From: a virus
Length of the DNA stretch: 64,000 nucleotides
IMG/VR virus record: IMGVR_UViG_3300023179_006727
Span: 37,735 to 101,734 of that record
Direction: 5' to 3' (one strand)
Part shown: piece after piece, positions 1-64,000 of the stretch
Position numbering within the stretch: the first letter of the stretch is position 1
Layout of the letters: the number at the start of each line of letters is the position of its first letter
The notes under the pieces: model-generated
The model's input: only the letters and a program-made list of their open reading frames with translations
The model's database searches: none
Told to the model about the DNA's origin: nothing
Translations under genes and position numbers: made by a program

Positions 1-3000
1 TAAGATAATGCATTAATTAAACTATATTGTGGGTTTCTTAAAAATAATGCAGGTAATAATAACGGTGCACTATGTTGAATAATTTTATCACCATAATTAT
101 CTAAATTTGGCAAATCACGACTATTATTATTACCAACAAAATTCCCAAGTACTATTCCACTATTTTCGCAAATACTAACCCAATGATTTCGTATTCCACC
201 TAAATCAATTGTAGTTGCATTTATATTAAATGGATTATTTTCAAAATTTGCAGGAATATTATAATAAGCAACTTTACTTACTTCAGCACTTAATAATTGT
301 ACAACAATTGGTACATTAAGTTCAGTGTTTGGAATTACAATTGTAGTTTTAGCAGTAGTTGTTGTATATGTAAATTCAGTTGACTGTAAAAATTTATTAT
401 TTAACCATACTTTAACAGGATTCCAACCTGTATCAGGTAATGTAGAAATATCACAAACTACAGTTGAAAAACCTAATTTAGTATTTAAGTTAGTAGTTTC
501 AAACGTGAATGTTTGATATTGTACAGTATCTTGTACAGAATTAACCCATCCCGTTTTTTTCTGTGCAGTTAATAAGTCAGTAATATAATTTACATATCCA
601 ATATTAATATTTTCTGTTACTGTGGTCATATTATAATATGTAAATGTGTCTGTATTCATGTTACAAGTAAAATTAATATCACTTGTGTTTTCAATACTTG
701 TATATTGAATAGGAAAACCTAATATCGGGTCGTCTTCGTTAGAGGGGCCTGGGGTGTAGCTAAACAACTTAGTTCCCACAAATGTACTAGAAGGATAATA
801 ATCAGTATTACTTAAACTTATTCCATTACCATTAAAAATATTAAAAAGTGGAGGTTGATTAATTCCCATTTTAAACTGACTTAATTGCCATCCACCTGTA
901 TTATTATTCAGTTCTGAGTAATAAGCATAGGATCGACCACTATTATCATATAAAGATTCTCCTCTTGTAACTACAATTTGAGATTTATCAATGATGATGA
1001 CGTTTTTATCTTCAACAAAACTAATAACTTGTAATTTATTCTCATTAATAGTCTCATATTTTACAAGATAAACTTTATTTCTTACTTTAGGATCAACATC
1101 ATTACTAATAACTACCCTACATCCATCAAATACTATTTCACCATCTACAATGTAGTCACCAAAACTAGCTATTGCATTTCCTGCTCCCGCAGCACTAAAT
1201 GTTTGTGTGCTTAATGGCTCAGGATCATTAATATTTGCTACGGTACTACATTTAAACGTGGTTGTTGATACACCAACATTAATATCATATATATAAAAAA
1301 TTTTATCATCTATAGTTTGCCATTCTGCTGCCCATGTTTCAGGAATCCTTAAAATTACACATTGTCCTTCAACTAAAGAAACTGTAATACTATTGTCTAA
1401 TGTTGCAATTAAATCACTATTGTTTACTGTAAAAACTGCTTCTGTTGTTAAAGTAATATTTTGTATAGTAGGAATACATGGTATAATACCTTCTACGGTG
1501 CTAAACACATCATAAGAAGCAGTATCTAAAAAATCTACAAATCCTGCACTAATTATTCCATTGTTAAACAATCTTAAGTCACCATGGAATTCAATAATAG
1601 GACGCTTAGCTCTTGATTGTATATTTTGTAAATCTGCTAATGCTCGATCACTTTTAGTGTAATTATATGTTGTTTGTAAAACATCATAATGAAACCAACG
1701 ATTACTTCTAGTCCATGCATTTTTATCTTTAGATAAACGACTAATTGTAATATAATCAGGTTGAATAGGCTGATTTAAAATAACATCATAACCTGTTGAA
1801 TCATAAGGTTCCATATCATATGGAACAAAAATAGGTTGAGTGTAAGGTTCGGGAGTTGCTAAATCACTTACGGGTATTAATGTAATTGATGTGCCAACAC
1901 CATCTACGTAATATTCATTATTTAAATAATTTGATGGTTCAACATTACCTTGAAATAATATTTTTAGTCCGTTTGTAAAAACTACCCCATTTGGAGATGT
2001 ATAATTTTTTTGTCCAATAATATCATCAATATATATCGTAGAAGTACTGTTTCTTTCAAATAACTGCAATATACCAATACTGTTAGGATCATTACTATTT
2101 TGATAATATAGTCTATCCAATGCTGCGCTTAAATAGGGTATTAACTCGATTTGACCTCCTAAATTTCTAAAGAAATTTCTTGCTTGATATTGGTCACCAA
2201 GTAATACTGAAATTTTTTGTAATGTAGGTATATCTCCATCTTCTACTAACCTTATAACAATAGTTTGGTCATATCCTACTTCTATGTTAGTTAAACTTAC
2301 GTTAGTGTCTAAATATGATTCGTCATACTTAGGAAATGGCATTGCATTGTAAGGCACTGTTCTTTTTGGTGGCGGTGGACTGCGATCATTATAAAAAGTT
2401 AAATTAGTTAATGTTGTTACAGTTATACTATTATTAAGATAAATCGTGGAATTTATAATGTTAGTAACTAGAGTACCACTTGGCACACCTACACCCGACA
2501 CCATCAACCCAGGATATATATCCGTCATATCAACCACTTCAATTTCATTAACATTCGTATAATTACTAATTGGTTGTGTTACAACATTAATAATATTATT
2601 AGTATCGTAAGTAATTCTATAGTATTTTGCTTGATATGGTACCGATTCTGTGCCATAAAAAATAATACGTTTATTTTCTAAATCCTCTACTCCATCAAGT
2701 GCATTGCCAATTGCAGCTAAAGTTTTTCCATTAATTTGATCATATTCTAAAGTACAAATGATATCTACCGTTAAATCCCCAGGCAAATCATACTCATTCT
2801 GTGCATCCTTTGATGGTACCGTAAAAATTACTTCACCTGTTGTTGCCCCATTATCAGTAACACCTAATATTTCTCTTGTACTGATATTAGGATATAAAGG
2901 CTCTACCCCCTCTACCCCAGGCGTCCCTTGAATCCAAAATGGATTATTTTGTTCAAGTTTGAATTTGTATGTACCCCCACGTAACAATGGTATAATAGGG

Positions 3001-3524
3001 TTTTTTGTTTTAAATCCTGAAATTCTGTACCCATTATCATCATTTAAAATTGTATATGTTTTTTTGTTATATATAGTATCAGTAGAAACTAGTACCGAAT
3101 CAGGTCCTAGAGGTAACCAATAATATTGTTGATAATTTATCAACATGTCATAATTAATAAATGGTTCCCAACTGTAACCTTGTTGTGTAAATAAAGAATT
3201 TTGATCGGAAATAGGTCCGTTTAGTTGTTGTAAAGCGTTTACGATACCTGGGTAGGTGATGAAGTCTTCAGCTTTTGATGTATCAGTTTTTAAAAAAACA
3301 ACTGCAGGATCAAGTTGATAATCAGTTCTTTGTTTAGTTGGTTCAACTACGTATTTGTCATTTTTGTTAACACCATAACCAAATCGTGAACCAATATAGC
3401 CCTGAATAGGTACAATGTTTTGATTCTGTGATAATTGATCAAGCGTAGCTGCTAAAAATTGACGATTTGTTTCCGTCCTAAATATTTCAGGCAAAAACTC
3501 AATTGTTCGTACTTTTGTAACCAT
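1..3524 (-). CDS. Large virion structural protein, probably baseplate wedge (runs off the left edge; missing from the ORF track)
   Basis: ATG at 3524 reads MVTKVRTIEFLPEIFRTETNRQFLAATLDQL...QGYIG...YQLDP...YYWLPLGP. Spot-translated segments stay in frame. Lies directly downstream of the gp6-like gene with a CTAAATA late motif at 3548-3554. Confidence 0.8.
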   Translation of the reverse strand, partial: MVTKVRTIEFLPEIFRTETNRQFLAATLDQLSQNQNIVPIQGYIGSRFGYGVNKNDKYVVEPTKQRTDYQLDPAVVFLKTDTSKAEDFITYPGIVNALQQLNGPISDQNSLFTQQGYSWEPFINYDMLINYQQYYWLPLGPDSVLVSTDTIYNKKTYTILNDDNGYRISGFKTKNPIIPLLRGGTYKFKLEQNNPFWIQGTPGVEGVEPLYPNISTREILGVTDNGATTGEVIFTVPSKDAQNEYDLPGDLTVDIICTLEYDQINGKTLAAIGNALDGVEDLENKRIIFYGTESVPYQAKYYRITYDTNNIINVVTQPISNYTNVNEIEVVDMTDIYPGLMVSGVGVPSGTLVTNIINSTIYLNNSITVTTLTNLTFYNDRSPPPPKRTVPYNAMPFPKYDESYLDTNVSLTNIEVGYDQTIVIRLVEDGDIPTLQKISVLLGDQYQARNFFRNLGGQIELIPYLSAALDRLYYQNSNDPNSIGILQLFERNSTSTIYIDDIIGQKNYTSPNGVVFTNGLKILFQGNVEPSNYLNNEYYVDGVGTSITLIPVSDLATPEPYTQPIFVPYDMEPYDSTGYDVILNQPIQPDYITISRLSKDKNAWTRSNRWFHYDVLQTTYNYTKSDRALADLQNIQSRAKRPIIEFHGDLRLFNNGIISAGFVDFLDTASYDVFSTVEGIIPCIPTIQNITLTTEAVFTVNNSDLIATLDNSITVSLVEGQCVILRIPETWAAEWQTIDDKIFYIYDINVGVSTTTFKCSTVANINDPEPLSTQTFSAAGAGNAIASFGDYIVDGEIVFDGCRVVISNDVDPKVRNKVYLVKYETINENKLQVISFVEDKNVIIIDKSQIVVTRGESLYDNSGRSYAYYSELNNNTGGWQLSQFKMGINQPPLFNIFNGNGISLSNTDYYPSSTFVGTKLFSYTPGPSNEDDPILGFPIQYTSIENTSDINFTCNMNTDTFTYYNMTTVTENINIGYVNYITDLLTAQKKTGWVNSVQDTVQYQTFTFETTNLNTKLGFSTVVCDISTLPDTGWNPVKVWLNNKFLQSTEFTYTTTTAKTTIVIPNTELNVPIVVQLLSAEVSKVAYYNIPANFENNPFNINATTIDLGGIRNHWVSICENSGIVLGNFVGNNNSRDLPNLDNYGDKIIQHSAPLLLPALFLRNPQYSLINALS

Positions 3525-3579
3525 TCTAAATTATACCTATATTAAATTATTTAGCACATTTTAATATATGTATATTTTG

Positions 3580-6500
3580 TTATTGTTGTAATACATTTGG
3601 AGTAAGAGATGCTACGATAACGATATCACTAGCGGTTGCACCATTGACGAATATTTCAAATGGAGCACTTCTTACTTCGTATAGATCACCAAATTTTTGG
3701 TTTGGGTCTTGTGGAACAACTACAACAGAGCTTATTAAATCAGCTAATTCAACATGCAAATAAGCGGTTAATTCACTAAAATAGAAAGTATCACCAAAAT
3801 TCCATTTATCTAGACTAAAATAGTTATTTAATGCTGTTAAAGCAGTGCTGCGTATTTGACTTTCACTAGCAGTAGTTAGTGGACTTTTAATAATTTTAAT
3901 AGTGCCACGTAACGCAGGATCTGCTTTTTGCCCAAATAGTGGTTTAAATTGAACACTGTTAATTACAACACTATCACTTAACATTTTATAATCATCAATA
4001 CTACTATAGCTTTGAGTTAATTCATTAATTGTTGGAGGTTCAGGTTCAATCAATACATTGGTAGAATCATTTAACCAATTTGTATACGATGTATAATATG
4101 CTTGTGTTACAACATATAGATCAATAATATTTGTTGTAGCGGGATCAATTCGGGTAGTATTGTTACTATTGTGTCGATATTGAAAAATAATATCTCCTCT
4201 ACCTGTTTTTACACTGTATTTGTAACTTACATCAGTAAGTGTAACAATATTAGTTACATTGTTTAAAGTACTTGTATACCATGCAGGTTGTGTGGCTATT
4301 TTCCCACTTACTGATGATACACCTGTAACCGCATCTGTTAAATCAGGATTACTATATAATGCAAAAGTAGTCGATGAATATCCCGTGGCTTTTATAAACC
4401 GTGTGCCATTATTACCACCCGCACCTGTAATAATCACTTTTTGTCCATCAGTGAACGAATAAAATGAAGAAACTGTAACTACGGCAGGAGTTGCAGAAGT
4501 AATATTTGTTATAGTATATTCAACAGGATTATAATCTGTATAAAATACAGTGTTTGCAGGATACAGGTAACGATTATCCCATACATCAGCATATGTTTCT
4601 TGTGCAATTACAATAGCTCCATTTGGAACAATTTCAGTTCTATATAATCCTAAATTGTCTTCAACAATTTCAAAAAATACATAAGGATATGGACTAGTAG
4701 AAGTATCACAAATTAATTCAAAGAAATCAGGATTACTTGCAAATCCTGTATCTATATCAATTGCAGAAATTTCTACTGCATAATCATCAGAATAGCCATC
4801 ACTTTCAATTGGTTGGGCAATAATATCTAAATAATAATTTGTACCTAATGGTTGTGCGCTTTGTAAATTTGGATTAACACTTTGAACACTAACATAGTCA
4901 GCAATTGTTTTTCCACTTTTTGGATCAAAAACTTTTTCAAAAGTATCGAAAAAAAATCTTACTTCATCTACACTACCAAAATAATATTGTAGTGTGCGAT
5001 ATCGAACATAATATGCATTGTCAATAACATTGTACGTAAAACTCATAAAATAAGTCGTAGGCACTACGTTTGAAGTTGGAATAGGGGTAACAACGCTCCA
5101 TCTTTCTAAATTTGCTGTCAAGGAATTATCAAACACTAATGCAAAATTTTGTTTTAATTGAATCAATGTTAAACATTGTCTAATAAGTGTATTACTTAAT
5201 GATGAATCAATTGGAGGTATAATACCCGTTGCTTGACTACTTGAAGTACCACCACTTGTATAAACATTATATATCGCTGTATTAACAGGATTTTCTAATG
5301 CACTATCATTATACAATGCATAAGTTGTGGCTGAATAACCACTTACTTTCGCATAATAAGTATTATTATTAAGTTCTGTCATACCACCAACACCACTGAT
5401 AACAACTGCTTGTCCATCGATTAATAAATGTGTTGATGAAGTAGTAACTACTCCTGGGATGGCGCTTGTTATATTAGTAATTGTTTTTGTAGCTGTTAAT
5501 GTTTTGTCAATGACAGCATCTTGTGGTATATATTCACTAAGGGTAATCGGACCGTTACCATTTTCTAAATTACCTGTATTATAATTAGAACCATCTTCAA
5601 TAACTTGTTCAACACCTGCCCATATAAAAGTTTTATCACCTAAAGCATAATTTGGCGTTCTAGTAACAATTCTATTATTTTTATCAAAACATTGAGTATT
5701 TGGATCAGGACATACAAACTTGATTAAAGTTCCTGTAGCAATGTATCTAAGATCTGTTCCGTTAAGGGGTCCTACTGATTGAGGAAATTCTGATGTTGTA
5801 TTAATATAAAAATAACCCGTAACGTTATTACTATTAACTGTGCTTAAATTCCAATATGCATTATAATTACCTGCTACTCCTGCAGGTTGATAATATCCAC
5901 TATATCTTGGGTAATATTCTAAATAATATTGTTGACATTGTTGACTATTTAAAATTTGTTGGAAAGATTGAGTTAAAAATTCTGTAGCAAAGTTAATGTT
6001 ACTTAAACTAAAAGTTGTAGCAGTTGTAGGTGCTCCTGTTGTAGGATCATCACCATCTAATTTCCACAATGCACCATCATCAGCATATACATTTGTACTA
6101 CTATATTTTCCTGTTGGATCTAATAAGTCTAAACTACGATTTACACCAATACTACTGCGATTTAATGCTTTTGATTTAATAATACTATTATATAAAGTAT
6201 ATGGAAAATTAGTATAGTCTTCTCCATTAACCATACGATTTTGTGTATAATATCTTGCAGGAGCACGTTCTTTTATACTATTTAAACTTTCACGTGTCTG
6301 TGCTGTATTGACAGGTAATTGTAAAGATAATGTTAAAGTTAATGTTTCAATACGATTTGAACGACTTAAATATCCAATATTTACAGTAATTCCCTGCATT
6401 TCATTAGGATCAATGGTATATTTTAATGCATTTCCACTGCGAACATATGCTCTAAAACTACCAACAGGAATTTCTGCAAAGATACCATCACCAAAAATAT

Positions 6501-7518
6501 AAGTGACTTGATCATTAAATCGTGAAGTAACGCTAAAAATTTTTCTTTGGCTATTCTCTAATTGTAATTGTGCATTTGCATAAACACTTTCAACCTGATT
6601 CCATAATTCGCTTGTAACTTGATCGCTATTTAATTTATAAAGCCAAGTATCAGTATTATTAATACCTTCTATATTAATTAATTGTACATTGTTTTCAATA
6701 GCTTCAGCGAATGCAAAATCAACGTTAGTAAGTACACCTTGTTTAAAATAAGAAAACCATCCTGTATTTGGGCTTCCAAAACCTAATTTATCATTTTGGT
6801 ATAAAATATTAAATGCGCCAACGGGTGCGGGTGGAATTTCATATAGTGCATTAGAATTTAAACTAGTAACACTAACAAGTTCAAAATTCATATCAACACC
6901 ATCTATTTGTGCCACATAAGGTACAACAGGTAAAAAGTTATCAGGTATAGCTATAGTATATTCATCAGTTTTTATGCCTAAAAGGGTGGCAGAGTTGCCT
7001 GGTCTGCCGACGTATTGACTACTAATTAAAGATGCGTTAATAATACTATTAAATTGTGTTTGCCAATATGGATTTGATGGGTCATTCCACTGTATAATTT
7101 GATTGCCTAGGGCATTGCCATTAATATCACGTATATTTTCAGTTGTTTGTACAGCTACAATTTTAACAATTCCTTGAGCACAAGTGTTTCTTTTTGGATT
7201 ATAACTTACTAAATTGGCTAATTTTATAACTGAATCACGTCTTTCTGCAGTATCAATAAAATTTTCACGTGCATTTAAATCACTTCTAAACGCCATAGAC
7301 TGACCCATAAAAGCAATAATATCTAGTAAAGCTATAAATTCACTGCTTTCAATATAATCATTAAATGTTTCGGGATAATAATTAGTTAAATAATCAATAA
7401 ATGATTTACGTAAAGTTTCATAATCATAACTTGTAAAGTCAGCTTCACGGTAAGTTTGGTAAATTTTTTTCCAATCTTGTACTCCAAACAGTGCACTTTG
7501 TCTCGTACTTGATGCCAT
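3580..7518 (-). CDS. Baseplate wedge subunit, T4 gp6-like, with two inserted beta-rich modules
   Basis: DFTSYDYETLR, ENFIDTAERRDSVIKLA..VSYNPKR, FGDG.F..IP and RESLNSIKERAP..YYTQNRMVNGEDY are gp6/baseplate-J family motifs. Adjacent to a gp25-like gene. Confidence 0.88.
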   Translation of the reverse strand: MASSTRQSALFGVQDWKKIYQTYREADFTSYDYETLRKSFIDYLTNYYPETFNDYIESSEFIALLDIIAFMGQSMAFRSDLNARENFIDTAERRDSVIKLANLVSYNPKRNTCAQGIVKIVAVQTTENIRDINGNALGNQIIQWNDPSNPYWQTQFNSIINASLISSQYVGRPGNSATLLGIKTDEYTIAIPDNFLPVVPYVAQIDGVDMNFELVSVTSLNSNALYEIPPAPVGAFNILYQNDKLGFGSPNTGWFSYFKQGVLTNVDFAFAEAIENNVQLINIEGINNTDTWLYKLNSDQVTSELWNQVESVYANAQLQLENSQRKIFSVTSRFNDQVTYIFGDGIFAEIPVGSFRAYVRSGNALKYTIDPNEMQGITVNIGYLSRSNRIETLTLTLSLQLPVNTAQTRESLNSIKERAPARYYTQNRMVNGEDYTNFPYTLYNSIIKSKALNRSSIGVNRSLDLLDPTGKYSSTNVYADDGALWKLDGDDPTTGAPTTATTFSLSNINFATEFLTQSFQQILNSQQCQQYYLEYYPRYSGYYQPAGVAGNYNAYWNLSTVNSNNVTGYFYINTTSEFPQSVGPLNGTDLRYIATGTLIKFVCPDPNTQCFDKNNRIVTRTPNYALGDKTFIWAGVEQVIEDGSNYNTGNLENGNGPITLSEYIPQDAVIDKTLTATKTITNITSAIPGVVTTSSTHLLIDGQAVVISGVGGMTELNNNTYYAKVSGYSATTYALYNDSALENPVNTAIYNVYTSGGTSSSQATGIIPPIDSSLSNTLIRQCLTLIQLKQNFALVFDNSLTANLERWSVVTPIPTSNVVPTTYFMSFTYNVIDNAYYVRYRTLQYYFGSVDEVRFFFDTFEKVFDPKSGKTIADYVSVQSVNPNLQSAQPLGTNYYLDIIAQPIESDGYSDDYAVEISAIDIDTGFASNPDFFELICDTSTSPYPYVFFEIVEDNLGLYRTEIVPNGAIVIAQETYADVWDNRYLYPANTVFYTDYNPVEYTITNITSATPAVVTVSSFYSFTDGQKVIITGAGGNNGTRFIKATGYSSTTFALYSNPDLTDAVTGVSSVSGKIATQPAWYTSTLNNVTNIVTLTDVSYKYSVKTGRGDIIFQYRHNSNNTTRIDPATTNIIDLYVVTQAYYTSYTNWLNDSTNVLIEPEPPTINELTQSYSSIDDYKMLSDSVVINSVQFKPLFGQKADPALRGTIKIIKSPLTTASESQIRSTALTALNNYFSLDKWNFGDTFYFSELTAYLHVELADLISSVVVVPQDPNQKFGDLYEVRSAPFEIFVNGATASDIVIVASLTPNVLQQ

Positions 7519-7539
7519 ATTATATCCCTTGTAAAGTAT

Positions 7540-7986
7540 TTATACAGTGCTCGCTTGCCCTGTACTTCTATCTAAAAGCACAGCAAGATTTACAGGATTA
7601 TTAAATGGAGTAAATGCAATTTCAAGCTCTAATAAAATGCCATTCTCTTGATTATTAATATAAACTGATCCTAAAATAATTCTTGGATCTTGTGAAATTA
7701 TTCTGCGTACTTCATCTTCAATTTGACCCAAAACAATAGTACTATTTGGTTCAAATAAAAATCCCCATAGTGTAGAACCATAAGCAGGTTGACCAACTTT
7801 ATCTCCCTGTTTAATATTAAAGGCATTCAATAGGTCACGAATTATTAAATTTTCATCAGTTAAAGTAAATTTTTTAGTAATTGGAACAGGTCGAGTTATT
7901 CCTGCAACGCCCCCAAATTTACCAGGCTCAGTAAATCTAGTTAATAATCCAAGTTCTTGAGTTGAAAATCCGTAATATGTAGCCAT
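7540..7986 (-). CDS. gp25: Baseplate wedge / sheath initiator, gp25-like
   Basis: DLLNAFNIKQGDKVGQPAYGSTLWGFLFEP...IISQDPRI is the GPW/gp25 signature. Confidence 0.88.
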   Translation of the reverse strand: MATYYGFSTQELGLLTRFTEPGKFGGVAGITRPVPITKKFTLTDENLIIRDLLNAFNIKQGDKVGQPAYGSTLWGFLFEPNSTIVLGQIEDEVRRIISQDPRIILGSVYINNQENGILLELEIAFTPFNNPVNLAVLLDRSTGQASTV

Positions 7987-8007
7987 AATATAGTATTTAT
8001 GTTCTCT

Positions 8008-11000
8008 TTAAGTTGCATTTTCACCTGCAGATTCTTGCTTTAACAATGTTGCATATGCTGCTTCAGCTTCTTGTAGACTTTTTAATCTCATATCTGCTTT
8101 TTCTATCCATTGTTGGTTTAATCTTAGATATGCTGCCTTATCAATTTTTCCTTCTTGATAATTTTCAATTATTTTTTGGCGGTATAAAATTAATTCTTTA
8201 GTTTTTGCTGTTTCTTCTTGTACTCGTCTACCTGCTTCTTCAATTGCTATTTGTTGTTGATTAGGCTCTTCAGGAGTTTTCGGACCTACCGCAAAAACAG
8301 GAGCAGGTATTTTGGCATCGCCTACTAATGATCCTGATTTTGCAATTATTGCAGCACTATTAAAAGTTCCCGTAGCTATAATTGGTGTTTTCAATTCTGA
8401 ATTAATAGATGCTAATGATCCTACTTTTGTCAAAATCTGACCATTTACCCCACCTGCTGCTTTTTGTAAATTTTCTCCAACCGCACTAATCGATGCTTTT
8501 GATGCATTCACCGCCGATGGAATATTACTTACATTGCCTGCTAAATTTTTAAAAGTATTTGTCACTGCTCCTGTTACAGCTTGAACTAGTCCATTTGCAG
8601 ATTTTGCTGCAGACGAAACTAAAGAAGATGCATTAGTGCCAACTGTTGATACTATTTTATTAACTATATTAGATGTATCTTTTCCTGTAACAGAATTTGT
8701 TATCGTATTTACTACAGAACCCACTCCCCCAGGTATCGCATTTGACCCACTATTTGCAGTCGTTGCTACCATGGCTGCGCCACTTGTTATTTTATTTGAT
8801 ATTGCTTGCATATTTTGTGCATTTAATGAACCACCTACCGCACCTTTAACTATTGAAGCATCTACACTTCCTGTTGATGAAGCTACATTAGATTGTTGTT
8901 CTTTTTCAATTTGTGCTAAAGCTTGTTTTAATTTTTGGCCTGCTTCATCCCACGCTGCTTTGTTTTCAGGTGTTTTATCAGCGTAGTAAATTTGTAATTT
9001 TTCTCTAACATCTTTGTATAAAAATTCAATATTTGCAATTGCTTTTGTATTTACTCCTAAAGGTAATGCAGGTTCACCACCACCTAAAACATTTGGTTCT
9101 CCTGCTTTTAAGTTAGTAAATGAAGCTTCTATACCACGAAAAGCTTGTTCAGCCAATGATTGTAAATTATTTGCTGCCCCTTTAATTGCACTACTTACCG
9201 CATTTACTGTTCCTGATACTGCATTATTGATACTTGAAGCAACTCCTGTCATCCCATTAAGTGCTTTATCTGCTAAACTACCTGCAAAATTTCCACTAGC
9301 AACATCATTACTGATCTTAGCAAGTGAAGCTGTATTACCATTAAGTGCTTTAGTAACTGTACCAATACCTTGATTTGCTGTTGCCATTGCCAAACCTGTT
9401 ACTTGAGTGACATTTAAATTCGGAGAAATTGCCCCTGTATTTTGTAATTGTACAACACTTTTATTTAAAGTATTTACAAATGCTCCTACTTGTGCAGAAG
9501 AATTATTAAGAAATTGTTGTGCACTTTGTGCTCCTTGAGAACCTGTCAAAATACTATTTGATAAAGCAACTGATTCAGGGAATCCTGCGTCAAGTTTTCT
9601 TTGAGCTATGATGTTGCTGCCTGGTTTAATTACGCCGCTTTCAGCCATTTGTGTTAAAGATGAAACCTTTGCACCAACCAATCCATTTGCAGTAGCAGCA
9701 GCATTACTTAAAAATGAATTATTTGTAGCCTGTTGAGCAATTAATGTTAAATTAGTATTATTTGGCAAAACATTCTTTGTTCCGATATTAATATTCGCAT
9801 TAGCTGCAGCAGTCGATGTTGTAGCAGGTGTTTTAGGTGAAGATGGTACAGCATTTTGTAAAGCTTGTGTTTTAGGTGGAGCTTCGGGAGCTGCTTTTGC
9901 CGCAACTAAACTAGATTTTACTGAAACTCCCCCTGTAGTACCATTGGTTTCAGGCATAGGATAATGGCTTGTTACACGGGTGGTAATGCTTTGGAGTTTG
10001 CCTGGGGTGTTGATCCATCCTTTTTCAGTAGAATAGATCGTATCAGGATAATTTTTTGGTTTATTTTCTTCTACATCTTTTGCTATTACAGAAGGATTAC
10101 GAGTATTTAATTGAATATTTTTCCCTTTTATTACAACATCCGCTCCGTTACTATATAAATTTGCTTCTCCTTTACTTTGTAATGCCACGCTATCGTTAGC
10201 GTACACTGTGTATTTGTTACCCGCACTTGAATTAAAATCAGTACCTGCACGATTTGTAATAGTCGTTTCTGATTCTATACCAATAGTATTTGCTCTTATA
10301 CGAAAATCTTTGCCTGCATGCATGTTAATATGTTGATCAGCATGAAAATTTAAATCACCTAATGTACGCACGTTAAAACTGTTGGTAGAAAATACATCAA
10401 TTGCACCTTCACTATTCATTTCTATCCAACTTTGACCATTACTATGCATTAAAAACAATGTTTGTCCATCATCACTCATAGTAATTTGATGACCACCTGC
10501 ACTACGCAAACGAATAAGTTGATTATTTCCTTCGATGTCACCATCATCCATTACTAACGAATGACCACCTGTTCTACCTATAACTTTAAACTTTTTAGGA
10601 TTTTTTTCATCCTTTATTGCATTTTTAATCGTTTGATTATTAAAACCACCCTCGTAGATTTCGCCACCTGGGGTGCTGATGCCAAATACTCTGCTTGGAG
10701 TTTCACGGTATGTGCTACTTGATATAACACCACGAGTGCTATCCCTAATCAAACCCTGTTGGAACAAAATTGCTGCCTGATAAGAATGTACAGGTCTTGG
10801 TTCTTCATAAAATACTGCACTGTCATTAATACCTGAATTATTAGTATTAATTTCTGAAACAGGTAAAATATCTGCACCACCATAAGATGTAGATTCTGTT
10901 TTATTAGGTACAACCCTACTCGACCCAGGAGCCACCGCAGGAACCATATTATGCACCTCTACTTTTGGTATGCATCCTATATAATATCCTTGATTTATAA

Positions 11001-11352
11001 AACCATTAACAAATAAGCAAATTACTTCTGTTCCTATATCAGGTGGTGTAGCCCAAAAACCATAACTTTGTGGATTGTTTTTAAAATCACCTGCGGTGTC
11101 GCTTGGGGAGTAGGAGTCAAGATACCCATAAAATGGGCTTAAATATCTAACAGGAATCCAACTTGCGCTATCTTCAGGGTTATTACTTTGTTGTATTCCT
11201 GATATCCAAACTTTTAAAATTCCTGTTCTACATGCATCAATACTATCTTTTACAATGCCAATTCGTGGCTCTCTTATTAATGAAGCACCACCACGATCTG
11301 TTTTTAATTGAGCAGGTGTTCCTCTTGCTTTTGGTAAATTATTTGCTGCCAT
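8008..11352 (-). CDS. Baseplate central spike, gp5/VgrG-like, with long Ala/Ser/Asn-rich C-terminal extension; no lysozyme domain recognised
   Basis: N-terminal OB-fold pattern GIVKDSID..RTG.LKVWI...WIPV..LSPF...PPDIGTEVICLF..G...QGYYIG, then RSAGGHQITMSDD and beta-helix-like repeats. Confidence 0.8.
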   Translation of the reverse strand: MAANNLPKARGTPAQLKTDRGGASLIREPRIGIVKDSIDACRTGILKVWISGIQQSNNPEDSASWIPVRYLSPFYGYLDSYSPSDTAGDFKNNPQSYGFWATPPDIGTEVICLFVNGFINQGYYIGCIPKVEVHNMVPAVAPGSSRVVPNKTESTSYGGADILPVSEINTNNSGINDSAVFYEEPRPVHSYQAAILFQQGLIRDSTRGVISSSTYRETPSRVFGISTPGGEIYEGGFNNQTIKNAIKDEKNPKKFKVIGRTGGHSLVMDDGDIEGNNQLIRLRSAGGHQITMSDDGQTLFLMHSNGQSWIEMNSEGAIDVFSTNSFNVRTLGDLNFHADQHINMHAGKDFRIRANTIGIESETTITNRAGTDFNSSAGNKYTVYANDSVALQSKGEANLYSNGADVVIKGKNIQLNTRNPSVIAKDVEENKPKNYPDTIYSTEKGWINTPGKLQSITTRVTSHYPMPETNGTTGGVSVKSSLVAAKAAPEAPPKTQALQNAVPSSPKTPATTSTAAANANINIGTKNVLPNNTNLTLIAQQATNNSFLSNAAATANGLVGAKVSSLTQMAESGVIKPGSNIIAQRKLDAGFPESVALSNSILTGSQGAQSAQQFLNNSSAQVGAFVNTLNKSVVQLQNTGAISPNLNVTQVTGLAMATANQGIGTVTKALNGNTASLAKISNDVASGNFAGSLADKALNGMTGVASSINNAVSGTVNAVSSAIKGAANNLQSLAEQAFRGIEASFTNLKAGEPNVLGGGEPALPLGVNTKAIANIEFLYKDVREKLQIYYADKTPENKAAWDEAGQKLKQALAQIEKEQQSNVASSTGSVDASIVKGAVGGSLNAQNMQAISNKITSGAAMVATTANSGSNAIPGGVGSVVNTITNSVTGKDTSNIVNKIVSTVGTNASSLVSSAAKSANGLVQAVTGAVTNTFKNLAGNVSNIPSAVNASKASISAVGENLQKAAGGVNGQILTKVGSLASINSELKTPIIATGTFNSAAIIAKSGSLVGDAKIPAPVFAVGPKTPEEPNQQQIAIEEAGRRVQEETAKTKELILYRQKIIENYQEGKIDKAAYLRLNQQWIEKADMRLKSLQEAEAAYATLLKQESAGENAT

Positions 11353-11364
11353 AGTATTTTATCT

Positions 11365-14061
11365 TTACGGAAATGTTGGTGGTTCTCTTGTTGAATCAGG
11401 TGGCGGAACTCTTGCCAATAATCTTGAATTTTCATTTTGTATTACAGCATCATCATTAAATGCTTGATTATTTAAATTAGGGGTAGATTGAACAGCAAAA
11501 TCATAAGGAGGTTGCCAAGTAGGAGTTGGAGCAGGTTTTAGATCACCTGTTTTATTATTGTTATTAACAGCATTTGCTTGTGAAGTTTCCCTAGGATTAG
11601 TGTTATTTGGGGTTGCTTTGGAGTTAGATTTAAAAAAGGCTCCTGGGTCGATTAGAACACCGTTTAAATCCTGAGTAAATTTTCCACGAGAAAAATTACT
11701 AGTAACATGGCGTAGCATATAAACTAAAGAATCACTATCTACTGCTTCATCACTAAATTGTTTTGAATTATAAAAACCTATACTAGCATTTAATCCCATC
11801 AATCCATTTTCTTCTGAGTATTGCACCGAACTATTTCTTGGATTTAATATTGCGTTATAATCTACTGCTTCTTTAAATGATATTTCTACAAAGACTTGAC
11901 CTCCATTTGGATTTATAGTATAACCATCATAGCTATATACACTAAATTTTTTATAAAAATTTTCATTTAATGTATCAGTTCCAACAGATTGAGTAAGATA
12001 ATCAGGATCTCCTAAAATAGTTGCTTTAAATTCAACTTGATCTTTTGGACTTGTTAACGCAGTAGCTATTTGAGCAGTTTGGCTTCCTGTAATCCCACCT
12101 CCACTGCTATCAATAGGAGCATCAGGACCGCCCAACGCTGAAATAGGTGCACTACCTAAATTATTACTATTAGTCTTATCTTGCCCTGTTGTTTGTGCTA
12201 GTAACAAATAAAATAATCCACTATAATTTTGCTCATAACTGATTATTTCACTATTTTTTCCTGTTAACCAATACTCATATTTTTTGTGTGCACCCGTATA
12301 TTGTGCCCTAGCACCTACATAAGGACTACGTACATAAGGAATTTTAAATTCGTGAATTTGATAAGTTATGTCATATGCCCAATCTTTACGTTTAGCGTCC
12401 CAAGCACGAGGTTTTACATATGGATTAACATGATACCAATTTAAATTTTTAGTTGAAGCTTGATTTTCAGTCTCACCTTCATCTTCAGATGGAGTATTAA
12501 CTTGATTGATTGCGTTTATGACATAATCACTTTGTCTAATAATTTGATCAATAGCACTTAGTATTGGAGTTGGTGATATCGGAACATTGGTTGCAGTTGA
12601 TATTCCTATAGTGTTTTGAGATTCTTGTACATTACTTTCATAACTAACATCTACATCTGAAGTCACTGTATTTGTTTTATCTAGTATAGATATTTTTAAT
12701 TTTGAATTTAAAATATCACTACCGTTTTCAAATTTGATAAAATAACGATCTACCTCATCAATGACATTAGAACCCTTTAAAGACTCTTGTATACTGTTTA
12801 ATTGTGTAACTAAACCATTTGTTCCTGTTAATATCTGATTTACAGTGCTGCCTTTACATGATATAGTAGTAGGAACAATGCCACGTTTTGATCCATAAGC
12901 TACACTAATTGACATTGGAGCAGCTTTAATATTGTAAACAGTTGCTTTACCATCTAATTTAAATTTAAATTCAGTGATTTTTATAACATAAAATCTTTCA
13001 AAAATTGCATCAGGTGTAGTGCCCATTGTTTCATTAGGGCTAAACTTTTTAGAATCAACTAATGCTCCATTTTCATCATAACCATAAAATCTTACAGCTA
13101 AAACAAAATGTTGATCTAATGGATTTGGTGTTTTGTTTGGATTTCTATTATTTAAAATTTGACTGTTTTGGTACAAATTTTGTACAGCTTGTACTAATTT
13201 AGTGGGTAATGAAAAACTATTAGGTTCTATAATTTTAAATTCAAAATTCATCCCACTCGCAGGTCCTCCTGGGATCATTAAAATTGTCTTAAAACTTAAG
13301 TCATCGATATAGTAGTCGTAGATCATGCCTGGGGCACGAAGGGCAGGATTACCAACCCCTGCACTTTGAGCAATAATATACGCTTGTGGTTTTGATCCTG
13401 AACTAGTTGGAAGCATTGTATTAATATTTCTAAATTGTGATTCTTGTAGATTTGTTATTGCATCAGGATTTGCCATATACCATGTTATATTATAAGTATA
13501 ACTAGATAACATACTTAGTGGATTAAATTGCCGACGACCAGGTATCGTACTATCATCACCTGCAGGTGCACGAATTGTTACAGTTTGGTTAGCAGATCCT
13601 GTATTTGTAGTATTTTGTGTAACACCATCACCACTTGGATTATTAACACCTGTAGCGACACCTTGTTGACTAGGTTTGTTTTCTTTATTATCATCATCTG
13701 ATGCGGTTGATGATGGTTCATCTTGATCTACAGTATCACCTGTTTCACCTTCTGTAACTGTTGAAGATTCAGGTGGCGTTGGTTCCGTAACAGGTTTTGG
13801 TTCAGTTGCAGGTGGAGCAGGATCTTCTTTGGGTTTAGGTTGTAAGGCAGCTAATATTTCACTAATATTATTATTAGCAATATTTGTTAATGCCTCTTCT
13901 GAACCTTCGGCTGATGGGGATCCTTTAAATCCACTTATAAATGTCGCAGTTGAAAAATTACTAATAGATCCAAGATCTATAGATCGTTTTGTACCTGTTA
14001 ATATAACTCTTCCTGAAGCAGAAAGTGAAAAATTAAAACCATTTATTGTAATTGAACTCAT
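11365..14061 (-). CDS. Baseplate hub protein (gp27 / late control D-like)
   Basis: C-terminal ATILGDPDYL...YMLRHVTSNFSRGKFTQDL pattern. Position between gp53-like and gp5-like genes. Confidence 0.65.
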   Translation of the reverse strand: MSSITINGFNFSLSASGRVILTGTKRSIDLGSISNFSTATFISGFKGSPSAEGSEEALTNIANNNISEILAALQPKPKEDPAPPATEPKPVTEPTPPESSTVTEGETGDTVDQDEPSSTASDDDNKENKPSQQGVATGVNNPSGDGVTQNTTNTGSANQTVTIRAPAGDDSTIPGRRQFNPLSMLSSYTYNITWYMANPDAITNLQESQFRNINTMLPTSSGSKPQAYIIAQSAGVGNPALRAPGMIYDYYIDDLSFKTILMIPGGPASGMNFEFKIIEPNSFSLPTKLVQAVQNLYQNSQILNNRNPNKTPNPLDQHFVLAVRFYGYDENGALVDSKKFSPNETMGTTPDAIFERFYVIKITEFKFKLDGKATVYNIKAAPMSISVAYGSKRGIVPTTISCKGSTVNQILTGTNGLVTQLNSIQESLKGSNVIDEVDRYFIKFENGSDILNSKLKISILDKTNTVTSDVDVSYESNVQESQNTIGISTATNVPISPTPILSAIDQIIRQSDYVINAINQVNTPSEDEGETENQASTKNLNWYHVNPYVKPRAWDAKRKDWAYDITYQIHEFKIPYVRSPYVGARAQYTGAHKKYEYWLTGKNSEIISYEQNYSGLFYLLLAQTTGQDKTNSNNLGSAPISALGGPDAPIDSSGGGITGSQTAQIATALTSPKDQVEFKATILGDPDYLTQSVGTDTLNENFYKKFSVYSYDGYTINPNGGQVFVEISFKEAVDYNAILNPRNSSVQYSEENGLMGLNASIGFYNSKQFSDEAVDSDSLVYMLRHVTSNFSRGKFTQDLNGVLIDPGAFFKSNSKATPNNTNPRETSQANAVNNNNKTGDLKPAPTPTWQPPYDFAVQSTPNLNNQAFNDDAVIQNENSRLLARVPPPDSTREPPTFP

Positions 14062-14360
14062 TATAATCCTAATACCGCTTTTAATGTTTCCGCTGTTGGT
14101 AAGTAAATATAAATTCCTTGCACAAAATCAAATAATGGATTAATTAATTTATTTGGATTACGTTGTGCGAATACCCACCATAATTTTGGATCATCATATA
14201 AATCATAAGCTAATAAATCAGGTCGCAAATGATAGGTAGGACCTATTTGCCAATATAAATCAGATGGATTTTTTGGTATTGCTCTATTAGTCATAACATC
14301 TAAGTAATTGTTGTTAACAATATTTGTAATATAATACGGACTTGTTGATGGATATTTCAT
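14061..14360 (-). CDS. Baseplate wedge protein, gp53/LysM-like
   Basis: YHLRPDLLAYDLYDDPKLWWVFAQRNP...F..G..IYLP is a typical gp53-like motif. Confidence 0.82.
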   Translation of the reverse strand: MKYPSTSPYYITNIVNNNYLDVMTNRAIPKNPSDLYWQIGPTYHLRPDLLAYDLYDDPKLWWVFAQRNPNKLINPLFDFVQGIYIYLPTAETLKAVLGL

Positions 14361-16688
14361 TTACCAAACTCCTCCACCATAACCTGCATTTTTACTTCCA
14401 TTTAATAATTTACCTGTTGCATAATCTTTCAAACTAAATTTATTACTGACCATTCTTCTTGTTACAATAGGATGAAAAGTTAAACTCATACTCATTTTAG
14501 TTGGAATTCTTGTTGTTTCACCTGTCACCACATTTTTAAAAATTGGTGGCGTATTAAGTCCACCTTTTGCTAAACGATTAGCTTGTAATCGATTTACCTG
14601 CGAAAGAATTGGATTACTTGAAGATGCAGGTGCATTTACTTGTTGATTACCTTGTACAATAGTTTGTGTTATATCACCTGCCATAATATAATCAACATCA
14701 GCAGGTAATGTATATTGAAATTGTGCCAATACCATAGGATGATTATCAAATTGATATTCACCAAAACCACTTAAATACAATAACGGTGGAGGAATTCCTG
14801 CCTTTGGTGATTGATCTTGTCCATAAAACATTTTTGATGCACTGCGGAAAAAATGTATTACTGCTCGCAAATATGCTGCTTCTGCTATATTTTGTGCAGT
14901 AAAATCTGCATTAATACTTATATCACTTACTGAGCTACCACGATAACTAAAGATTTTGTAATTACTATGAGTAGGTTCAGTGGCATCATAATTAGCTGAA
15001 TATGATAAACTTACTTGAGGCGTATAAGGAAATATTACCCCATTTGTAGATTTTAAAGGCCAAAGTATGTCTGTTTGTTCTGCAATATTATAAAAATATG
15101 GCGCACTTGGAGCAAGACTTATACGAACACGCCAATCAATTGCTTTTTCAAATTTTACTGATGCTGATTGATTACTGTTTTTACTATCACCTACAAATTG
15201 ATCCGTATTAGGGGATGCGGTTACTGCTATAGATGCGCCTGCGGCGGTTGGCAGAAAACCCTCTGCTTCACGTAAAGCGTTAGCTTCATCATCACGTCTT
15301 TGTGCATCAGCCATTGCATTTGATATATCATCTGCCCCGCTTATATCAGGTGGTTCTGTAATAAAGAAACTTGGCTCACTAAGACTATAGTCAAAAACAT
15401 CATCCAAGATTTCTGAATAATATACATCCTCCTTTTGATCTATGGTTGGTGCTGAAGAATAACGTACCAATGCTTCTTCGTTATATGCATTTTCCAACTG
15501 AGTGATTGTACTTGTAGGAAATCCACTCGAAAGAATTTCTAAATTAGTTATACCATTATCTTTGATCCATTGAGCTTTTTGAGCAAGAGTATATGTACCC
15601 CAATCACTAGGAACATGTGTAAAAGATCCTCCTTTACGTTCAAAATAAAAACCTACTGAAGTATTAATATCATATATACGACTTCCACCATTATTAATAA
15701 AACGTTGTTCTTCGGGCGGAAGAGTATATTCAGTAAAATTTACATTAAATGTTTTAGATGTTGTGTTTCCATTTGCATCTGTTATAATTATAGTAGTAGG
15801 AAGGGCAGCATTGGGAACGGCTAGACTAGTACTACCTACTTTTCCATAAAAAGTAGCGTTGTTGCTGCCTGGATTATAGGTGAGATTAAGGTTAACCAAA
15901 CCCTCAAATCCGCCAGGTGACCTGTCATTTCTATCAAAAGTAAAATTATAAGGAGGTTGCCCACCTATACTTGATACATCAATCGAAAAGTCCTGCCCCC
16001 AAACTGCGTTTAAAGTTTGAGAAGTTGTAAATGCCAAAGGAGTATTACTCGTAGCGGTACTGCTGCTATTTTGATTTTGTATAGCAGCAATCGTTGCAGT
16101 AGTTGAAACATTGTTGCTTGCTTGATTCGAATTATTGTCATTGATTGTTGTATTATTGCTTATTGGGGGCTGAGTCGGAGGAGGTGGAGAAGGTGGTGGT
16201 TCATCAACAATTTTTATTTCCTTATTTTGTACCTGATTTTTCCAAAATGCATATTTGTCCCAATAATTAGGATCTACGCCACCGCCGCCTGGGGCAATTG
16301 TCTTGTTAACTGTATCAACATAATATTTTCCATCATCATTATCTGCCTGTGCTAAAAATGTTACTACTTCTGTTGGAGTATATCCCAATGCTCTTGATAG
16401 GTCTTCAACATTAGCTCCATATAATGATCCATATGGATGTCGTACTTCGAAAAGAATGTCACTTGCAACATATCCTGGCTTATCGGGATGCGCCTTTAAG
16501 CTTTCAGTTACAATTTTTTTAATTCTTTCATCAGTTAAACCACCAAATTCCCCCCCCGCCCCATCAAAATCAGTTCTAGATAATATATTTCTTGATATAT
16601 CAACAAATAAATTATTAAATTCCTTCTGAGTAATAGTTTTAATTTCATTAGTAGTTGAAACATTATTGCTTGCTTGTTCATCTGCCAT
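14361..16688 (-). CDS. Tail-tube initiator / baseplate tube cap (gp48/54-like) C-terminal domain, with N-terminal accessory domains including an Ig-like module
   Basis: C-terminal DWRVRISL...GVIFPYTPQV...HSNY...FTAQN..EA.YL.AVIHFFRS..KM.YG...PPP...LSGFG. Ig-like GQDFSIDVSSIGGQPPYNF...ITDANGNTTSKTF. Start moved to 16688 (MADEQ) because a late promoter motif lies at 16708-16715. Confidence 0.65.
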   Translation of the reverse strand: MADEQASNNVSTTNEIKTITQKEFNNLFVDISRNILSRTDFDGAGGEFGGLTDERIKKIVTESLKAHPDKPGYVASDILFEVRHPYGSLYGANVEDLSRALGYTPTEVVTFLAQADNDDGKYYVDTVNKTIAPGGGGVDPNYWDKYAFWKNQVQNKEIKIVDEPPPSPPPPTQPPISNNTTINDNNSNQASNNVSTTATIAAIQNQNSSSTATSNTPLAFTTSQTLNAVWGQDFSIDVSSIGGQPPYNFTFDRNDRSPGGFEGLVNLNLTYNPGSNNATFYGKVGSTSLAVPNAALPTTIIITDANGNTTSKTFNVNFTEYTLPPEEQRFINNGGSRIYDINTSVGFYFERKGGSFTHVPSDWGTYTLAQKAQWIKDNGITNLEILSSGFPTSTITQLENAYNEEALVRYSSAPTIDQKEDVYYSEILDDVFDYSLSEPSFFITEPPDISGADDISNAMADAQRRDDEANALREAEGFLPTAAGASIAVTASPNTDQFVGDSKNSNQSASVKFEKAIDWRVRISLAPSAPYFYNIAEQTDILWPLKSTNGVIFPYTPQVSLSYSANYDATEPTHSNYKIFSYRGSSVSDISINADFTAQNIAEAAYLRAVIHFFRSASKMFYGQDQSPKAGIPPPLLYLSGFGEYQFDNHPMVLAQFQYTLPADVDYIMAGDITQTIVQGNQQVNAPASSSNPILSQVNRLQANRLAKGGLNTPPIFKNVVTGETTRIPTKMSMSLTFHPIVTRRMVSNKFSLKDYATGKLLNGSKNAGYGGGVW

Positions 16689-16757
16689 AGTAATACCCTT
16701 ATTTTTATATTTATGACTAAATAAAAGTGCCATTTTTACCTAATAAATCCTAATATA

Positions 16758-16786
16758 TTGATTTTTTTGTTAATATTATGTAACAT
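16758..16786 (+). promoter_or_regulatory. Sigma70-type promoter upstream of the late sigma factor
   Basis: TTGATT-17 bp-TAACAT, followed by a GGAG RBS before ATG 16813. Confidence 0.45.
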
Positions 16787-16812
16787 TATAGGTATTATAA
16801 CTACGGAGCATT

Positions 16813-18696
16813 ATGACAGTCATTAAAAGACCCCTAAATTACCTTAATAATAAGGATATTCTCAAAGAGATTCACTTAAGTAAAAATACTTATTGCAGTT
16901 TTATAGAACCACAAGATCACCAATATGATTATATAATTGATTATGAAGAAGGTGTTTCACTAGAAGATAGTCTAAAAATTGCACTTAGACCTGATATTAT
17001 ACAAAAAGCAAAAGAAAATCGTGCTTATCGTTTAAGTATTGAAAATGGAACAAAAATAGATCCTACTACAATAGAACATAATGATCTAGTTTTTAGAATT
17101 ATGACGTGGGATCATATACCATTAGCCCCTAAACAACCTAGAAAAATTGACAAGAAAAAATCTGCAAAAGAATTGTTTGAATTTGAAATTGAAGAAGATC
17201 AAATATATGATGACTTAGATGATCCAAAATTAAACAAAGAAATGGGCATGTCAGATATGATCCATGTTCGTGTCAATTTCCCACCATTTCAACATTTTAA
17301 GTACGCAGTAGTAGGGGGACAAATGTATTGTGTAGGTAAATCTCATTGGAAAGGTGACATCTATACAGGCCATTTTGATAAAGATAAAGGTCAACTTACT
17401 AACAAACTAGCCAAAATGTACCTCATGCTATGTGAAAAATATGCTATGAGGTTCAATTGGCGTGGTTACTGCGTAGATAAAACTACTGAAGCATTAACAC
17501 AACGTGGTTGGTTATCCTATGATCAAATCAATGAAGATGACAAAATTTTATCATATAATGAAAATAAATTAGTATGGTCATCAATTACATCAATATATAG
17601 GGGTCAATATAATGGATTAATGCATTATATGACTGCAACGGGTTTAGATTCACTCATGACACCTGAGCACAAACTTGTTACTAAAAATGGTCTTAAAAAA
17701 GTTGAACATGTTTTAGAACATGATAAAGTCGTTCTTATGGGTCAACCATTGGAGGATTGTACTATTCCAACAATTAATAATAGTTTAGTAGAAATTATTG
17801 GTTGGGTTGTTACTGAAGGTTCTTATGACTATTATCCAAATAAAACAATTAAACATATCAGTATCTATCAAAATAATGGGAAAAAAGCTAATCGAATACG
17901 TAAGTTACTAGAAAGTTTGGATATTAATTTTAGTGAAAGAATGAGAAAAAATAATATTTGTTTTAGAATTAATACAGAATCTTCCAAAAAAATAGCTGAA
18001 ATTGCACCACAAAAAAACCTTACCATGGAATTTTTGTTAAAACTTACCTATGAGCAAAGACTAACCTTATTACATACTATGATAGATGGTGATGGTTGGC
18101 GCACAGGAACTAAAAAACAAAATTTACGATATGTACAAAAGAACAAAGCTCACATCGATATGTTTCAAACACTATGCACCATGGTTGGATTAAGGTCGAA
18201 TTATCACCTACGAAACCATGTTTCATACGGTAAACCCACTAGTTCATATACTGTAAACATATTTTCAAATAGGAAAAATACAACAAGATTTGAAAATATT
18301 AGCTTGAATGGTGGTAAACAAAGCGGCAAAAACTATATTGGTAAAGGCAAAACTGCTCATCCTAATACACCTACAGTACCATATAATGACATTGTATGGT
18401 GTCCTGAAACAGAATATGGATGCTTTATTGCTAGAAGGAATGGCACAATTTTCTTAACAGGTAATACTTATAATGACGAAATGCGTGGTGCGGCTATTTT
18501 ACAATTAACTTATGTTGGGTTACGATTTAATGAGGCTAAATCAAGCAATCCTTTTGCTTATTATACAGCAGCAATTACTAATTCATTCTGTCGTGTATTG
18601 AATACAGAAAAGAAAAATCAAGGCATTCGTGATGATATTTTAGAGACTAACGGTCTAAACCCAAGTTGGTCAAGACAATTTGCGGAAGAATCCTAA
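16813..18696 (+). CDS. gp55: Late-transcription sigma factor (T4 gp55-like) precursor containing an intein
   Basis: Exteins carry NYLNNKDIL, RFNWRGY/TYNDEM and FNEAKSSNPFAYYT....NSF.RVL..EKKNQ. Order gp55-gp47-gp46 as in T4-like phages. Confidence 0.88.
   Translation: MTVIKRPLNYLNNKDILKEIHLSKNTYCSFIEPQDHQYDYIIDYEEGVSLEDSLKIALRPDIIQKAKENRAYRLSIENGTKIDPTTIEHNDLVFRIMTWDHIPLAPKQPRKIDKKKSAKELFEFEIEEDQIYDDLDDPKLNKEMGMSDMIHVRVNFPPFQHFKYAVVGGQMYCVGKSHWKGDIYTGHFDKDKGQLTNKLAKMYLMLCEKYAMRFNWRGYCVDKTTEALTQRGWLSYDQINEDDKILSYNENKLVWSSITSIYRGQYNGLMHYMTATGLDSLMTPEHKLVTKNGLKKVEHVLEHDKVVLMGQPLEDCTIPTINNSLVEIIGWVVTEGSYDYYPNKTIKHISIYQNNGKKANRIRKLLESLDINFSERMRKNNICFRINTESSKKIAEIAPQKNLTMEFLLKLTYEQRLTLLHTMIDGDGWRTGTKKQNLRYVQKNKAHIDMFQTLCTMVGLRSNYHLRNHVSYGKPTSSYTVNIFSNRKNTTRFENISLNGGKQSGKNYIGKGKTAHPNTPTVPYNDIVWCPETEYGCFIARRNGTIFLTGNTYNDEMRGAAILQLTYVGLRFNEAKSSNPFAYYTAAITNSFCRVLNTEKKNQGIRDDILETNGLNPSWSRQFAEES
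17470..18465 (+). mobile_element. Intein (332 aa) with LAGLIDADG homing endonuclease
   Basis: Block A CVDKTTEALTQRGW; block B TPEH; LAGLIDADG helices IIGWVVTEG and LLHTMIDGDG; C-terminus VWCPET...FLTGN followed by Thr. Removal restores RGY|TYNDEM. Confidence 0.93.
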
Positions 18697-18736
18697 TAAT
18701 TTGACTTTAGTATTTACGCTGTTATACATTCTATGA

Positions 18737-19753
18737 ATGAGTAAATTATTTAAAAAGGCAGCAGTTTTCACTGATATACATTTTGGAATGCGTAATAACA
18801 GCATCCAACACAATGAGGACTGCATACAATTCGTTGATTGGTTTATAAAAACTGCCAAGAAAGAAGGGTGTGAAACCTGTTTCTTTCTTGGAGATTGGCA
18901 TCATAATCGTGCCACAGTCAACGTTCTTACCCTAAATTACAGCTTAAATGCATTGGAAAAATTAAATGAATCGTTTGACTGCGTTTATTTTATTGTTGGT
19001 AATCATGACCTTTATTATCGAGATCGTCGTGACGTACAGAGTGTTGAATGGGCTAAGCACCTTAAAAGAATTCGTATTTGTAACGATTGGGTTATTGATG
19101 GCGATTGTGTCATTGCTCCCTGGCTTATTGGGGAAGATTATAAAAAAATACAAACCCTAAACGCAAAATACCTGTTTGGTCACTTTGAACTACCATCATT
19201 TTATATGAATGCTATGGTTGAAATGCCCGATCACGGTGAAATCAACCGTAATCACGTATTACAATTTGGGCATGTTTTCACAGGACATTTTCATAAAAGA
19301 CAAACAAAAGGAAACGTAACATATATTGGTAACGCATTTCCGCATAACTATAGTGATGTAAATGATGATGATCGTGGTATGATGATACTAGAATGGGGTA
19401 AAGAACCACAATTTCGTTCTTGGGATAATCAACCTAAATTTCGTTCGTATACTTTATCAGAAATTTTGGATAACCCTGATAAATTACTGTTACCTAATAC
19501 AAGCGTAAAAATACAAATTGATCGTGAAATCAATTACGAAGAATCAAGTTCAATCAAGGAAACTATTATGAAAGAATATAATTTAAGAGAAATGACCTTA
19601 ATTCCACAACGTGTTGACATTGAAACTGATACCACAGATCAAGTAAACTTACAATTTGAGAGTGTTGATACTATTGTATTGTCACAAATTGAACAACTTG
19701 AAGCAGGTGCTTATGATAAGCAACTGCTACTTAACATTTACAGAAATTTATGA
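18737..19753 (+). CDS. gp47: Recombination nuclease, Mre11/SbcD-like
   Basis: Metallophosphoesterase motifs DIHFG, GDWHH, GNHD, GH, GHFH. Confidence 0.93.
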   Translation: MSKLFKKAAVFTDIHFGMRNNSIQHNEDCIQFVDWFIKTAKKEGCETCFFLGDWHHNRATVNVLTLNYSLNALEKLNESFDCVYFIVGNHDLYYRDRRDVQSVEWAKHLKRIRICNDWVIDGDCVIAPWLIGEDYKKIQTLNAKYLFGHFELPSFYMNAMVEMPDHGEINRNHVLQFGHVFTGHFHKRQTKGNVTYIGNAFPHNYSDVNDDDRGMMILEWGKEPQFRSWDNQPKFRSYTLSEILDNPDKLLLPNTSVKIQIDREINYEESSSIKETIMKEYNLREMTLIPQRVDIETDTTDQVNLQFESVDTIVLSQIEQLEAGAYDKQLLLNIYRNL

Positions 19754-21915
19754 TCGTTATAAAAGAATTAACCATTAAAAACTTCCTATCAGTAGGCAAT
19801 GTTACACAAAAAATTAACTTCAATCGCAACGATTTAACTCTTATTCTTGGTGAAAATCGTGATTTAGGTGGAGATGGTGCACGTAATGGCACAGGAAAAT
19901 CCACTATTGTACAAGCACTTAGCTATGCTCTATACGGTTCAGTTCTTAATAATATCAAAAAAGATAATCTAATTAACCTTACTAATGGTAAAGGTATGCT
20001 CGTTACCGTTGATTTTGATATCAATGGCAAAGAATATCGTATTGAACGTGGGCGAAAACCTAATATATTGAAGTTCTATGTAGACAATTCCGAACAAGAA
20101 TTTGATGAAGATGATAGCGAAAGTCAAGGTGAAAGTAAAGAAACCCAAGCTAAAATCGAGTCTATGATAGGCATTTCTGCTGAAATGTTTAAGCATATTG
20201 TTGCATTAAACACCTATAATGAACCATTTTTAGCACTTAAAGCAGCAGATCAACGTGAAATTATTGAACAATTGCTTGGTATTACCTTGCTTAGTGAAAA
20301 AGCTGAAGGTATTAAAGAACTCAATCGTAACGTAAAAGAACAAATTCAAAAAGAGGAATTTAAGATACGTAGTGTGCAAGATGCCAATACAAAAATCCAA
20401 GAACAAATTGATAATCTTAAGCGTAGACAAACACTTTGGACTACAAAAAAGAATGAAGATATTACCAATTATACGAATCAATTAATTGAATTATACAAAA
20501 TTGATATTGATCAAGAAATTAGTGCGCATCGTTCTTTAGTGATTTATAATGAAAAACAAACAACATTAACCAATGCTAAAAATCATTATGATACTGAGCT
20601 GTCTAAACTTACTAACCGATACAATGAAACTGTTGTGTCAAATCGGAAAGAAAGTAGTGCTATCAGTACACAAATGAATAATTTACAGAATATTGACATT
20701 CATATCGAAATTTCAAACTTAAAAATTATTTCTGAAATTAGGGAAAAAACAATTAAACGTGATAATACAAAGAAATTATTTACAAACGCTAATGCTACTT
20801 GTATACGTTTAAAAAAAGCTATTGATGATATTAATGGAGAACTAGTTAAGTTATATGACCACAAATGTTATGCATGTGGTCAAGATTTTCATGATAATAG
20901 CCTTAAAATTGTTATAGAGGATAAAGAAACTAAGCTAGAAGAACTTAAGGTAGAATATGATACTGCACAAACACAATACGCAGAATATGAAACTATTCTT
21001 AAAGAAATTGGTGATATACCATTAACTCCTACTGTAGTGTATAAAACTTTGGAAGAAGCGATTAATCACAAGTCTACCATAGATTCGTTGGATGAAAAAT
21101 CAAAAAAGTTGTTAGAAACTATTGACCAAGCTAAAAAATTATATGAAAAGGATATTACAGCACTTGAACAACAATACAATATAGTTGTTAGTAAGATTGG
21201 TGATATCGGAACAAAACCAACTATTATCTATAAAAATTTAGAAGAAGCATTAAAACATCAAAGTACGGTTGAAAAGTTAGAGCAAGCCTTAGAAAAGCGT
21301 GTTGATGAGTTTGATCCTTATGCTGACCAAATCAATGATATGCAAAATAATAGTCTTGTTGAGGTTAATTTTGGCACGTTAAATGATTTAACTAAGGTAT
21401 TAAAGCATCAAGAATACTTGTTAGACTTGTTAACAAATAAGAAATCTTTTGTTCGTAAGAAGATTATTGAACAAAATTTAAGTTATTTGAATACTCGTTT
21501 AGGTAATTATTTGGATAAAATGGGTTTACCTCATCGTGTTAAGTTTCAAAATGATCTTAGTGTAGAAATTACAGAGCTAGGTCGTGATTTAAGTTATGGC
21601 AATTTTAGTCGTGGTGAAAGCACTCGTTTGATACTATCACTATCATTTGCTTTCCGTGATGTATGGGAAAACCTGTATCATAGTATCAATTTATTGTTTA
21701 TTGATGAAATGATTGACAATGGATTAGATACGGTCGGTGTAGAAAATGCCATTGGATTGTTTAAAGAATTAGGTAGACGTAGAGATAAATCGGTATGGTT
21801 AATCTCACATCGTGATGAATTGGTAAGTCGTGTTAATAACGTATTACATGTGATTAAAGAGGGTGGTTTTACTCGTTACTCTAATGTCAATGAAAAATTT
21901 GCGTTGCCGATATAA
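19750..21915 (+). CDS. gp46: Recombination ATPase, Rad50/SbcC-like
   Basis: KNFLS; Walker A NGTGKS; zinc hook CYAC; signature FSRGE; Walker B LLFIDE; ISH switch. ATGA overlap with gp47. Confidence 0.95.
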   Translation: MIVIKELTIKNFLSVGNVTQKINFNRNDLTLILGENRDLGGDGARNGTGKSTIVQALSYALYGSVLNNIKKDNLINLTNGKGMLVTVDFDINGKEYRIERGRKPNILKFYVDNSEQEFDEDDSESQGESKETQAKIESMIGISAEMFKHIVALNTYNEPFLALKAADQREIIEQLLGITLLSEKAEGIKELNRNVKEQIQKEEFKIRSVQDANTKIQEQIDNLKRRQTLWTTKKNEDITNYTNQLIELYKIDIDQEISAHRSLVIYNEKQTTLTNAKNHYDTELSKLTNRYNETVVSNRKESSAISTQMNNLQNIDIHIEISNLKIISEIREKTIKRDNTKKLFTNANATCIRLKKAIDDINGELVKLYDHKCYACGQDFHDNSLKIVIEDKETKLEELKVEYDTAQTQYAEYETILKEIGDIPLTPTVVYKTLEEAINHKSTIDSLDEKSKKLLETIDQAKKLYEKDITALEQQYNIVVSKIGDIGTKPTIIYKNLEEALKHQSTVEKLEQALEKRVDEFDPYADQINDMQNNSLVEVNFGTLNDLTKVLKHQEYLLDLLTNKKSFVRKKIIEQNLSYLNTRLGNYLDKMGLPHRVKFQNDLSVEITELGRDLSYGNFSRGESTRLILSLSFAFRDVWENLYHSINLLFIDEMIDNGLDTVGVENAIGLFKELGRRRDKSVWLISHRDELVSRVNNVLHVIKEGGFTRYSNVNEKFALPI

Positions 21916-21932
21916 AGATATAAGTAAAATAT

Positions 21933-22445
21933 ATGCCATCTGCTAGTAAAATTAAAGGAAGTTCATTTGAGAGGGATATTGCAAAATATTTGTCCGATCT
22001 ATATAATGAGTCTTTTGTACGTGTTCCAAATAGTGGAGCATTTATTGGTGGTATTAACAAAGATAGGAAATCTTATTTGCATGAGGGACAGGTTCGCAGT
22101 TTTAAGGGAGATATAATTCCTGGGGAATCGTTTCAATTATTAAATATAGAATGCAAAAACTATGCAGATTTTCCGTTCTATCAAATTCTAACTACATGTA
22201 AATTATTAGATGATTGGTTAGATCAATTGATGGATGTAAGTGATAAGGATGATTTGAACGTTCTTTTTATGAAATTCAATCGTAAAGGTCGTTATATTGC
22301 AGTAGAACAAAAACATAAATGGAAAATGAACAATTACTTAGTATATCATAGTGATATATATGGTTCATGGATTATCTCAGAATTAGAACATTTTTTTAAA
22401 TTAAACTCAGGTCTCTTCAAAACTCTCTCCAAAAATAATACTTAG
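21933..22445 (+). CDS. Holliday junction resolvase, Hjc-like PD-(D/E)XK nuclease
   Basis: KIKGSSFER...RVPNSGA...GDII...NIECK motif order. Confidence 0.8.
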   Translation: MPSASKIKGSSFERDIAKYLSDLYNESFVRVPNSGAFIGGINKDRKSYLHEGQVRSFKGDIIPGESFQLLNIECKNYADFPFYQILTTCKLLDDWLDQLMDVSDKDDLNVLFMKFNRKGRYIAVEQKHKWKMNNYLVYHSDIYGSWIISELEHFFKLNSGLFKTLSKNNT

Positions 22446-22477
22446 GTCTACTCTAAGGTCTCAAAATCATAGAACAA

Positions 22478-22824
22478 TAGGTTTGGTTGCATGACCTGTA
22501 ACGCAACGAAGGTATATCAATGAACGTTGGTCAATGCCTGAATCACTGCCGTTCTACAGTGGCTTCAATGGACTACCCTCAAGGAGGATGCTTTAAATGG
22601 GTGCTCGCATGTCACATTTCCATTGTCGTAATAGTTGAATTCATTGAGAAATGAGTTGGAGTATGTAGTAATGTACTAAGTGTCTGATCATAATAATATG
22701 GGCAAAGGGTCAGAATCAGGTTATAAATTAATTCACTGCGGTTTATAACGGGTATAAAATACCACTGATGTATACGATATATTTCTTGTTAGTAACAAGT
22801 TTTGGGGTGATATAGTCAAACCTA
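22478..22824 (+). ncRNA. Candidate ~350-nt structured RNA, family unknown
   Basis: 22478-22496 pairs with 22806-22824 (17/19 pairs, 3 G-U, which favours the + strand). Encloses hairpins such as CACTG..CAGTG, CCTC-AAG-GAGG, TCTGATC..GGTCAGA, GTTATAAA..TTTATAAC, GGTAT-AAA-ATACC and CTTGTT-AGT-AACAAG. No ORF. Confidence 0.5.
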
Positions 22825-22883
22825 CCTGAATAAAATATATGAAGTGAACCCTATCCACGTAATGTGGGCGTTGGCAAACAAAC

Positions 22884-22930
22884 AAAAAGGGACAATATAA
22901 ATTATTAATTTTATATTTACCCCTTTTTTT
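22884..22930. terminator. Terminator-like stem-loop, possibly bidirectional
   Basis: AAAAAGGG..AATATAAA...TTTATATT..CCCTTTTTTT, between convergent transcription units. Confidence 0.45.
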
Positions 22931-23253
22931 GCGTTAAGCAACAACCAATTATTATAACTTTTTATTATTTTGAGCGTCGCTGATTAAAGGCATTTGATAG
23001 AACCCCCCTAATACAAATGATGTGCTGAAAATCCCCCCACCTATTAATGGCTTTATTACCCCCCATGGTTTTCAACACATTGAGTTTAAAAAATAAAAAA
23101 AGAAAAAAAGATTTTTGTTTTTTCGAATTTATGAGAAAAAACAAAAATAGATGACTGCAGGTCGATAGACCAAAGTCATCTTTAAAGAAAAGCAAGGATG
23201 ATATTAAGGCATTATCAACAAAAAATTCAATGTAAGTTTCAAATAAAAAATTT

Positions 23254-23466
23254 TTAAAAGAAAGGTAAACCACTTTTTTTTGTGGTTTCTAAATTATCAT
23301 CTATAAGTTGGTTAATTAGTTGTGTTTCTGTGGGTGATAAATTCATTGCATCAGTATACGATAGTGATCCACGCATATACCAAGACAAACGCAATGCATT
23401 AGATTTAATATTTTTTACTTCTTCGTCAAGTGATTTTACTAGCTTCTCTATGTCATCTTGTGACAA
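23254..23466 (-). CDS. Small baseplate/tail assembly protein (gp51-like position); probably the -1 frame extension of the upstream gene
   Basis: LRLSWYMRGSLSYTDAMNLSP. TTG start with no SD. In the -1 frame of the slippery site at 23484-23490. Confidence 0.7.
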   Translation of the reverse strand: MSQDDIEKLVKSLDEEVKNIKSNALRLSWYMRGSLSYTDAMNLSPTETQLINQLIDDNLETTKKSGLPFF

Positions 23467-23490
23467 ATAGAGAAGCTTTAGTCGAAAAAA
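23441..23490 (-). promoter_or_regulatory. Programmed -1 ribosomal frameshift signal
   Basis: Minus strand T TTT TTC heptamer (23490-23484), 6-nt spacer, then 15-bp hairpin AGCTTCTCTA-TT-TGTCA-CAAGA-TGACA-TAGAGAAGCT (23477-23441). Confidence 0.8.
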
Positions 23491-24302
23491 TCGGTAACAT
23501 TAAATGCAACGGTTTGTTTATATTCGTGTTTACAATTAATACATTTAAATTGAAGTGGTTTACTTGAACTACTATCTCGTAATTCAATACTTTTATCACG
23601 AATTTTATCATACATTTTTTTATCACAATTTTGTAAAAAATCTAGAATAAAATTTTGATCAGTTACCGTTGTTTCAGGAGTTTTTATATATTGAATACTT
23701 TTACCAAGAATTTTTTGACTTAATTCATTCATTTTAGCTAATAATTCACTTGCTGCTTTATTTTTAGCTTCACCATTTTCAAATGAATCAAGTTGTGCTA
23801 AACCACGTTGAATTTCAAATTGTTCAGTATTATTTGCGTTGTTTTGTTGATATGTTACTTCATTGAATTTAACTGAAAGATCACCTAGCATAAGTTCTTT
23901 ATTATAATCTCCAACACTAATACCACTTAATAATTGTGAAAGATTTACTCCAAATCTCATTGTTTCACTACAACTAGGGCAGCTAGTATCAACATCCATT
24001 TCGTCACCTGTAGTAGCAATTTTTATAGCAATAAGTATAGTTTCAATATCACTATTAATAATTTTCCATGGATTTTTAATGGATGGGACACAACTTTTAA
24101 TAATTGATACTACTGCTGATCCATTAAAAAGTGCATCAGGAGTACGTGAAGTAATTTCATCATTAGCTGTCATTGGATATACAGGTAATTCTCCTGTAGG
24201 AGGAAATTCTATAATATCAGGCGTGTAATTAAACTTACTTGGTAATCTAATATGTATCGCAGGTCTGCGAAAATACTGCTTAAGTGGGTTATTTTCCATC
24301 AT
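23478..24302 (-). CDS. Baseplate hub assembly chaperone, gp26-like
   Basis: NPLKQYFRRP...LPS...PMTANDEI...D..TILIAIKIAT.G, with CPSC and CINC zinc-binding pairs; ends DFFD. Confidence 0.78.
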   Translation of the reverse strand: MMENNPLKQYFRRPAIHIRLPSKFNYTPDIIEFPPTGELPVYPMTANDEITSRTPDALFNGSAVVSIIKSCVPSIKNPWKIINSDIETILIAIKIATTGDEMDVDTSCPSCSETMRFGVNLSQLLSGISVGDYNKELMLGDLSVKFNEVTYQQNNANNTEQFEIQRGLAQLDSFENGEAKNKAASELLAKMNELSQKILGKSIQYIKTPETTVTDQNFILDFLQNCDKKMYDKIRDKSIELRDSSSSKPLQFKCINCKHEYKQTVAFNVTDFFD

Positions 24303-24331
24303 TTGGTTAAAATCTCCATATATATTGTTGG

Positions 24332-24344
24332 ATAAATATATTTA
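24332..24344. promoter_or_regulatory. Back-to-back divergent late promoters
   Basis: Perfect palindrome TAAATATATTTA (24333-24344) gives TAAATA on both strands, between the divergent gp26-like and tape-measure genes. Confidence 0.6.
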
Positions 24345-24369
24345 ATCTTAAAAAAATATGATATAAAAA

Positions 24370-27300
24370 ATGGCAGATCAACTTGATCCTGATATAATAC
24401 AACAGTTAAATGAGAAATTTAACGAATTAGCTGCTATTACCTCGTCTGCTGCAGCACGAGCTAGTGCAAGTGCTTCTGCTACTCAAAATCAAACTGCAGC
24501 AGCAAAAAAAAATACTGATGCAAGTAATGATAATTTTGAAGCTATAAGACGTGCAAATCAAGCAATACGACAACAATCAGGTGCAGTAGATTCTAGTCGT
24601 GCTACTATTAATAGATTAAATGCTAGTATTCAAGATCAGTACAAAGCTTACGAGGCCAATCAAAAAGCTATAGAAGAAATTGAAAAGGCTACTAATAAAG
24701 CAGCACAACAGGAGCGTAATAAAGCAATTCATCTTGAGCGTGCAGTAGAATCCACAATTGCTGCATTTGAACAATTAGGCAAAGCTATATTTGATTCTAG
24801 TAGGGGAATGTCAAAATATACAGGTGTAGTTGAAAACCTTACAACTGCAGTAAGTGCGTTGTTATTAATTTTTGGCGGTCCGTTACTCAAAGTGGTAGGT
24901 TTAGTTGTTGGAGCATTAGGTAAATTATTTGGTGCGCAATTAGAGCAAATTGAAGCAAGTAATAAATTATATGAATCGTTAAGTGAATTTGGTGCATTAA
25001 GATTAGATGAGTTTGGTAATGGTATACAGTCTATCACACAAGATGTACATAAATTTGGATTAACAGTAAAGAATGATGGTGGATTATTTGTAGATAGTAT
25101 GAAAGGTATGTCCAAGGAGATTGTTGCGCTTGGAGGTACAGTAGGTCAAGGTCGTGGACAATTAGCGGATGCTTTTGGTGCAAATATTGGTGCACCTATT
25201 GAAGATGAATTACGCAGACTTGGTTATAATAGTCAAACATATTTTAAATCATGGGCAAAAGCTACGCAATTAGCTATACAATCAGGTCAAGCTGTTGGTA
25301 AAAGTAATTCGGAGTTAAACAAACAAACCAATCAATATTTAAAAACGTTAACTGAACTAAGTGAATTAACAGGTATTTCACGTGATGAGCAAATGGCTAT
25401 ACGTGAAAGAGCAATGCAAGATGAAGCTTATTTCATGAAACGCCGTGAAATTGCTGCTAGTGGGGATGACAAAGCTTTAGAACGTTTTGATAAATTAACT
25501 ACGGTAACAAATCAGTTTGGTGATGGAATTGGGCAGGTAATTAAAGAAGTAACGAATGCAGGTGGAGTAGTTACTGAAAGAGCAGCAGAAATTAATGCAT
25601 TTACAAATGGAGCAATTGAACGTGCCACACAAGCATATAATCGTGGTGCGATTGATGAACAACAGTTACGTAAAGAAATTGCAGAGGCAGTTAATTCATT
25701 AAGAGAAAGATTTGGTTCAAAAGCTATAGCGATTTTGGGTAATGATTTTGCAAAAGCGATAGGCTTATCAAGTGAAGCAATGAAGGCATCTGCGACTATA
25801 GAAAAACAATCTGCGGATGCAGCAAAAACAGCAAGAAATGTCATAGATAAAATTGCTGCAGAAGGTGCAGGAAAAGAACGTCAAATTGCAATTGATGAAA
25901 ACAAAATGGCTATAAAAAATCAACAAGCCTTAGAAAAAGTCATTCAAGTGACAAATGGACCGCTTATTGGGGCTTTTGAAAAATTAATTCAAGTCACTAA
26001 TAAGTTGCGTGATGCTTTTGTAAAAATATTACGTATGGTTGGTATTGATGCTGAAGCGGGTACATCAGCGGAATCAAAAAGACGTGTACAAGCTGCTGAA
26101 AGTTCATTAGAAGAGACCAAAAAAAGTTTAGAATTTCAAAAACAGCAAGCTCAAAAAACTGCGATGAGAGCAGCAGGTATTAAAGAAGGTGAGACAGGAA
26201 CAGAGGAGCAACGTAAAAAGTATCAAGAAATATACAATAAAGAATTAGAACGTACTACAAAATTTGACCGTGAACGTATTGCTTCATTAGAAACGCAACG
26301 TGCATTATCACTTGAAGAAGAGCGTGATCGTTTAATTAAAGAGGGTTCATTAAAAGAAGAGGTAAAACAAAATAAAGAATTAATTGCAGCAAAAGAAAAA
26401 GTTGCAGAAGTTGATAAATTAATTGCTGATTATGAGGGCCGTAGAAAAAAGGTCCTAGAATCGTTAAAACTAACTGAAGAAGATTTAAAAGGGCGTAATT
26501 ATGCAAAAAATATAGACGTTGTGCGTAAGGCAGAGCAGAAATATTTAGAAGATTTAAAAGAACAGCGTGGTATAAGAGCAGCAGAATATGCTAAAAAGTT
26601 AGAGGAACAAGTTAAACCTGCTCGTGAAGGTGTTGCTGAACCTACAAGTAAATCTGCATCTACTACTATATCTGTAGCAGATGCAAAACAATTTGAAGGT
26701 ACACAAAAAGAGTTTTATGATAAGATGTATAAAACTTTGCTTGACGAAGCCAAGAAAGCAGGATTAAAGAATGCAGAAGTTATAGCAAAATTAGGTGCGT
26801 CACAATCTGCATTAGAAACAGGTTATGGCAAATCTACTGCAGGTGCTGAAAATTATTTTGGGATAAAAGCACAAAAAGGTCAGCCTAGTAACACTGTAGA
26901 AACTACTGAATGGGATGAAAAGAAACAACAATACGTAAAACAATCTGCTGCGTTTAGAAAATATGGTAGTATGCAAGAATCTGCTGCTGATTATATTAAG
27001 TTTTTACAAGAAAATAAACGATATAGTAAGGTATTAAGTGCTGAAAATATAGCGGAAGCTATAGCAGAGCAGGGTAAGACAGGATATGCTACTGACCCAC
27101 AGTACGTAAAAAAATTAGCTGATATTACTGCAAGGGCAGAAAAAACTTTTGCTCCACAAACTCAAATCGCAGCAGTAAAACCTGAAAAACAAGCAGTGCC
27201 AGCACAAAAACCACAAGTAGCAACTGCTCCACCTGAAAAACAAGCAGTGCCAGCACAAAAACCACAAGTTGCAGCGGCATCTCCCGAAAAACAAGTAGAA

Positions 27301-27624
27301 CCACAAAAAGTACAAGTTGCTTTATTAACATCTGAAAAACAAGCAGTGCCAGCACAAAAACCACAAGTAAATCTACCTGATATTAATAAAATGTATGGAG
27401 GTGGATTATCTGCCAATCCAATGACAGATAGTTTGCGTTATAGTGAAAAAGATGAAGTAATTAATTTATATAATAAATTAGCAGAATTATTACCAATAAA
27501 AGAATTGATTGCTGCTATAAATCGACAAACTGATTTATTAGTAGCAGGTATTGATGGCATGAAGGATAAAATGACTGAAAATAATAGCATAGCGAGTGAT
27601 CAATTATTGTACTTACAGACCTAA
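24370..27624 (+). CDS. Tape measure protein with C-terminal GH73 (FlgJ-like) peptidoglycan hydrolase domain
   Basis: Long helical Ala/Gln/Lys-rich body with a hydrophobic segment. SQSALETGYG...NYFGIKA...FRKY.S..ES..DY...YATDPQY at about 26790-27110. Confidence 0.85.
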   Translation: MADQLDPDIIQQLNEKFNELAAITSSAAARASASASATQNQTAAAKKNTDASNDNFEAIRRANQAIRQQSGAVDSSRATINRLNASIQDQYKAYEANQKAIEEIEKATNKAAQQERNKAIHLERAVESTIAAFEQLGKAIFDSSRGMSKYTGVVENLTTAVSALLLIFGGPLLKVVGLVVGALGKLFGAQLEQIEASNKLYESLSEFGALRLDEFGNGIQSITQDVHKFGLTVKNDGGLFVDSMKGMSKEIVALGGTVGQGRGQLADAFGANIGAPIEDELRRLGYNSQTYFKSWAKATQLAIQSGQAVGKSNSELNKQTNQYLKTLTELSELTGISRDEQMAIRERAMQDEAYFMKRREIAASGDDKALERFDKLTTVTNQFGDGIGQVIKEVTNAGGVVTERAAEINAFTNGAIERATQAYNRGAIDEQQLRKEIAEAVNSLRERFGSKAIAILGNDFAKAIGLSSEAMKASATIEKQSADAAKTARNVIDKIAAEGAGKERQIAIDENKMAIKNQQALEKVIQVTNGPLIGAFEKLIQVTNKLRDAFVKILRMVGIDAEAGTSAESKRRVQAAESSLEETKKSLEFQKQQAQKTAMRAAGIKEGETGTEEQRKKYQEIYNKELERTTKFDRERIASLETQRALSLEEERDRLIKEGSLKEEVKQNKELIAAKEKVAEVDKLIADYEGRRKKVLESLKLTEEDLKGRNYAKNIDVVRKAEQKYLEDLKEQRGIRAAEYAKKLEEQVKPAREGVAEPTSKSASTTISVADAKQFEGTQKEFYDKMYKTLLDEAKKAGLKNAEVIAKLGASQSALETGYGKSTAGAENYFGIKAQKGQPSNTVETTEWDEKKQQYVKQSAAFRKYGSMQESAADYIKFLQENKRYSKVLSAENIAEAIAEQGKTGYATDPQYVKKLADITARAEKTFAPQTQIAAVKPEKQAVPAQKPQVATAPPEKQAVPAQKPQVAAASPEKQVEPQKVQVALLTSEKQAVPAQKPQVNLPDINKMYGGGLSANPMTDSLRYSEKDEVINLYNKLAELLPIKELIAAINRQTDLLVAGIDGMKDKMTENNSIASDQLLYLQT
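27181..27370 (+). repeat. Intragenic tandem repeats PEKQAVPAQKPQV (about 4 units, 17 aa period)
   Basis: CTGAAAAACAAGCAGTGCCAGCACAAAAACCACAAGT occurs three times, plus one degenerate unit. Confidence 0.9.
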
Positions 27625-27626
27625 TA

Positions 27627-27634
27627 TATAAATA
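27627..27634 (+). promoter_or_regulatory. T4-type late promoter TATAAATA (same motif at 29395, 36143, 51403 on +; 7537-7544 on -; CATAAATA at 7994, 16708, 60226 on -)
   Basis: Exact T4 gp55 consensus a short distance upstream of starts of structural genes. Confidence 0.75.
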
Positions 27635-27638
27635 CATA

Positions 27639-29399
27639 ATGGCTTATAAAAAGAAATTTTCTAATTTTCATGGTTCATTATCACCAATAAGTGGTGGTAA
27701 TAATAATACGGGAGCATGGAATGGTGGCATGGGACAAGAACCTACGGGTGGGTGGAATAATGATTTTGCGTTTCGTAACTATCAAAGTCGATTACCTGAG
27801 GTTTATACAGGGCATCCTAATCGTATAGAACGATACAATCAATATGAAATGATGGATGTTGATCCTGAAATCAATGCATGTTTAGATATTTTAAGTGAAT
27901 TTAGCACACAATCCAATGATCAAAATGGTACACCATTTGAAATTACATGGAATGATGATCCTACAGATATTGAAGTAGATTTAGTTAAAAAACAGTTGCA
28001 ACAATGGTGTAAGTTAAACGAATTTGATACTAGAACATTTAAAATTTTTAGAAATACAGTAAAGTATGGCGATCAAGTTTTTGTACGTGATCCTGAAAAC
28101 TTTAAATTATATTGGATTGACATGACAAAAGTAATTAAAGTTATTGTCAATGAAACTGAGGGTAAGTTACCTGAACAATATGTTATTAAAGATATCAATC
28201 CAAATTTACAGAATCTGACCATAGCTGAGAAAACCACAACGGATTTTCAAGCGCAACCTCCTACTGCGGGGTATAGTGCACCATATTCATATACTGTACC
28301 AAATGAACCATATGGTACGACAGGTACACGTTTTAGTTTAGGTATTAATGAAAGCGCAATCGATGCTAAGCATATTGTGCATTTGTCATTAACAGAGGGT
28401 TTAGATCGTTATTGGCCTTTTGGACAAAGCATTTTAGAAAATATCTTTAAAGTATATAAACAAAAAGAATTATTAGAGGATGCGATATTAATTTATCGTG
28501 TTCAACGTGCTCCTGAGCGTAGGGTATTTAAGATTGACGTAGGTAATATGCCTAGTCATTTAGCGATGCAATTTGTTAATCGTATCAAAGATGAGATACA
28601 TCAACGTAGAATACCTAGTGTACATGGTGGTAGTAATGTATTAGATGCAACTTATAATCCATTATCAATCAATGAAGATTATTTCTTTCCAACTACTGCA
28701 GAGGGTAGAGGAAGTAGTGTCGAAGTCCTCCCAGGTGGACAAAATCTAGGTGAAATTGATGATTTAAAATATTTCAATAATCGTTTAGCACGTGGTTTAC
28801 GTATTCCTAGTTCATATTTGCCAACAGGTCCTGATGATCAAACTACACCATTAAATGATGGTAGAGTAGGAACTGCTATGATTCAGGAATTTCGTTTTAA
28901 CAAATATTGTGAACGATTACAGGGATACATTGCACGAAAGATGAGCGAAGAATTTAAATTATTTTTGCGTTGGCGTGGATTTAATATTGATAGTGGATTA
29001 TTTGATATAAAGTTTAATGAACCACAAAACTTTGCAAGTTATCGTCAGGCTGAGTTAGATACAGCAAGAGTAAATACGTTCACTACTATGGCTGCGTTGC
29101 CTTATATGAGTACTCGTTTTTGTTTAGAAAGATTTTTAGGTTTATCACAAGAAGAAATCAAGAAAAATGAACAATTATGGGAAGAAGAACGTACAAAACC
29201 TGAAGAAATTGGAGCTAAAGGAAGTGATTTGCGCAATATTGGTATATCAACAAGCGATATTGAAAAAGATCTTGAGACTGCTGAAGATATGGATACAGAA
29301 GAAGATATTGAAGGTGAGCCTGCTGAAGTTACAGAACCTGTGGCAGGACCTGAAGCAGCAGGTGGGGCAGCTATACCACCTGCACCACCAAATGTATAA
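27639..29399 (+). CDS. gp20: Portal protein
   Basis: LLEDAILIYRVQRAPERRVFKIDVGNMP, EDYFFP...GRGSSVEVLPGGQNLGEIDDLKYF, RGLRIPSSYL. Confidence 0.96.
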   Translation: MAYKKKFSNFHGSLSPISGGNNNTGAWNGGMGQEPTGGWNNDFAFRNYQSRLPEVYTGHPNRIERYNQYEMMDVDPEINACLDILSEFSTQSNDQNGTPFEITWNDDPTDIEVDLVKKQLQQWCKLNEFDTRTFKIFRNTVKYGDQVFVRDPENFKLYWIDMTKVIKVIVNETEGKLPEQYVIKDINPNLQNLTIAEKTTTDFQAQPPTAGYSAPYSYTVPNEPYGTTGTRFSLGINESAIDAKHIVHLSLTEGLDRYWPFGQSILENIFKVYKQKELLEDAILIYRVQRAPERRVFKIDVGNMPSHLAMQFVNRIKDEIHQRRIPSVHGGSNVLDATYNPLSINEDYFFPTTAEGRGSSVEVLPGGQNLGEIDDLKYFNNRLARGLRIPSSYLPTGPDDQTTPLNDGRVGTAMIQEFRFNKYCERLQGYIARKMSEEFKLFLRWRGFNIDSGLFDIKFNEPQNFASYRQAELDTARVNTFTTMAALPYMSTRFCLERFLGLSQEEIKKNEQLWEEERTKPEEIGAKGSDLRNIGISTSDIEKDLETAEDMDTEEDIEGEPAEVTEPVAGPEAAGGAAIPPAPPNV

Positions 29400-29407
29400 A
29401 TAAAGTT

Positions 29408-29632
29408 ATGCACTTATTTGAATTTTATAACGCAGCACCAAAAGGAATGCAAGATGTGGAAGATGATCACAGTCAACCACGTTGGGGTGATTCACGTAAA
29501 ACCAAGGGTTTAACATTAGCAGCTATCAATAAAATTCGTAGGATGAAAGAAGTTAGGTCATACGAACAAGCAGAAAATCTTAAGAAAGTTCGCAAGCAAT
29601 ATGCACCTCCTGCACCTGAAGGTGCACTCTAA
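29408..29632 (+). CDS. Small conserved head-module protein
   Basis: Between portal and core genes; late motif at 29395; RKTK.LTLAAINKIRRM...VRKQY. Confidence 0.65.
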   Translation: MHLFEFYNAAPKGMQDVEDDHSQPRWGDSRKTKGLTLAAINKIRRMKEVRSYEQAENLKKVRKQYAPPAPEGAL

Positions 29633-29742
29633 AACGTATATTTAAAACAAAAACGTAAAAAAATAGCACTTTTAGCGGTGTTTTTTTGCATATTAGGTAA
29701 ATAAATGAAGCACAAGCCATTTACCTAAGGAGAATATATTAA

Positions 29743-30597
29743 ATGTCTACAGCAAAATTTGAAAAGCTAATTGATCTCATCATCAATGAGGATCAAGAGC
29801 GAGCAGAACAATTATTTCACGAGATTGTAGTAGAGAAGTCACGGGAAATTTATGAAAATCTCATGGATGAAGAAATGAATGAAGATATGTCAGAAGATCT
29901 TCTAGATGAGATTGAAACAGAAGAATCAGGCATGTCAGGCATGATGGAAGCGGGTGAAGAAGAAGATGAAGAAGAAGACTTGGACTTTGACGCTGTTACT
30001 ACTGATACGGATATTGACGGTGGTGACGACATGGGTGGTATGGGTGACATGGGTGACATGGGCGATGAAGAAGCACCTGCAACAAAAGGTGATATTCAAG
30101 ATTTAGAAGATAAGCTTGATGAACTTATTGCTGAATTTGAAGCTATGATGGGTTCAGGTGATGAAGAAGAAGGCGAAGAGGAAGGCGAAGAGGAAGGTGA
30201 AGAGGAAGGTGAAGAGGAAGAAGGCGAGAGCATGGTTGCTGAAGCTGTAAGCCTTAAGCAAGTTGGTGGTGCAACTTATGATAAGTTTGGTAAGATGGGT
30301 GATGATGGTTCTAATACCAAGAGTCCTGCATTAACAAAGCCTAAAGTTGTACAAACAGGTGCTAAGCCCGTAAATTTTAGTCAAGGTGGTGATGAATCAG
30401 TACCTTCAAGTCCAAAAGCCAATATGGGATACATTAAGCAGGGTGGTGATTTAATGAGTGGTGCGAAGAATGCGCCTGGGGCGACTTTCAATGAAAAGGG
30501 CGAATCAACACCAAAACCTGTAACAAAAGATGCAGCTTCTGATAAGCGTAGTCCTGTAGCAGAAAGTAAAAAATCTGTTAAAAAAGTAGTACGCTAA
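29743..30597 (+). CDS. Acidic prohead core / scaffold-like protein
   Basis: AAGGAG RBS; very acidic; GEEE and MGD repeats; position of T4 gp67/68. Confidence 0.65.
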   Translation: MSTAKFEKLIDLIINEDQERAEQLFHEIVVEKSREIYENLMDEEMNEDMSEDLLDEIETEESGMSGMMEAGEEEDEEEDLDFDAVTTDTDIDGGDDMGGMGDMGDMGDEEAPATKGDIQDLEDKLDELIAEFEAMMGSGDEEEGEEEGEEEGEEEGEEEEGESMVAEAVSLKQVGGATYDKFGKMGDDGSNTKSPALTKPKVVQTGAKPVNFSQGGDESVPSSPKANMGYIKQGGDLMSGAKNAPGATFNEKGESTPKPVTKDAASDKRSPVAESKKSVKKVVR

Positions 30598-30610
30598 GGA
30601 TTTAAGTACA

Positions 30611-31255
30611 ATGGCATATTTACGTGAACATCTAACTTTTGACAGAGCGGGATTAATTGTTGAATCTGTTAAAGAGGGTGATGAAAAAGTTAAAGCACTT
30701 TATATGAAGGGTATTTTCATACAAGGTGGCGTAAAGAATGCTAATGAACGTGTTTATCCTGTAGATGAAATTGAACGTGCAGTAGAAACATTAAACGGGC
30801 AAATTAGTGAGGGATACAGTGTTTTAGGTGAAGTAGATCATCCTGATGATTTAAAGATAAACTTAGATCGTGTATCCCACATGATAGTCAATATGTGGAT
30901 GGATGGTCCTAATGGGTATGGAAAGTTAAAAATTTTACCTACACCGATGGGAAATCTTGTTTCTACGATGTTAGAGAGTGGAGTGAAGTTAGGTGTATCT
31001 AGTCGTGGTAGTGGAAATGTCAATGACATGAATGGACGTGTTAGTGATTTTGAAATTGTAACGGTTGATATAGTAGCACAGCCAAGTGCACCGAATGCAT
31101 ATCCAAAAGCTATCTATGAAGGATTAAGGAACATGAAGGGTGGTAATCGTGTTTTAGAGAATTTAAAGGATAGTAAACTAGACAAGGATGCACAAGTTCA
31201 AAAGTATTTAAAAGAGTCGGTAGTTAACCTTATTAAGGAGTTGAAATTAAAATGA
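30611..31255 (+). CDS. gp21: Prohead protease
   Basis: GIFIQG..KNANERVY, GEVDHP, VSH, LPTPMG, GVSSRG.G, DIVAQPSAPNA. Confidence 0.95.
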   Translation: MAYLREHLTFDRAGLIVESVKEGDEKVKALYMKGIFIQGGVKNANERVYPVDEIERAVETLNGQISEGYSVLGEVDHPDDLKINLDRVSHMIVNMWMDGPNGYGKLKILPTPMGNLVSTMLESGVKLGVSSRGSGNVNDMNGRVSDFEIVTVDIVAQPSAPNAYPKAIYEGLRNMKGGNRVLENLKDSKLDKDAQVQKYLKESVVNLIKELKLK

Positions 31256-31321
31256 TTTCAACTTTAATAATACCCGTGAGTTCGGGGTTAAACGGACTAA
31301 CCAATAAAGGGGAACATACAA

Positions 31322-32422
31322 ATGTTTGATGCTATTAAGCCATTGCTTGATAACGGAATCATTAATGAAGACACAGGTCGTGCTATAAACGAGGCTTGGG
31401 AGTCAAAATTGAATGAGGCACGTGAGCAAGTACGTGCTGAATTGCGTGAAGAATACGCAAGAAAGTACGAGCATGATAAAAATGTAATGGTTGAAGCCCT
31501 TGACAAGATGGTATCAGTAGGCTTACAAGCTGAGATTGCTGAATTTCATGAAGAGCGTAAAGCTATGAATGAGGACAGAGTAAAAGCAAAAGTTGCTTTA
31601 CGTGAGAATGCACGTAAGTTCAATGATTTTATGGTAACAAAATTAGCAGAAGAAATCAAGGAATTACGTTCTGATCGTCAAACTCAGATGGAAGGTCGTC
31701 AAAAATTAGAGCAGTTTGTTGTACATGCACTTGCACGTGAAATTAAAGAATTTAGTGAAGATAAAAAACAAGTTGTAGAAGCTAAGGTTAAGTTAGTGGC
31801 TGAAGCAAGAAAGCAACTTGAAGCATTAAAAGCAAAATTTATTTCAGAAAGTGCTAAACGTGTCAACGAAAGTGTTACTAAACATCTTAAGGGTGAAATT
31901 AGTCAATTAAAAGAAGATATCAAAGTTGCCACAGAAAACAATTTTGGTCGTCGTCTATTTGAAGCATTTGCTACAGAATTTAGTGCAACGCATCTTAATG
32001 AGAAAGCAGAAACACGTAAATTATTGTCACAAATTGTAGAAAAAGACAAAAAATTGGCTGAGTCCATTGCTGAAGTTAAGAAAGCTAAAACTTTAGTTGA
32101 GAGTAAAGAGCGTGAAGTTCGCATTATTAAGGAAAGTAATCTTCGTGAAAAGGCCATGACAGAATTGTTAGGTACATTAAATGAGGAAAAAGCTAGCGTA
32201 ATGAAGGGCTTGCTCGAAAGTGTGCAGACAAGTAAGCTAAAGTCTGCATATGATAAGTATTTGCCTGCTGTACTAAATCATGGAACAGAAAAACCTACTG
32301 TAAAAAAGCAAGTAATTTCTGAAAGTGTAGTAACAGGTAATAAAACTGCCGTTAAACAAGATGTTGAAGTCGAAGAAGAACGTGATAACGTCATTGCGAT
32401 CAAACGTTTGGCAGGGCTTTAA
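31322..32422 (+). CDS. gp22: Prohead core scaffold protein
   Basis: Coiled-coil, Glu/Lys-rich; between protease and capsid genes. Confidence 0.8.
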   Translation: MFDAIKPLLDNGIINEDTGRAINEAWESKLNEAREQVRAELREEYARKYEHDKNVMVEALDKMVSVGLQAEIAEFHEERKAMNEDRVKAKVALRENARKFNDFMVTKLAEEIKELRSDRQTQMEGRQKLEQFVVHALAREIKEFSEDKKQVVEAKVKLVAEARKQLEALKAKFISESAKRVNESVTKHLKGEISQLKEDIKVATENNFGRRLFEAFATEFSATHLNEKAETRKLLSQIVEKDKKLAESIAEVKKAKTLVESKEREVRIIKESNLREKAMTELLGTLNEEKASVMKGLLESVQTSKLKSAYDKYLPAVLNHGTEKPTVKKQVISESVVTGNKTAVKQDVEVEEERDNVIAIKRLAGL

Positions 32423-32450
32423 TTTGACATATTACAGGAGATAAGAAAAA

Positions 32451-33662
32451 ATGTCTAAAGTATTATTAGAGAGCCGTTGGGGTGAAACAAAAGAAGCCCT
32501 TCTAGAAGGTCTCAAAGGAACTCGTCGTTCAACAATGGGTGTCATTCTTGAAAACACTCGCAAGCAGTTACTTGCTGAATCTTCAGCAGGTACAACTACA
32601 GCAGGTAACATTGCAACACTTAATCGTGTTATTCTTCCCGTTATCCGCCGTGTTATGCCAACCGTTATTGCTAATGAGTTGGTTGGTGTTCAGCCCATGA
32701 CAGGACCCGTAGGTCAAATTCATACACTACGTGTTCGTTATGCAAATAATATGAACGATACAAGCGCAGCACAAACAAGTGTTGTTGCAGGTGAAGAAGC
32801 ATTGTCACCATTCAAGATTGCTCAAGCATATTCTTCAGCAAGTAGTACAACTGCAGGTGTGGTTAACACAAACCAAACACGTTATACTGCGGCAGATACA
32901 AGTGTTCTTGAAGGTAGTGGTGGTCGTCAAATCAGCGTACAGATCTTACGTCAGGCTGTTGAAGCTAAGTCACGTAAGTTACAAGCACGTTGGACATTTG
33001 AGGCTGCACAAGATGCACAGTCACAGCATGGCATTGATGTTGAAGCTGAAATCATGGCAGCACTTGCGCAAGAAATTACTGCTGAAATTGATCAAGAAAT
33101 TCTCTTATCATTACGCAGTCTTGCAGCTACAGAATTCACATACAATCAAGCAACCGTTTCAGGTACAGCTACATTTGTAGGTGATGAGCATGCAGCATTA
33201 GCAGTATTAATTAATCGTGTTGCCAATTTAATTGCTCAGCGTACACGTCGTGGTGCAGGTAATTGGGCAGTTGTTTCAAGCGAGAGTTTAACAATTCTCC
33301 AAAGTGCAACAACATCAGCATTTGCACGTACTACAGAGGGTACTTTTGAAGCACCAACAAATACAAAATTAGTTGGTACATTAAATAATGCAATGCGTGT
33401 TTTTGTTGATAGCTATGCTCCAACAGGTACAGCAGTTCTTGTTGGTTATAAAGGTTCAAGTGAAACAGATGCAGCAGCATTCTATTGCCCATATATTCCA
33501 TTAATGAGCAGTGGTGTTGTTTTAGATCCAACAACATTCGAACCCGTAGTCTCGTTCATGACTCGTTATGGATATATCGAGTTAACGAATACAGCATCAT
33601 CATTTGGTAATGCTGCTGACTATGTTGGTGAAATTGCTGTTCAAAATGTAAGTTTTCAGTAA
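32451..33662 (+). CDS. gp23: Major capsid protein
   Basis: RRVMP..IANELVGVQPMTGP.G, AKSRKLQARWT.E.AQD, AEIDQEI, FYCPYIPL, FMTRYG; GGAG RBS. Confidence 0.97.
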   Translation: MSKVLLESRWGETKEALLEGLKGTRRSTMGVILENTRKQLLAESSAGTTTAGNIATLNRVILPVIRRVMPTVIANELVGVQPMTGPVGQIHTLRVRYANNMNDTSAAQTSVVAGEEALSPFKIAQAYSSASSTTAGVVNTNQTRYTAADTSVLEGSGGRQISVQILRQAVEAKSRKLQARWTFEAAQDAQSQHGIDVEAEIMAALAQEITAEIDQEILLSLRSLAATEFTYNQATVSGTATFVGDEHAALAVLINRVANLIAQRTRRGAGNWAVVSSESLTILQSATTSAFARTTEGTFEAPTNTKLVGTLNNAMRVFVDSYAPTGTAVLVGYKGSSETDAAAFYCPYIPLMSSGVVLDPTTFEPVVSFMTRYGYIELTNTASSFGNAADYVGEIAVQNVSFQ

Positions 33663-33730
33663 AATCAGTTATTTACAAAATTTTTTGAAAATAACTTACC
33701 AACAAAAGGGGCACGAAAGTGCCCTTTTTT
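33654..33730 (+). repeat. 77-bp direct repeat copy 1 (last capsid codons, stop codon and terminator)
   Basis: Identical to 35358-35434. Confidence 0.95.
33704..33730 (+). terminator. Rho-independent terminator after the capsid gene (duplicated at 35408-35435)
   Basis: GGGCAC-GAAA-GTGCCC followed by T6. Confidence 0.9.
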
Positions 33731-33774
33731 ATTGACATTTTTTCTAAAAAACGATATATACATCTTTAATTCAA

Positions 33775-35319
33775 ATGTTATTGGATCAAGATATGAAAGA
33801 TAAAATTGTAGAAATTGTTGAGAAATACTCCAAGCATTACGTTAGGATGATTAAAAACAGAGAAGAATTAATGACATGGGTAGTGACTCATAGCAAAGTT
33901 AGTAGTGATGATATTGGGTTACTAATTTATAGTGCATTAAATGATGTTAGTAATGTGTGTCCATATGGCAAGGAAAAAAAGTTTGGTGGACTTTCAGTAG
34001 GTTTGCGCAATTGCGGATCATCTAAAGTTTGCCAATGTACACGTGAGCAAGTATCAAAATCGGTAATTCAAACTAAAAAAACGATTACTGAAGAACAACA
34101 AAAAAAAATTAATATAAAAAGGGCAAAAACTAATTTAGAAAAATATGGTGTTGAAAATATTGGACAAACAAATTTGGCTAAATTAAAGCATCGTGAATTT
34201 TATTTGACCCATGAAAATAAGAAAAATACCATTGAGTCAAAAAGCGCAAAACAGATTGGATATGAAAAGTTTAAAGGTTATATAGATAAACAATACAATT
34301 TTAAACTTTTGACCACTTTAGAAGAATATCGGGGTATACGTCAAAAAGATGCCTATGAGTACTTATTTCAGTGTAACATTTGTAAAGATATAGTATCATA
34401 TCGATTCTATCATAAACGAGGTATTACTTGTGACAAATGTAATCCTAAAAAACCTTTATATACAAGTCATGAAGAACAATCGATTTTTGATTATATAACA
34501 CAGGATTTAAAAGTTAATGGTGTACAAAGTGACAAAAAGCTTATAAATCCGTATGAATTAGATATGGTATTTCATGAATATAAAATTGCTATTGAATATT
34601 GTGGATTATATTGGCATAGTGAATTAAGTTCAGGAAAGCATAGAAACTATCATAAAACCAAAATGGAATTAGTCAATGAGTTAGGATACAGATTAATTAC
34701 TATCTTTTCCGATGAATGGTTAAACAAAAAAGAAATTGTTAAGAAAAGATTACAGCATATTTTCAACAAAAGTACAAGTAAGCAGTATGCAAGAAATTTA
34801 AAGGTTGTTGAGATAACAAACACAGACGCAAAGTCCTTTTTAAATCAATATCACATTCAAGGTTATACGATTGCTCCAATAAAATTGGGATTAGTAGACA
34901 ATTATGGAAAATTATTTGCTTTGATGACGTTTTCAAAAGGTAGAGCATCATTAAATTCAAGTGATGAATACGAATTAGTACGCTATGTGACAAATGGGAC
35001 AGTTGTTGGGGGTGCAGGAAAGTTATTGAAATATTTTACGAAGCTTTACAATCCTAAAAAAATAGCTACTTATGCTGATTTACGTTGGAGTCAGGGTAAT
35101 TTATATAAGGTGTTAGGTTTTAATAGAGTTGGTGATGCAAAAGTTGGATATTGGTACGTTGAAAATTATAATAAAAGATTGCATCGATATAATTTTACTA
35201 AGCATAAGTTAGTTAGAATGGGAGCAAATTCATTACTTACAGAATGGAAAATAATGCAAAATTTAAATTATGACCGAATTTGGGATTGCGGTCATCAAAA
35301 ATTTGAATTAATATTATAA
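33775..35319 (+). CDS. Free-standing homing endonuclease, Hef-like PD-(D/E)XK
   Basis: NLEKYGVEN motif; zinc ribbon CNIC..CDKC; YELD......IAIEYCGLYWHS; FLNQYHIQG; YELVRY; YADLRWS.GNLY; IWDCG. Confidence 0.78.
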   Translation: MLLDQDMKDKIVEIVEKYSKHYVRMIKNREELMTWVVTHSKVSSDDIGLLIYSALNDVSNVCPYGKEKKFGGLSVGLRNCGSSKVCQCTREQVSKSVIQTKKTITEEQQKKINIKRAKTNLEKYGVENIGQTNLAKLKHREFYLTHENKKNTIESKSAKQIGYEKFKGYIDKQYNFKLLTTLEEYRGIRQKDAYEYLFQCNICKDIVSYRFYHKRGITCDKCNPKKPLYTSHEEQSIFDYITQDLKVNGVQSDKKLINPYELDMVFHEYKIAIEYCGLYWHSELSSGKHRNYHKTKMELVNELGYRLITIFSDEWLNKKEIVKKRLQHIFNKSTSKQYARNLKVVEITNTDAKSFLNQYHIQGYTIAPIKLGLVDNYGKLFALMTFSKGRASLNSSDEYELVRYVTNGTVVGGAGKLLKYFTKLYNPKKIATYADLRWSQGNLYKVLGFNRVGDAKVGYWYVENYNKRLHRYNFTKHKLVRMGANSLLTEWKIMQNLNYDRIWDCGHQKFELIL

Positions 35320-35357
35320 CGATTTGAAGTTTTTCAATTTATCATATGGATATATCA

Positions 35358-35434
35358 TTTCAGTAAAATCAGTTATTTACAAAATTTTTTGAAAATAACT
35401 TACCAACAAAAGGGGCACGAAAGTGCCCTTTTTT
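35358..35434 (+). repeat. 77-bp direct repeat copy 2, preceded by a 12-bp capsid remnant
   Basis: Identical to 33654-33730. TATGGATATATC at 35345-35356 equals capsid 33567-33578. Confidence 0.95.
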
Positions 35435-35537
35435 TAATTTTAGTATTTTAAGAATAAAATTTATTTCTAATTATTGAAACAGTTTATATTTAAAAATAAA
35501 TAAATAATTAGAGAATGTTAATATTTTGGGGATAAAA

Positions 35538-36131
35538 ATGGCAGAATGGGTATTAGTTGAAAATAATGAAATTATTGAATATCATGATAAATTGCCTAGG
35601 AATTGGAGAAATATTTCGGGATTACATCTGTCTATTAATGATACAGTTTTTTTAAAATCTTTAGGTTGGTTCAAGGTACAAAAAATTGCTTTGGATAATG
35701 GGCAAGTGGTATCTCATTATGATTATTCAATTTGTGATGATTATGTTTTAGAAACTCCTATTTATAAAATTTTTTCTGCAGAAGACAATTACAATATACA
35801 ACAGCATGATTTAAATCTTTTATTAGAATATGTTAGATCTGAACGTAATAAAAAATTGTTAGAATCAGATTATACACAATTAACAGATGTTATTGAAAAA
35901 CATACAGATAATGAAAAATTAGCATGGAAAACTTATAGACAAGCTTTACGTGATTTTCCTGCCACAGTACATATTGGAAATAATGTACAGAATTTGAATT
36001 GGCCTAATTTTGATAATATTCTTTTAGATTTAGAGATTAATGTTCAAAATGAGATTATTATTCAAGAAAGTATAGAAGAAAATATTCAAAATGCAGAAAA
36101 TAATCAAGAAAGTATAGAGTCTAGTATTTGA
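35538..36131 (+). CDS. Tail fibre assembly chaperone-like protein
   Basis: VRSERNKKLLESDYTQLTD...AWKTYRQALRDFP...NWP. ATG start (MAEW) preferred over TTG. Confidence 0.72.
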   Translation: MAEWVLVENNEIIEYHDKLPRNWRNISGLHLSINDTVFLKSLGWFKVQKIALDNGQVVSHYDYSICDDYVLETPIYKIFSAEDNYNIQQHDLNLLLEYVRSERNKKLLESDYTQLTDVIEKHTDNEKLAWKTYRQALRDFPATVHIGNNVQNLNWPNFDNILLDLEINVQNEIIIQESIEENIQNAENNQESIESSI

Positions 36132-36154
36132 AAAAAAATGAGTATAAATACTAA

Positions 36155-39100
36155 ATGTTATTAGCTACCTTAATACAAACAGGAACATATTTTCCTCCTG
36201 CCCCAGGTAAGCTCTTATACCTTTGGGGCAATAACACTTATGGACAATTAGGTGATGGTACTACAGTAAGTAAATCATCACCTGTTTTAGTTCCTACTTC
36301 ATCATGGAAACAAGTATCGGTTAATAGATTTTACACCGCTGCTATTCGTTCTGATAATTTATTGTTTGCTTGGGGTAGAAATAATTATGGACAGTTAGGA
36401 GATGGCACAACAGTAAACAAGTCATCACCTGTACAAATTGGTTCTTCACAATGGAAATCAGTTTCGGTTGCTACATCTAATACTACTGCGATTGATAATA
36501 ATAATAATTTGTTTATATGGGGAGCAGGTGTATCTGTAGGTGATAATTATTTTTTAATCCCTTATAAAATAAAGCAACCATCGGGTTCAACATATATTGA
36601 TTCTAGTTGGACAATGGTTAGTGTTGGTCCTTCCCATACTGCTGCTATTCGTTCTGATGGAATATTATTTACGTGGGGGTTCAATAACAATGGACAATTA
36701 GGTGACGGAACTACGGTAACTCGAACTTACCCAACTCAAATTGGCAATTTAAGTTGGAACATGGTAAGTGCAGGTGGATTACCTTCTAATAGCACTGAGT
36801 ACACATTAGGTATAACAAGTAATGGGTTACTTTATTCTTGGGGATATGGTGGTAATGGTGCTACAGCAGATGGTGATTTTTATAATCCAAATGTTATCAA
36901 ATTTCAAGTGGGAACAAGCTATATAGATTATAGTTGGACAGCCTTATCTTCAAGGGGTTCTAATTTTGTTCTTGCAGTTAGAAATGATGGACTGTTATTT
37001 TCTTGGGGCAGAAATCAATATGGTCAATTAGGTGATGGTACTACTGTTAATAAATCTACTCCTGTTCAAATTGGTAGTAGTAGTTGGATAGCTGTATCAA
37101 CAGGATCTCTACATGCCTTAGCTATACGCAGTGGTGGAACATTATTTTCTTGGGGCAGAAATAATTATGGACAGTTAGGAGATAGTACTACTGTTAATAA
37201 ATCATCACCTGTACAGATTGGTAGTAGTAGTTGGACAACTATTAGTGCATATGGTACTGTTAGTACAGGTATTAGTAACAATAATCTTTTTGTATGGGGA
37301 TTTAACGGCACGGGGTTTCGTTTGGGTTTAGGTGATGGCACAACAACAAATAGATCATCCCCCGTTCAAATCGGAGATCCTGCGATAAGTTGGCAAACTG
37401 CAGTTGCAGGTGGATATCAATCAGCGACATTGAATTCTACCAATCTATTATATACATGGGGTAGAAATAATCGAGGTCAATTAGGTAGCGGCTCTACAGT
37501 TAATAGATCATCCCTTGTACAAGTTGGTGGTAGTAGTTGGACAGCTTTAAGTATGGGCATGAGTCATACTGTAGGTATTCGTTCAGATGGAATATTATTT
37601 GCTTGGGGATTAAATAATTTTGGACAATTAGGAGATGGTACTGGAATTAGTAGATCTTCCCCTGTACAAATTGGTAGTAGTAGTTGGATTGCTGTACGTG
37701 CAGGATCATATCACACTGTTGCAATAAGAAGTGGTGGAACATTATTTACTTGGGGTAGCAATTTTTTATCACAATTGGGAGACGGAAATTCACAAGGTAC
37801 GACTGTGATCTCGCCCGTACAAATTGGTAGCAGTAGTTGGACAGCGATAGCTGCAGGTTCAACTTTTAGTGCAGGTATATCGGATGGATTATTATATGCA
37901 TGGGGATATAATTCAAACGGACAAATTGCAGTAAGTGGTTCAACCCAAATATATAATTGGATAAGTACTAGTTCGGGTACTGATATGCATGCTGCGATTC
38001 GTAGTGATGGTTATTTATTTGCATGGGGTTTAAATTCATATGGTCGATTAGGTGATGGCACGACTATTAATAAATCATCACCTGTACAAATTGGTAGTAG
38101 TAGTTGGATTGCAGTTAGTGTGGGACAAAACTTTACTTCTGCAATACAAAGTGGTGGTACATTATTTACATGGGGGAGAAATACTTTTGGGCAATTAGGT
38201 GATGGTACTACAGTCGATAAATCATCACCTGTACAAATTGGTAGCAGTAGTTGGACAAGCGTTGCAGCAGGTGGTAGTCATGTTGTTGCAATTCGTTCTG
38301 ATGGTTTATTATTTGCTTGGGGTAACAATAATTTAGGACGATTGGGTGATGGTACTACTGTTAATAAATCATCTCCCGTACAAATTGGTAGTAGTAGTTG
38401 GACTGCGGTATCAGGCGGAAGAAATCATACAATTGCTATTAGAAGCGGCGGAACATTGTTCGGATGGGGGGATGGAACTTTTGGACAATTAGGATACGGA
38501 TCTACACTTAGGTTAGAACCAGGTCTTCTTAGTTACCCGCAAGACACAGCAAGTTGGACAAGCGTTGCATCAGGTGCTAGTCATGTTGTTGCAATTCGTT
38601 CTGATGGTTTATTATTTGCTTGGGGTAACAATAATTATGGACAATTAGGTGATGGCACAAATATAACCCGTAGTGTTCCAACACAAATCGGCAATGATAG
38701 TTGGACTGTAATCGGGGCGGGTCGAAGAATATCAGCAGGAATTAATAGTAACGGTATAGTATATACGTGGGGATATAATACTAACGGTGAGTTAGGAAGT
38801 GGTGATACAACAAGTAGGAACGCTCCTGGAACACTTGCGTCAGGATTTAATAGTAGATCCGCAACAAGATTAGGAGTCGGAGCTAATCATATGATGGCAT
38901 ACTTTCCTACACTAGGTGATGTTTACGGTTGGGGAGTTGGCTTTAATGGGCAATTGGGAACAGGAAGTAGTGGCATTACCTATCGCCTATCAACACCTAC
39001 GCTCTTAGGTTTAGGTGGGGGTGAACCCCAAAAAATTTCATTAGGTGATCGTTTCTCATTAGTTTTAATTAGTAATGGTACTTTATTTGGAACAGGTTTA

Positions 39101-41896
39101 AATACTTATGGACAAATGAGTTCAGGAAATACAACGCAGCGAAATGTTTGGGCATCTATAGGCACGTCAATAGTATATAACGATATAGCAGCAGGTAAGG
39201 GGCATGCATTAGGTATAAGATCAACAGGTCAATTATTTGCATGGGGGAGAAATGATTTTGGGCAATTAGGTGATGGTACTACTATTAATAGACTTTCAAT
39301 GGTTTCAATTGGAGCAAGTAGTTGGTCAGCAGTTGGATCAGGTATTTATGCTAATACTTCATTAGCTATCAGAAGTGGAGGAACATTATTTAGTTGGGGA
39401 TTAAATTCATGGGGTCAATTAGGTGATGGTACTCAAATTAGTAAATCATCACCCGTACAAATTGGTAGCAGTAGTTGGATAGCAGTATCTGCGGGCGGTT
39501 TAAATTCTGTAGCTATACGAAGTGGTGGTACATTATTTACTTGGGGTTCAAATTCATATAGTCAATTAGGTACCAATTTGTCCCAAGTTTCTCCTGTGCA
39601 AGTAGGAAGTAGTAGTTGGACAGCGATAGCTGCAGGTTCAAATTTTAGTCTTGGAATAACAAATAATAATGCACTTTATGCATGGGGAAGAAATAATAAA
39701 AGTCAATTAGGCGTAGGTATTGTTCCCCTTACCGAACAATATACTCCTTTACAAGTAGGATTAGGTAATAGTTGGACAGCGATAGCAGCAGGTAATTATT
39801 TTAGTGCAGGTATAGATACTAATGGGTATTTGTACATGTGGGGTCAAGGAAATTACGGACAGTTAGGTTTAGGTAATCCTCCTATAAGTATATCTGTCAA
39901 CCAAAGAGTTATTACGCAAGTAAAATTAGGTTTAAATAATATTTTTTCTTCAGTACAATGTGGTGGCTATGGCACCTCTGCAATAGATAGCAATAATAAA
40001 TTATATGTATGGGGTAATGGCGGCAATGGTGCGAACGGTCAAAATTTAAATAATATACGCATAATTTTTAGACCATTACAAATTGGTGGTTCAAGCACTT
40101 TGCTTGGTGCAACATTTAATTCACCAACCTTAATAAATTCTTCTTCGTGGACTGCCTTATCAAGTAGCTCTGATTTTGTAGTAGGTATTAGTAGTGATAA
40201 TAAATTATTTACTTGGGGCAATAATTCGTATGGACAATTAGGCAATAATACTAAAGCTATACAATGGACAAATGTAGGGCCAAGCGCATTTCTAAAAAAT
40301 GGTTTATTATATGCATGGGGAGCAAATACTTACGGTCAATTAGGTGATGGTACTACAGTAAATAAATCTTCACCCGTACAAATTGGTAGCAGTAGTTGGA
40401 CTGCGGTAGCATTGTCTGCAGTTAATACCCAAATTTTAAATAATCGGTTTGCATTACAAACATTTGCAATACGAAGTGATGGATTATTATTTGCATGGGG
40501 ATTAAATAATTTTGGGCAATTAGGTGATGGTACGACTGTTAATAAATCATCACCGGTTCAAATTGGTAGTTCCTCATGGTCTGTAGTAGCAGGTGGCATG
40601 TACCACACTGTTGGTATTACTATTAATAATAAGTTATTTACATGGGGAAGAAATAATTATGGACAACTAGGGGATGGTACTACGGTTAATAAATCTTCCC
40701 CTGTGCAAATTGGTAGTAATGATTGGGGAATAGTTTCTGCAGGCCGTGGACTTTCTCATGCTATACGATCTGATAATCTTTTGTTTGGATGGGGAGGCAA
40801 TAATACTACTGCGGGATTCATAGGTGATAACACAACGATAAGTAGATCCTCACCTGTGCAAATTGGTAGCAGTAGTTGGACAACAGTTTCGTCTTCATCC
40901 TATGGAGCTAGTGCTATACGAAGTGGTGGTACATTATTTACATGGGGTTTAAATTCATATGGTCAATTAGGTGATGGTACTACTGTTAATAAATCTTCGC
41001 CCGTACAAGTTGATAGTAGTAGTTGGGTTGCAGTAAGTAGTGGTTGGCAACACTGTTTAGGAATTAAAGCTGGTACTAATGTTGCGGTTGGAGTATTGCT
41101 TGCTTGGGGCAGAAATCAATATGGTCAATTAGGTGATGGTACTACAGTAAATAAATCTACTCCTGTTCAAATTGGTAGTACAACAGAAGTCGATGCTCCA
41201 ACTTATACTAGTTGGATTATGATTTCAGCTAGGAGTGACAACTCATCTGGATTAAAACAAAATAATGTATTATATTTTTGGGGAAAAAATAATATTTCTC
41301 AAGTAGGGGATGGTACTACTATTAATAGACTAAATCCTTTTTTAATTCCTTATGTAAATCAAGAATTACAATCTTCATTCTTACAAAGTTTTAGTGGATC
41401 TCCTGTACAAATTGGTAATAGTAGTTGGACAGCAGTCAGTGCAGGCAACGCACATGTTGGTGCAATACGAAATGATAATTTGCTTTTTTCATGGGGATTA
41501 AATAATTTTGGGCAATTAGGTGATGGCACTACAGTAAATAAATCTTCACCCGTACAAATTGGTAGCAGTAGTTGGGCTACAATATCGGCAGGTTACAGAC
41601 ATACTGTAGCCACAACAAACAATGGCGCTTTATTTTCTTGGGGATTAAATAATTTCGGGCAATTAGGCGATGGTACTACTGTTAATAAATCATCACCTGT
41701 CTTTATTGCAGGAACTTATCAATCAAGTCTTAGATCTTGGAAATTTGTAAATACAGGTCAAGATTCTACTCTTGCTATTGATAATACCGATAAATTATAT
41801 GCTTGGGATTTGGTGTACCTAATGCAACAACGGGAATGCCGCAATTTACTGCATCAACAATTGATACAAGCAATCCATATCCTATTCGAACACTGA
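36155..41896 (+). CDS. Giant RCC1/BLIP-II beta-propeller protein, 5' part (37 blades)
   Basis: Repeats LF.WG.N..GQLGDGTTVNKSSPVQIG...W..VSAG..HT.AI. Repeat sense is lost after YAW at 41806. TATAAATA at 36143. Confidence 0.9.
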   Translation: MLLATLIQTGTYFPPAPGKLLYLWGNNTYGQLGDGTTVSKSSPVLVPTSSWKQVSVNRFYTAAIRSDNLLFAWGRNNYGQLGDGTTVNKSSPVQIGSSQWKSVSVATSNTTAIDNNNNLFIWGAGVSVGDNYFLIPYKIKQPSGSTYIDSSWTMVSVGPSHTAAIRSDGILFTWGFNNNGQLGDGTTVTRTYPTQIGNLSWNMVSAGGLPSNSTEYTLGITSNGLLYSWGYGGNGATADGDFYNPNVIKFQVGTSYIDYSWTALSSRGSNFVLAVRNDGLLFSWGRNQYGQLGDGTTVNKSTPVQIGSSSWIAVSTGSLHALAIRSGGTLFSWGRNNYGQLGDSTTVNKSSPVQIGSSSWTTISAYGTVSTGISNNNLFVWGFNGTGFRLGLGDGTTTNRSSPVQIGDPAISWQTAVAGGYQSATLNSTNLLYTWGRNNRGQLGSGSTVNRSSLVQVGGSSWTALSMGMSHTVGIRSDGILFAWGLNNFGQLGDGTGISRSSPVQIGSSSWIAVRAGSYHTVAIRSGGTLFTWGSNFLSQLGDGNSQGTTVISPVQIGSSSWTAIAAGSTFSAGISDGLLYAWGYNSNGQIAVSGSTQIYNWISTSSGTDMHAAIRSDGYLFAWGLNSYGRLGDGTTINKSSPVQIGSSSWIAVSVGQNFTSAIQSGGTLFTWGRNTFGQLGDGTTVDKSSPVQIGSSSWTSVAAGGSHVVAIRSDGLLFAWGNNNLGRLGDGTTVNKSSPVQIGSSSWTAVSGGRNHTIAIRSGGTLFGWGDGTFGQLGYGSTLRLEPGLLSYPQDTASWTSVASGASHVVAIRSDGLLFAWGNNNYGQLGDGTNITRSVPTQIGNDSWTVIGAGRRISAGINSNGIVYTWGYNTNGELGSGDTTSRNAPGTLASGFNSRSATRLGVGANHMMAYFPTLGDVYGWGVGFNGQLGTGSSGITYRLSTPTLLGLGGGEPQKISLGDRFSLVLISNGTLFGTGLNTYGQMSSGNTTQRNVWASIGTSIVYNDIAAGKGHALGIRSTGQLFAWGRNDFGQLGDGTTINRLSMVSIGASSWSAVGSGIYANTSLAIRSGGTLFSWGLNSWGQLGDGTQISKSSPVQIGSSSWIAVSAGGLNSVAIRSGGTLFTWGSNSYSQLGTNLSQVSPVQVGSSSWTAIAAGSNFSLGITNNNALYAWGRNNKSQLGVGIVPLTEQYTPLQVGLGNSWTAIAAGNYFSAGIDTNGYLYMWGQGNYGQLGLGNPPISISVNQRVITQVKLGLNNIFSSVQCGGYGTSAIDSNNKLYVWGNGGNGANGQNLNNIRIIFRPLQIGGSSTLLGATFNSPTLINSSSWTALSSSSDFVVGISSDNKLFTWGNNSYGQLGNNTKAIQWTNVGPSAFLKNGLLYAWGANTYGQLGDGTTVNKSSPVQIGSSSWTAVALSAVNTQILNNRFALQTFAIRSDGLLFAWGLNNFGQLGDGTTVNKSSPVQIGSSSWSVVAGGMYHTVGITINNKLFTWGRNNYGQLGDGTTVNKSSPVQIGSNDWGIVSAGRGLSHAIRSDNLLFGWGGNNTTAGFIGDNTTISRSSPVQIGSSSWTTVSSSSYGASAIRSGGTLFTWGLNSYGQLGDGTTVNKSSPVQVDSSSWVAVSSGWQHCLGIKAGTNVAVGVLLAWGRNQYGQLGDGTTVNKSTPVQIGSTTEVDAPTYTSWIMISARSDNSSGLKQNNVLYFWGKNNISQVGDGTTINRLNPFLIPYVNQELQSSFLQSFSGSPVQIGNSSWTAVSAGNAHVGAIRNDNLLFSWGLNNFGQLGDGTTVNKSSPVQIGSSSWATISAGYRHTVATTNNGALFSWGLNNFGQLGDGTTVNKSSPVFIAGTYQSSLRSWKFVNTGQDSTLAIDNTDKLYAWDLVYLMQQRECRNLLHQQLIQAIHILFEH

Positions 41897-44800
41897 AAAT
41901 AAAAACTGCACTTAATCCTGCTGCCTTTCCTGATTATCAATGGATTGCAGCCTCAACTTGCGGAAATATGAGTTTTGGAATACGAAATGATGGTATTTTA
42001 TTCGCATGGGGATATTCAAATAATGGTGGTTCAGGATCGCTTACAAATAAATTTGTAAATCCACCATCACCTATACTTGTACAAGGTAGCACTTTTAGCC
42101 AATTTGTTGCTGTAACTTCAGGCGATCAGCACAGTGCTGCAATTCGTAGTGGTGGTACATTATTTACTTGGGGATTAAATTCATTCGGTCAATTAGGTGA
42201 TAGTACTACAGTAAGTAAATCTTCGCCCGTACAAATTGGTAGCAGTAGTTGGACTGCAGTTTGTGCGGGATCTCAAGGATTTATTCTAGCTCTTAGATCA
42301 GATAATTTACTTTTTTCATGGGGTCGTAATCAATATGGACAATTAGGTGATGGTACTACAATTAACAAATCTTCACCTGTACAAATCGGTAGTAGTAGTT
42401 GGATTGCTATATCAGGTGGTAATGGTTTTGTTGCTGCTATTCGTTCGGGTGGTACATTATTTTCTTGGGGAAGAAATCAAAGTGGACAATTAGGTGATAG
42501 CACTACAGTTAATAAATCATCACCTGTACAAATTGGTAATAGTAGTTGGATAGCTGTATCAGCAGGAGATCAACACGTAGCTGCAATTCGTAGTGGTGGT
42601 ACATTATTTACTTGGGGATTAAATTCATTTGGTCAATTAGGTGATAGTACTACAGTTAATAAATCATCACCTGTACAAATTGGTAGCAGTAGTTGGAGTA
42701 TTTTACCTGCAGGTTTACAAAATTCAACTATGGCATTAGATCCTACAGGAACACTTTATACATGGGGCAATAATTCCAATGGACAATTAGGCGATGGCAC
42801 GTCAATCAATAAATCATCTCCTGTACAAATCGGTGGTTCGACTAAGTTTTCATATATTGCGATGGGGTTACAGACATTACCTGCATGTTTTGGGATAGCT
42901 TCAAATGGGACAATGTATTCATGGGGTGGGGATTCCACTTACCCAGGGATTGCAATCGGTAGGCCTGGGGCGTTGATTCCTGTACAAGTTGGCGCAGGGG
43001 GAATTAATGCTCAAAGTATTACATTTCAAAATTTAAATTGGTCTACCGCATCAATAGTCCAACCTGCCTCTGAAAATAAAGGTCAAGCTGCAGCAATAAC
43101 AACCAATGGTACATTATATGTGTGGGGTATTAATAATTATGGTCAATTAGGTAATGGGAATACAGTAAGACAGATTTTTCCACAACAATTGGATTCAAAT
43201 TCTTGGACTATGGTAAGTGTAGGCCAATACCATATGCTTGGCCTACTCCCCAACGACACATTATTTGCATGGGGTAGAAATCAATATGGTCAATTAGGAG
43301 ATGGTACCACAATAAATCGTTCTTCACCTGTACAGCTTGGTGGTATTACTAGATTTAATAATGGTAGTTGGACTTTAATTAATGCAGGACAACAATTAAG
43401 CGCAGGTATTGGAAAATCAAATTCATACTTGTTTACATGGGGATCAAGTAATTTAGGTCAACTAGGACGATCAATGGGTGGTTCAGCACCTTTTCAAATT
43501 GGTACATCATCATGGACAGCAGTTTCTACAGAATTTAATCAATTTGCTGCCGCAATAAAATCTGATGGATCTTTATTCACTTGGGGACAAAATTCAAGCG
43601 GACAACTTGGAGACGGCACCACAGTTAATAAATCATCACCTGTGCAAATTGGTAGTAGTAGTTGGACAGTAGCTAGTGTAGGAGGTTCGCACACTGTAGC
43701 TATACGAAGTGGTGGTACATTATTTACTTGGGGATTAAATTCAAGTGGTCAATTAGGTGATGGTACGACTGTTAATAAATCATCACCTGTTCAAATTGGA
43801 TCATCATCATGGATTGCAATTTCAGGAGGTGGATTACATTCTGCTGCAATTGATATTAATAGTTTGTTATTTACTTGGGGATTAAATTCAAGCGGACAAC
43901 TTGGAGATGGAACCACTGTTAATAAATCATCCCCCGTACAAATTGGTAGTAGTAGTTGGACAGCAGTATCTGCGGGTCCTTCTAATTCTGTAGCTATACG
44001 AAGTGGTGGTACATTATTTACTTGGGGATTAAATAGCGTAGGTCAATTAGGTGATGGTACGACTGATAATAAATCATCGCCCGTACAAATTGGCAGTAGT
44101 AGTTGGACAGCAGTTAATGCGGGTTGGGTAATAATAGATGCTATAAGAAGTGGTGGTACATTATTCACTTGGGGATCAAATTCATTTTTTATTGGAAGCA
44201 GTCGCCCCCCAGGCGGCCTCTACCCATACCAACTTGGTTATGATTCATGGGCAGCATTATCTACTACAATATCAAATTCAAGTGCCGTTCGTTCTGATGG
44301 AATATTGTTTACTTGGGGAAATAATGCATCAGGACAAATAGGAGATGGCACCACCATACAAAGAGGTAGTCCTGTACAAATTGGTAGTAGTAGTTGGACT
44401 ATTGTCAGCGTAAATCCGTCTGTTACAAGTGCGGTAAGATCTGACGGTTTATTATACGCATGGGGATCAAATACGTTTGGTGAACTTGCTGATGGCTCTT
44501 TTATCAGTAATTTTTCACCACAACTTGTTGGTTCGTCGCAACCATTTAGTTGGATTTCAATTACGGGTTGGGTAAAAGGTCATCGTGCAGCCATACGTTC
44601 AGATGGAATTTTGTTTACATGGGGAAGAAATACTCAAGGACAGTTAGGAAATGGTACAACAATCACCACTTCAAGACCTTCGCCTTTAGTATTTCCATAT
44701 AATAAAAGTCAATGGACTGCTGTAGCTGTAAGCAATTATCATTCATTAGCAATACGTAGTGATGGTTATTTATTTGCATGGGGAGCAGGTTTGTTTGGCA

Positions 44801-47800
44801 GCTTAGGTGATGGTACTACAATTAGTAAATCATCACCCGTACAAATTGGTAGCAGTAGTTGGGCTGTAGTAAGTGCAGGTGGTGCCCCATTTTCGGCAGC
44901 TATACGTAGTGGCGGCACATTGTTTACTTGGGGATTAAATTCCAATGGACAATTAGGCGATGGCACGACTATTAATAAATCATCACCTGTACAAATTGGC
45001 AGTAATAGTTGGGTTGCAGTAAGTGGTGGAAGTAACTTTATTGCTGCAATACAAAGTGGAGGTACATTATTTACATCGGGAAGAAATACTTACGGTCAAT
45101 TAGGTGATAGTACTACAGTTAATAAATCTTCCCCTGTACAAATTGGTAGCAGTAGTTGGATAGCGGTAAACGCAGGTAATTCACACACTGTAGCTATACG
45201 AAGTGGAGGTACATTATTTACATGGGGAAGAAATAATTATGGACAACTAGGGGATGGTACTACGGTTAATAAATCTTCCCCTGTACAAATTGGTAGCAGT
45301 AGTTGGATTGCAGTTGCAGCAGTTCTTGGAGGTGAAATTGGAAATGTAGGAGCAAGTTTGGGAATTACAGCGGATAATAGTTTATATACGTGGGGATCAC
45401 CAAATAATAGCCATACAGTATCTATTGCAACAAGTCCCGCAGGTTTTACAGGAGATGCTGATTGGATAAATATTAATCCTATAAAATTTGTATCTAATTC
45501 TGTATATTTTGATAATCAAAGTTGGACAAGCGTTTCATCAGGTAATAGCCATACAGTAGCTATTCGTTCCGATAATATATTATTTGCATGGGGTAAAAAT
45601 CAATATGGTCAATTAGGTGATGGTACTACTTCAGATAAATCATTGCCACAGCAAATAGGAAGTAGTAGTTGGATTGCAGTTAGTGCAGGATATAATTTTA
45701 CAAAAGCATTACTAAGTAATAGTAAATTATATACTTGGGGCAGAAATAATGTAGGACAATTGGGTGATGGTACTACAGTTAATAAATCATCTCCCGTACA
45801 AATTGGTGGTAGTAGTAGTTGGAATATAATTAGTGCGGGAAATAGTTTTTCTGCTGCGATTGATTCTGATCAATATTTGTATACATGGGGTATAAATAAT
45901 TTAGGACAATTAGGGAATAATACAACATGCAACCTCGCTATCCCAAACTTAATTCAAACCCCTACTTCATATAGTTGGACGATGATAGCAGCAGGATTAA
46001 GTCATACTGCTGCTATTCGTTCAGATGGTATATTATTTACGTGGGGCGGCAATTCAAGCGGACAAATAGGTGATGGAACTACGATTAATAGGAGCCCTGG
46101 GGTGTTCCAAGTTGGTAGTAGTAGTTGGACAGCAGTCAGTGTAAGTGATGGTGATACATATGCTATACGCAGTGATGGTCGGATTTTTGGATGGGGAAGC
46201 ATTGCTGCAGGACAGTTAGGTGATGCAGTAACAACTGTTTTGGGTTGGAATGCTTTACAAATTGGCGGTGCACAGGGACTTGGACAGGATGTTAATAATA
46301 ATATATATACTTGGGGATTGCTGGGACCACTTAATGGACCAGCATCGACCGCATCACGCTCATCACCCGTAGCAATTGGATTTTCCGCAGCTCAGGTTGA
46401 TCTAGGCGGCTTTGATTCGGCTCGTGCTTTTGCATTAGCAATCACTACTACAGGCTTATTATATGCATGGGGAAATAATGCTTATGGTCAATTAGGAGAT
46501 GGTACTATAATTAGTAGATCTTCCCCTGTACAAATTGGTAGTAGTAGTTGGACAGCAGTAAACGCAAATGCATTCAATACAGCCGCTGCGACACCGAACT
46601 CATGGTCTTTAGCAATTAGAAGTGGTGGCACATTATTTGCTTGGGGTAGAAATGCTTATGGTCAATTAGGAGATGGCACCACCGCACAAAGACTTAGTCC
46701 TGTACAAATTGGTAGTAGTAGTTGGATTGCAATTAGTGCAGGAGGGGTGCACACTGTAGCTATACGAAGCGGAGGTACATTATTTTCTTGGGGAAGAAAT
46801 CAAAATGGACAATTAGGTGATAGCACTACAGTTAATAAATCATCTCCCGTACAAATTGGTAGTAGTAGTTGGACTGCTGTTTCAGCAGGAGGTTCTCAAA
46901 ACTTAGCAATACGTAGTGATGGTTTATTATATGCATGGGGTAGAAATAATTTAGGACAATTAGGTGACGGTACTACAGTTGATAAATCTTCGCCCGTACA
47001 AATTGGTAGCAGTAGTTGGAAATTAGTATCTTCATCGGATAGTAATGGTGGAGGAATTACAATCAATGACAATTTATTTATGTGGGGAAATAATGCATCA
47101 GGACAAATAGGTGATGGTACTACAGTAAGTAAATCTTCGCCCGTACAAATTGGCGTTCCTGTACTTCCTACAGGTTATTCTTTAGGCGCAAAAGTATTAG
47201 CAGGTTCCAACTTTAGTGGAATGGTTATTAATAATAATTTATTTACATGGGGTAGAAATAATAATAGTCAATTAGGTGACGGTACTACTGTTGATAAATC
47301 AACACCTGTACAAATTAATTCCTCAGGAAGTAGTATTAATGGATCTGTGTTGAATGCTTCATTGGGTGAAAATAGTAGTTTAGCAATACGTACTGATGGA
47401 ATATTATTTGCTTGGGGAATAAATTCAAGTGGACAGTTAGGTGATGGCACTACTGTAAATAAATCTACTCCTGTACAAATTGGTAATAGTAGTTGGATTG
47501 TAGTAAGTGCAGGATTTAATAATAATGCTGCAATTCGTAGTGGAGGAACATTATTTACTTGGGGAAGTAATAGTGCAGGAGAATTAGGTGATGGTACTAC
47601 TAATAATAAATCATCTCCTGTACAAATTGGTAGTGATAGTTGGACAATGGTTTCTACAAATAATGGAAGCTCGTTAGCAATTAGATCAGATGGTTTATTA
47701 TTTACATGGGGAAATAATAGTTATGGTCAATTAGGAGATGGTACAACTGTAAATAAATCATCTCCTGTACAAATTGGTAGTAGTAGTTGGACTGCTATTA

Positions 47801-50800
47801 AAGGTGGTTATTCATCATTTGCTATTCGAACTGATGGAATATTATTTGCTTGGGGGAGAAATAATTTTGGGCAATTAGGTGACGGTACTACTGTAAATAA
47901 ATCACAACCTGTGCAAATTGGTAGTAGCAGTTGGGCTGCATTATCAATTACTGCACCATCAGATACTATGGGTGCAATTCGTAGTGGTGGAACGTTATTT
48001 ACATGGGGTAGAAATCAATATGGTCAATTAGGTGATGGTACTACTGTTAATAAATCATCTCCTGTACAAATCGGTAGTAGTAATTGGACAATGTTGGCAA
48101 TGGGTAAACTTGGTCAAACATTTGCGAATACAAGTGATGGTACATTATATGTATGGGGAGCAGGTTCTTTCGGCCAACTTGGGATTAATGACACTACAAA
48201 TCGTTCCTCTCCAACTCAATTTACAATGGGGGTTTGGTCTCAGTTATGGGTTACTACTAGTGGTACAACAGCTATATTAAGTTCTTGGGCTACTTATTAT
48301 AATAAAAGAGCCTATGTGTGGGGAGTAAATAGTTTAACCTTTGGCGGCAGGTTAGGTTTAAATGATACAATAAATAGATCATCTCCGAGTTTACTTGGAG
48401 GACAACCTGTAAGCTCTAATCAATCAAGTCCTGTACAAGTAGCATCCAATAGTTGGAATGCGGTAGACGCAGGTTCATCTCATGTTATGGCATTGAATTC
48501 TGCAAATATATTATTTACTTGGGGATTAAATTCTAGTGGTCAATTAGGTGATGGTACAACCATTAATAGATCATCACCTGTACAAATTGGCTCATCATCA
48601 TGGATTGCAATTTCAGGAGGTGGGTTACATTCTTCTGCAATTAATAGTAACAGTTTGTTATTTACTTGGGGAAATAATTCAAGTGGTCAATTGGGTGATG
48701 GCACGACTGTTAATAAATCATCACCTGTTCAAATTGGTAGCAGTAGTTGGTCAGCAGTATCAAGTGGTGGAACACACACTGTAGCTATACGAAGTGGAGG
48801 TACATTATTTACATGGGGATTAAATAGCGTAGGTCAACTAGGTGATGGTACTACGGTTAATAAATCTTCCCCTGTACAAATCGGCAGTAATAGTTGGGTT
48901 GCAGTAAGTGCGGGGTTAGCTAGTTCTGCAGCTATAGAAAATGGTACTAACTTTTTATATACATGGGGAAATAATTCCAATAGTCAATTAGGTGACGGTA
49001 CTACTGTTAATAAATCATCACCTGTTCAAATTGGTAGCAGTAGTTGGTCAATGATTAGTGTGGGTGGTAGTCATATGGCAGGTATTGTTACCACAGCTTC
49101 TGCGCTTACATGGGGTAGTAATACTCAAGGACAATTAGGAAGAAATGAGTATGAAATTTTACCATTAAAAATTGGAACAAGTAATTGGACAACGGTTAGC
49201 ACTAGTGCAGGAGGTAGTCACACTGTTGCAATACGAAGTGGTGGTACATTATTTACATGGGGAGTTAATGCACAAGGTCAATTAGGTGATGGTACTACTA
49301 TTAATAAATCTTCTCCTGTGCAAATTGGCAGTAGTAGTTGGGCAGCGATAGCAGCAGGAACAAACCATACACTTGCGATAAGAAATGGTGGTACATTATT
49401 TTCATGGGGGCTTAATGATTTTGGTCAATTAGGCGACTTAACTAAGGTTTGGAAATCATCACCTGTACAAATTGGCAGTAATAGTTGGGTTGCAGTTGTC
49501 GCAGGGCAAGTCCATTCTATGGCTCTTTCTAATGAACAAAAATTGTTTTCATGGGGTGGAAATTTTGCGGGTCAATTATCGAATGATAGTTTAACACCAA
49601 AATCATCTCCTGTTCAAATTGGTTCATCATCATTTACAATAATTTCTGCAGGATTACAATTTAATGCAGCGATAGCAAGTGGTGGAACGTTATTTACTTG
49701 GGGATCTTTCAATGTAAATTTCCCTAGTAGTCCTACTACTACTGAGCCTATATGGTTAGGCAGACCAATGGGTGGAGGGTTACCTTACAGAATACAACAA
49801 AATCAAAATTGGACGATATTAGGTCGTACAGGGGCAATAACATCAAATGGTACAATTTATACATGGGGCGTGGATAATGTTATAAGTGGTGCTGGTGCTC
49901 CTGTTTCTTGGTCTTATAGTTATCAAAACGTATCACCAATACCTACCGCAAGGGTAAATACTTTAAACACTGTAAAATCGTGGACTAATATTAGTTTAGG
50001 GTATAGTTATGTTACTGCTATTGATAGTAATAATTTATTATATACTTGGGGTCAACCTACTAATTCAATAGGACAAACTGCGGACGGTGATTACTTAAAT
50101 CCTGTACCTATAAAATTTTATCAACCACTTACATTGGATCAATACCCAACTTATTTAACACATAGTTGGGTAATGGTCTCGGCAACAGGGCTTAGAGGAA
50201 ACACAAATCTTCATACTTTAGCAATAAGATCAGATGGTTTATTATTTGCTTGGGGAAAAAATGATCAAGGACAATTAGGTGATGGCACTACCATTGAACG
50301 TACATTACCTACACAAATTGGTAGTAGTAGTTGGACAATAGTTACTGCAGGATATCGTTTATCATTAGCTATCAGAAGTGATGGTATATTATTTAATTGG
50401 GGAACAGCAATACAATCCTCACCTGTGCAGGTAGGTTCAAGTGCTTGGTCAGCAGTTAGTGCAGGAACTAATAGCCAATGGTGGCAAGCAATTCGTGCAG
50501 ATGGTTTATTATTTGCGCAAGGAAATAATGTTAGTGGACAATTGGGTGATGGTACTACTACAACTAGAAATTCTCCCGTACAAATTGGTAGTAGTAGTTG
50601 GGTTGCGGTTTCTACAGGTTATACGCATACTGTAGCTATACGAAGTGGAGGTGCATTATTTACATGGGGAGGTAATGCAAATGGTCAATTAGGGGATGGC
50701 ACTACAGTAAGTAAATCTTCGCCCGTACAAATTGGTAGTAGTAGTTGGGTAGCAATATCTGCTAGTTATAGAACATCAGGTGCTATTAGAGATGGTGGTA

Positions 50801-51381
50801 CATTATTTACTTGGGGATTAAATTCATTTGGTCAATTAGGAGATGGTACAACTGTAAATAAATCATCTCCTGTACAAATTGGTAGTAGTAGTTGGACTGC
50901 AATTGGGATCGCAGTTACTTCGAGTTTCGCTATAAAATCCAATGGATTATTATTTGCTTGGGGTGAAAATATAACCGGTAATCTTGGAGATGGTACAACT
51001 ATTAATAGGTCATCGCCCGTACAAATTGGATCATTGTCTTGGATAATGGTAACAGGAAATCGTTGGGCACAATTCGGAATAACTTCAAATAACTTGCTTT
51101 ATAGTTGGAACTCCGATTCCAATTCGGGATTCCGTTTTAATGCTCGTCCTTTTGGAGGATTAGTGCCATATCAAATTGGTTTTAGTAATTGGTCAGGAGT
51201 GAGTGCGGGTACTTCGCATGCGGTAGGTTTGACTGCAGGCAATGCATTATTTACTTGGGGATTAAATTCAAGTGGGCAACTTGGAGATGGTACAACTATT
51301 AATAGGTCATCGCCCGTACAAATTTCAGGAACTTGGGCTGGACCTAAAGCAGGGTCTGTCAATAGTGCTTCGTTACAATAA
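41803..51381 (+). CDS. Giant RCC1/BLIP-II beta-propeller protein, 3' part (61 blades); in the -1 frame of the preceding ORF, fused length about 5075 aa
   Basis: Same repeats. TTG start without SD. One extra G at 41805-41807 restores LYAWG. Confidence 0.9.
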   Translation: MGFGVPNATTGMPQFTASTIDTSNPYPIRTLKIKTALNPAAFPDYQWIAASTCGNMSFGIRNDGILFAWGYSNNGGSGSLTNKFVNPPSPILVQGSTFSQFVAVTSGDQHSAAIRSGGTLFTWGLNSFGQLGDSTTVSKSSPVQIGSSSWTAVCAGSQGFILALRSDNLLFSWGRNQYGQLGDGTTINKSSPVQIGSSSWIAISGGNGFVAAIRSGGTLFSWGRNQSGQLGDSTTVNKSSPVQIGNSSWIAVSAGDQHVAAIRSGGTLFTWGLNSFGQLGDSTTVNKSSPVQIGSSSWSILPAGLQNSTMALDPTGTLYTWGNNSNGQLGDGTSINKSSPVQIGGSTKFSYIAMGLQTLPACFGIASNGTMYSWGGDSTYPGIAIGRPGALIPVQVGAGGINAQSITFQNLNWSTASIVQPASENKGQAAAITTNGTLYVWGINNYGQLGNGNTVRQIFPQQLDSNSWTMVSVGQYHMLGLLPNDTLFAWGRNQYGQLGDGTTINRSSPVQLGGITRFNNGSWTLINAGQQLSAGIGKSNSYLFTWGSSNLGQLGRSMGGSAPFQIGTSSWTAVSTEFNQFAAAIKSDGSLFTWGQNSSGQLGDGTTVNKSSPVQIGSSSWTVASVGGSHTVAIRSGGTLFTWGLNSSGQLGDGTTVNKSSPVQIGSSSWIAISGGGLHSAAIDINSLLFTWGLNSSGQLGDGTTVNKSSPVQIGSSSWTAVSAGPSNSVAIRSGGTLFTWGLNSVGQLGDGTTDNKSSPVQIGSSSWTAVNAGWVIIDAIRSGGTLFTWGSNSFFIGSSRPPGGLYPYQLGYDSWAALSTTISNSSAVRSDGILFTWGNNASGQIGDGTTIQRGSPVQIGSSSWTIVSVNPSVTSAVRSDGLLYAWGSNTFGELADGSFISNFSPQLVGSSQPFSWISITGWVKGHRAAIRSDGILFTWGRNTQGQLGNGTTITTSRPSPLVFPYNKSQWTAVAVSNYHSLAIRSDGYLFAWGAGLFGSLGDGTTISKSSPVQIGSSSWAVVSAGGAPFSAAIRSGGTLFTWGLNSNGQLGDGTTINKSSPVQIGSNSWVAVSGGSNFIAAIQSGGTLFTSGRNTYGQLGDSTTVNKSSPVQIGSSSWIAVNAGNSHTVAIRSGGTLFTWGRNNYGQLGDGTTVNKSSPVQIGSSSWIAVAAVLGGEIGNVGASLGITADNSLYTWGSPNNSHTVSIATSPAGFTGDADWININPIKFVSNSVYFDNQSWTSVSSGNSHTVAIRSDNILFAWGKNQYGQLGDGTTSDKSLPQQIGSSSWIAVSAGYNFTKALLSNSKLYTWGRNNVGQLGDGTTVNKSSPVQIGGSSSWNIISAGNSFSAAIDSDQYLYTWGINNLGQLGNNTTCNLAIPNLIQTPTSYSWTMIAAGLSHTAAIRSDGILFTWGGNSSGQIGDGTTINRSPGVFQVGSSSWTAVSVSDGDTYAIRSDGRIFGWGSIAAGQLGDAVTTVLGWNALQIGGAQGLGQDVNNNIYTWGLLGPLNGPASTASRSSPVAIGFSAAQVDLGGFDSARAFALAITTTGLLYAWGNNAYGQLGDGTIISRSSPVQIGSSSWTAVNANAFNTAAATPNSWSLAIRSGGTLFAWGRNAYGQLGDGTTAQRLSPVQIGSSSWIAISAGGVHTVAIRSGGTLFSWGRNQNGQLGDSTTVNKSSPVQIGSSSWTAVSAGGSQNLAIRSDGLLYAWGRNNLGQLGDGTTVDKSSPVQIGSSSWKLVSSSDSNGGGITINDNLFMWGNNASGQIGDGTTVSKSSPVQIGVPVLPTGYSLGAKVLAGSNFSGMVINNNLFTWGRNNNSQLGDGTTVDKSTPVQINSSGSSINGSVLNASLGENSSLAIRTDGILFAWGINSSGQLGDGTTVNKSTPVQIGNSSWIVVSAGFNNNAAIRSGGTLFTWGSNSAGELGDGTTNNKSSPVQIGSDSWTMVSTNNGSSLAIRSDGLLFTWGNNSYGQLGDGTTVNKSSPVQIGSSSWTAIKGGYSSFAIRTDGILFAWGRNNFGQLGDGTTVNKSQPVQIGSSSWAALSITAPSDTMGAIRSGGTLFTWGRNQYGQLGDGTTVNKSSPVQIGSSNWTMLAMGKLGQTFANTSDGTLYVWGAGSFGQLGINDTTNRSSPTQFTMGVWSQLWVTTSGTTAILSSWATYYNKRAYVWGVNSLTFGGRLGLNDTINRSSPSLLGGQPVSSNQSSPVQVASNSWNAVDAGSSHVMALNSANILFTWGLNSSGQLGDGTTINRSSPVQIGSSSWIAISGGGLHSSAINSNSLLFTWGNNSSGQLGDGTTVNKSSPVQIGSSSWSAVSSGGTHTVAIRSGGTLFTWGLNSVGQLGDGTTVNKSSPVQIGSNSWVAVSAGLASSAAIENGTNFLYTWGNNSNSQLGDGTTVNKSSPVQIGSSSWSMISVGGSHMAGIVTTASALTWGSNTQGQLGRNEYEILPLKIGTSNWTTVSTSAGGSHTVAIRSGGTLFTWGVNAQGQLGDGTTINKSSPVQIGSSSWAAIAAGTNHTLAIRNGGTLFSWGLNDFGQLGDLTKVWKSSPVQIGSNSWVAVVAGQVHSMALSNEQKLFSWGGNFAGQLSNDSLTPKSSPVQIGSSSFTIISAGLQFNAAIASGGTLFTWGSFNVNFPSSPTTTEPIWLGRPMGGGLPYRIQQNQNWTILGRTGAITSNGTIYTWGVDNVISGAGAPVSWSYSYQNVSPIPTARVNTLNTVKSWTNISLGYSYVTAIDSNNLLYTWGQPTNSIGQTADGDYLNPVPIKFYQPLTLDQYPTYLTHSWVMVSATGLRGNTNLHTLAIRSDGLLFAWGKNDQGQLGDGTTIERTLPTQIGSSSWTIVTAGYRLSLAIRSDGILFNWGTAIQSSPVQVGSSAWSAVSAGTNSQWWQAIRADGLLFAQGNNVSGQLGDGTTTTRNSPVQIGSSSWVAVSTGYTHTVAIRSGGALFTWGGNANGQLGDGTTVSKSSPVQIGSSSWVAISASYRTSGAIRDGGTLFTWGLNSFGQLGDGTTVNKSSPVQIGSSSWTAIGIAVTSSFAIKSNGLLFAWGENITGNLGDGTTINRSSPVQIGSLSWIMVTGNRWAQFGITSNNLLYSWNSDSNSGFRFNARPFGGLVPYQIGFSNWSGVSAGTSHAVGLTAGNALFTWGLNSSGQLGDGTTINRSSPVQISGTWAGPKAGSVNSASLQ

Positions 51382-51443
51382 ATTATAGTTACATTTAAAA
51401 AATATAAATAACACCATTATTGTTAATATTTTAAAGGAAACTT

Positions 51444-52481
51444 ATGCATAAAATTGATCAACAACTTAATTTAATGATTCGTGGGAGGTTTCAAGAAGGA
51501 TGGGAATTAAGCCAACAAATGCACGAAGAACATCCTAATGATTTACGACATTTATTTAATCGTGGTTGGTTTTTAATAAATCAAGGAGATTTACAGGGTG
51601 GGTTTCAATGTTTAGAATCAGGTAGACATTTAAACGTATATGGAAGCGGTAGATTACCAACAAAAAAACCAATTTGGAATCCTGAAAAAGATTCAATTGA
51701 AGGTAAAACTATCATTTTAAATATGGAATGTGGGTTTGGTGATCAGATAATTTATGCTAGATTTGCTTCTGAAATAGCTAAAAGAGGTGGTAAATGTTTA
51801 TTATCATCTGATGTTAGATTACATTCAATTTTTTCTCGTATCCCAGGCGTTGAAAAATGTATCACTATTAAAGATGTTCCTAATGTTTTTCATGATTTTT
51901 GGATCCCAGGCTTTAGCTCAAGTTGGCTTTTTGGTCACACATTTGAAACCTTACCAAACGATCCATATATTTTTGCCAATCCTGCTAGCGTAGAAATTTG
52001 GAAAAATTTAATTAAATCTGATAAACCTAAAGTTGGTATACGGTGGTCAGGTAGTCCATTGTTTGAACACCAACAATTTAGGGTATTTCCACCTGAGCCA
52101 CTTATAGATTTACATAAATATAATGATGTACAATTTTATAGTTTACAACGAGATACAGATTTAAGAGAATTACCTGAAGAAATAAGTGATTTGCAACATA
52201 TTATTATATCATGGGAAGATACTGCTGCTGCTATTGAAAATCTTGATTTAGTAATAACATCCTGCACCAGTATAGCACACTTATCTGCTGCTATGGGCAA
52301 GCCAACATGGGTAATTGTTCCATTATTACCATATCATGTATGGGCTTATGGAGGTGAACATTCTCCATGGTATCCTAAGACAACAAGAGTTTTTAGACAA
52401 AAAGTTTTTGGAAATTGGAATGAAACTTTTGAAAATCTTGAAAATGAATTTGTAAAGTTTTTTTCTTTAACAAAAAAATAA
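51444..52481 (+). CDS. TPR-like plus GT-B (GT9-like) glycosyltransferase
   Basis: ECGFGDQIIYARF, KVGIRWSG, YSLQ, WEDTAAAIENLDLVITSCTSIAHLSAAMGKPTWV, SPWYP..RVFRQ. Confidence 0.8.
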   Translation: MHKIDQQLNLMIRGRFQEGWELSQQMHEEHPNDLRHLFNRGWFLINQGDLQGGFQCLESGRHLNVYGSGRLPTKKPIWNPEKDSIEGKTIILNMECGFGDQIIYARFASEIAKRGGKCLLSSDVRLHSIFSRIPGVEKCITIKDVPNVFHDFWIPGFSSSWLFGHTFETLPNDPYIFANPASVEIWKNLIKSDKPKVGIRWSGSPLFEHQQFRVFPPEPLIDLHKYNDVQFYSLQRDTDLRELPEEISDLQHIIISWEDTAAAIENLDLVITSCTSIAHLSAAMGKPTWVIVPLLPYHVWAYGGEHSPWYPKTTRVFRQKVFGNWNETFENLENEFVKFFSLTKK

Positions 52482-52497
52482 TTATTATCTTTTTTAT

Positions 52498-52526
52498 AAA
52501 AAATAGGTCATTATGACCTATTTTTT
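52498..52526. terminator. Bidirectional terminator-like hairpin
   Basis: AAAAAATAGGTCA-TTA-TGACCTATTTTTT, a perfect 13-bp stem. Confidence 0.75.
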
Positions 52527-52594
52527 TATACAAAAAAATTTCATAATCAAATTTAAATGTAAATACAGACACTTAAAATTAATAAAGGACTTTT

Positions 52595-53389
52595 ATGAGA
52601 TCAATAAATTTTGTTGCAGGATTACCAAGATCAGGATCAACTTTACTAATAAATTTACTTAAACAAAATCCAAAAATTCATGGAGAGGCGGTAAGTTCAT
52701 TATGTTCAGTATTTTCTTCTATACATTTTAGTTGGAATAAACTTGAATCAAATCGTGAATATCCAAACTTACCTGCAAAGATTAATATTTTAAAAGGTGT
52801 TTTGAATTCATATCATGAACAACATGGTCGTGACATTGTATTTGATAAGGATCGTTTATGGATTACACAAATTAGTTTGTTAGAATATGTTTTAGAAAAG
52901 CCCGTAAAGATGTTAATTCCTGTAAGAAATCCTGCTGAGATTTTAGCCTCTTTCGAAAAAATTAGAAAACATAATCCACTACATTTAACATTGTCAGATG
53001 AAGATTTAAAAGAATCAACTTCAATACCTGCACGTGCGTATTTTTTTGCAGGACCGAACGGACCAATGGGCTTAGCTTATCAAGCGTTGAAAGATTCTAT
53101 TACTATGGGTTACTTGGATAGATTATTGTTTGTAGATTATAATCGTTTTTGTAATAGCCCAAAAAGTCAAATGAAAAGAATTTATGACTTTTTTGAACTT
53201 CCATCATTTGAACATGATTTTAATAATATTGAACAAAGTGAAGTTTATAATGATGAAGCAGTTAAATTACCTAATTTACACAAAATTAAACCATCACTAC
53301 AAAAAACAACTGTAAATTGTGTTGAATATCTTGGATTAGATTTGTATCAGCAATATAATCGTGAAATTTTTTGGGATGCTTGGATCTGA
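52595..53389 (+). CDS. Sulfotransferase
   Basis: PAPS loop GLPRSGSTLL, VRNP.EILASF, P..QMKRIYDF. Confidence 0.85.
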   Translation: MRSINFVAGLPRSGSTLLINLLKQNPKIHGEAVSSLCSVFSSIHFSWNKLESNREYPNLPAKINILKGVLNSYHEQHGRDIVFDKDRLWITQISLLEYVLEKPVKMLIPVRNPAEILASFEKIRKHNPLHLTLSDEDLKESTSIPARAYFFAGPNGPMGLAYQALKDSITMGYLDRLLFVDYNRFCNSPKSQMKRIYDFFELPSFEHDFNNIEQSEVYNDEAVKLPNLHKIKPSLQKTTVNCVEYLGLDLYQQYNREIFWDAWI

Positions 53390-53390
53390 A

Positions 53391-54053
53391 ATGAACGTTT
53401 TTAACCTATTCTCTATCCCTGTTTTGATGTCAGAACTTTTAGATTTTGAAAAAATTACGACTGAAGAATACGAGGTATTAACGAGTTTAGAGGTTAAAAA
53501 ACGAGAAGAGGAATTTGAAAATAGTACATTATTATCAAATTCTTCACAAATTCTAGAAGATCCAAGATTACTAAGAATTAAAGAAACAAAACTAAGATAC
53601 GTAGATCATTATCTTAATAATGTTATTAATGTTACTAACAAATTTAAGATGACTAGTTCTTGGTTGACAATAAATCAAAATGGATCTTCACATGAGAGAC
53701 ACTCTCATGGAAATGTTATATTAAGTGCTGTTTTATATTTTGGTGAAAACTTCTCTGATGAAAATTTATCAAATTTTTACATAAGTCAAGAAGGAACTAA
53801 AAATATATTTAAATCTTTTCAATTTACGTATGACATAAAAAATTATAACGAGTATAATTCACCTTCATTGAATTTAAAACCAAAAAATAACACGATAATA
53901 ATCTTTCCAGGTTGGATGTTACACGGATCGGAACCACACAATGATTCAAATAAGAGATATTGTATTGGTTCAAATTATTTTTTAAATGATCATGTAGGCT
54001 CAGGGTATCATTCATTGTCAATCGAAACAAAGATAAAAGATTCAACAATTTAA
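53391..54053 (+). CDS. 2OG-Fe(II) oxygenase-like protein
   Basis: W.TINQNG..HERHSH...LSAVLY...IIFPGWMLH....R..IGSN. Confidence 0.8.
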   Translation: MNVFNLFSIPVLMSELLDFEKITTEEYEVLTSLEVKKREEEFENSTLLSNSSQILEDPRLLRIKETKLRYVDHYLNNVINVTNKFKMTSSWLTINQNGSSHERHSHGNVILSAVLYFGENFSDENLSNFYISQEGTKNIFKSFQFTYDIKNYNEYNSPSLNLKPKNNTIIIFPGWMLHGSEPHNDSNKRYCIGSNYFLNDHVGSGYHSLSIETKIKDSTI

Positions 54054-54064
54054 ACGGAGAAAAA

Positions 54065-54694
54065 ATGGAAAATATAGCGCAATTATTACCTGAACATAAA
54101 AAATTAAATATGGGATGTGGGTTCAAAAAACTACTTGATCATTGGAATGTTGACATTGAAAAAAAATGTAACCCTGATCAAGTAGTTGATTTTGAAGAAT
54201 TTCCTTATCCCTACCCTGATGATTATTTTGAACATATTAATGCTGATAATATATTAGAACATTTGGGACAAAACCCTAAAGTTTTTACTGAGATAATAAA
54301 AGAAATGTATCGTATTAGTTCAGATCAAGCAACATGGCATATTAATTTTCCACATCATCGTTGCGATATATTTTTTGATGATTATACTCATGTTCGCCCA
54401 CTCACCGCAAAAACATTCCGAATGTTTGATCAAAAAGTTAATTTTGAATCAGTTGCAAAAAAATTAAGTGATAGCACATTTGGTTTATATCATGGTATTG
54501 ATTTGGAAGTACTTGATGCTAATTACAATGTAACAAGTTATTTTAGAGAACAACATGAAAATGGTTTTATTGGTACAAGAGAGTTAGATATAAAATTAAA
54601 CACAATTTCAAATGTTTGTGAAACAGTCGAAATTAAAATAAAGGTACATAAGCCAGGTCGATACAATAATTGGTTTAAAACATTAAATAAATGA
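54065..54694 (+). CDS. SAM-dependent methyltransferase (class I)
   Basis: LNMGCG...NVD...D....P.PDDYF...ILEHL...EMYRI...DYTH. Confidence 0.82.
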   Translation: MENIAQLLPEHKKLNMGCGFKKLLDHWNVDIEKKCNPDQVVDFEEFPYPYPDDYFEHINADNILEHLGQNPKVFTEIIKEMYRISSDQATWHINFPHHRCDIFFDDYTHVRPLTAKTFRMFDQKVNFESVAKKLSDSTFGLYHGIDLEVLDANYNVTSYFREQHENGFIGTRELDIKLNTISNVCETVEIKIKVHKPGRYNNWFKTLNK

Positions 54695-55443
54695 AGATAC
54701 CATTTGATAAAAAAATTTTTAATATAAACGATTTCCCTCGAAGAAATGTATTAGTTACTACTGATCAAGGTATGATGATAGTTAATCGTTTTGACAAAAA
54801 TTCTCAAAACGATGGACATGGGCAATGGTTATTAGATCATGGCAATTGTAATACATCTGAAGTAAATGATCTGTATCAAGTTATTAAATATAAAAATGAT
54901 CCAAATATTTTCGATGTAGGTTCAAATATAGGAACCATATCTATATGGTTAGCAAAAATTTTTAACTACGGTAAAATTTTTTCATTTGAACCACAACGAC
55001 AAGTATTTTATCAACTTTGTGGTAATATAGCAATTAATAATATTTACAATATTGAAGCATTTAATTTAGCTATAAGTGATGAAGATGGTTATTTTTATGT
55101 TAATGAGCCTAATTATTTTACAAATAATGATTTTGGTACTTTTAGTTTAATTGATACATGCGTAGATTATATACAGAACAAATTAATAGTTCCTAAAATT
55201 AGATTAGATGATTTTGTTAAAATTCACGAAATTAAAACTGTTGATTTGATTAAAATTGATGCAGAAGGAATGGATCTTCAAGTATTGCAGGGATCAAGGC
55301 AAATAATAGATTATCATGCTCCTGTTATTTTTGTAGAGTATTATGATAACTGTCAATCTAAATTACAAGAAATAAAAAATTTTTTAAATGATTATAGATA
55401 TAATTTTGAAGTAAGGGGTAATAATTTACTATGTCTGAAATAA
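54691..55443 (+). CDS. FkbM-family methyltransferase
   Basis: FDVGSNIG, FEPQ, IKIDAEGMDLQVLQG, PVIFVE. Confidence 0.9.
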   Translation: MKIPFDKKIFNINDFPRRNVLVTTDQGMMIVNRFDKNSQNDGHGQWLLDHGNCNTSEVNDLYQVIKYKNDPNIFDVGSNIGTISIWLAKIFNYGKIFSFEPQRQVFYQLCGNIAINNIYNIEAFNLAISDEDGYFYVNEPNYFTNNDFGTFSLIDTCVDYIQNKLIVPKIRLDDFVKIHEIKTVDLIKIDAEGMDLQVLQGSRQIIDYHAPVIFVEYYDNCQSKLQEIKNFLNDYRYNFEVRGNNLLCLK

Positions 55444-56246
55444 ATTTCCATTATGCAGTTCAAATATGTGATGTTGAAAATTCACAAAATTTGTCAAGAT
55501 TTTGTGGTAATGATCGTTCATTGTTGTCTAAAAAAAGTTTGGCATCGTTTTTTGAATCTGTAAAAAACTGTGCTGATAATGTCTCAAATTCTATTCATAC
55601 AATAAAAATATTTAATGATCGGTCAACACAAGAATTATTAGATTTTACAAATTATTTGATTAAAAAATATTCAAATGACCAAATTAAAGTAAGTATAGAA
55701 AATATCGTTCAGCCAGGCCTCGCTAACAGCATAAAACAATGCTATCTTTGGTTACAAGTTGTTGGGAAAGATTTAGTTTATCAAGTTCAAGATGATTATA
55801 TGTTTTTACCTGATGCTATTTTAGAAATGTATCAAATTTATGACCAAATGAAAAAAGAAATTAATTATGATATTATTGTAAGCCCATTTAATGATTATTG
55901 GTTATGGCTAGCTGTTTATCGTAATTCCGTGACACCTAGAACAGTTGTATGTGGATCTAACAGATATTGGATACAATATTATGATATGAGCTGCTCATTT
56001 ATGACTACACATAAACAATTTTCTCAGCATTGGGATTTATACCATGCATTCTTTGAATTAGTTGATAAAAAAGATCCAAAACTAGAAAGTCAGTCATTAA
56101 ATTATATGTTAACACAGCGTGGTGTGCTAGGTTTAATACCAATTAATAGTTTAGCTTTTCATATGCAAAGTGATTTAGAAAAAGATCCACATATTCCTTG
56201 GCAACCTATTTGGGACAATATTGATGTTACGATACCATCAACATGA
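55431..56246 (+). CDS. Putative GT-A glycosyltransferase
   Basis: IFNDRST, LVYQVQDDY (DxD-like), SLAFHMQ; cluster context. Confidence 0.6.
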   Translation: MSEINFHYAVQICDVENSQNLSRFCGNDRSLLSKKSLASFFESVKNCADNVSNSIHTIKIFNDRSTQELLDFTNYLIKKYSNDQIKVSIENIVQPGLANSIKQCYLWLQVVGKDLVYQVQDDYMFLPDAILEMYQIYDQMKKEINYDIIVSPFNDYWLWLAVYRNSVTPRTVVCGSNRYWIQYYDMSCSFMTTHKQFSQHWDLYHAFFELVDKKDPKLESQSLNYMLTQRGVLGLIPINSLAFHMQSDLEKDPHIPWQPIWDNIDVTIPST

Positions 56247-56760
56247 GTTTGTAATAGAAATAAAAGAAAAATATCCACTTTTTTTTAAAAAGCAAACAGT
56301 TTTAGAATTTGGAAGCCATGATATACATGGTACAGTAAGACCGTATTTCACTGATTGTGCTTATATTGGAGTTGATGTAGCAAATGGCAAAGGTGTCGAT
56401 GTAATCTCTATTGCACATGAATATAATCTACCCGATGAAACTTTTAATGTTGTTCTTAGTTTAGAAATGTTTGAACACGATCCATATTGGGATAAATCAT
56501 TTAAAAATATGATAAGATTATGTAAAAAAGGTGGTTTAGTACTATTTTCTTGTGCAACTACAGGTAGAGCAAAACATGGTACCCTATATTGTGATCCTCA
56601 TGCTAGTCCAAATACAGTTGATTTAGGATGGGAACATTATAAAAATCTAACTGAAAAAGATTTTATTGAAATTATTAATTTTGATGAATTGTTTTCAACC
56701 TATGATTTTTCAATTAATAGACATTCATTTGATTTAAACTTTTATGGCATAAAAAAATGA
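56221..56760 (+). CDS. SAM-dependent methyltransferase
   Basis: VLEFGS.DI.G, YIGVD...GKGVD, EMFEHDP.W. Exact start uncertain. Confidence 0.8.
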   Translation: MMLRYHQHEFVIEIKEKYPLFFKKQTVLEFGSHDIHGTVRPYFTDCAYIGVDVANGKGVDVISIAHEYNLPDETFNVVLSLEMFEHDPYWDKSFKNMIRLCKKGGLVLFSCATTGRAKHGTLYCDPHASPNTVDLGWEHYKNLTEKDFIEIINFDELFSTYDFSINRHSFDLNFYGIKK

Positions 56761-57491
56761 ACTTAACCTTGTATTGTAATAGTTTTAATGGAAAAAAACC
56801 ATTAAAATCACAATGCAACCAAAAAGTTTTAATGTGTGGCGCAGTAAACTTATCAAAAAGTATTAAAGATCAATGTATTAGCCAAAATTATCTACTAGAT
56901 GATACATCAGATAATATATCAAACTTGAATTACTTATTAGGTGATATCACAGGATTATATTGGATTTGGAAAAATACAAACGATGAATTCGTTGGTACCA
57001 ACCAATATAGAAGATTTTATGAAGATAGTGATCTGTATGAACATAAAAATTTACAAGAAAATACTCTATATGTTTCACACTTTGTTAAGTTTCCAATTAG
57101 TGTTTGGCAACAATATATATACTATCATGGTGAAATAGGTTTGAAATTATTAAATCGTGCGATTGAATTACAAAAAATTCCAATTTCTATGCCTATGAGT
57201 AATGAATTATATGCTAGAAATGAAATGTCAACATGTAATTCATTTTTTGCACATAGAACTATTTTTAATAAAGTTTGTGCTATTTTTATGGATATAATAT
57301 TAGAATTATATCATGGGTCAAAATATATTCTTGATTTTATTCAGTATAACTTACATGTAGAAAGAAATCCTAACGATAAAAGATTACTTGCTTTTTTAGG
57401 CGAACGTATTCTCAATATTATCTATTTTAATTGCAATTATTTCTTGGGTAATGTTAAAATAGTACCAATAAGGTATTATACACATGACTGA
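56757..57491 (+). CDS. DUF4422-like putative glycosyltransferase
   Basis: DDTSDNIS.LN....DITGLYWIWKN...FVGTNQYRR...R..AFLGER. Confidence 0.72.
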   Translation: MNLTLYCNSFNGKKPLKSQCNQKVLMCGAVNLSKSIKDQCISQNYLLDDTSDNISNLNYLLGDITGLYWIWKNTNDEFVGTNQYRRFYEDSDLYEHKNLQENTLYVSHFVKFPISVWQQYIYYHGEIGLKLLNRAIELQKIPISMPMSNELYARNEMSTCNSFFAHRTIFNKVCAIFMDIILELYHGSKYILDFIQYNLHVERNPNDKRLLAFLGERILNIIYFNCNYFLGNVKIVPIRYYTHD

Positions 57492-58761
57492 TTTATTATT
57501 AGAACAAATTTCAAACTTTTATAAACCAAAGTATATTCAAAATTACGAAAATTTTGATGAAAAAAAAGATAGTGTGCTGTACTCAGGTCCATATTGGAAT
57601 CAACAAGAATTATATGCTATTTTAGAAACAGTATTAAAAGGTAATTGGATCGTAAGTGGAGAAAATGTAGAAAAATTTGAATACGAATTTTCAAAAAAAT
57701 TTAATGTAAAATATTCACGTATGGTTAATTCAGGTAGTTCTGCTAATCTTGTTATGATAACCGCACTAAAAAAACGATTTAGATGGCAAGAAAATGATGA
57801 AATAATTGTATCTCCTGTTGGTTTTCCTACTACTATAGCTCCTATTATACAAAATAGATTAATTCCACAATTTATTGATATTGAATTTAATACTCTTAAT
57901 TTTGATCTTAACCTTATTGAAGATAAAATTACTTCAAAAACAAAGGCAATTTTTGTTTCTCCTGTATTAGGAAATCCACCTGATTTAGAAAAATTAACTG
58001 AAATTTCTAAAAAACATAACTTAATTTTAATTGGTGATAATTGCGATAGTTTAGGTTCGAAAATTAATAATCGTTACATCCATGAGTATTATTATGCTTG
58101 GTCTTGTAGTTTTTATCCTGCTCATCATATTTCAACAGGTGAAGGTGGAATGGTATCATCTAATGACCAACATTTATCAGATTTAGTTAAAAGTATTAGT
58201 TGGTGGGGTAGAGATTGTTATTGTGTTGGAAGTAACAATACTTTACCTCAAGGTACTTGTGGTAAAAGGTTTGATTATTGGTTAGAAAATTATGATGGTA
58301 TTATTGATCACAAATATATTTATGGTAATATAGGTTATAATTTAAAACCATTAGATTTACAAGGATCAATTGGCTCTGTACAACTTACTAAATTTGATGA
58401 AATTAGTAATAAAAGAAAATTACATAAAGATATTATTGATCAAGCATTATTTAGTCATATTGATTTAGATAAAGTTGTAAATTTATCTAATGCAGATCCA
58501 TGTTGGTTTGGAGTACCTATACTTTGTAAAAATCAAGGACAAAAAGAACTCCTTGTCAGTTATTTTGAGGCTAATAGAATACAGACACGTAATTATTTTG
58601 GTGGTAATATACTTTTTCATCCTGCATATAAACATTTAGATGACTATAAAAAATACCCAAATGCAAATAAAACATTAGATTTAGTATTTTTTTTGGGGTG
58701 TTCACCAAGTTATAATCAAAAAGTATTAGATTATATAAAAAATGTCATACAATTATGGTAA
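57484..58761 (+). CDS. rfbH: CDP-4-keto-6-deoxyglucose 3-dehydrase E1-like (DegT/DnrJ fold)
   Basis: VNSGSSANL, DNCDSLG, SFYPAHHISTGEGG (His in place of the PLP Lys), GRDCYC...TCGKRF...DHKY (E1-type Fe-S ligands). Confidence 0.85.
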   Translation: MTDLLLEQISNFYKPKYIQNYENFDEKKDSVLYSGPYWNQQELYAILETVLKGNWIVSGENVEKFEYEFSKKFNVKYSRMVNSGSSANLVMITALKKRFRWQENDEIIVSPVGFPTTIAPIIQNRLIPQFIDIEFNTLNFDLNLIEDKITSKTKAIFVSPVLGNPPDLEKLTEISKKHNLILIGDNCDSLGSKINNRYIHEYYYAWSCSFYPAHHISTGEGGMVSSNDQHLSDLVKSISWWGRDCYCVGSNNTLPQGTCGKRFDYWLENYDGIIDHKYIYGNIGYNLKPLDLQGSIGSVQLTKFDEISNKRKLHKDIIDQALFSHIDLDKVVNLSNADPCWFGVPILCKNQGQKELLVSYFEANRIQTRNYFGGNILFHPAYKHLDDYKKYPNANKTLDLVFFLGCSPSYNQKVLDYIKNVIQLW

Positions 58762-59591
58762 CTTTATTTGGACATGGGTTTATAGGGTCAAAGTATTCAT
58801 CATTATATCCTTGTATTATAAATCAACGTGATGATTTTGTTCCAAAAACTGATCAATTATTATATTTTATTAGTACTGTAGATAATTATAATGTTTTCAC
58901 TAATCCACATTTAGATATAAACACTAATCTTAATTTGCTTATTGAAACATTAGAACACTGTAAAAATAATAAAAACACTGTTTTTAATTTTGCTAGCTCA
59001 TGGTTTGTGTATGGGGAAGTAGCATCAAACGCCACAGAAGAAAGTTATTGTAATCCTAAAGGTTTTTATTCTATAACAAAAAGAACAGCAGAACAGTTAC
59101 TAATAAGTTATTGCCAAACATTTGATTTAAATTATAGAATTTTTAGATTTGCAAATGTTGTAGGTGCGGGAGATGTAAAAACATCATCTAAAAAAAATGC
59201 TTTAGGTTTTTTAGTTCGTAAATTAGTTTACAATGAAGATATTAATTTGTATGAAAATGGTAATTTTTATAGAGATTATGTACATGTTGAAGATGTGTGT
59301 CATGCAATAAACATGTTATTACAAACTGAAACAGATCAGATTATAAATATTGGAACAGGAAAACCCGTATTGTTTTCTGAAATAATTAGTTATGTAATTA
59401 AAAAAGTAGGGTCAAAAAGTAAAATTTTTAATATTGAACAACCACAATTTCATAAAGTTGTTCAAAATAAATCATTTTTTATGAATTGTGACAAATTGAT
59501 TAGCTATAATTTTAAATTTAAACATAACATATATTCAATATTAGATGAACTTATTGTAGAAGCGGAAAAAAATGAAAAAATATCACATTAG
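58755..59591 (+). CDS. NAD-dependent nucleotide-sugar epimerase/reductase (extended SDR)
   Basis: GHGFIG, SSWFVYG, YSITK, RDYVHVED, NIGTG. Confidence 0.85.
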   Translation: MVTLFGHGFIGSKYSSLYPCIINQRDDFVPKTDQLLYFISTVDNYNVFTNPHLDINTNLNLLIETLEHCKNNKNTVFNFASSWFVYGEVASNATEESYCNPKGFYSITKRTAEQLLISYCQTFDLNYRIFRFANVVGAGDVKTSSKKNALGFLVRKLVYNEDINLYENGNFYRDYVHVEDVCHAINMLLQTETDQIINIGTGKPVLFSEIISYVIKKVGSKSKIFNIEQPQFHKVVQNKSFFMNCDKLISYNFKFKHNIYSILDELIVEAEKNEKISH

Positions 59592-59784
59592 ATACAATAC
59601 GCAAAAGGGTGAGTCAGATTTTGCATGGCGTATTTTTGAAAATGGAACTGAATTTTTAGTTAAAAATATTAAAATTGAGGTGCCATGTTTTAATGAGTGT
59701 ACTATGGAAAATGGAGTTGAAAAACATAACATTGCTTGTTATGGTCGAATGATTATTATTGATAATAACGCTTTGATTATTTAA
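59572..59784 (+). CDS. Small hypothetical protein
   Basis: Overlaps the previous gene, last of the operon; YHIRYN...WRIFENG.E.LV. Confidence 0.6.
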   Translation: MKKYHIRYNTQKGESDFAWRIFENGTEFLVKNIKIEVPCFNECTMENGVEKHNIACYGRMIIIDNNALII

Positions 59785-59848
59785 TTAATTTTTAAATAAT
59801 AAATAATTATGCCTAAATATAATTATCTCAATCGGGATGGGAGCAATT

Positions 59849-59873
59849 AGGGAATCGTTAAGATTCCTTTTTT
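59849..59873 (+). terminator. Terminator between convergent genes
   Basis: GGAATC-GTTAA-GATTCC followed by T6. Confidence 0.65.
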
Positions 59874-59875
59874 GT

Positions 59876-60220
59876 TTATATTGTTACTTCACTTATATCA
59901 ACAGTAGTATCGACTGTTAACTCATATTCATCATAATTTTTTTGTTTTAAATTTTGTAATCTTAAACGATTACAATTAGCACAGAGAGTAGTAAAATTAT
60001 TATTTACAATAACTAAATCTAATTGACACATGTGCTTTGCTATAAATCCACAAGATTCACATGATTTTCTTTTTTTCGGTCGTTTCCTGTATTTCTTACT
60101 ATCGCAACTACTGCAATACTTGCGCCATTTTGTAAATCCATTAACACTAGTCCCACTTTTTCTTGATGGTCTTAATTTACACCCTATACAAATAGGTCGT
60201 TTTAAACTTTTTGTTAACAT
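59876..60220 (-). CDS. Zinc-finger protein with degenerate HNH-like domain
   Basis: Four CxxC pairs (CIGC, CSSC, CESC, CANC). The start may be 60220 or 60226. Confidence 0.65.
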   Translation of the reverse strand: MLTKSLKRPICIGCKLRPSRKSGTSVNGFTKWRKYCSSCDSKKYRKRPKKRKSCESCGFIAKHMCQLDLVIVNNNFTTLCANCNRLRLQNLKQKNYDEYELTVDTTVDISEVTI

Positions 60221-60299
60221 TTTCATATTTATGTCTTCAATACCCTAAAAGACACAATAAAAAAATAAATATATTAATAGAATAATCATTGGAAAATAA

Positions 60300-63200
60300 A
60301 TGTCACAAGAAATTATTAATATTGGAGCTTTGCCTAATGATGGCACAGGTGATCCTGTAAGAGTTGCATTTCAGAAAATAAACAATAATTTTACGCAAGT
60401 ATTTGATGGAAATACTTTTAGTGAAGTATTTGGTCCTGAAGGTAGTGTGCAATTTAAAAAAGTCAACAGTTTTCAATCAATTGCAGTAAAAGGTAATATA
60501 ACATTAGTAACAGGATATCCATCACGTTTTTATACTACTAGTGATTATATCGATTATATTGAACAAACTGCTCCAACAAGTAACACAATATATGACACTA
60601 TTAGCGCAAATGGAAATTTTTATGGTGTTGGTCAAGGTGGAACAGTAGTTACAAGTTCTGATGGTGTAACATGGGGTAATGTGATTCAAGTTGGTGTACC
60701 TGATACTTTACGAAGTATTGCGTATGATTCTTCAAATACTTTATTTGTTACAGTGGGTGATAACGGTCGTATTTTAAGTAGCACTAATGGCGCAAATTGG
60801 ACATTACGCACTAGTGGTGTAACAGACCATTTACATGGTGTTACATATGCAGATGCTCTAGGTTTTGTCGTTGTCGGTGCTAATGGTACTGCATTATATA
60901 GTACAAATGCAACAACATGGAATGCAGCTAATTCTTCTGTTTCTGAAGATTTGTATGGTATAAGTTATAATGGTGTTATTTTTACCGCAGTTGGAGCAAA
61001 TGGTACAATTATAAGTAGTAACATTGTATCTACTTGGACTGATAGAACAATTTCTAATGTTAATACCGATTTTTATAGTGTTACTGTAGCAAATGTATTA
61101 GGTAATTTGACTTTTATTACAGTTGGTGAAAATGGAGCTGCGTATAAAAGTGCTGACGGTAACGCAGTAATTTGGACAGCATTAACAACTTCTACAACAA
61201 ATAATTTGGTTGACGTAGTAGTTGGGGCAAATGTTTTCTTAGCTACAGGTGCTAATAGTACAGTTTTAAGTTTACCATTTGGTAATACAATATGGAATAA
61301 TGTAAGCGTACCAAGTCGTATGATTGGTAGTGCAAACTTTTTATATGATGATCCAAATAGTAATATATTATTAAATTCTAATATTATACCACAAAGTAAT
61401 ACAAATATTCTGTTTGGTTCAAATACAAACAGAATAAACACAGCTTATTTTACAACATCAATTAGTAATATTTCAAATGTTTCTAATTTAACCGTATCTT
61501 CGTTAGCAACAATTACAAGTGTTAACATTGTTGGATTGTCTAATTTAGGAGACATTGGTAATGTAACAATACTTGGTGGCGATAATGGTTATTTTTTGCA
61601 AACTGACGGGGCAGGTGGTTTAACATGGGCACCTGCAGGTAATGGTGGAAATGGTGGAAATGGATCACCCGCAGGAGCAAATACTCAAGTACAATTTAAT
61701 GATGCAGGTAATTTTGGTGGTGATGCAGGTTTTACATATAATAAAATTACTAATGTTTTAACTGTTAATACAATTAATTCAACTACACAAACAGTAAGCA
61801 ACAATATTACAGCAACTTCTGCAAATATTACAGCTAATTTGATTGCAGGAAATACATCACTTGGTAACTTGGCAACAGCAAATTATATTAATGTTGCTTG
61901 GGATGTCAATGCAAATGTTGTAAATGCAAATTATTTGTATGGTGATGGTTCTAATATTACTAATATTTCTATTGCAGCAAATGCAAATTATAGTACATAT
62001 GCAGGTGAAGCATTTGATGTAGCAGGTGCTAATGTTAGTGGTGAAGTAGCGAATGCTAATTATAGTGCATATGCAGGTGAAGCATTTGATGTAGCAGGTG
62101 CTAATGTTAGTGGTGAAGTAGCGAATGCTAATTATTCAATGTATGTTAATGTTGCAAATTCAAATAGTAATATTAATTATAATCTTGTTTTTGTTGAAAG
62201 TACATCAAATAATCAATTAAAAATTGATGCAAATACACAAATACAATATGATCCATCAAGTGGAATATTGACTGCTAATAGAATTGATGCAACATATTTT
62301 ATTGGTAATGGTCATTTTTTAACAAATTTAACAGGTGCTAATGTATCAGGTGAAGTTCCTTATGCAAATATTGCAAATTCTGTAGCAGGTGCTAATGTAA
62401 GTGGTATAGTAGCAAATGCAAATTATAGTGCATATGCAGGTAATGCTTTTAGTGTGAATGGTGCAAATGTAGTTGGTAATGTTCCTGAAGCAAATTTTGC
62501 TTGGCATGTTGATGTTGAACCAACTACAAATAATTTTAGTTATCATGTGGTATTGGTTCAAAATCCTGGGGATAATCATCTTCAAATTGATGGAGATGAT
62601 CAATTACAATATAATCCTGATCAAGGAATATTAACTTCACAGCGTGTTGATGCACAATATTTTGTTGGAAATGGTCATTTTTTAAGTGCAATCGAAGGTT
62701 CTAATGTAACAGGTCAAGTTCCTTACGCAAATATTGCAAATTTTGTAGCAGGTAGTAATGTAAGTGGTATAGTAGCAAATGCGAATTTTGCTTTGAATTC
62801 AGCAAATGCAAATTATGCTAATTTTGCTAATGTTTCAAATTTAGCTAATTACACTGCAAATTCAAACAATTCTAATTTAGCAATTACAGTAAGCGGAAAT
62901 GCTCAACCAAATATAACAAGTGTTGGAAATTTAACTAATTTAGTTGTTGATGGTACAATAATATCAAATAATTTAACAATACTTGCTAATAGCACAATAA
63001 GTAATTTAAATGTTTTAAATTTATTATCTGTTGATAATGAATTAGTTCTTAATGTTAATTCTAACATTACCTCGTATGGCATTGTTTATTTTGATGACGC
63101 AACTGAAATAAATTTAGGTGAAGTAGACAAAATATCAATTTTAGGTGGCTCTAATGGCTATTATTTGAGAACTGATGGCAGTGGTAATTTATCTTGGGCT

Positions 63201-64000
63201 GCTGTAAGTAATGGTGGTAGTGGAAATACTCCACCTGCAGGATCTAATCAACAAATTCAGTTTAATAATAGTGGTGCATTTGGAGCTAGTGCTAATTTAA
63301 TTTATGATACATCAACTAATTATTTAACACTTATTGGTGGACTTAATACCAATACAATATCAGCTACGGGAAACATTGCAGTTGGTAATGCATCTCTAGG
63401 TAATTTAGCTATAGCTAATTTTTTCCAAGGTTCAGGCAACCGTTTATCAAATTTACAAGCAAGTAATATTACAGGAACAGTTGCTAATGCATCGTTTGCA
63501 TCTAATGCAGGATATGCTAATTTGGCTGCAAATGCAACTTACGCTGATACTGCTAACATATCTGAATATTCAAATATTGCTAATTCAGCGAATATTGCTA
63601 ATTTTGCCACTAATGCAAATACAGCAAACACAGCTAATATAGCTAATTCTACACCAAATGCTAATTTTGCAAATTATGCAAATGTTGCTAATTTTGTAGA
63701 TACTGTAATTAATGCTGCACAGCCAAATATTACATCAGTTGGTACATTGATTTCTTTAGCGGTATCAGGAAATGTAACTGCTGCTAATTTTATTGGTGTA
63801 TTGGCTAATGGAAATAGTAATGTAAGAATACCAAGTGCTAATGGCAATGTCAATATTAGTGCTGTAGGTAATTCTAATGTAGTAGTTATTACAGGAACAG
63901 GAATTAATGTTGCAGGCACTTTAAATAGTTCAGGTAATGCAAATGTTGCTAACATTGTATCAAATAATGCTACATTTACATTAGTAGGCGGTACTTTAAC
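60300..64000 (+). CDS. Long tail fibre / baseplate-attached fibre (runs off the right edge; missing from the ORF track)
   Basis: [31 protein letters not shown] is a gp9/gp10-like anchor. Then BNR/YCF48-like propeller repeats (VGxxGxI..S.DG..W), [11 protein letters not shown] and GANTQVQFN motifs, Asn/Ala-rich shaft. Same frame at window end. Confidence 0.85.
   Translation, partial: [1233 protein letters not shown]
61981..62136 (+). repeat. 72-bp tandem duplication within the fibre gene
   Basis: 68-bp exact match between 61996-62063 and 62068-62135 (unit [24 protein letters not shown]). Confidence 0.88.

What the first reader, a model, noticed from the sequence alone, without database searches (positions are those of the whole stretch)
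22446..22930. Candidate large structured ncRNA downstream of the resolvase
Seen: the only long ORF-free stretch in the window, more GC-rich than other intergenic DNA. A 19-position long-range helix (22478-22496 with 22806-22824) encloses at least six hairpins. There are alternative pairings (TCAATGAA 22517 with TTCATTGA ~22640; GACTA 22571 with TAGTC 22813), then CCACG-TAA-TGTGG and a terminator-like stem. No tRNA, tmRNA or RNase P signature was recognised. Inference: a phage-encoded RNA or an origin-priming transcript co-expressed with recombination genes.
Basis: partly seen in the sequence, partly recalled or inferred. Interest (0 to 1): 0.72.

Follow-up and report, generated by a model that had tools for sequence, protein, structure and literature searches.

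The report
Divergent Polynucleobacter-1-type phage RNA
The gene-free stretch behind a small nuclease gene of this uncultured freshwater T4-like phage encodes a real, about 400-450-base folded non-coding RNA whose first 160 bases are a divergent copy of an orphan RNA motif catalogued in 2010 (Polynucleobacter-1); what the RNA does is still unknown.

Summary
The finding is real. Window 22477-22870 (+), with a leader from about 22409 and an intrinsic terminator at 22889-22930, is a structured non-coding RNA gene. Thermodynamic folding is no better than shuffles (z -1.44). Covariation is strong: 25 of 113 pairs have compensatory changes among the 4 members of the window's lineage, and 27 of 36 pairs across 30 lineages for the 5' domain. 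No shuffle out of 500 reached these values.

The RNA is not a new class. Its 5' domain (22477-22635) has the architecture of Rfam RF01718, Polynucleobacter-1 (Weinberg 2010, function unknown). Rfam's own model misses the window. A model trained without the window's lineage, but including an Rfam-positive member, finds it at 51.5 bits (E 4e-11).

The 3' 235 nt are lineage-specific. The family occurs in T4-like and other phages and in integrase-bearing islands of Rhodobacteraceae (2 of 151 genomes), often beside small nucleases or recombinases.

Group I intron, decayed gene and tRNA/tmRNA/RNase P are rejected. No expression data were available.

This scan has met the same family before on other DNA.

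Verdict: a divergent, extended variant of a known orphan RNA; moderate interest.

The parts
21933..22445 (+). Upstream gene: PDDEXK_15 endonuclease ('resolvase'), 170 aa. It is the last gene of the gp55-gp47-gp46-nuclease block. It is context, not part of the RNA fold.
   Evidence: Pfam PF24608 at 9.7e-24 and phrog_244. 120 relatives were found in IMG/VR.
22409..22461 (+). Leader with three copies of the word AGGTCT (22409, 22444, 22456). The second copy overlaps the stop codon of the nuclease gene. A fourth, related word AGGTTT at 22479 opens the core.
   Evidence: Sequence. Three or four copies are kept in L003, L082 and L002 although the spacers differ. Other lineages carry other words in the same place: AGGCA 3-6 times, or CTAATA. 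There are 8 + strand copies in 64 kb, 3 of them within 53 nt.
22477..22635 (+). 5' domain, Polynucleobacter-1-like. Hairpin 22486-22507; nested hairpins 22510-22539; hairpin 22544-22561. Long-range helix 22562-22572 with 22619-22629, which encloses ACUACCC, the hairpin 22577-22587, GGAUGC and the hairpin 22596-22618. It is followed by the invariant UUGUCGUAAUAGU.
   Evidence: R1 scores 86.5 bits. R2, trained without this lineage, scores 51.5 bits, E 4e-11, over 22521-22635. Covariation across 30 lineages. Same architecture as RF01718.
22636..22870 (+). 3' domain, specific to this lineage: ten helices at 22638-22657, 22683-22714, 22715-22769 (enclosing 22720-22749 and 22751-22763), 22770-22849 (enclosing 22785-22799 and 22804-22822) and 22854-22868.
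   Evidence: RNAalifold on 4 sequences plus pair counts. Not matched by the model of the family's 3' module (R3).
22889..22930 (+). Intrinsic terminator: a 13-pair interrupted stem, then a U run. An A run lies before it, so it may act in both directions.
   Evidence: Sequence. Helix 18 has 5 compensatory pairs in relatives. The simple scan did not list it.

Best explanation
Shown: window about 22409-22930 (+) is the gene of a structured non-coding RNA of about 400-450 nt, or about 520 nt with the leader and terminator. Its 5' domain (22477-22635) is a divergent member of the Polynucleobacter-1 RNA family (Rfam RF01718). Its 3' domain (22636-22870) is a well-folded extension specific to this phage lineage. 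It ends at an intrinsic terminator.

Inferred:
- It is transcribed rightward, as the tail of the gp55-gp47-gp46-nuclease transcript or from an unrecognised phage promoter.
- It is released or kept as a stable folded RNA and acts in trans rather than on a neighbouring gene.
- The conserved multi-helix junction (ACUAYCC / GGAYGC / UUGUCGUAAUAGU) forms a specific tertiary pocket.
- The single-stranded leader, with 3-4 copies of one short purine-rich word, offers repeated binding sites for a factor of the host or the phage (a protein, or the 30S subunit through Shine-Dalgarno-like AGG words).
- On this reading the RNA works as a decoy or scaffold carried by mobile elements.

The identity (real RNA, this family) I hold at about 0.9. 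The trans-acting binder mechanism I hold at about 0.3. The confidence given for the whole statement is a compromise between the two.
For: - Compensatory changes in the window's lineage: 113 pairs, 97.3% paired against 92.4% shuffled. 25 pairs changed on both sides against 9.5 expected, 0 of 500 shuffles, and slid controls gave 0-3.
- Family-wide 5' domain: 30 lineages, 92.9% paired against 75.7%. 27 of 36 pairs changed on both sides, 0 of 500 shuffles, and slid controls gave 31-52% paired.
- No codon periodicity of substitutions: 50/55/63 by phase. No PHROG family hit at significant E-value (best 0.035-0.044) for the small ORFs.
- Link to RF01718, step 1: R1 hits L032/L034/L035 at the syntenic site. 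There Rfam RF01718 scores 63 bits against a gathering score of 37, with the same helices.
- Link to RF01718, step 2: RF01718 gives sub-threshold full-length hits at the same coordinates in L087 (30.6 bits) and L114 (24.2 bits).
- Link to RF01718, step 3: R2, built without the window's lineage, finds the window at E 4e-11.
- Independent gene in other contexts: TTGACA-17-TATAAT promoters lie upstream in L091 and L083 (read). A conserved promoter-like GATAAAT box and a divergent neighbour are seen in Rhodobacteraceae islands.
- Not a leader of a downstream gene here: a terminator follows, then minus-strand genes.
- Accessory, mobile distribution: phages, integrase islands, and 2 of 151 Rhodobacteraceae genomes.
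- Leader words are kept within lineages while the spacers drift.
Against: - No transcript data exist: no RNA run holds the stretch. Ends, strand and abundance are therefore untested.
- Rfam's own RF01718 model does not match the window even at E 10.
- The MFE is not better than shuffles.
- The first two hairpins of the 5' domain differ from the family consensus. R2 aligns well only from 22521 on.
- No binding partner is known. No consistent protein neighbour exists across all contexts.
- The leader words could act at the DNA level, as operator or promoter elements. They could also be processing sites.
- I found no RNA segment whose complement tracks the words between lineages.
Confidence: 0.5

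Rival explanations
1. It is a cis-acting 3'-UTR element of the nuclease/recombination operon. The folded RNA would protect the upstream mRNA from 3' exonucleases, or tune expression of the adjacent, potentially toxic DNA-cutting enzyme.
For: - It lies directly behind a nuclease gene on the same strand, with no promoter-like site in between.
- The leader words overlap the stop codon.
- In other phages the RNA lies behind an unrelated nuclease. L102 has a SegE GIY-YIG nuclease, and the 2010 paper reports most members behind PSSM2_218-like genes, which are SegE GIY-YIG.
Against: - In L091 and L083 the RNA has its own sigma-70-type promoter.
- In Rhodobacteraceae islands the neighbouring recombinase is divergently transcribed.
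- Only about 9 of the 80 loci with the PDDEXK_15 gene have the 5' domain.
- A 400-nt multi-junction fold is far more than a stabilising hairpin needs.
Confidence: 0.15
2. It is a large ribozyme, or a small-molecule or metabolite sensor. The invariant junction nucleotides would be an active site or ligand pocket.
For: - Invariant unpaired nucleotides sit at a multi-helix junction across 30 lineages: ACUAYCC, GGAYGC, UUGUCGUAA.
- Weinberg et al. left the riboswitch question open ('?') for the motif.
Against: - There is no match to any ribozyme or riboswitch family of Rfam.
- There is no gene to regulate downstream in the window.
- No conserved cleavage-site signature was recognised.
- Nothing here tests catalysis.
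Confidence: 0.1
3. The RNA gene is mainly a conserved landmark. Selfish nucleases and recombinases home to it or travel with it. Its neighbourhood with DNA-cutting enzymes would then reflect their biology and not a shared mechanism.
For: - Four unrelated enzyme families lie next to family members. These are PDDEXK_15 (window, L037, L064, L032), SegE GIY-YIG (L102), HNH (L089, and L096 by eye) and small tyrosine recombinases (Rhodobacteraceae).
- By established knowledge, free-standing homing nucleases and integrases often target conserved RNA genes.
Against: - PDDEXK_15 is a core gene of these phages with or without the RNA, so here adjacency may be mere position.
- This reading does not say what the RNA itself does.
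- No cleavage or att site was mapped.
Confidence: 0.1
4. It is an origin-priming or R-loop transcript.
For: It lies at the border of the replication/recombination and structural modules. T4 origins use R-loops (established knowledge). C6 tracts lie 70 nt downstream, at 23003-23065.
Against: - Selection acts on RNA base pairs, not on sequence alone.
- The C tracts lie beyond the terminator and are absent from relatives.
- The family also sits in chromosomal islands.
Confidence: 0.04
5. It is a decayed protein-coding gene or a group I intron.
For: Short motifs resemble the classical group I R and S elements (GCUUCAAUGGACUA, GAUAUAGUC). This is from memory and was only a lead.
Against: - Substitutions show no 3-periodicity, and no protein family matches.
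- The R-like motif is the 5' strand of the covarying helix CAAUxxx/xxx'AUUG, and the S-like motif is a hairpin loop.
- There is no RF00028 hit at E 10.
- There are no exons: the upstream gene is complete in 120 relatives.
Confidence: 0.01

Closest known systems
Polynucleobacter-1 RNA motif (Rfam RF01718; Weinberg et al. 2010, Genome Biol 11:R31, PMC2864571)
   Same: - The order of helices is the same: two or three 5' hairpins, then a long-range helix enclosing ACUAYCC-hairpin-GGAYG and a further hairpin.
- The habitat is the same: aquatic metagenomes.
- The position is the same: behind a small nuclease gene of T4-like phages.
- The function is unknown in both.
- An Rfam-positive member (L032) sits at the same syntenic site as the window's RNA.
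   Different: - Rfam's model does not detect the window.
- The first hairpins are diverged.
- The window RNA carries a further 235-nt folded 3' domain, a worded leader and a terminator, so the transcript is about three times the 141-position motif.
- The upstream nuclease here is PDDEXK_15, not the SegE GIY-YIG type (PSSM2_218-like) named in 2010.
- The 2010 paper found no member in a sequenced purified phage. Here the carriers are uncultured phage contigs.
GOLLD and ROOL large RNAs (Rfam; own knowledge: phage- and prophage-associated, function unknown, shown by cryo-EM to form RNA-only multimers)
   Same: They are large, intricately folded, orphan RNAs carried mainly by phages and mobile elements, and they are independent genes with sporadic distribution.
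   Different: There is no sequence or structure match. The window RNA is smaller. There is no association with tRNA genes. Oligomerisation is untested.
Group I self-splicing introns of T4-like phages
   Same: The size is similar, they occur next to homing-type nucleases in some relatives, and two short sequence resemblances exist.
   Different: The helix topology is different, there are no exons, and no Rfam match was found. This reading is rejected.

Membership tests
Polynucleobacter-1 RNA (RF01718) | Scores at or above Rfam's gathering score (37 bits) with the RF01718 covariance model | tested here: not met
   No RF01718 match in window 22300-23500 even at E 10, and none at gathering score in the whole window.
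Polynucleobacter-1 RNA (RF01718) | Helix architecture of the motif: 5' hairpins, then a long-range helix enclosing ACUAYCC-hairpin-GGAYG and a second hairpin | tested here: met
   The consensus of 30 lineages including the window was compared with the RF01718 structure line on L032 and with R1 on L032.
Polynucleobacter-1 RNA (RF01718) | Homology through intermediates: a profile that holds a bona fide member but not the window's lineage must find the window | tested here: met
   R2 (27 sequences including Rfam-positive L032, without the window, L002, L003 and L082) hits window 22521-22635 at 51.5 bits, E 4e-11, and hits the three relatives. RF01718 gives sub-threshold full-length hits on family members L087 and L114.
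Polynucleobacter-1 RNA (RF01718) | Genomic context reported in 2010: downstream of GOS11034 / PSSM2_218-like genes | tested here: inconclusive
   PSSM2_218 is a SegE GIY-YIG nuclease and is unrelated to the window's PDDEXK_15 gene. However, Rfam-positive L032/L034 lies behind a PDDEXK_15 homologue, and family member L102 lies behind a SegE GIY-YIG gene.
Family-wide 3' module (GUAAUAGAGG-loop with AACC-CCUCU, seen in Rhodobacteraceae-type, L037, L064, L091, L062 and others) | Match to model R3 built from 22 lineages | tested here: not met
   R3 finds untrained members (L096, L039, L065, L074, L076, L077) but not the window, L002, L003 or L082 at E 1. The likeness of 22804-22824 to that loop that I saw by eye is unconfirmed.
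Group I intron | P3-P8 core with P7 pairing of the R and S elements, flanking exons, and a match to RF00028 | tested here: not met
   No RF00028 hit. The R-like and S-like motifs lie in other, covarying helices. The upstream gene is complete.
tRNA / tmRNA / RNase P RNA | Detection by ARAGORN or by Rfam models | tested here: not met
Cis-regulatory leader / riboswitch | Lies in the 5' UTR of a same-strand gene, with an expression platform | tested here: not met
   The terminator at 22889-22930 is followed by minus-strand genes. The next + strand gene starts at 24370.

The most novel reading that the evidence does not exclude
The extended Polynucleobacter-1 RNAs, this one included, are a functional class of large RNAs of mobile elements that works with or against DNA-cutting and DNA-joining enzymes. 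Possible roles are a nuclease inhibitor or immunity factor, a guide or scaffold, or a ribozyme. The lineage-specific repeated words would be read by base pairing or by a co-evolving protein.
Probability: 0.12. Interest if true: 0.85.

Novelty: new variant of a known kind. Interest (0 to 1): 0.5.

Why it matters
Polynucleobacter-1 has been an orphan motif since 2010, with 16 examples and no function. This window shows three things about it.
- The catalogued 141 positions are only the front part of much longer, terminator-bounded RNAs.
- The family is far wider than Rfam's model sees. It covers freshwater and marine T4-like phages, other phages, and integrase islands of cultured Rhodobacteraceae.
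- It has modular 3' domains and repeated leader words.

A large, conserved RNA that travels on phages and islands, often beside nucleases and recombinases, is a plausible player in phage-host or phage-phage conflict. The cultured carriers (Nereida ignava CECT 5292, Marivivens donghaensis CECT 8947, Marivita cryptomonadis CL-SK44) make it directly testable. For genome annotation, it explains a recurrent 'empty' gap in T4-like phage genomes.

Tried and rejected
- Rfam at gathering score on the whole window, and at E 10 on 22300-23500, gave only chance-level hits.
- blastn of the gap against 50,697 phage records found no match.
- Folding z-scores were not significant.
- The group I intron idea, from R- and S-like motifs recalled from memory, was rejected on helix topology.
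- An RNase P CR-V-like resemblance in the leaders of L064 and L091 was not pursued, because Rfam finds nothing.
- A pseudoknot between 5' (U)AGGU(UUG) and 3' (CAA)ACCU(A) forms 8 bp in the window and L002 but only 5 bp in L003 and L082. In the wider family, the U-to-C change in AAGGCU lineages is not compensated. It stays unproven.
- I searched for a 'twin box' (one 7-letter word twice in the tail, as earlier notes of this scan report for relatives). In this lineage TCACTGC occurs twice in the window and TTCACTGAG twice in L082. L003 and L002 break the identity, so it is not supported here. The repeated word of this lineage is AGGTCT in the leader.
- I looked for complements of the leader words inside the RNA and found no partner that tracks them.
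- The gp26 protein as a query for related loci found nothing.
- Exact-block scans for more members of the window's lineage gave only the 3 known relatives, plus L191, which shares only about 20 nt.
- Sequencing runs: no RNA holder is listed. The DNA holders are freshwater and lake metagenomes.
- Laying contigs of 4 runs gave identical or L002-like sequence and no new variants.
- Most of the 22 genome contigs pattern hits were chance matches, as expected from the pattern's information content. Only the 7 Rhodobacteraceae hits passed the helix test.
- No paper mentions DUF6626.

Full report
**Context.** The window is part of a 101.7-kb IMG/VR virus record, about 33% G+C. It belongs to a T4-like myovirus. 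The + strand carries:
- a gp55 late sigma factor with a LAGLIDADG insertion (16813-18696);
- gp47/SbcD (18737-19753);
- gp46/SbcC (19750-21915);
- a 170-aa PDDEXK_15 endonuclease (21933-22445).

After a gap come a small conserved minus-strand ORF (23254-23466), gp26 (23478-24302, minus strand), the gp5 lysozyme and the gp20 portal. Near-identical DNA occurs in freshwater and lake metagenomes of several studies.

**The observation.** The gap 22446-23253 is the longest ORF-free stretch of the window, at 808 nt. Its first 160 nt reach 0.447 G+C, against 0.335 for the window. ARAGORN finds nothing. Rfam finds nothing at gathering score, and only chance-level hits at E 10. The minimum free energy of 22446-22930 is not better than dinucleotide shuffles: z is -1.44 on the + strand and -1.24 on the - strand. 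Thermodynamics alone would therefore not have supported the finding.

**Relatives and covariation in the window's lineage.**
- The nuclease protein retrieved 80 syntenic loci from IMG/VR.
- Only L003 and L002 (79% and 72% nucleotide identity), and later L082, are alignable with 22466-22932. The downstream 22935-23253 is not conserved.
- The alignment shows invariant blocks interrupted by hairpins that carry compensatory changes and whole-hairpin indels.
- On the four sequences, a structure of 113 pairs in 18 helices is 97.3% paired.
- 25 pairs changed on both sides against 9.5 in shuffles. No shuffle out of 500 reached this, and slid controls gave 0-3.
- Variable columns show no codon periodicity: 50/55/63 by phase.
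- The small ORFs match no PHROG family. A decayed gene is excluded.

**The wider family.**
- nhmmer found the block GCTTCAAT...CTAYCC...TTGTCGTAA in the distant syntenic loci L064/L067 and L037.
- A pattern built on this block retrieved true members from IMG/VR and from about 45 metagenome contigs.
- It also found members in seven Rhodobacteraceae genomes: Nereida, Planktotalea, Marivita, Roseovarius and Marivivens.
- Chance matches were separated by requiring the three variable pairs of the enclosing helix.
- Across 30 lineages the 5' domain has 36 pairs in 7 helices and is 92.9% paired, against 75.7% in shuffles.
- 27 of those pairs changed on both sides, with 0 of 500 shuffles reaching this. 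Slid controls gave 31-52% paired.

**Identification.**
- Model R1, built from this alignment, scores the window at 86.5 bits. It also hits L032/L034/L035 directly behind their nuclease gene.
- At exactly that place Rfam RF01718 (Polynucleobacter-1) scores 63 bits against a gathering score of 37. Its structure line has the same helices.
- RF01718 also gives sub-threshold, full-length hits at the coordinates of family members L087 (30.6 bits) and L114 (24.2 bits).
- As an independent test I built R2 from 27 sequences. It excludes the window's lineage and includes L032. It finds window 22521-22635 at 51.5 bits, E 4e-11, and finds the three close relatives.
- The 5' domain is therefore a divergent member of the Polynucleobacter-1 family that Rfam's narrow model, seeded in 2010, misses.

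**What the literature says.** The only paper that names the motif is Weinberg et al. 2010. Its supplement says that the 3' half is not always detected. It says most examples lie downstream of GOS11034 genes with possible homology to PSSM2_218 of cyanophage P-SSM2. It also says none was found in a sequenced purified phage. PSSM2_218 is a SegE-type GIY-YIG nuclease and is unrelated to the window's PDDEXK_15 gene. Family member L102 does lie behind a SegE GIY-YIG gene, between gp46 and gp26.

**The 3' part.** In Rhodobacteraceae-type members, L037, L064, L091 and L096, the 5' domain is followed by a conserved module. This is a hairpin with the loop UACAGCGUAACC or UGAUAGCAAAACC, preceded by GUAAUAG.
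- Model R3 of this module finds untrained members.
- R3 also hits syntenic loci that lack the R1 domain (L039, L065, L068, L074, L076, L077, L078). The RNAs at this phage locus are therefore modular.
- R3 does not hit the window or its three relatives at E 1.
- The window's 3' domain (22636-22870) is thus lineage-specific or too diverged. Its folding rests on the four-sequence covariation alone.

**Leader words.** Three copies of AGGTCT lie at 22409, 22444 (overlapping the stop codon) and 22456. AGGTTT at 22479 precedes the core.
- L003, L082 and L002 keep 3-4 copies while the spacers drift.
- Rhodobacteraceae-type members carry 3-6 copies of AGGCA between a promoter-like GATAAAT box and the core. 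Other lineages carry CTAATA-type words.
- I found no RNA segment whose complement follows the words.
- The words are Shine-Dalgarno-like (AGG) and could bind the 30S subunit or a protein. That is inference only.

**Contexts.** In Rhodobacteraceae the RNA lies in an island. The order is a 188-aa tyrosine recombinase (divergent), the RNA, DUF6626, small ORFs, and a second integrase. Only 2 of 151 sampled genomes of the family have it. The Roseovarius locus L180 holds two copies 6.7 kb apart. Other phage contexts have HNH nucleases nearby or no recognisable partner. There is no tRNA association. Only about 9 of the 80 PDDEXK_15 loci have the R1 domain, so the RNA is not tied to that gene.

The 19-position helix 22478-22496 with 22806-22824 conflicts with the covarying hairpin 22486-22507 and with the hairpin 22804-22822. 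It also loses two pairs without compensation in L003 and L082. The other 'alternative pairings' fall inside supported helices. The CCACG/TGTGG hairpin and the terminator are confirmed.

**Expression.** No sigma-70-like or TATAAATA late promoter lies just upstream. The terminator at 22889-22930 is the first terminator found behind the gp55-gp47-gp46-nuclease block, so co-transcription is the simplest reading. No RNA data exist to test it. Laying contigs added nothing.

**Earlier notes of this scan.** After I had reached RF01718 myself, a word search showed that the scan has met this family often on other DNA. Those notes call it 'full-length Polynucleobacter-1 phage RNA'. They report a 'twin box' in the tail and a neighbourhood of small nucleases and recombinases. 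I confirm the family and, in part, the neighbourhood. I do not find a twin box in this lineage's tail.

**Verdict.** This is a real structured RNA and a divergent, extended variant of a known orphan family. Its function is unknown. My best guess is a trans-acting decoy or scaffold of mobile elements, at about 0.3.

Noticed in passing
window 16813-18696 (+): The gp55-like late sigma factor is 627 aa. A LAGLIDADG_3 domain (residues 415-494) lies between its N-terminal (8-220) and C-terminal (552-618) sigma parts. It looks like an intein or an inserted homing endonuclease in the late sigma factor.
   Followed up: no
window 22995-23185: Three C6 tracts and two inverted repeats lie beyond the RNA's terminator. 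This part of the gap is not conserved in L003, L002 or L082, so it is not part of the RNA.
   Followed up: partly
window 23254-23466 (-): A small ORF (70 aa) just downstream of gp26 is conserved at the DNA level in many syntenic loci (L002, L003, L023, L024, L031, L057-L060, L072 and others). No Pfam or PHROG family matches it.
   Followed up: partly
L040, L062, L063, L066, L076, L039, L065, L068, L074, L077 (about 4500-5000 in each): These syntenic gaps behind the PDDEXK_15 gene hold a different RNA. It shares the family's 3' module (R3, 27-69 bits) and AGGC-type leader words. In place of the Polynucleobacter-1 domain it has another 5' domain (GGUCGGG...CUCGAC-CACCUUGAG). The RNAs at this locus are modular.
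   Followed up: partly
L004, L005, L006, L023, L027, L031 (about 4560-5300): Further syntenic gaps of about 720-750 nt, G+C-richer than their surroundings, match none of R1, R3 or Rfam. They are possibly another structured RNA.
   Followed up: no
L114:2837-3166 (+); L153:9708-9782; L161:9011-9085: A phage contig that carries a family member also encodes a permuted tmRNA (RF04321, 61.5 bits). Its relatives encode a tRNA with a CUA anticodon (amber suppressor-like) and a tRNA cluster.
   Followed up: no
L180:1-1077 and 6726-7816: A Roseovarius MAG holds two direct copies (79-98% identical) of the whole RNA gene with its promoter region, 6.7 kb apart.
   Followed up: partly
L191:5203-5225: An unrelated IMG/VR contig shares about 20 identical bases with the loop and stem of the window's first hairpin (TTGCATGACCTGTAACGCAA) and nothing else. 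This is chance or a tiny shared module.
   Followed up: partly
window 29400-29742: This is the second-longest intergenic gap (343 nt, G+C 0.347, above the other gaps), between the portal gene and the next gene. No Rfam hit.
   Followed up: no

Follow-up and report, generated by a model that had tools for sequence, protein, structure and literature searches.

Does the gp26-like gene on the minus strand of this viral sequence encode one protein, or is a second and longer one made from it by a shift of reading frame near its 3' end? The sequence analyzed (64,000 nucleotides; hereafter the window) is part of the 101.7-kb IMG/VR record IMGVR_UViG_3300023179_006727, which has an estimated completeness of 27% and derives from lake and freshwater metagenomes of several studies. 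By gene content (a T4-type portal, a prohead protease, a major capsid protein, a gp46/47-like nuclease and a gp55-like late sigma factor), the window's virus is an uncultured freshwater giant T4-related myophage. A first-pass annotation, made from the letters alone, had claimed that a -1 shift fuses the gp26-like reading frame to a small downstream reading frame that has no start of its own, and this claim is strongly supported by the 136 loci, the in-frame long forms and the gene copy numbers described below. On comparative sequence evidence, we consider it highly probable that a programmed -1 ribosomal frameshift in a single gene of the gp26/gp51 family yields proteins of 274 aa and 349 aa. 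The anatomy of the gene, its strict conservation at the nucleotide level, the conservation of the -1 frame peptide, the occurrence in relatives of the long form as a plain single-frame ORF and the correlation of the slip site with gene number were observed directly, while the occurrence and the rate of shifting are inferred, there being no protein, ribosome-profiling or reporter evidence in any member of the family.

The gene and the elements around its 3' end are arranged as follows:
23478..24302 (stop included), minus strand: 0-frame gene for the short product of 274 aa; PF12322 gp26/gp51 family, two CxxC pairs, C-terminus ...DFFD
23484..23490, minus strand: slippery heptamer T_TTT_TTC, within the codons GAT TTT TTC; both the P and the A site hold Phe
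23478..23483, minus strand: 6-nt spacer GAC TAA, consisting of the last 0-frame codon and the stop
23441..23477, minus strand: stem-loop (10 + 5 bp, 2-nt bulge, 5-nt loop), probably the stimulator of the frameshift
23257..23484, minus strand: -1 frame extension of 76 codons, RLKLLYLSQDDIEK...WYMRGSLSY...NLETTKKSGLPFF, read after re-pairing on the heptamer
23254..23256, minus strand: TAA stop of the long product, read from the sequence
23257..23288, minus strand: terminator-like hairpin AAACCAC-A8-GTGGTTT with a T-rich tail, from a consensus scan; it overlaps the last codons of the extension

The short product matched the Pfam family PF12322 (T4_baseplate) at 3.3e-16 and 60.1 bits (cut-off 24.5) over profile positions 35-218 of 219, the window's gene scored 58.9 bits against PF12322 in a whole-genome search, and the product also matched phrog_150 (baseplate hub) at 8e-17. 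On the minus strand the 0 frame ends in ...ACC GAT TTT TTC GAC TAA, with the heptamer in the X_XXY_YYZ phase that permits re-pairing by both tRNAs. Every element which the first-pass annotation had read there (T TTT TTC, a 6-nt spacer and a 15-bp hairpin with a 2-nt bulge) was confirmed on that strand, and recomputation returned the same predicted lengths for the two products: 274 aa, and 349 aa comprising residues 1-273 of the 0 frame plus 76. Likewise the -1 frame does open only a few codons before the site: a TAA lies three codons ahead of FF, from which point the frame is open and reads RFFRLKLLYLSQDDIEK.... The small reading frame was also correctly described as lacking an ATG or a Shine-Dalgarno (SD) sequence of its own, as no in-frame ATG was found in the window ahead of the conserved core of the extension, and the sole candidate start is a TTG inside the stem (23466) with no purine-rich stretch ahead of it. 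The terminator-like hairpin is likely the end of the transcription unit, on the evidence of the consensus scan only (1 found vs. 0.6 expected); its position at the end of the extension fits a single-gene, two-frame transcription unit.

The AT-rich window contains 40 occurrences of TTTTTTC vs. 32 expected, thus the heptamer alone is not above chance and its significance has to come from comparative data. The site was spanned by contigs of four independent studies, with zero insertions or deletions at the T6C run, thus the run is not an assembly error.

Via tblastn, a gp26-like protein with a small ORF directly behind it was found in 95 isolated giant phages. In nine of these isolates, whose hosts are very different (Atu_ph07, Phosso, Xoo-sp13, A4, XbC2, PA5oct, BF, CBB and PBECO4), T_TTT_TTY was present at the conserved xFF, the heptamer being T_TTT_TTT in Xoo-sp13. 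In all nine the -1 frame was open into the small ORF and read FF-R-x-x-L-L-x-S-x-P-E-E, 5' of the annotated starts; GenBank files the extension as a small hypothetical protein with arbitrary starts. Among viral contigs, relatives could be retrieved only with alignments as queries, the single window protein matching none: a profile of the small ORF recovered at least 596 IMG/VR loci and a second scan 80 more, and the locus statistics below refer to 136 distinct frameshift-type loci.

Over these 136 loci the heptamer was TTTTTTC in 135 and TTTTTTT in one, and it was in phase in every case (136/136). The base after the heptamer was G in 134, and the codon before the Phe pair was of nine kinds, specifying eight amino acids, every one of which ended in T. 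The extension was 76 codons long in 110 loci. Its -1 frame peptide was conserved from codon 1 onward (R-x-R/K-L-L), ahead of any start codon: R(+0) was found in 134 loci, L(+3) in 132, L(+4) in 114 and I(+11) in 117. The 0-frame tail after FF was unconserved, at 1 to 11 residues in relatives, and a few of them (Atu_ph07, Phosso and L018) have an ATGA in which a start codon and the 0-frame stop overlap. No conserved start codon or ribosome-binding site for the extension was detected over the 136 loci: the first ATG, GTG or TTG ranged in position from codon 1 to codon 36, with one locus having none at all, and an SD-like motif stood ahead of the first candidate start in 7 of 136. Constraint thus acts on the nucleotides over and above the amino acids that they encode, and on the peptide ahead of any start codon; such a pattern is expected of a programmed shift but not of a small gene of its own. 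The first-pass annotation had proposed that homologs be checked for the T6 run at the FF end and for the -1 register, and both were kept in 136 of 136 distinct loci; the outcome that it had named as a refutation, homologs with a variable reading register and their own ATG and SD, did not materialize.

The hairpin of the window (-23 kcal/mol) had z = -4.5 vs. dinucleotide shuffles and z = -6.0 vs. synonymous-codon shuffles which kept the -1 frame peptide, and the spacing of its stem from the heptamer (6 nt) is inside the 5-9 nt expected of stimulators. The closest relatives retained the outer 7 bp (RGCTTCT/AGAAGCY), whose bases also encode the conserved K-L-L and K-L, and their inner stem shifted in both sequence and register yet stayed paired. 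Farther out, fixed-column pairing of the window stem over 60 relatives was no better than controls and RNAalifold on 52 sequences returned no consensus structure. Thus the covarying stem that had been anticipated at first pass held within the window clade, where the inner stem was re-paired, but not for the family as a whole. Among the loci that share the window's stop position 34 of 56 folded beyond synonymous shuffles (z < -2), as did 20 of the 80 others (54 of 136 in total). The window's hairpin is therefore specific to its clade, and although additional structure often follows the slip site, it is not homologous across all loci; in some frameshift lineages the stimulator may be another one or absent. 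Nothing relevant emerged from Rfam and tRNA scans of the frameshift region.

A search for longer homologs of the window protein had returned no fused forms, but these were found by a later exhaustive profile search with the extension over 1.8 billion representatives. That search recovered 486 relatives, and in ~20 of the best 150 the extension forms the C-terminus of a single ORF of 319-351 aa. The protein at their junctions reads x-F-R-x-K-L-I, with one Phe, and the DNA reads TAT TTT CGG, ATA TTC CGG, CAA TTT AGA, CGT TTT CGT or ACT TTC CGA, without a T run, and the T before it and the invariant Phe codons were likewise gone. As an indel in the T run would give F-F-R where these junctions have a single F, the in-frame forms are genuine genes and not T-run errors. 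The in-frame records that pair a long with a short form (loci L098, L100, L101, L102 and L104; proteins P0116-P0220) are from the same phage group as the window and have the same body and the same extension, the latter matching the extension profile at E values of 1e-14 to 1e-22. They differ from the window in that the long form is an ordinary ORF and the short form comes from a separate adjacent gene.

Slip site and gene number were perfectly correlated (10 vs. 5 records): a single PF12322 gene was present in 10 of 10 frameshift-type records, while two adjacent PF12322 genes, one long and one short, were present in 5 of 5 in-frame records, with the short paralog (272-331 aa) having neither the extension nor the slip site. 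The ten frameshift-type records were the window's own record, the isolates Atu_ph07, PA5oct, PBECO4 and Xoo-sp13, three 100%-complete DTR contigs and two contigs of ~70% completeness; seven of the ten are complete genomes. The correlation is to be read with the caveat that the genomes are related, that the five in-frame records include a near-identical pair and that several records are incomplete. T4 itself has two PF12322 genes, the short 26 and the long 51. In a quick tree the in-frame forms fell at several positions among the frameshift genes, a pattern which suggests, from sequence comparison, more than one switch between the frameshift and the two-gene state. Since this was a quick tree only and the T4 rows stood on very long branches, no direction of evolution was inferred.

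Could the conserved extension be reached without any slip of the ribosome? The downstream ORF of 70-76 codons might be a separate gene that is translated from its own non-ATG start or by termination-reinitiation, no fusion being made. Such is how gene callers see it, as they annotate the extension as its own CDS in every isolate; the window offers the TTG at 23466, and where ATGA overlaps occur (Atu_ph07, Phosso and L018) reinitiation could also express the small ORF. However, we judge this unlikely, as a start position that wanders between codons 1 and 36 and is missing from one locus, with SD-like motifs in only 7 of 136, is not what a gene with its own start would conserve, whereas the residues encoded ahead of any start are conserved. 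Moreover a separate gene leaves the invariance of T_TTT_TTC and of the T preceding it unexplained; the same domain is fused in frame to a gp26-like body in relatives; and genomes with two genes pair a long form with a short form, not a short form with a mini-protein.

The same fusion would also result if RNA polymerase, rather than the ribosome, slipped on the T6 run and inserted an extra U, as the junction is a homopolymer and an mRNA longer by 1 nt would be read through. Yet this run is just six T, and bacterial RNA polymerase requires longer runs than six T for appreciable slippage. Against transcriptional slippage there are also the X_XXY_YYZ phase in which the run always lies and the hairpin of the window clade at 6 nt, a distance canonical for ribosomal frameshifting; furthermore, a review of both mechanisms treats the shifts of tail chaperones as ribosomal (PMC5009743). 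This explanation thus appears very improbable to us, and we give practically no credence to the notion that the arrangement is a broken gene or a sequencing or assembly artefact, i.e., an in-frame long gene which has lost 1 nt from a homopolymer. It is true that homopolymers are prone to error and that in-frame versions exist in some relatives. But those versions have another junction (one F and no T run) and are not the undeleted form; the same arrangement recurs in 136 distinct loci and in cultured, viable phages; and the four independent assemblies agree without an indel. A programmed -1 ribosomal frameshift hence remains the reading that we prefer.

What might the two products of such a frameshift be? 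In T4, gp26 and gp51 are baseplate hub assembly chaperones whose mechanism is unknown (Leiman et al. 2010, PMC3004832). Of the two, gp51 is needed for assembly but missing from the finished particle, and the baseplate hub is where the tape measure gp29 is built in (PMC3004832). Both T4 gp26 (208 aa) and gp51 (249 aa) are of the PF12322 family, the same as the window gene. T4 gp26 ends in ...EFFELL, i.e., FF plus three residues, which is comparable to the 0-frame product of the window; it spells FF as TTC TTT and has no slippery site. T4 gp51 continues after ...DVF with KLLVNPDEI... and ends in ...MIPAERGFVLKLIEKDKQ. Its tail start, F-K-L-L-x-x-P-D-E-I, resembles the F-R-x-K-L-L-x-S-x-x-(D/E)-I of the extension, and in a multiple alignment the gp51 tail fell on the R-x-K-LL-x-S-x-PEEI start and on the last helix of the extension. 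On the other hand, the tail is 48 aa long vs. 76 in the window and is without the W-Y-M-R-G core, and T4 derives its pair from two diverged and divergently transcribed genes, unlike the one gene of the window.

Statistical support for a relationship of the two tails was modest. An HMM of ten extensions gave no significant match to T4 gp51, while profile-profile comparison (hhalign) gave P = 1.2e-3 over 30 columns for the tails alone and P = 1.8e-4 for the full-length in-frame long forms vs. 92 gp51 homologs, colinear to both C-termini. In addition to PF12322, the gp51 homologs have a Pfam family of later date, PF28602. Support for homology between the extension and the gp51 tail is only weak, and with tail statistics of this order we hold it likely, though not demonstrated, that the short form is gp26-like and the long form gp51-like. 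The gp26-like/gp51-like pair named in the first-pass annotation accordingly received moderate support, from the FF plus three residues at the end of gp26 and from the colinear gp51 tail (P = 1.8e-4), with the non-significant HMM counting against it.

AlphaFold models were obtained with a pLDDT of 90.3 for an in-frame long form and of 90.4 for the window short form (with 57 homologs). In the models a pair of CxxC-bearing beta-hairpins and a long helical hairpin make up the body, and the extension, taken from the in-frame homolog, consists of four helices. The nearest predicted viral structures were T4-like baseplate hub assembly proteins; in a wide structure search with the window short form, the matches were dominated by the central helical hairpin. 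A sequence search of the PDB gave no match, and Foldseek against the PDB gave none at E <= 0.001 for either model.

A mechanism consistent with these features can be proposed. Most ribosomes would read ...D-F-F-D and stop, releasing the 274-aa short form, while a fraction, held up by the hairpin 6 nt beyond the heptamer, would slip back by one base as the two tRNA-Phe (P site and A site) re-pair on U_UUU_UUC. Those that slip would read 76 codons in the -1 frame and yield the 349-aa form, which would end in a helical C-terminal domain. Short and long forms would then share the N-terminal Zn-ribbon/helical body, in a ratio set by the slip. Both may act like T4 gp26 and gp51, as baseplate-hub assembly chaperones, an inference from T4 genetics (PMC3004832). 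By analogy to lambda G/GT, the common body might hold the assembly of hub or tape measure, with the additional domain recruiting another partner (PMC5009743). A role as tape-measure or hub chaperone is inferred in this way, without binding data.

The analogy rests on the -1 frameshift that produces lambda gpG and gpGT, which is conserved in long-tailed phages "except T4" (PMC5009743, reviewing Levin et al. 1993 and Xu et al. 2004). The window gene resembles G/GT in several respects: i) by a predicted -1 slip in the 3'-terminal part of its tail-assembly gene, a short and a C-terminally extended product arise in a fixed ratio; ii) nested short and long products from one gene are indicated for the window, on comparative evidence only; iii) the T4 homolog gp51 is absent from the particle (PMC3004832). 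It differs in the slip site, which is T_TTT_TTC in the window and G_GGA_AAG in lambda. Some tailed-phage chaperone shifts seem to use no stimulator (PMC5009743), unlike the window with its strong hairpin. Searches against the Pfam tail assembly chaperone (TAC) families returned no matches for the window protein, and the fold matches to TAC structures were within noise. Hence the G/GT equivalence that had been drawn at first pass holds for the logic of nested products from a -1 shift, as far as comparative evidence goes; with neither Pfam nor fold evidence of homology to gpG, it remains an analogy. A further case is P2 E/E+E', a pair of tail chaperones in a myophage that arises from a -1 slip on a T6G run; it is of a different protein family from the window gene and at a different gene position. 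P2 is mentioned in the review (PMC5009743).

The -1 shift in tail assembly chaperone genes is among the most conserved recoding events of phages, with T4 named as the exception (PMC5009743). A short/long pair from one gene, which the comparative data indicate to be widespread in the gp26/gp51 family, ties the T4 paralogs to the G/GT logic. What appears new here is thus the known frameshift logic of tail chaperones in a different protein family, and in a lineage thought to lack such a shift. No report of a frameshift in gp26/gp51-family genes was found in the literature, most subscription journals being outside coverage, and the genome papers of PA5oct and CBB mention none.

A broader proposal, which we advance tentatively and rate at slightly under an even chance, is that the gp26/gp51 family is the counterpart in the T4 lineage of the G/GT chaperones. 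One gene read in two frames would then be the ancestral or the commonest state among giant and other T4-related phages; T4 26/51 would be a subfunctionalized duplicate, such conversion having happened several times; and the 76-aa extension would be an adaptor by which the tape-measure/hub complex gains a second assembly partner (a hub protein or a tube initiator), with the frameshift rate setting the stoichiometry. Were this true, the "except T4" exception would be removed and the long-unexplained "catalytic" role of gp51 would gain a concrete model. The cultured phages PA5oct, Atu_ph07, 121Q/PBECO4 and CBB make the question testable. Moreover, the finding corrects the annotation of the extension in these genomes, and the natural series of interconversions between frameshift and duplication provides material for studying the evolution of recoding.

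The likeness to lambda G/GT extends in part to the neighborhood, as the window gene adjoins a putative tape-measure gene:
24370..27624, plus strand: 1084-aa gene, divergent from the frameshift gene; context only, its link to the frameshift gene being inferred

In lambda the chaperone gene lies upstream of the tape-measure gene and is co-transcribed with it, whereas the window gene is transcribed divergently from its putative counterpart. The first-pass annotation had placed a divergent tape-measure gene next to the frameshift gene, and the divergent orientation was confirmed, but the 1084-aa gene is only weakly tape-measure-like: two PHROG families annotated "tail length tape measure" matched its N-terminal 777 aa, phrog_7025 at 2e-6 and phrog_167 at 6e-4. 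A tblastn search of isolated phages with these 777 aa gave no match. The same gene carries a glucosaminidase domain at residues 799-923 (PF01832, 1e-22). A divergent gene for a large virion protein beside the frameshift gene was also found in PA5oct, CBB, BF, XbC2 and PBECO4.

Among uncultured relatives of the phage whose long form is read in frame, the frameshift gene is replaced by a long and a short paralogue in tandem, at loci L098 (2471..4393), L100, L101, L102 and L104. The long form precedes the short one in L098; in L100, L101, L102 and L104 the short form comes first, and the two genes abut or overlap. These relatives provide a natural series leading from a frameshift gene to two genes, or in the reverse direction.

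At three loci of the frameshift type, namely those of Atu_ph07 (L001 2980..2990), Phosso (L002 2985..2995) and the closest relative of the window (L018), an in-frame ATG of the extension (the -1 frame read after the slip site) overlaps the 0-frame stop (…TTC GNA TGA…). Via termination-reinitiation, a free extension peptide could be made in these phages besides the fusion.

In the precomputed Pfam annotation of the homologues of T4 gp51, the long paralogue (P0246-P0337), nearly all full-length proteins carried a second family, PF28602, besides PF12322, while those of 220 aa and shorter were without it, so PF28602 probably covers the C-terminal tail of gp51.

Next to the frameshift gene lies a divergent gene:

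24370..27624, plus strand: gene for a 1084-aa protein

The N-terminal 777 aa of its product matched tape-measure PHROGs weakly, and residues 799-923 constitute a mannosyl-glycoprotein endo-beta-N-acetylglucosaminidase domain. A tblastn search of isolated phages with the N-terminal 777 aa as query found no relative. Judged from these matches alone, the protein may be a tape measure with a cell-wall hydrolase attached.

Downstream of the frameshift gene, three G runs of six to seven G each were observed on the minus strand (window 23000..23085; CATGGGGGGTAA, GGTGGGGGGATT and TAGGGGGGTTC), spaced ~30 nt apart and adjoined by long T/A runs. Rfam and tRNA scans of this region returned no match. The surrounding 800-nt stretch is otherwise very AT-rich, and its ORFs are all short with non-ATG starts.

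Elsewhere in the window, four further genes were recorded:

16813..18696, plus strand: 627-aa ORF, matching late sigma factor families at both ends and LAGLIDADG in the middle
33775..35319, plus strand: 514-aa HNH/homing-endonuclease-like gene (phrog_3339, phrog_559)
36155..41896, plus strand: very large ORF (1913 aa)
41803..51381, plus strand: very large ORF (3192 aa)

The late sigma factor matches of the 627-aa ORF fall at residues 8-220 (phrog_12791) and 552-618 (phrog_234), and its central part matches a LAGLIDADG domain (PF14528); the ORF looks like a gp55-like late sigma factor split by an intein or a homing-endonuclease insert. The 514-aa gene immediately follows the major capsid gene (32451..33662). 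The two very large ORFs, which overlap by ~90 nt, possibly encode fibre or decoration proteins.

Follow-up and report, generated by a model that had tools for sequence, protein, structure and literature searches.

A Hef-Like Homing Endonuclease Cassette Between the Capsid Gene and a Second, Trimmed Capsid 3′ End in an Uncultured Freshwater T4-Like Phage

Introduction

How does an endonuclease gene come to stand between the working 3′ end of a capsid gene and a second, incomplete copy of that same end? The question is raised by a locus of an uncultured freshwater T4-like phage, analysed here within a stretch of 64,000 nt (the window; positions 37,735 to 101,734 of IMG/VR record IMGVR_UViG_3300023179_006727). 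Free-standing homing endonucleases are thought to shape the sites of DNA exchange in phages, and they cluster by essential genes, e.g., that of the capsid (PMC10448857). In the window, a 1.7-kb stretch is a free-standing Hef-like cassette between the capsid terminator and a hypervariable tail-fibre region, and it comprises or adjoins the following features.

32451–33662, plus strand: intact gene of the 403-aa major capsid protein (T4 gp23 family), probably the target
33567–33578, plus strand: TATGGATATATC, the capsid Y-G-Y-I codons in the conserved TRYGYIELTN segment; the same 12-mer precedes repeat copy 2
33654–33730, plus strand: repeat copy 1, with the last two capsid codons and stop, a hairpin and a terminator; the working end of the capsid gene
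33732–33760, plus strand: promoter-like TTGACA-17 nt-TATATA, read from the sequence, right after the first terminator and before the endonuclease gene, outside the repeat
33775–35319, plus strand: Hef-like (Vsr/EDxHD family) free-standing homing endonuclease gene; longest ORF 514 aa
35345–35356, plus strand: TATGGATATATC again, a capsid-derived fragment of 12 nt with which the stranded second capsid end begins
35358–35434, plus strand: repeat copy 2, a non-coding second capsid end with terminator (35408–35433) that would now end the endonuclease transcript
35538–36131, plus strand: tail-fibre assembly or chaperone-like gene (Pfam Phage_tail_APC, 1.1e-14), first gene of the hypervariable downstream block

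The Endonuclease Gene and Its Flanking Repeat

The genes scanned around the locus encode a prohead protease, a protein of no known function in the scaffold position, the capsid protein, Hef and the tail-fibre-assembly-like protein. The capsid protein matches Pfam Gp23 (1.9e-98) and phrog_138 (3.9e-99) and is 78–98.5% identical to those of more than 85 related viral contigs; its TRYGYIELTN segment is nearly invariant among more than 80 relatives. No counterpart of the gene at 35538–36131 was found behind the capsid gene at any related locus, and a search of viral contigs returned no relatives of its chaperone-like product.

The endonuclease ORF begins 113 nt past the capsid stop (131 nt if translation starts at the conserved MKDKI at 33793, giving 508 aa) and ends 38 nt before repeat copy 2. 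The protein matches phrog_3339 “homing endonuclease” (1.8e-99) and the “Hef” of a Campylobacter phage, and by tblastn it is 34.5% identical to the PA5oct “Hef-like homing endonuclease” over 99% of its length. E261, D263, H281 and D313 are invariant in a 23-member alignment of the Hef family, the profile of which matches PDB 3r3p (I-Bth0305I) at 3.8e-7; Pfam MTES_1575 scores 25.1 bits on the protein, under its cut-off of 38.2. The EDxHD catalytic residues and full-length homology to annotated Hef proteins are both present, and 33775–35319 is, by its sequence, a predicted intact homing endonuclease gene of the Hef/EDxHD family, in agreement with an earlier note on this DNA that had called the ORF Hef-like. 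It is a separate intergenic ORF with no surrounding ribozyme: neither a group I intron nor any other Rfam family reached gathering score in 33500–35600. The stretch 33579–35357 was also considered as an intron-like element and rejected, since its removal would leave a truncated, frame-shifted capsid C-terminus unlike that of all relatives. The putative promoter at 33732–33760 is missing from the list of a simple promoter scan because its −10 element is non-canonical; a homologous stretch, TTGACA ... TATAAATA, is found in the Hef-bearing relative L097/L086.

The flanking repeat is exact (77/77 bp, 33654–33730 and 35358–35434, spacing 1704), scores z ~60 against shuffled flanks, and occurs only twice in the whole 101.7-kb record. 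It opens with TTT CAG TAA, the last two codons and stop of the capsid gene, and in copy 1 continues with an AT-rich hairpin (33667–33696) and an intrinsic terminator (33705–33728, GGGGCAC-GAAA-GTGCCCC followed by a T run), the whole folding at −26.5 kcal/mol (z −4.7). The second TATGGATATATC is collinear with and adjacent to copy 2, parted from it by a single A (35357) that replaces 75 nt of capsid sequence (33579–33653). When the 40-nt 3′ flank of the Hef gene was compared with the 300 nt preceding copy 1, an exact 12-nt match arose by chance in 5 of 5000 shuffles and with 55 of 20,000 random 40-mers of the window (p about 0.001–0.003). Because it holds capsid codons and the 12-mer ahead of it is collinear with capsid sequence 75 nt farther upstream, copy 2 is a piece of the capsid gene rather than a generic terminator. 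All 12 + 77 surviving nucleotides are the same in the working capsid end and the remnant. A search for a capsid-like fragment ahead of the Hef start found none in the window or in L097 (p about 0.8).

On these points the earlier note was accurate. It had described an exact 77-bp repeat with the final capsid codons, stop and GAAA terminator on either side of the Hef-like gene, and both coordinates were confirmed; it had seen the YGYI 12-mer just before copy 2, had derived the second copy from the capsid 3′ end, and had supposed that a longer duplicate lost about 75 bp internally, where the analysis finds 75 nt replaced by the single one at 35357.

The Site in Related Phages

That the cassette is an insertion, as had been proposed, is borne out by relatives lacking the gene. 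Empty sites occur in four close relatives representing three distinct sequences (L092, identical to L093; L095; L096), with capsids 98.5% identical to the window's in amino acids and about 88% in DNA. Behind the capsid gene they have a spacer, one terminator and then unrelated genes that differ from phage to phage. The order of capsid stop, spacer and terminator holds in all relatives, and one of them (L018) shares stem and loop of the terminator with the window. The spacer itself differs completely among relatives with 98.5%-identical capsids; TTGAC follows the stereotyped capsid terminator in nearly all relatives, and a similar terminator stands after the endonuclease gene in some (L025, L029, L041). 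A further relative (L086/L097) has a 66%-identical Hef gene in the same position, behind a homologous promoter and leader and ahead of other downstream genes, without the repeat; a search for a remnant there yielded only an 18-nt resemblance (p about 0.03) and no clear remnant.

Endonuclease genes of several families have settled at this position. At least 25 of 84 Hef loci lie directly after a gp23-type capsid gene, and in 25 of 68 relatives the gene behind the capsid terminator encodes an HNH or GIY-YIG endonuclease. Endonucleases have therefore targeted the capsid 3′ end repeatedly, and its flank is a general hotspot for Hef, HNH and GIY-YIG genes.

Along the capsid gene, the last 300 nt are nearer to a Hef-bearing relative (0.91–0.92) than to the empty ones (0.85–0.90), and 32443–32741 is closest to the empty relative L092 (0.94–0.96). 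These shifts are modest in a gene that is mosaic throughout, and would be compatible with co-conversion of the flank. Recoded arginine codons (AGR) at the TRYGY spot are found in 11 of 25 endonuclease-bearing relatives vs. 2 of 43 others; the endonuclease-bearing relatives with this excess carry HNH or GIY-YIG genes, not Hef. No codon difference separated Hef-bearing from Hef-less capsid alleles across the wider set. Serine TCG/AGC and threonine ACG, which resembled a Hef signature among the closest five sequences, failed there.

Of about 68 Hef loci, 2 showed a flank duplication. At an independent Hef locus (L244), the 5′ end of a neighbouring gene is duplicated over 87 nt at ~85% identity, and Hef lies between the working copy and a decapitated one. 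Two other candidates were discarded: an 85-nt repeat around a Hef gene (L196) comes from two flanking paralogous endonuclease genes, and a capsid-like 22-mer after another (L173) sits within an unrelated ORF.

Origin of the Cassette

The cassette with its second capsid end is probably the scar of one-sided break repair, in which homology on the capsid side was supplied by a Hef-bearing genome. In a phage without Hef, a double-strand break would have formed in the conserved capsid 3′ end, close to the TRYGY codons; the capsid-side end would then have invaded a genome with Hef, from which the capsid end, the terminator, the promoter and the Hef gene would have been copied. Homology would have been confined to the capsid side because the downstream genes of close relatives all differ, and the new strand would have been joined illegitimately to the other broken end because the DNA beyond Hef had no homology to the recipient. 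The recipient's own capsid end and terminator would have been stranded downstream as a dead second copy, losing 74 bp during the same event or later; the capsid gene would have come out whole, and each transcription unit would have kept a terminator. We infer the position of the cut and this order of events, as we do the present role of copy 2, from the layout of the locus. In T4, one-sided homing is finished by illegitimate repair at microhomologies, according to PMC2988022 (citing Parker et al., 1999). WHO elements of yeast replace the 3′ end of a gene, the old end remaining downstream (PMC7282813), and mobile ORFs of fungal mitochondria do the same (PMC3630166).

The earlier note had placed the entry at the TRYGY segment and likened it to attL/attR formation. 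The first proposal stands in part: the start of the remnant and the AGR excess fit it, but the relatives with AGR codons carry HNH or GIY-YIG genes rather than Hef. The comparison with att sites is misleading; no integrase, and no recombinase such as accompanies att-type sites, was found among the three upstream neighbour genes and the one downstream, and the layout is that of a double-strand-break repair product.

Several observations speak against a one-sided-repair origin. The copies are identical over 12 + 77 nt although the spacer varies fully among close relatives; therefore either donor and recipient had this spacer in common, or later homogenisation made the copies alike. The earlier note's explanation of this identity, a recent event or gene conversion, is reasonable; repeated homing in which copy 2 was re-used as a homology arm would maintain it too, and a purely local duplication explains it more simply. 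In addition, no clear remnant is seen in the nearest relative with Hef, the junction at 35344/35345 has no evident microhomology, the capsid codons show no Hef-specific difference, and flank duplication is as rare among Hef loci as noted above.

Such a local duplication, apart from homing, is nonetheless an unlikely origin. Hef would have arrived without a repeat (as in L086), slippage or unequal sister exchange would then have copied the capsid end and terminator, and the copy would have been retained for terminating the Hef transcript before the tail-fibre genes. Perfect identity that includes a fast-evolving spacer, the repeat-free state of the nearest Hef-bearing relative and the obvious use of a second terminator all favour it, but it requires two illegitimate junctions, the loss of 74 bp and the exact re-creation of the terminator-to-downstream junction; moreover, the parallel duplicated gene end beside the Hef gene of L244 points to a link with the endonuclease.

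Shuffling of terminator modules, of the kind known for PeSL cassettes, is likewise improbable as the source of the locus. In T4-type phages, such cassettes of stem-loop and promoter recombine and form mini-circles, and exchange between PeSL-type repeats can produce indels (Arbiol et al., 2010, PMC2839356; Comeau et al., 2014, PMC4122927). Here a cassette, for instance a mini-circle with one terminator module, would have recombined into the capsid terminator with no endonuclease break. In PeSL cassettes, as in the window, a sigma-70-like promoter stands behind a terminator stem-loop at the border of a hyperplastic region. A stereotyped terminator and TTGAC stand after the capsid genes of nearly all relatives, a similar terminator follows the endonuclease gene in L025, L029 and L041, a single crossover with a circle would yield perfectly identical repeats, and one metagenome contig (X5) has a loose end at 33662, where spacer and terminator are joined to unrelated upstream sequence. 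However, the repeat begins within the capsid reading frame, with a further capsid 12-mer ahead of it. Since it includes capsid sequence, the source genome of any circle would already have contained the duplication, so that shuffling could explain the spread of the unit and not its origin. Unlike PeSL, the repeat contains capsid coding sequence and lacks the promoter half (TTGACA-17-TATATA follows copy 1 only), and PeSL units occur in many copies, whereas this one has two in the 101.7-kb record; no other long non-coding repeat family was found within the window.

The layout, junctions included, was reproduced in Logan k=31 contigs of four freshwater metagenome studies (X1, X2, X3 and X5), and is therefore not a misassembly, the outcome that the earlier note had named as refuting its reading. 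The Logan contig holding the Hef gene has 1687 nt, of which 1627 are unique and the outermost 30 on either side belong to the repeat; another, of 1734 nt, runs from copy 1 through Hef and 30 nt into copy 2, and in X5 a contig of 353 nt links the capsid gene via copy 1 to Hef. Contigs of 101,734, 92,332 and 16,949 nt (JGI/IMG, Logan or ENA) encode the same Hef protein or one >90% identical to it, and a further contig of 4,818 nt has a >90%-identical Hef gene; two of the three shorter contigs come from ENA. In JGI metagenome contigs the Hef protein met only distant relatives. A megablast of 31000–38000 against GenBank phages gave no match, nor did exact-pattern scans of metagenome and viral contigs for the spacer. 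An assembly artefact, whether a repeat-induced misjoin or a separate 1.7-kb circle wrongly threaded into the phage contig, is already largely refuted and highly improbable: k=31 graphs look alike for the filled form and for an empty site with a circle, but the 77-bp repeat is shorter than ordinary reads, the same or closely matching Hef proteins recur on several long contigs, the 353-nt contig of X5 bridges the capsid-side junction, and Hef depth equals that of the flanks while a 77-nt repeat unitig has ~2x their depth in two studies (X1, X2). At k=31 every k-mer of an empty allele also occurs in the filled form, so these depth ratios are uninformative on any empty-site subpopulation. A joint in X5 from 33691 to 35488 (skipping 1796) was not counted as an empty site, one of its sides being only 21 nt long.

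Comparison With Known Systems and the Possible Role of the Second Capsid End

By profile and catalytic residues, the gene belongs to the same family as Hef of phage U5 and the EDxHD enzymes (prototype I-Bth0305I; PMC2988022, PMC3239194). Like the U5 Hef group, it is free-standing, has a conserved essential gene as its neighbour, and occurs in some close relatives and not in others; U5 Hef targets nrdB (PMC2988022), whereas the window's Hef sits behind the capsid gene. These accounts of Hef and EDxHD enzymes (PMC2988022, PMC3239194) make no mention of a flanking duplication of the target gene's end. With one-sided homing in T4, as outlined in PMC2988022, the proposed origin shares one-sided homology and a far side joined at little or no homology. 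That case is a laboratory system built on the td intron, while the window holds a natural free-standing gene, with the proposed repair product fixed in a wild population found in several lakes and its junction without clear microhomology.

The closest layout is that of elements that replace the 3′ end of their target. A target gene, an endonuclease gene and a displaced 3′-end fragment are all found here, as capsid, Hef and the 12-nt + 77-nt fragment; a difference between working end and displaced fragment is not, the 89 bases being identical and the variable 75 nt absent. WHO elements at yeast FBA1 (Coughlan et al., 2020, PMC7282813) also have their endonuclease gene just downstream of an essential target; a non-coding piece of that target's 3′ end comes next and has been modelled as a homology arm for homing. 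Working end and fragment are ~85% identical in WHO elements and confer resistance, whereas in the window no base differs between the surviving parts and the 75 nt that would be informative are gone; the endonucleases come from unrelated families and the hosts from different kingdoms, and cleavage by the window's Hef is a prediction. In fungal mitochondrial ORFs (Allomyces atp6; Glomus atp6, atp9, cox2 and nad3; PMC3630166), the target's end, the endonuclease ORF and the displaced native C-terminus follow one another as here. Those ORFs are often fused in frame and the C-termini have diverged, while the window has a separate gene with a promoter-like site, terminators and identical copies.

It is possible, and we offer this tentatively, that the cassette is a phage counterpart of the WHO elements, in which the downstream copy would be a right-hand homology arm and not debris. 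The mobile unit would then run from the capsid 3′ end and terminator through Hef to the trimmed second capsid end and terminator, and the 74-bp gap would remove the putative cut site from the spare copy. With homology on both sides, the cassette could home into any phage with the capsid end, whatever lies downstream. Extended to other phages, this reading would have the endonuclease families behind the capsid gene each keep a short capsid piece, such as the capsid-like boxes ahead of the HNH and GIY-YIG genes of relatives, as a homology arm or as an operator for I-TevI-like autorepression, and the endonucleases may drive synonymous recoding of the TRYGY codons.

Most likely, the locus is the scar of a known process and not a new mechanism, although such events have rarely been described for phages. 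Its filled, empty and differently filled alleles make it a clear natural case, which illustrates how an endonuclease can settle at the border of a conserved gene and a hypervariable region, where two-sided homing fails. If the stranded end is a portable homology arm, this would account for the spread of one endonuclease family among phages with nothing but the capsid gene in common, and would link phage elements to the WHO/HO story of yeast. Recombination between the two copies could also delete the cassette; its excision as a 1704-bp circle, which the earlier note had considered and of which no instance was seen, is possible, and the PeSL mini-circles of T4-type phages are a precedent for loss in this form (PMC2839356).

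Structure of the duplicated capsid gene end

The window encodes a T4-type head module in which 77 bases, from the capsid TTTCAG onward, recur exactly 1704 bp downstream, bracketing a Hef-like gene. The repeat has two copies only in the 101.7-kb record, and its unit folds at -26.5 kcal/mol (z -4.7 vs shuffled controls).

Features of the head module and repeat (window coordinates)
30611-31255, prohead protease gene
31322-32422, scaffold-position gene, no assigned function
32451-33662, major capsid gene, gp23 family, ending ...GTA AGT TTT CAG TAA
33654-33730, repeat copy 1: last two capsid codons, stop and hairpins
33667-33696, AT-rich hairpin within copy 1
33705-33728, GC-rich hairpin with GAAA loop and T run, within copy 1
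33732-33760, promoter-like TTGACA-17-TATATA, between the copies
33775-35319, Hef-like ORF, 514 codons, between the copies; conserved start at 33793
35358-35434, repeat copy 2, exact copy of 33654-33730

The 38-nt tail between the ORF and copy 2 terminates in TATGGATATATC and one A, and this 12-mer reproduces the capsid Y-G-Y-I codons (33567-33578) base for base; chance produced such a 12-nt match 5 times in 5000 shuffles and 55 times among 20000 random window 40-mers. Copy 2 has the appearance of a duplicated capsid end of 164 bp in which one nt has taken the place of 75. Because it includes codons of the capsid gene and, collinear with them, another capsid fragment, it derives from a capsid gene end rather than from a generic terminator.

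The endonuclease gene

The ORF has matches to PHROG 3339 (1.8e-99, homing endonuclease) and to PHROG 559; along its full length it also shares 34% identity with Hef-like genes annotated in phages of Pseudomonas, Klebsiella, Bacillus and Campylobacter. Residues E261, D263, H281 and D313 are invariant in an alignment of the window Hef with 22 relatives, and the profile derived from this alignment matches the catalytic domain of I-Bth0305I (PDB 3r3p, E 3.8e-7). Hef-type enzymes have been assigned to the Vsr-like 'EDxHD' family (Taylor et al., PMC3239194). No Rfam family, group I introns included, reached threshold in 33500-35600. The ORF is thus an intact gene for a free-standing homing endonuclease. 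The C-terminal domain of two Hef relatives, P0023 and P0025 (residues ~390-530, corresponding to ~340-510 of the window Hef), resembles the Pfam 'Mom protein family' PF25680, at 32.9 bits for P0025 and 26.1, just under the cut-off of 27.1, for P0023; if true, the part presumed to bind DNA would have an unexpected fold relation. The middle region of some Hef-like proteins matches DUF7487.

Occurrence of the layout in metagenomes

The stretch is present in lake, freshwater and aquaculture metagenomes from at least six studies, and Logan contigs (k=31) from four of these were checked against the pieces expected from the layout, all of which were obtained. A capsid-end contig halts 30 nt inside the repeat; a 1687-nt contig holds 1627 unique bases with 30 nt of repeat on each side (in study X1, and with four substitutions in X2); a 77-nt unitig has a depth roughly double that of the adjoining pieces (60.5 vs 19-26 in X1, 28.8 vs 7-15 in X2); and the downstream contig begins 30 nt ahead of the repeat end. 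Two further contigs cross the boundaries, one of 353 nt that begins in the capsid gene, crosses copy 1 and enters the ORF (X5) and one of 1734 nt that contains copy 1 and the ORF together with 30 nt from copy 2 (X3). Proteins at least 90% identical to Hef are found on 92-kb and 17-kb contigs listed under ENA. The exact repeat around a Hef-like gene described in the earlier note is thus seen again in four studies. That it is an assembly artefact is barely conceivable, being contradicted by these matching pieces, by the long contigs and by an ORF depth equal to that of the flanks. While the k=31 graph alone is blind to the difference between an integrated form and an empty site plus circle, the long contigs and equal depth speak for the integrated form.

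One X5 contig fuses unrelated sequence to the spacer and terminator just past the capsid stop position (33662), and another departs from the window sequence at 35508, 74 nt beyond copy 2. It follows that in that lake other contexts, too, contain the terminator module or the cassette.

Empty, filled and hypervariable relatives

Comparison with relatives lacking the gene, suggested earlier, shows the empty state. In the four related contigs L092 (= L093 here), L095 and L096, whose capsids are 98.5% identical to that of the window (DNA ~88%), the capsid stop is followed by a short spacer, one terminator and contig-specific genes, with no Hef. In L086 (= L097 = L170) a Hef gene whose protein is 66% identical to the window Hef occupies the same position, with a TTGACA box and leader homologous to those of the window; downstream genes differ again, and no flanking repeat was found there except an 18-nt resemblance (p about 0.03). 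All relatives with 98.5%-identical capsids carry different genes behind the capsid terminator. In more distant relatives, the first conserved gene encountered past the capsid is the counterpart of window ~59900, a 121-aa minus-strand gene (59894-60220) that is reached after 1-4 kb in L006, L007, L010, L013 and L034; the window capsid is therefore followed by ~26 kb of lineage-specific DNA (33663-59890), including a giant RCC1-repeat gene. By these comparisons the region behind the capsid terminator is hypervariable, with the endonuclease gene exactly at the conserved/hypervariable border, and repair of a break in the capsid end has homologous sequence to draw on at one side only.

Origin of the repeat

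The simplest path to the repeat, and in our judgment a rather probable one, is one-sided homing repair, each step of which is inferred from sequence. The cut would fall in the capsid 3′ end of a phage without Hef, at or upstream of 33567, and the capsid-side end would enter a Hef-bearing genome, copying capsid end, terminator and Hef. With no homology past Hef, the new strand would be joined illegitimately to the other broken end, on which the recipient's own capsid end and terminator would still be present and so stay downstream. T4 homing events with one-sided homology are finished by the same illegitimate route, according to Edgell et al. (2010, PMC2988022), who summarise work by Parker et al. 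(1999). The final layout is also that of the yeast WHO elements, endonuclease genes at FBA1 (PMC7282813), and of mobile endonuclease ORFs in fungal mitochondria (PMC3630166).

Two further observations agree with such an origin. At L244, a Hef locus unrelated to this one, the Hef-like gene lies between the two copies (1019-1105, 2867-2954; about 85% identity) of an 87-nt duplication. What is duplicated is the leader and 5′ end of an adjacent gene on the minus strand (MTQRDPVAKK..., located downstream of a gene for a MoxR-like ATPase); one copy still serves as the working gene start, and the other, decapitated, lacks the ATG. In addition, the last 300 nt of the window capsid gene are nearer to the Hef-bearing relative than to the empty ones, and further upstream this is reversed, though these are slight shifts in a gene that is mosaic along its whole length.

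One-sided repair does not fit well with the identity of the copies or with the rarity of flank duplications, found at 2 of about 68 Hef loci. The copies are identical including the spacer, though the spacer is unalignable even among the closest relatives; therefore donor and recipient shared it, or the copies were homogenised later. Alternatively, copy 2 might have paired with the recipient's terminator region during later spread by homing; if the logic of WHO elements holds, in which the downstream fragment is a recombination arm, copy identity would be renewed at each transfer. A local duplication unrelated to a break would likewise yield identical copies, and we consider it unlikely. Terminator recombination like that of the PeSL promoter/stem-loop cassettes of T4-type phages is similarly doubtful, as the repeat unit lacks a promoter and has two copies only, outside the PeSL definition.

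The earlier analogy to attL/attR is not apt, since no recombinase was found among the scanned neighbour genes and the structure would be the outcome of repair. Recombination between the two copies could plausibly delete the cassette, possibly in circular form, as the PeSL mini-circles (PMC2839356) suggest; no such loss was seen. Hef-like enzymes, endonuclease genes beside capsid genes, one-sided repair and fungal elements that replace 3′ ends are already known; our literature search found no paper describing this capsid-end/Hef/capsid-end layout in a phage.

The capsid 3′ end as an endonuclease hotspot

The core of the earlier note, that the endonuclease cassette is linked to the capsid 3′ end, is borne out, and the duplication keeps the capsid C-terminus whole. 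Clustering of such endonuclease genes near capsid genes was already described by Barth et al. (PMC10448857). At least 25 of 84 Hef loci from viral contigs lie directly behind a gp23-type capsid gene, in the same or convergent orientation, and these capsids span identities between 98% and about 30%. In 15 of the 68 non-redundant capsid relatives whose sequence reaches far enough downstream, the first gene past the capsid terminator is an HNH gene, and in 10 it is a GIY-YIG gene.

The capsid C-terminal segment GVVLDP.TFEPVVSFMTRYGYIELTNT is nearly invariant as protein, and almost invariant protein segments are the kind of sequence that homing endonucleases target. The Arg codon of T-R-Y-G-Y (33564-33566) is AGA/AGG instead of CGN in 11 of 25 endonuclease-bearing (HNH or GIY-YIG) vs 2 of 43 endonuclease-free relatives (L004-L083) (Fisher p 1.4e-4, relatives treated as independent). 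This excess could be the pattern expected from target-site immunity via synonymous recoding; the recoded position coincides with the start of the window's capsid remnant.

Within the 45 nt before each start codon, HNH and GIY-YIG cassettes of relatives carry a late-promoter-like ATAAATA box, and the 15-30 nt upstream of box and start codon match a fixed piece of capsid 3′ coding sequence: (Y-G-Y-)I-E-L-T-N codons for HNH (L024, L029, L041, L057, L069, L073, L078), (D-Y-L-)G-E-I-A-V-Q/S-N codons for GIY-YIG (L025, L042, L050, L052, L058, L015, L063) and N-A-A-D-Y codons for a second GIY-YIG group (L019, L034). In most loci 0 of 100 shuffles scored as well, each against all capsid ends. The arrangement is reminiscent of the I-TevI operator; that operator has 15/20 identity to its own homing site and overlaps its own late promoter (PMC2988022). 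They may be I-TevI-like operators or, equally, insertion scars.

The stop-terminator spacer of the capsid gene holds GGGATGGGAA, 9-49 nt past the stop, in 26 of 75 relatives (L004-L083), with only nine more copies in the 642 kb that these loci comprise; the window lacks it, and L007, the single locus searched, had no Rfam match. At L196:2610-5660, a three-gene endonuclease island lies immediately behind a capsid gene, its Hef-like gene flanked on either side by a nuclease gene; these two are paralogues and contain repeated GYKLLSTEYKNA... zinc-finger-like modules.

Follow-up and report, generated by a model that had tools for sequence, protein, structure and literature searches.

A 98-bladed RCC1-repeat protein of a freshwater jumbo phage with a putative architecture of propellers nested within propellers

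The analysed window comprises 64,000 nucleotides of an IMG/VR virus record and contains a giant RCC1-repeat gene (Table 1), which in the assembled sequence is interrupted by a break in the reading frame. Both parts were recovered by an ORF check as originally given (ORF1, 36155-41896; ORF2, 41803-51381). Read at face value, the frame break would imply either two proteins of 1,913 and 3,192 amino acids or a programmed -1 frameshift at position 41804. However, an additional G follows this position at full depth in contigs from four runs of as many independent freshwater studies, and no alternative allele was seen at the 10% reporting threshold in any of the four public assemblies covering the site. 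The break also lies within the WG motif of a blade, in a run of G that is not a slippery heptamer. Since the contigs of all four independent studies have the extra G, the break represents an assembly error or a rare variant; two genes or a programmed frameshift were rejected on this read evidence and are very improbable. At the ORF1/ORF2 junction, LYAW is thus followed directly by GFGVP, and the assumption of the original prediction that both ORFs form one gene with a fused product of 5,075 amino acids was confirmed.

Genes for portal, protease, capsid, and baseplate proteins are located near the giant gene. The ORF adjoining it upstream resembles tail fibre assembly chaperones and is itself preceded by a terminator-like hairpin with a T-run (approximately 35412-35436). 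The T4-type late-promoter-like motif TATAAATA ahead of the giant gene recurs at identical spacing ahead of the portal gene (27627-27634) and is not enriched in the window (8 occurrences found versus 16.8 expected). A late-promoter-like motif and a chaperone-like ORF are thus present where the late promoter and upstream fibre chaperone were proposed earlier. Jumbo phages such as Serratia BF, PA5oct, and Vibrio 2.275.O have capsid proteins sharing about 65% identity with that encoded in the window, and the giant gene is present in lake and other freshwater metagenomes from several studies; the source of the window is an uncultured freshwater jumbo T4-like phage. This fibre-type context, consisting of a structural gene block, an adjoining chaperone-like ORF, and a late-promoter-like motif, suggests that the giant protein may be a virion component, possibly a branched multivalent appendage, with a virion-borne host-binding fibre, adhesin, or decoration as candidate roles.

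Table 1. Features of the giant RCC1-repeat gene and its upstream region (positions refer to the window; O, opening linker; C, closing linker).
Feature	Position	Strand	Remarks
Tail-fibre assembly chaperone-like ORF	35526..36131	+	Pfam Phage_tail_APC, E 1.1e-14; PHROG tail fibre assembly families
TATAAATA, T4-type late-promoter-like motif	36143..36150	+	4 nt before ATG of giant gene
Giant RCC1-repeat gene	36155..51381	+	5075 aa, 98 blades with missing G read
N-terminal lone D strand PGKLLYLWG	36203..36229	+	Proposed velcro strand of outermost propeller
Opening linker O1, after blade 3	36518..36604	+	Partner C1, 49 blades
Opening linker O2, after blade 5	36839..36940	+	Partner C2, 42 blades
Unit without strand A, after blade 12	37901..37966	+	41 aa; putative entry to block 13-26
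Two-A unit, after blade 26	40010..40150	+	68 aa, RPLQIGG then SPTLIN; would close 13-26, host resuming at 27
Unit without strand A, after blade 27	40214..40267	+	34 aa; putative entry to propeller 28-34
Two-A unit, after blade 34	41279..41425	+	71 aa, NPFLIPY then SPVQIG; would close 28-34, host resuming at 35
Frame break, WG of blade 37	41804..41807	+	TGGG here, TGGGG in other assemblies
Opening linker O3, after blade 37	41804..41943	+	Partner C3, 7 blades
Closing linker C3, after blade 44	42922..42999	+	
Closing linker C2, after blade 47	43438..43509	+	
Closing linker C1, after blade 52	44170..44247	+	
Weak opening-like linker, after blade 54	44461..44553	+	Post hoc, from O-linker resemblance and register; candidate partner 49864-49983, 35 blades
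Opening linker O4, after blade 60	45391..45525	+	Partner C4, 28 blades
Weak opening-like linker, after blade 63	45886..45978	+	Post hoc; candidate partner 49111-49188, 21 blades
Unit without strand A, after blade 65	46192..46248	+	40 aa; putative entry to block 66-79
Two-A unit, after blade 79	48319..48453	+	67 aa, SSPSLLGG then SSPVQVA; would close 66-79
Weak closing-like linker, after blade 84	49111..49188	+	GQLGRNEYEILPLKIG
Closing linker C4, after blade 88	49699..49812	+	
Irregular unit, after blade 89	49864..49983	+	Weak closing candidate
Opening linker O5, after blade 90	50047..50169	+	Partner C5, 7 blades
Closing linker C5, after blade 97	51106..51192	+	
Last WG and C-terminal tail of about 40 aa	51256..51378	+	Strands A-C only; proposed partner of N-terminal D strand

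Only RCC1 families of the Pfam database (PF25390, PF00415, and PF13540) scored significantly for the two ORFs. The repeats of approximately 50 amino acids lie above the curated cut-off, with PF25390 reaching 1,085 bits for ORF1 and 1,986 bits for ORF2 (cut-off 150) and PF00415 reaching 943 and 1,493 bits in 29 and 48 stretches, respectively; the whole record contains 82 RCC1 family matches. A match to pP_pnuc_2 remained below the cut-off of that family (E 7.6e-4). The N-terminal stretch ahead of the first blade strand has only about 18 residues, and neither an N-terminal anchor domain nor a trimeric fibre or beta-helix shaft gave a significant Pfam match, although a missing match does not prove the absence of such a domain. 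Blades were counted by their D-strand ends, using a blade HMM trained on the protein's own repeats together with the WG motif. The protein contains 98 such ends, 37 before and 61 after the frame break, of which 94 are true WG motifs and four are variants (TG, SG, QG, and WN), whereas two additional WG strings do not mark a blade end. The HMM-based count on the fused protein thus agrees with the previous count by hand and equals 14 x 7.

Sixteen irregular inter-blade units make up eight bracket pairs, none of which cross. In three pairs, a unit lacking strand A is matched by a two-A unit further along the chain, and the other five consist of an "opening" and a "closing" linker. The numbers of blades enclosed are 49 (O1/C1), 42 (O2/C2), 14, 7, 7, 28, 14, and 7, and each bracket level owns 7 or 14 blades. 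In the order of this list, the registers of the pairs are 3, 5, 5, 6, 2, 4, 2, and 6 (mod 7), with both members of a pair sharing one register. All ten opening and closing linkers named in the original prediction, as well as its three blocks interrupting a GQLG...SPVQ loop (14, 7, and 14 blades), were located as described, and the 7, 7, and 28 blades assigned to its linker brackets were reproduced. The same holds true for its central claim that each bracket encloses a multiple of seven blades, even though the pairs lie at differing registers: when the 16 junctions were placed at random, none of 200,000 trials gave such multiples for all eight pairs, and the analytic chance of this outcome is 1.7e-7.

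A plain linear chain of 14 consecutive propellers, each closed by its own velcro of a D strand with strands A-B-C and connected by irregular linkers that are nothing but variable loops, would likewise account for 98 blades, the lone N-terminal D strand, and the C-terminal A-B-C tail. Four relatives with 21-35 blades (L001, L007, L008, and L019) have no brackets at all and fit this simple design. However, the registers 3, 5, 6, 2, and 4 differ between the pairs while being common within each pair, and a single linear register therefore cannot account for them. The linear chain is also at odds with the family-wide rule of seven blades per level and with the structure predictions discussed below, in which the N-terminal strand of a homolog is placed in the last instead of the first propeller and blades 64-84 yield no clean consecutive 7+7+7 solution. 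It is thus considered improbable. Furthermore, blade 27 is a lone blade between two velcro-closed inserts, and for this reason can be placed in a discontinuous propeller only. A point counting against nesting is that blocks of 7n blades also divide arithmetically into consecutive sevens. Five bracket levels own 14 blades each, and their splitting by means of linker resemblances, including a possible outer set of blades 1-3, 53, 54, 90, and 98, is less well supported than the brackets themselves. Since the opening and closing linker motifs had only four matches in approximately 340 other family sequences, their meaning is deduced from the five pairs of a single protein.

More than 4,000 proteins with lengths of 1,755-5,586 amino acids scored E <= 1e-20 in one search. 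Searches for orthologues of the window protein found none, as the best relatives had identities of 44-47% that reflect generic repeat identity, and a metagenome scan with a 1,099-aa homolog (P0219) as query did not retrieve close relatives either. Consequently, no architecture-matched deep alignment is available for the window protein. Inter-blade units in the family fall into three length groups, which are canonical units of 49-51 aa, units of 33-46 aa that lack the A strand, and units of 60-72 aa that contain two A strands. When these were matched by a stack, the resulting pairs enclosed 7 blades in 70 cases, 14 in 12, 21 in five, 28 in three, and 42 in one, and multiples of seven made up 55-64% of the stack-matched pairs versus 14% expected. 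Complete ORFs contain 7, 14, 21, 28, 35, or 49 blades. In 11 cleanly parsed proteins, exactly seven blades are owned by 27 of the 32 closed levels and by nine of the 11 top levels; one relative (L004) reaches five nesting levels. The extra closing A strand (SSPvxVG) is conserved across ten aligned junctions with identities of 45-56%, and the unit after blade 27 of the window protein aligns with nine equivalent junctions of relatives. A C-terminal tail of 37-54 aa is common to most complete family members in the loci examined, and in some relatives a domain of about 80 aa is present at the N-terminus. In pairwise global alignments of the relatives, gaps were scattered blade by blade without clean seven-blade indels. 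Such alignments are unreliable for proteins composed of repeats, and architectures were therefore compared by loop-length tokens, after a tokeniser based on A-strand and BCD HMMs had been dropped because it missed non-canonical A strands. At this architecture level, the expectation that homologs are built in units of seven was borne out by the levels with exactly seven blades of their own.

The interpretation preferred here, to which we assign a probability of roughly 0.7 as a whole, is that the 98 blades of a single late protein form 14 propellers of seven blades each, with propellers inserted within other propellers. Whole propellers or tandem pairs would be spliced into the loop between two successive host blades, which leaves strand D of the first and enters strand A of the second, and repetition of this step several levels deep would yield an arrangement different from a linear string. 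Two types of joints can be envisaged. In the first, the insert would begin with a three-stranded blade (B, C, and D), which an extra A strand at the end of the insert would close in a velcro-like manner before the A strand of the host follows. In the second, which is almost confined to the 5,075-aa protein, an opening linker of the D..NP..IKF type would start an insert having its own A strand, and a closing linker of the GRP.GG..PYQ type would lead back to the host. The most likely partners of the lone D strand at the N-terminus are strands A, B, and C at the C-terminus, and the whole chain would therefore hang from one outer propeller. With slightly less confidence, we propose that the giant RCC1 proteins of phages generally follow such a recursive grammar, in which a velcro-closed seven-bladed propeller is repeatedly spliced into the D-to-A loop of another and the N-terminal strand closes the outermost ring, giving a tree of 14 propellers in the window protein, whereas the trees of the parsed relatives would comprise between 2 and at least 7.

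Structure prediction by AlphaFold2 provided partial support for this architecture. For P0219, which has the same N-terminus as the window protein, three well-formed seven-bladed propellers were predicted (Z 26-54). The N-terminal strand and the last blades form one of them, with 14 blades inserted between, and the strand homologous to PGKLLYLWG was modelled inside this C-terminal propeller. RCC1-like domains align to the predicted outer propeller over 338-357 residues (1.6-2.4 Å, Z 43-50), with about 343 residues aligned for the range 24..1097. The 14 enclosed blades were modelled as two consecutive propellers at 51..389 (Z 26) and 383..765 (Z 54 and rmsd 1.4 Å to UVR8), which differs from the nested expectation of a host consisting of blades 2-5 and 13-15 with blades 6-12 as insert. 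In the same model, blade 6 is three-stranded, and within the unit between blades 12 and 13 the pLDDT of the second A strand is <50. The underlying alignment was shallow and contained mostly other architectures, with five of 29 rows sharing that of P0219. Of the window protein itself, blades 64-84 (45886-49158) were modelled from a 48-row alignment (mean pLDDT 79.5, pTM 0.43, both junction regions at pLDDT <50). The best match to an RCC1-like domain (UVR8) reached Z 35 but an rmsd of about 4 Å, and in the VIA-align comparison this model contained no well-formed discontinuous propeller; the ring on 28..479 was distorted, and the stretch 483..1090 gave no clean match. The borders of this segment may be wrong, because they were taken from the weak linker pair after blades 63 and 84.

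Taken by itself, the P0219 model agrees with a shallower design, in which the outermost closure and perhaps a few brackets are structural while the inside consists of tandem consecutive propellers, units without strand A are three-stranded blades, and surplus A strands are loops left by old insertions. The 14-blade blocks without internal brackets (13-26 and 66-79) would fit tandem pairs in any case. Yet this design leaves unexplained why the two-A partner always follows exactly 7n blades later in a non-crossing manner, with seven blades in 27 of 32 levels, and why the surplus A strand is conserved; it strands blade 27 between two closed inserts, and the supporting model stems from the shallow alignment of mostly other architectures. 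Shallow nesting is therefore regarded as unlikely, though less so than the linear chain. For the recursive insertion of whole propellers as originally predicted, the bracket arithmetic, the grammar of the relatives, and the outer ring of P0219 are thus favourable and the modelled inner nest of P0219 is not. Likewise, propellers built from discontinuous blades were predicted at the top level of the homolog and not within it. The closure of N- and C-terminus agrees with the same top level, and the corresponding lone D strand and A-B-C tail are both found in the window protein.

The domains of a protein normally follow one another along the chain, and single insertions occur only occasionally. 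If the proposed architecture is correct, the insertion of one fold into itself several levels deep would constitute a new architectural principle and protein class. It would also raise hard folding questions, as the first and last strands of 5,075 residues possibly meet in one blade. Phages could expand or vary their host-binding surface by units of one propeller, and would thereby possess a modular route for multiplying and reshuffling binding surfaces on one virion appendage. The large family and the presence of the gene in several freshwater studies indicate that the design is ecologically common yet unstudied, and its small relatives (approximately 800-1,100 aa) bring it within direct reach of crystallography or cryo-EM. 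Among these are P0219, whose 21 blades give the bracket string '(...(......)..).....', and the 796-aa P0237 with the string '(......).....'. Several propellers per chain, some with blades completed by distant strands, also occur in the triple propellers of DDB1/CPSF160 and in Aip1-type tandem WD40 proteins. To our knowledge, however, these contain two or three propellers in an essentially linear order, belong to another repeat family, and show no recursive insertion.

Human RCC1, plant UVR8, the RCC1-like domains of HERC1/HERC2, RPGR, and BLIP-II resemble the window protein in their repeat family (PF00415 and PF25390), and their seven-bladed fold matches that predicted for P0219 well and the model of blades 64-84 more loosely. 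Known RCC1-like domains close their ring with strands from both chain ends, as proposed here, but are single propellers of seven consecutive blades, whereas the window protein would comprise 14 in one chain with linkers indicating nesting. It shows neither other domains nor signs of a GEF or photoreceptor function. Large insertions into an RCC1-type propeller are known from UBR5 (PDB 8p83 and 8d4x), whose blade 2 carries a UBA domain and which also has dSBB domains, placed at blade 5 or between blades 5 and 6 (PMC10830417). UBR5 was also among the discontinuous matches to the P0219 model (range 24..1099). Its inserts are unrelated small domains at one level, whereas each insert in the phage protein would be a complete propeller of the same family and insertion would be recursive, judging from the sequence; dedicated joints (missing-A and double-A units, opening and closing linkers) belong to the phage protein and not to UBR5. 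A literature search for nested or inserted propellers and phage RCC1 proteins did not reveal a nested design. The phage RCC1-like proteins known so far, for which this architecture has not been described, include eleven of the jumbo coliphage phAPEC6 with their function given as unknown (PMC7247149); the window protein greatly exceeds these in size and is built from RCC1 blades alone. Annotated RCC1 genes also occur in the phages phiCD211, S-SRM01, and Jenst, and in some of these records they adjoin tail-fibre genes.

The original prediction that the overlapping frames ORF1 and ORF2 represent a single gene was borne out by Logan contigs from four runs of four studies, which were compared with the window at 41300-42300. 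In each of the four runs the one contig spanning the site differed from the window only by one additional G after position 41804, present at full local depth, indicating that the frame break, which lies at TGGG within the blade motif LYAW|GFGVP, either arose through misassembly or is a rare variant. With the additional G, the giant gene comprises one ORF of 5075 amino acids (Table). Its protein has significant Pfam matches to RCC1 families only, and its fold is the known RCC1-like propeller. Blades were located by an HMM based on 49-aa units of the protein itself, then by a family-refined model of strands B-C-D, plus the WG motif. The resulting 98 blade-closing D strands (37 in ORF1 and 61 in ORF2) match the predicted number, and the underlying observation was confirmed overall. 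True WG ends were found in 94 of these strands and variants (TG, SG, QG, and WN) in four, whereas two additional WG strings lie outside blade ends. At the N-terminus, the protein has a lone D strand (LLYLWG, aa 20-25), and its last approximately 40 residues contain strands A to C only.

Table. Positions of the giant gene and of other features in the window
Feature	Position	Strand	Remarks
ORF1	36155-41896	+	Overlaps ORF2 in a different frame
ORF2	41803-51381	+	Overlaps ORF1 in a different frame
gp55-like late sigma factor	16813-18696	+	627 aa; sigma-like parts aa 8-220 and 552-618
Protein with C-terminal glucosaminidase (endolysin-type) domain	24370-27624	+	1084 aa; directly upstream of portal gene
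TATAAATA	27627-27634	+	Exactly 4 nt before ATG of portal gene
HNH/homing endonuclease gene	33775-35319	+	514 aa; between major capsid gene and fibre-chaperone-like gene
Terminator-like hairpin and T-run	~35412-35436		Downstream of HNH/homing endonuclease gene
TATAAATA	36143-36150	+	Exactly 4 nt before ATG of giant gene
ORF of unknown function	51444-52481		345 aa; between giant gene and sugar-modification cluster
Sugar-modification cluster	52595-59591	+	Shortly downstream of giant gene

Most WG-to-WG units are 49-55 aa long, and 16 are irregular. Three lack strand A (after blades 12, 27, and 65; 41, 34, and 40 aa), three have two A strands (after blades 26, 34, and 79; 68, 71, and 67 aa), five, following blades 3, 5, 37, 60, and 90, contain opening linkers of the D..NP..IKF type, and five, following blades 44, 47, 52, 88, and 97, contain closing linkers of the GRP.GG..PYQ type. 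Read as brackets, these units form the non-crossing word ((()()()))(())(), whose eight pairs enclose 49, 42, 14, 7, 7, 28, 14, and 7 blades; after subtraction of blades inside deeper brackets, each level is left with 7 or 14 blades of its own. Multiples of seven in all pairs did not occur in any of 200,000 random placements (analytic chance 1.7e-7). The register (blade position modulo 7) is equal within each pair and unequal between pairs (3, 5, 5, 6, 2, 4, 2, 6), and therefore a linear chain of propellers in one register cannot account for the junctions. Moreover, blade 27 stands alone between two closed inserts and thus can belong only to a discontinuous propeller. Two further pairs of weaker linkers, one after blades 54 and 89 and the other after blades 63 and 84, were identified post hoc; with them, the top level and the level of the fourth opening linker would each own seven blades, and the level of the second opening linker and the blocks 13-26 and 66-79 would keep 14. 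The predicted outermost propeller (blades 1-3, 53, 54, 90, and 98) was reproduced with these pairs.

Searches of IMG/VR and metagenome proteins revealed that phage RCC1 multi-propeller proteins form a very large family, with no orthologue of the giant protein among the matches. A single protein search yielded over 4000 proteins (1755-5586 aa) at E <= 1e-20, and relatives at three IMG/VR loci (L026, L023, and L027) have ORFs ranging from 4293 to over 7225 aa in which RCC1 blades are mixed with other domains. Family units fall into three length groups, namely canonical (49-51 aa), without strand A (33-46 aa), and with two A strands (60-72 aa), and complete ORFs have 7, 14, 21, 28, 35, or 49 blades. 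Stack-matched pairs enclosed 7 (70 times), 14 (12), 21 (5), 28 (3), or 42 (1) blades, multiples of seven making up 55-64% versus 14% expected. In 11 cleanly parsed proteins, the number of own blades is exactly seven for 27 of the 32 closed levels and for 9 of the 11 top levels. The brackets of a 49-blade relative (L004) reach a depth of five levels, each of which owns seven blades. The entry linker and the surplus A strand SSPvxVG are conserved across ten aligned junctions, including the 27-37 region of the giant protein. Such conservation, together with the constant position of the surplus A strand 7n blades downstream of a three-stranded blade, is expected if an inserted propeller is closed by velcro, whereas a linear chain offers no reason for it.

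The AlphaFold2 model of blades 64-84 (mean pLDDT 79.5; junction blades below 50) matched known structures only as a distorted ring (Z 35, approximately 4 A) with poorly modelled junctions; it contained neither clean propellers downstream of this ring nor a consecutive 7+7+7 solution. The model of the small homolog P0219 (1099 aa, 21 blades, bracket string '(...(......)..).....', MLL... N-terminus as in the giant protein) had a mean pLDDT of 82.3, with an alignment in which only 5 of 29 other rows share the architecture. Its range 24..1097 matched HERC2 RLD2, RPGR, and RCC1 (338-357 aligned residues, 1.6-2.4 A, Z 43-50) as a single propeller comprising the N-terminal strand, the last six blades, and the tail, with 14 blades looped out. 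Since the N-terminal strand is modelled with the last blades, the outermost bracket is predicted to be a discontinuous propeller. The 14 enclosed blades, for which the inner bracket implies a nested pair, were instead built as two propellers in succession, at 51..389 and 383..765, so that blade 6 has three strands and the double-A unit has a disordered second A strand. The P0219 model thus partly supports and partly contradicts nesting. Taken together, the proposed insertion of propellers into propellers is strongly supported by the bracket arithmetic and, in part, by the P0219 model. No description of such an arrangement was found in the published literature, where the RCC1-like propeller of UBR5 tolerates inserted domains (PMC10830417) and phage phAPEC6 encodes eleven RCC1-like proteins of unknown function (PMC7247149). 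The giant protein would represent a single-chain case of 14 propellers, in a gene unbroken according to the reads, with a second joint type, the opening and closing linkers, that is private to it.

The window derives from a 101.7-kb IMG/VR contig, an estimated 27% of the genome, and encodes T4-type structural proteins (baseplate wedge and hub, portal, prohead protease, and a gp23-like capsid protein) and a gp55-like late sigma factor. The capsid protein is approximately 65% identical to counterparts in jumbo phages such as Vibrio 2.275.O, Serratia BF, and Pseudomonas PA5oct. Lake, freshwater, and aquatic metagenomes contain a 1-kb stretch of the giant gene, and 8 runs from 5 studies had over half of the sampled words. 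The phage is widespread in fresh water, because 41300-42300 was nearly intact in such metagenomes from five studies dated 2018-2024. Many repeat-induced joints in short contigs covering this region are assembly artefacts.

The giant gene is preceded by the terminator-like hairpin and then a Phage_tail_APC-like ORF. The motif TATAAATA is rarer in the window than expected by chance (8 versus 16.8). A T4-like late start at its sites before the portal and giant genes would leave almost no leader. Some relatives contain lectin-type domains (Laminin_G_3, Toxin_R_bind_N) or are encoded next to tail-fibre genes. The most likely role of the giant protein, at slightly better than even odds, is that of a late, virion-borne, multivalent binding appendage. 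The sugar-modification cluster, which encodes a sulfotransferase, a 2OG-Fe(II) oxygenase, FkbM and other methyltransferases, DUF4422, a DegT-type aminotransferase, and an NAD-dependent epimerase/dehydratase, might modify the virion protein or the surface of the host. The glucosaminidase-domain protein may be a virion-associated cell-wall hydrolase. A LAGLIDADG domain at aa 415-494 of the late sigma factor, between its sigma-like parts, looks like an intein or homing endonuclease insertion.
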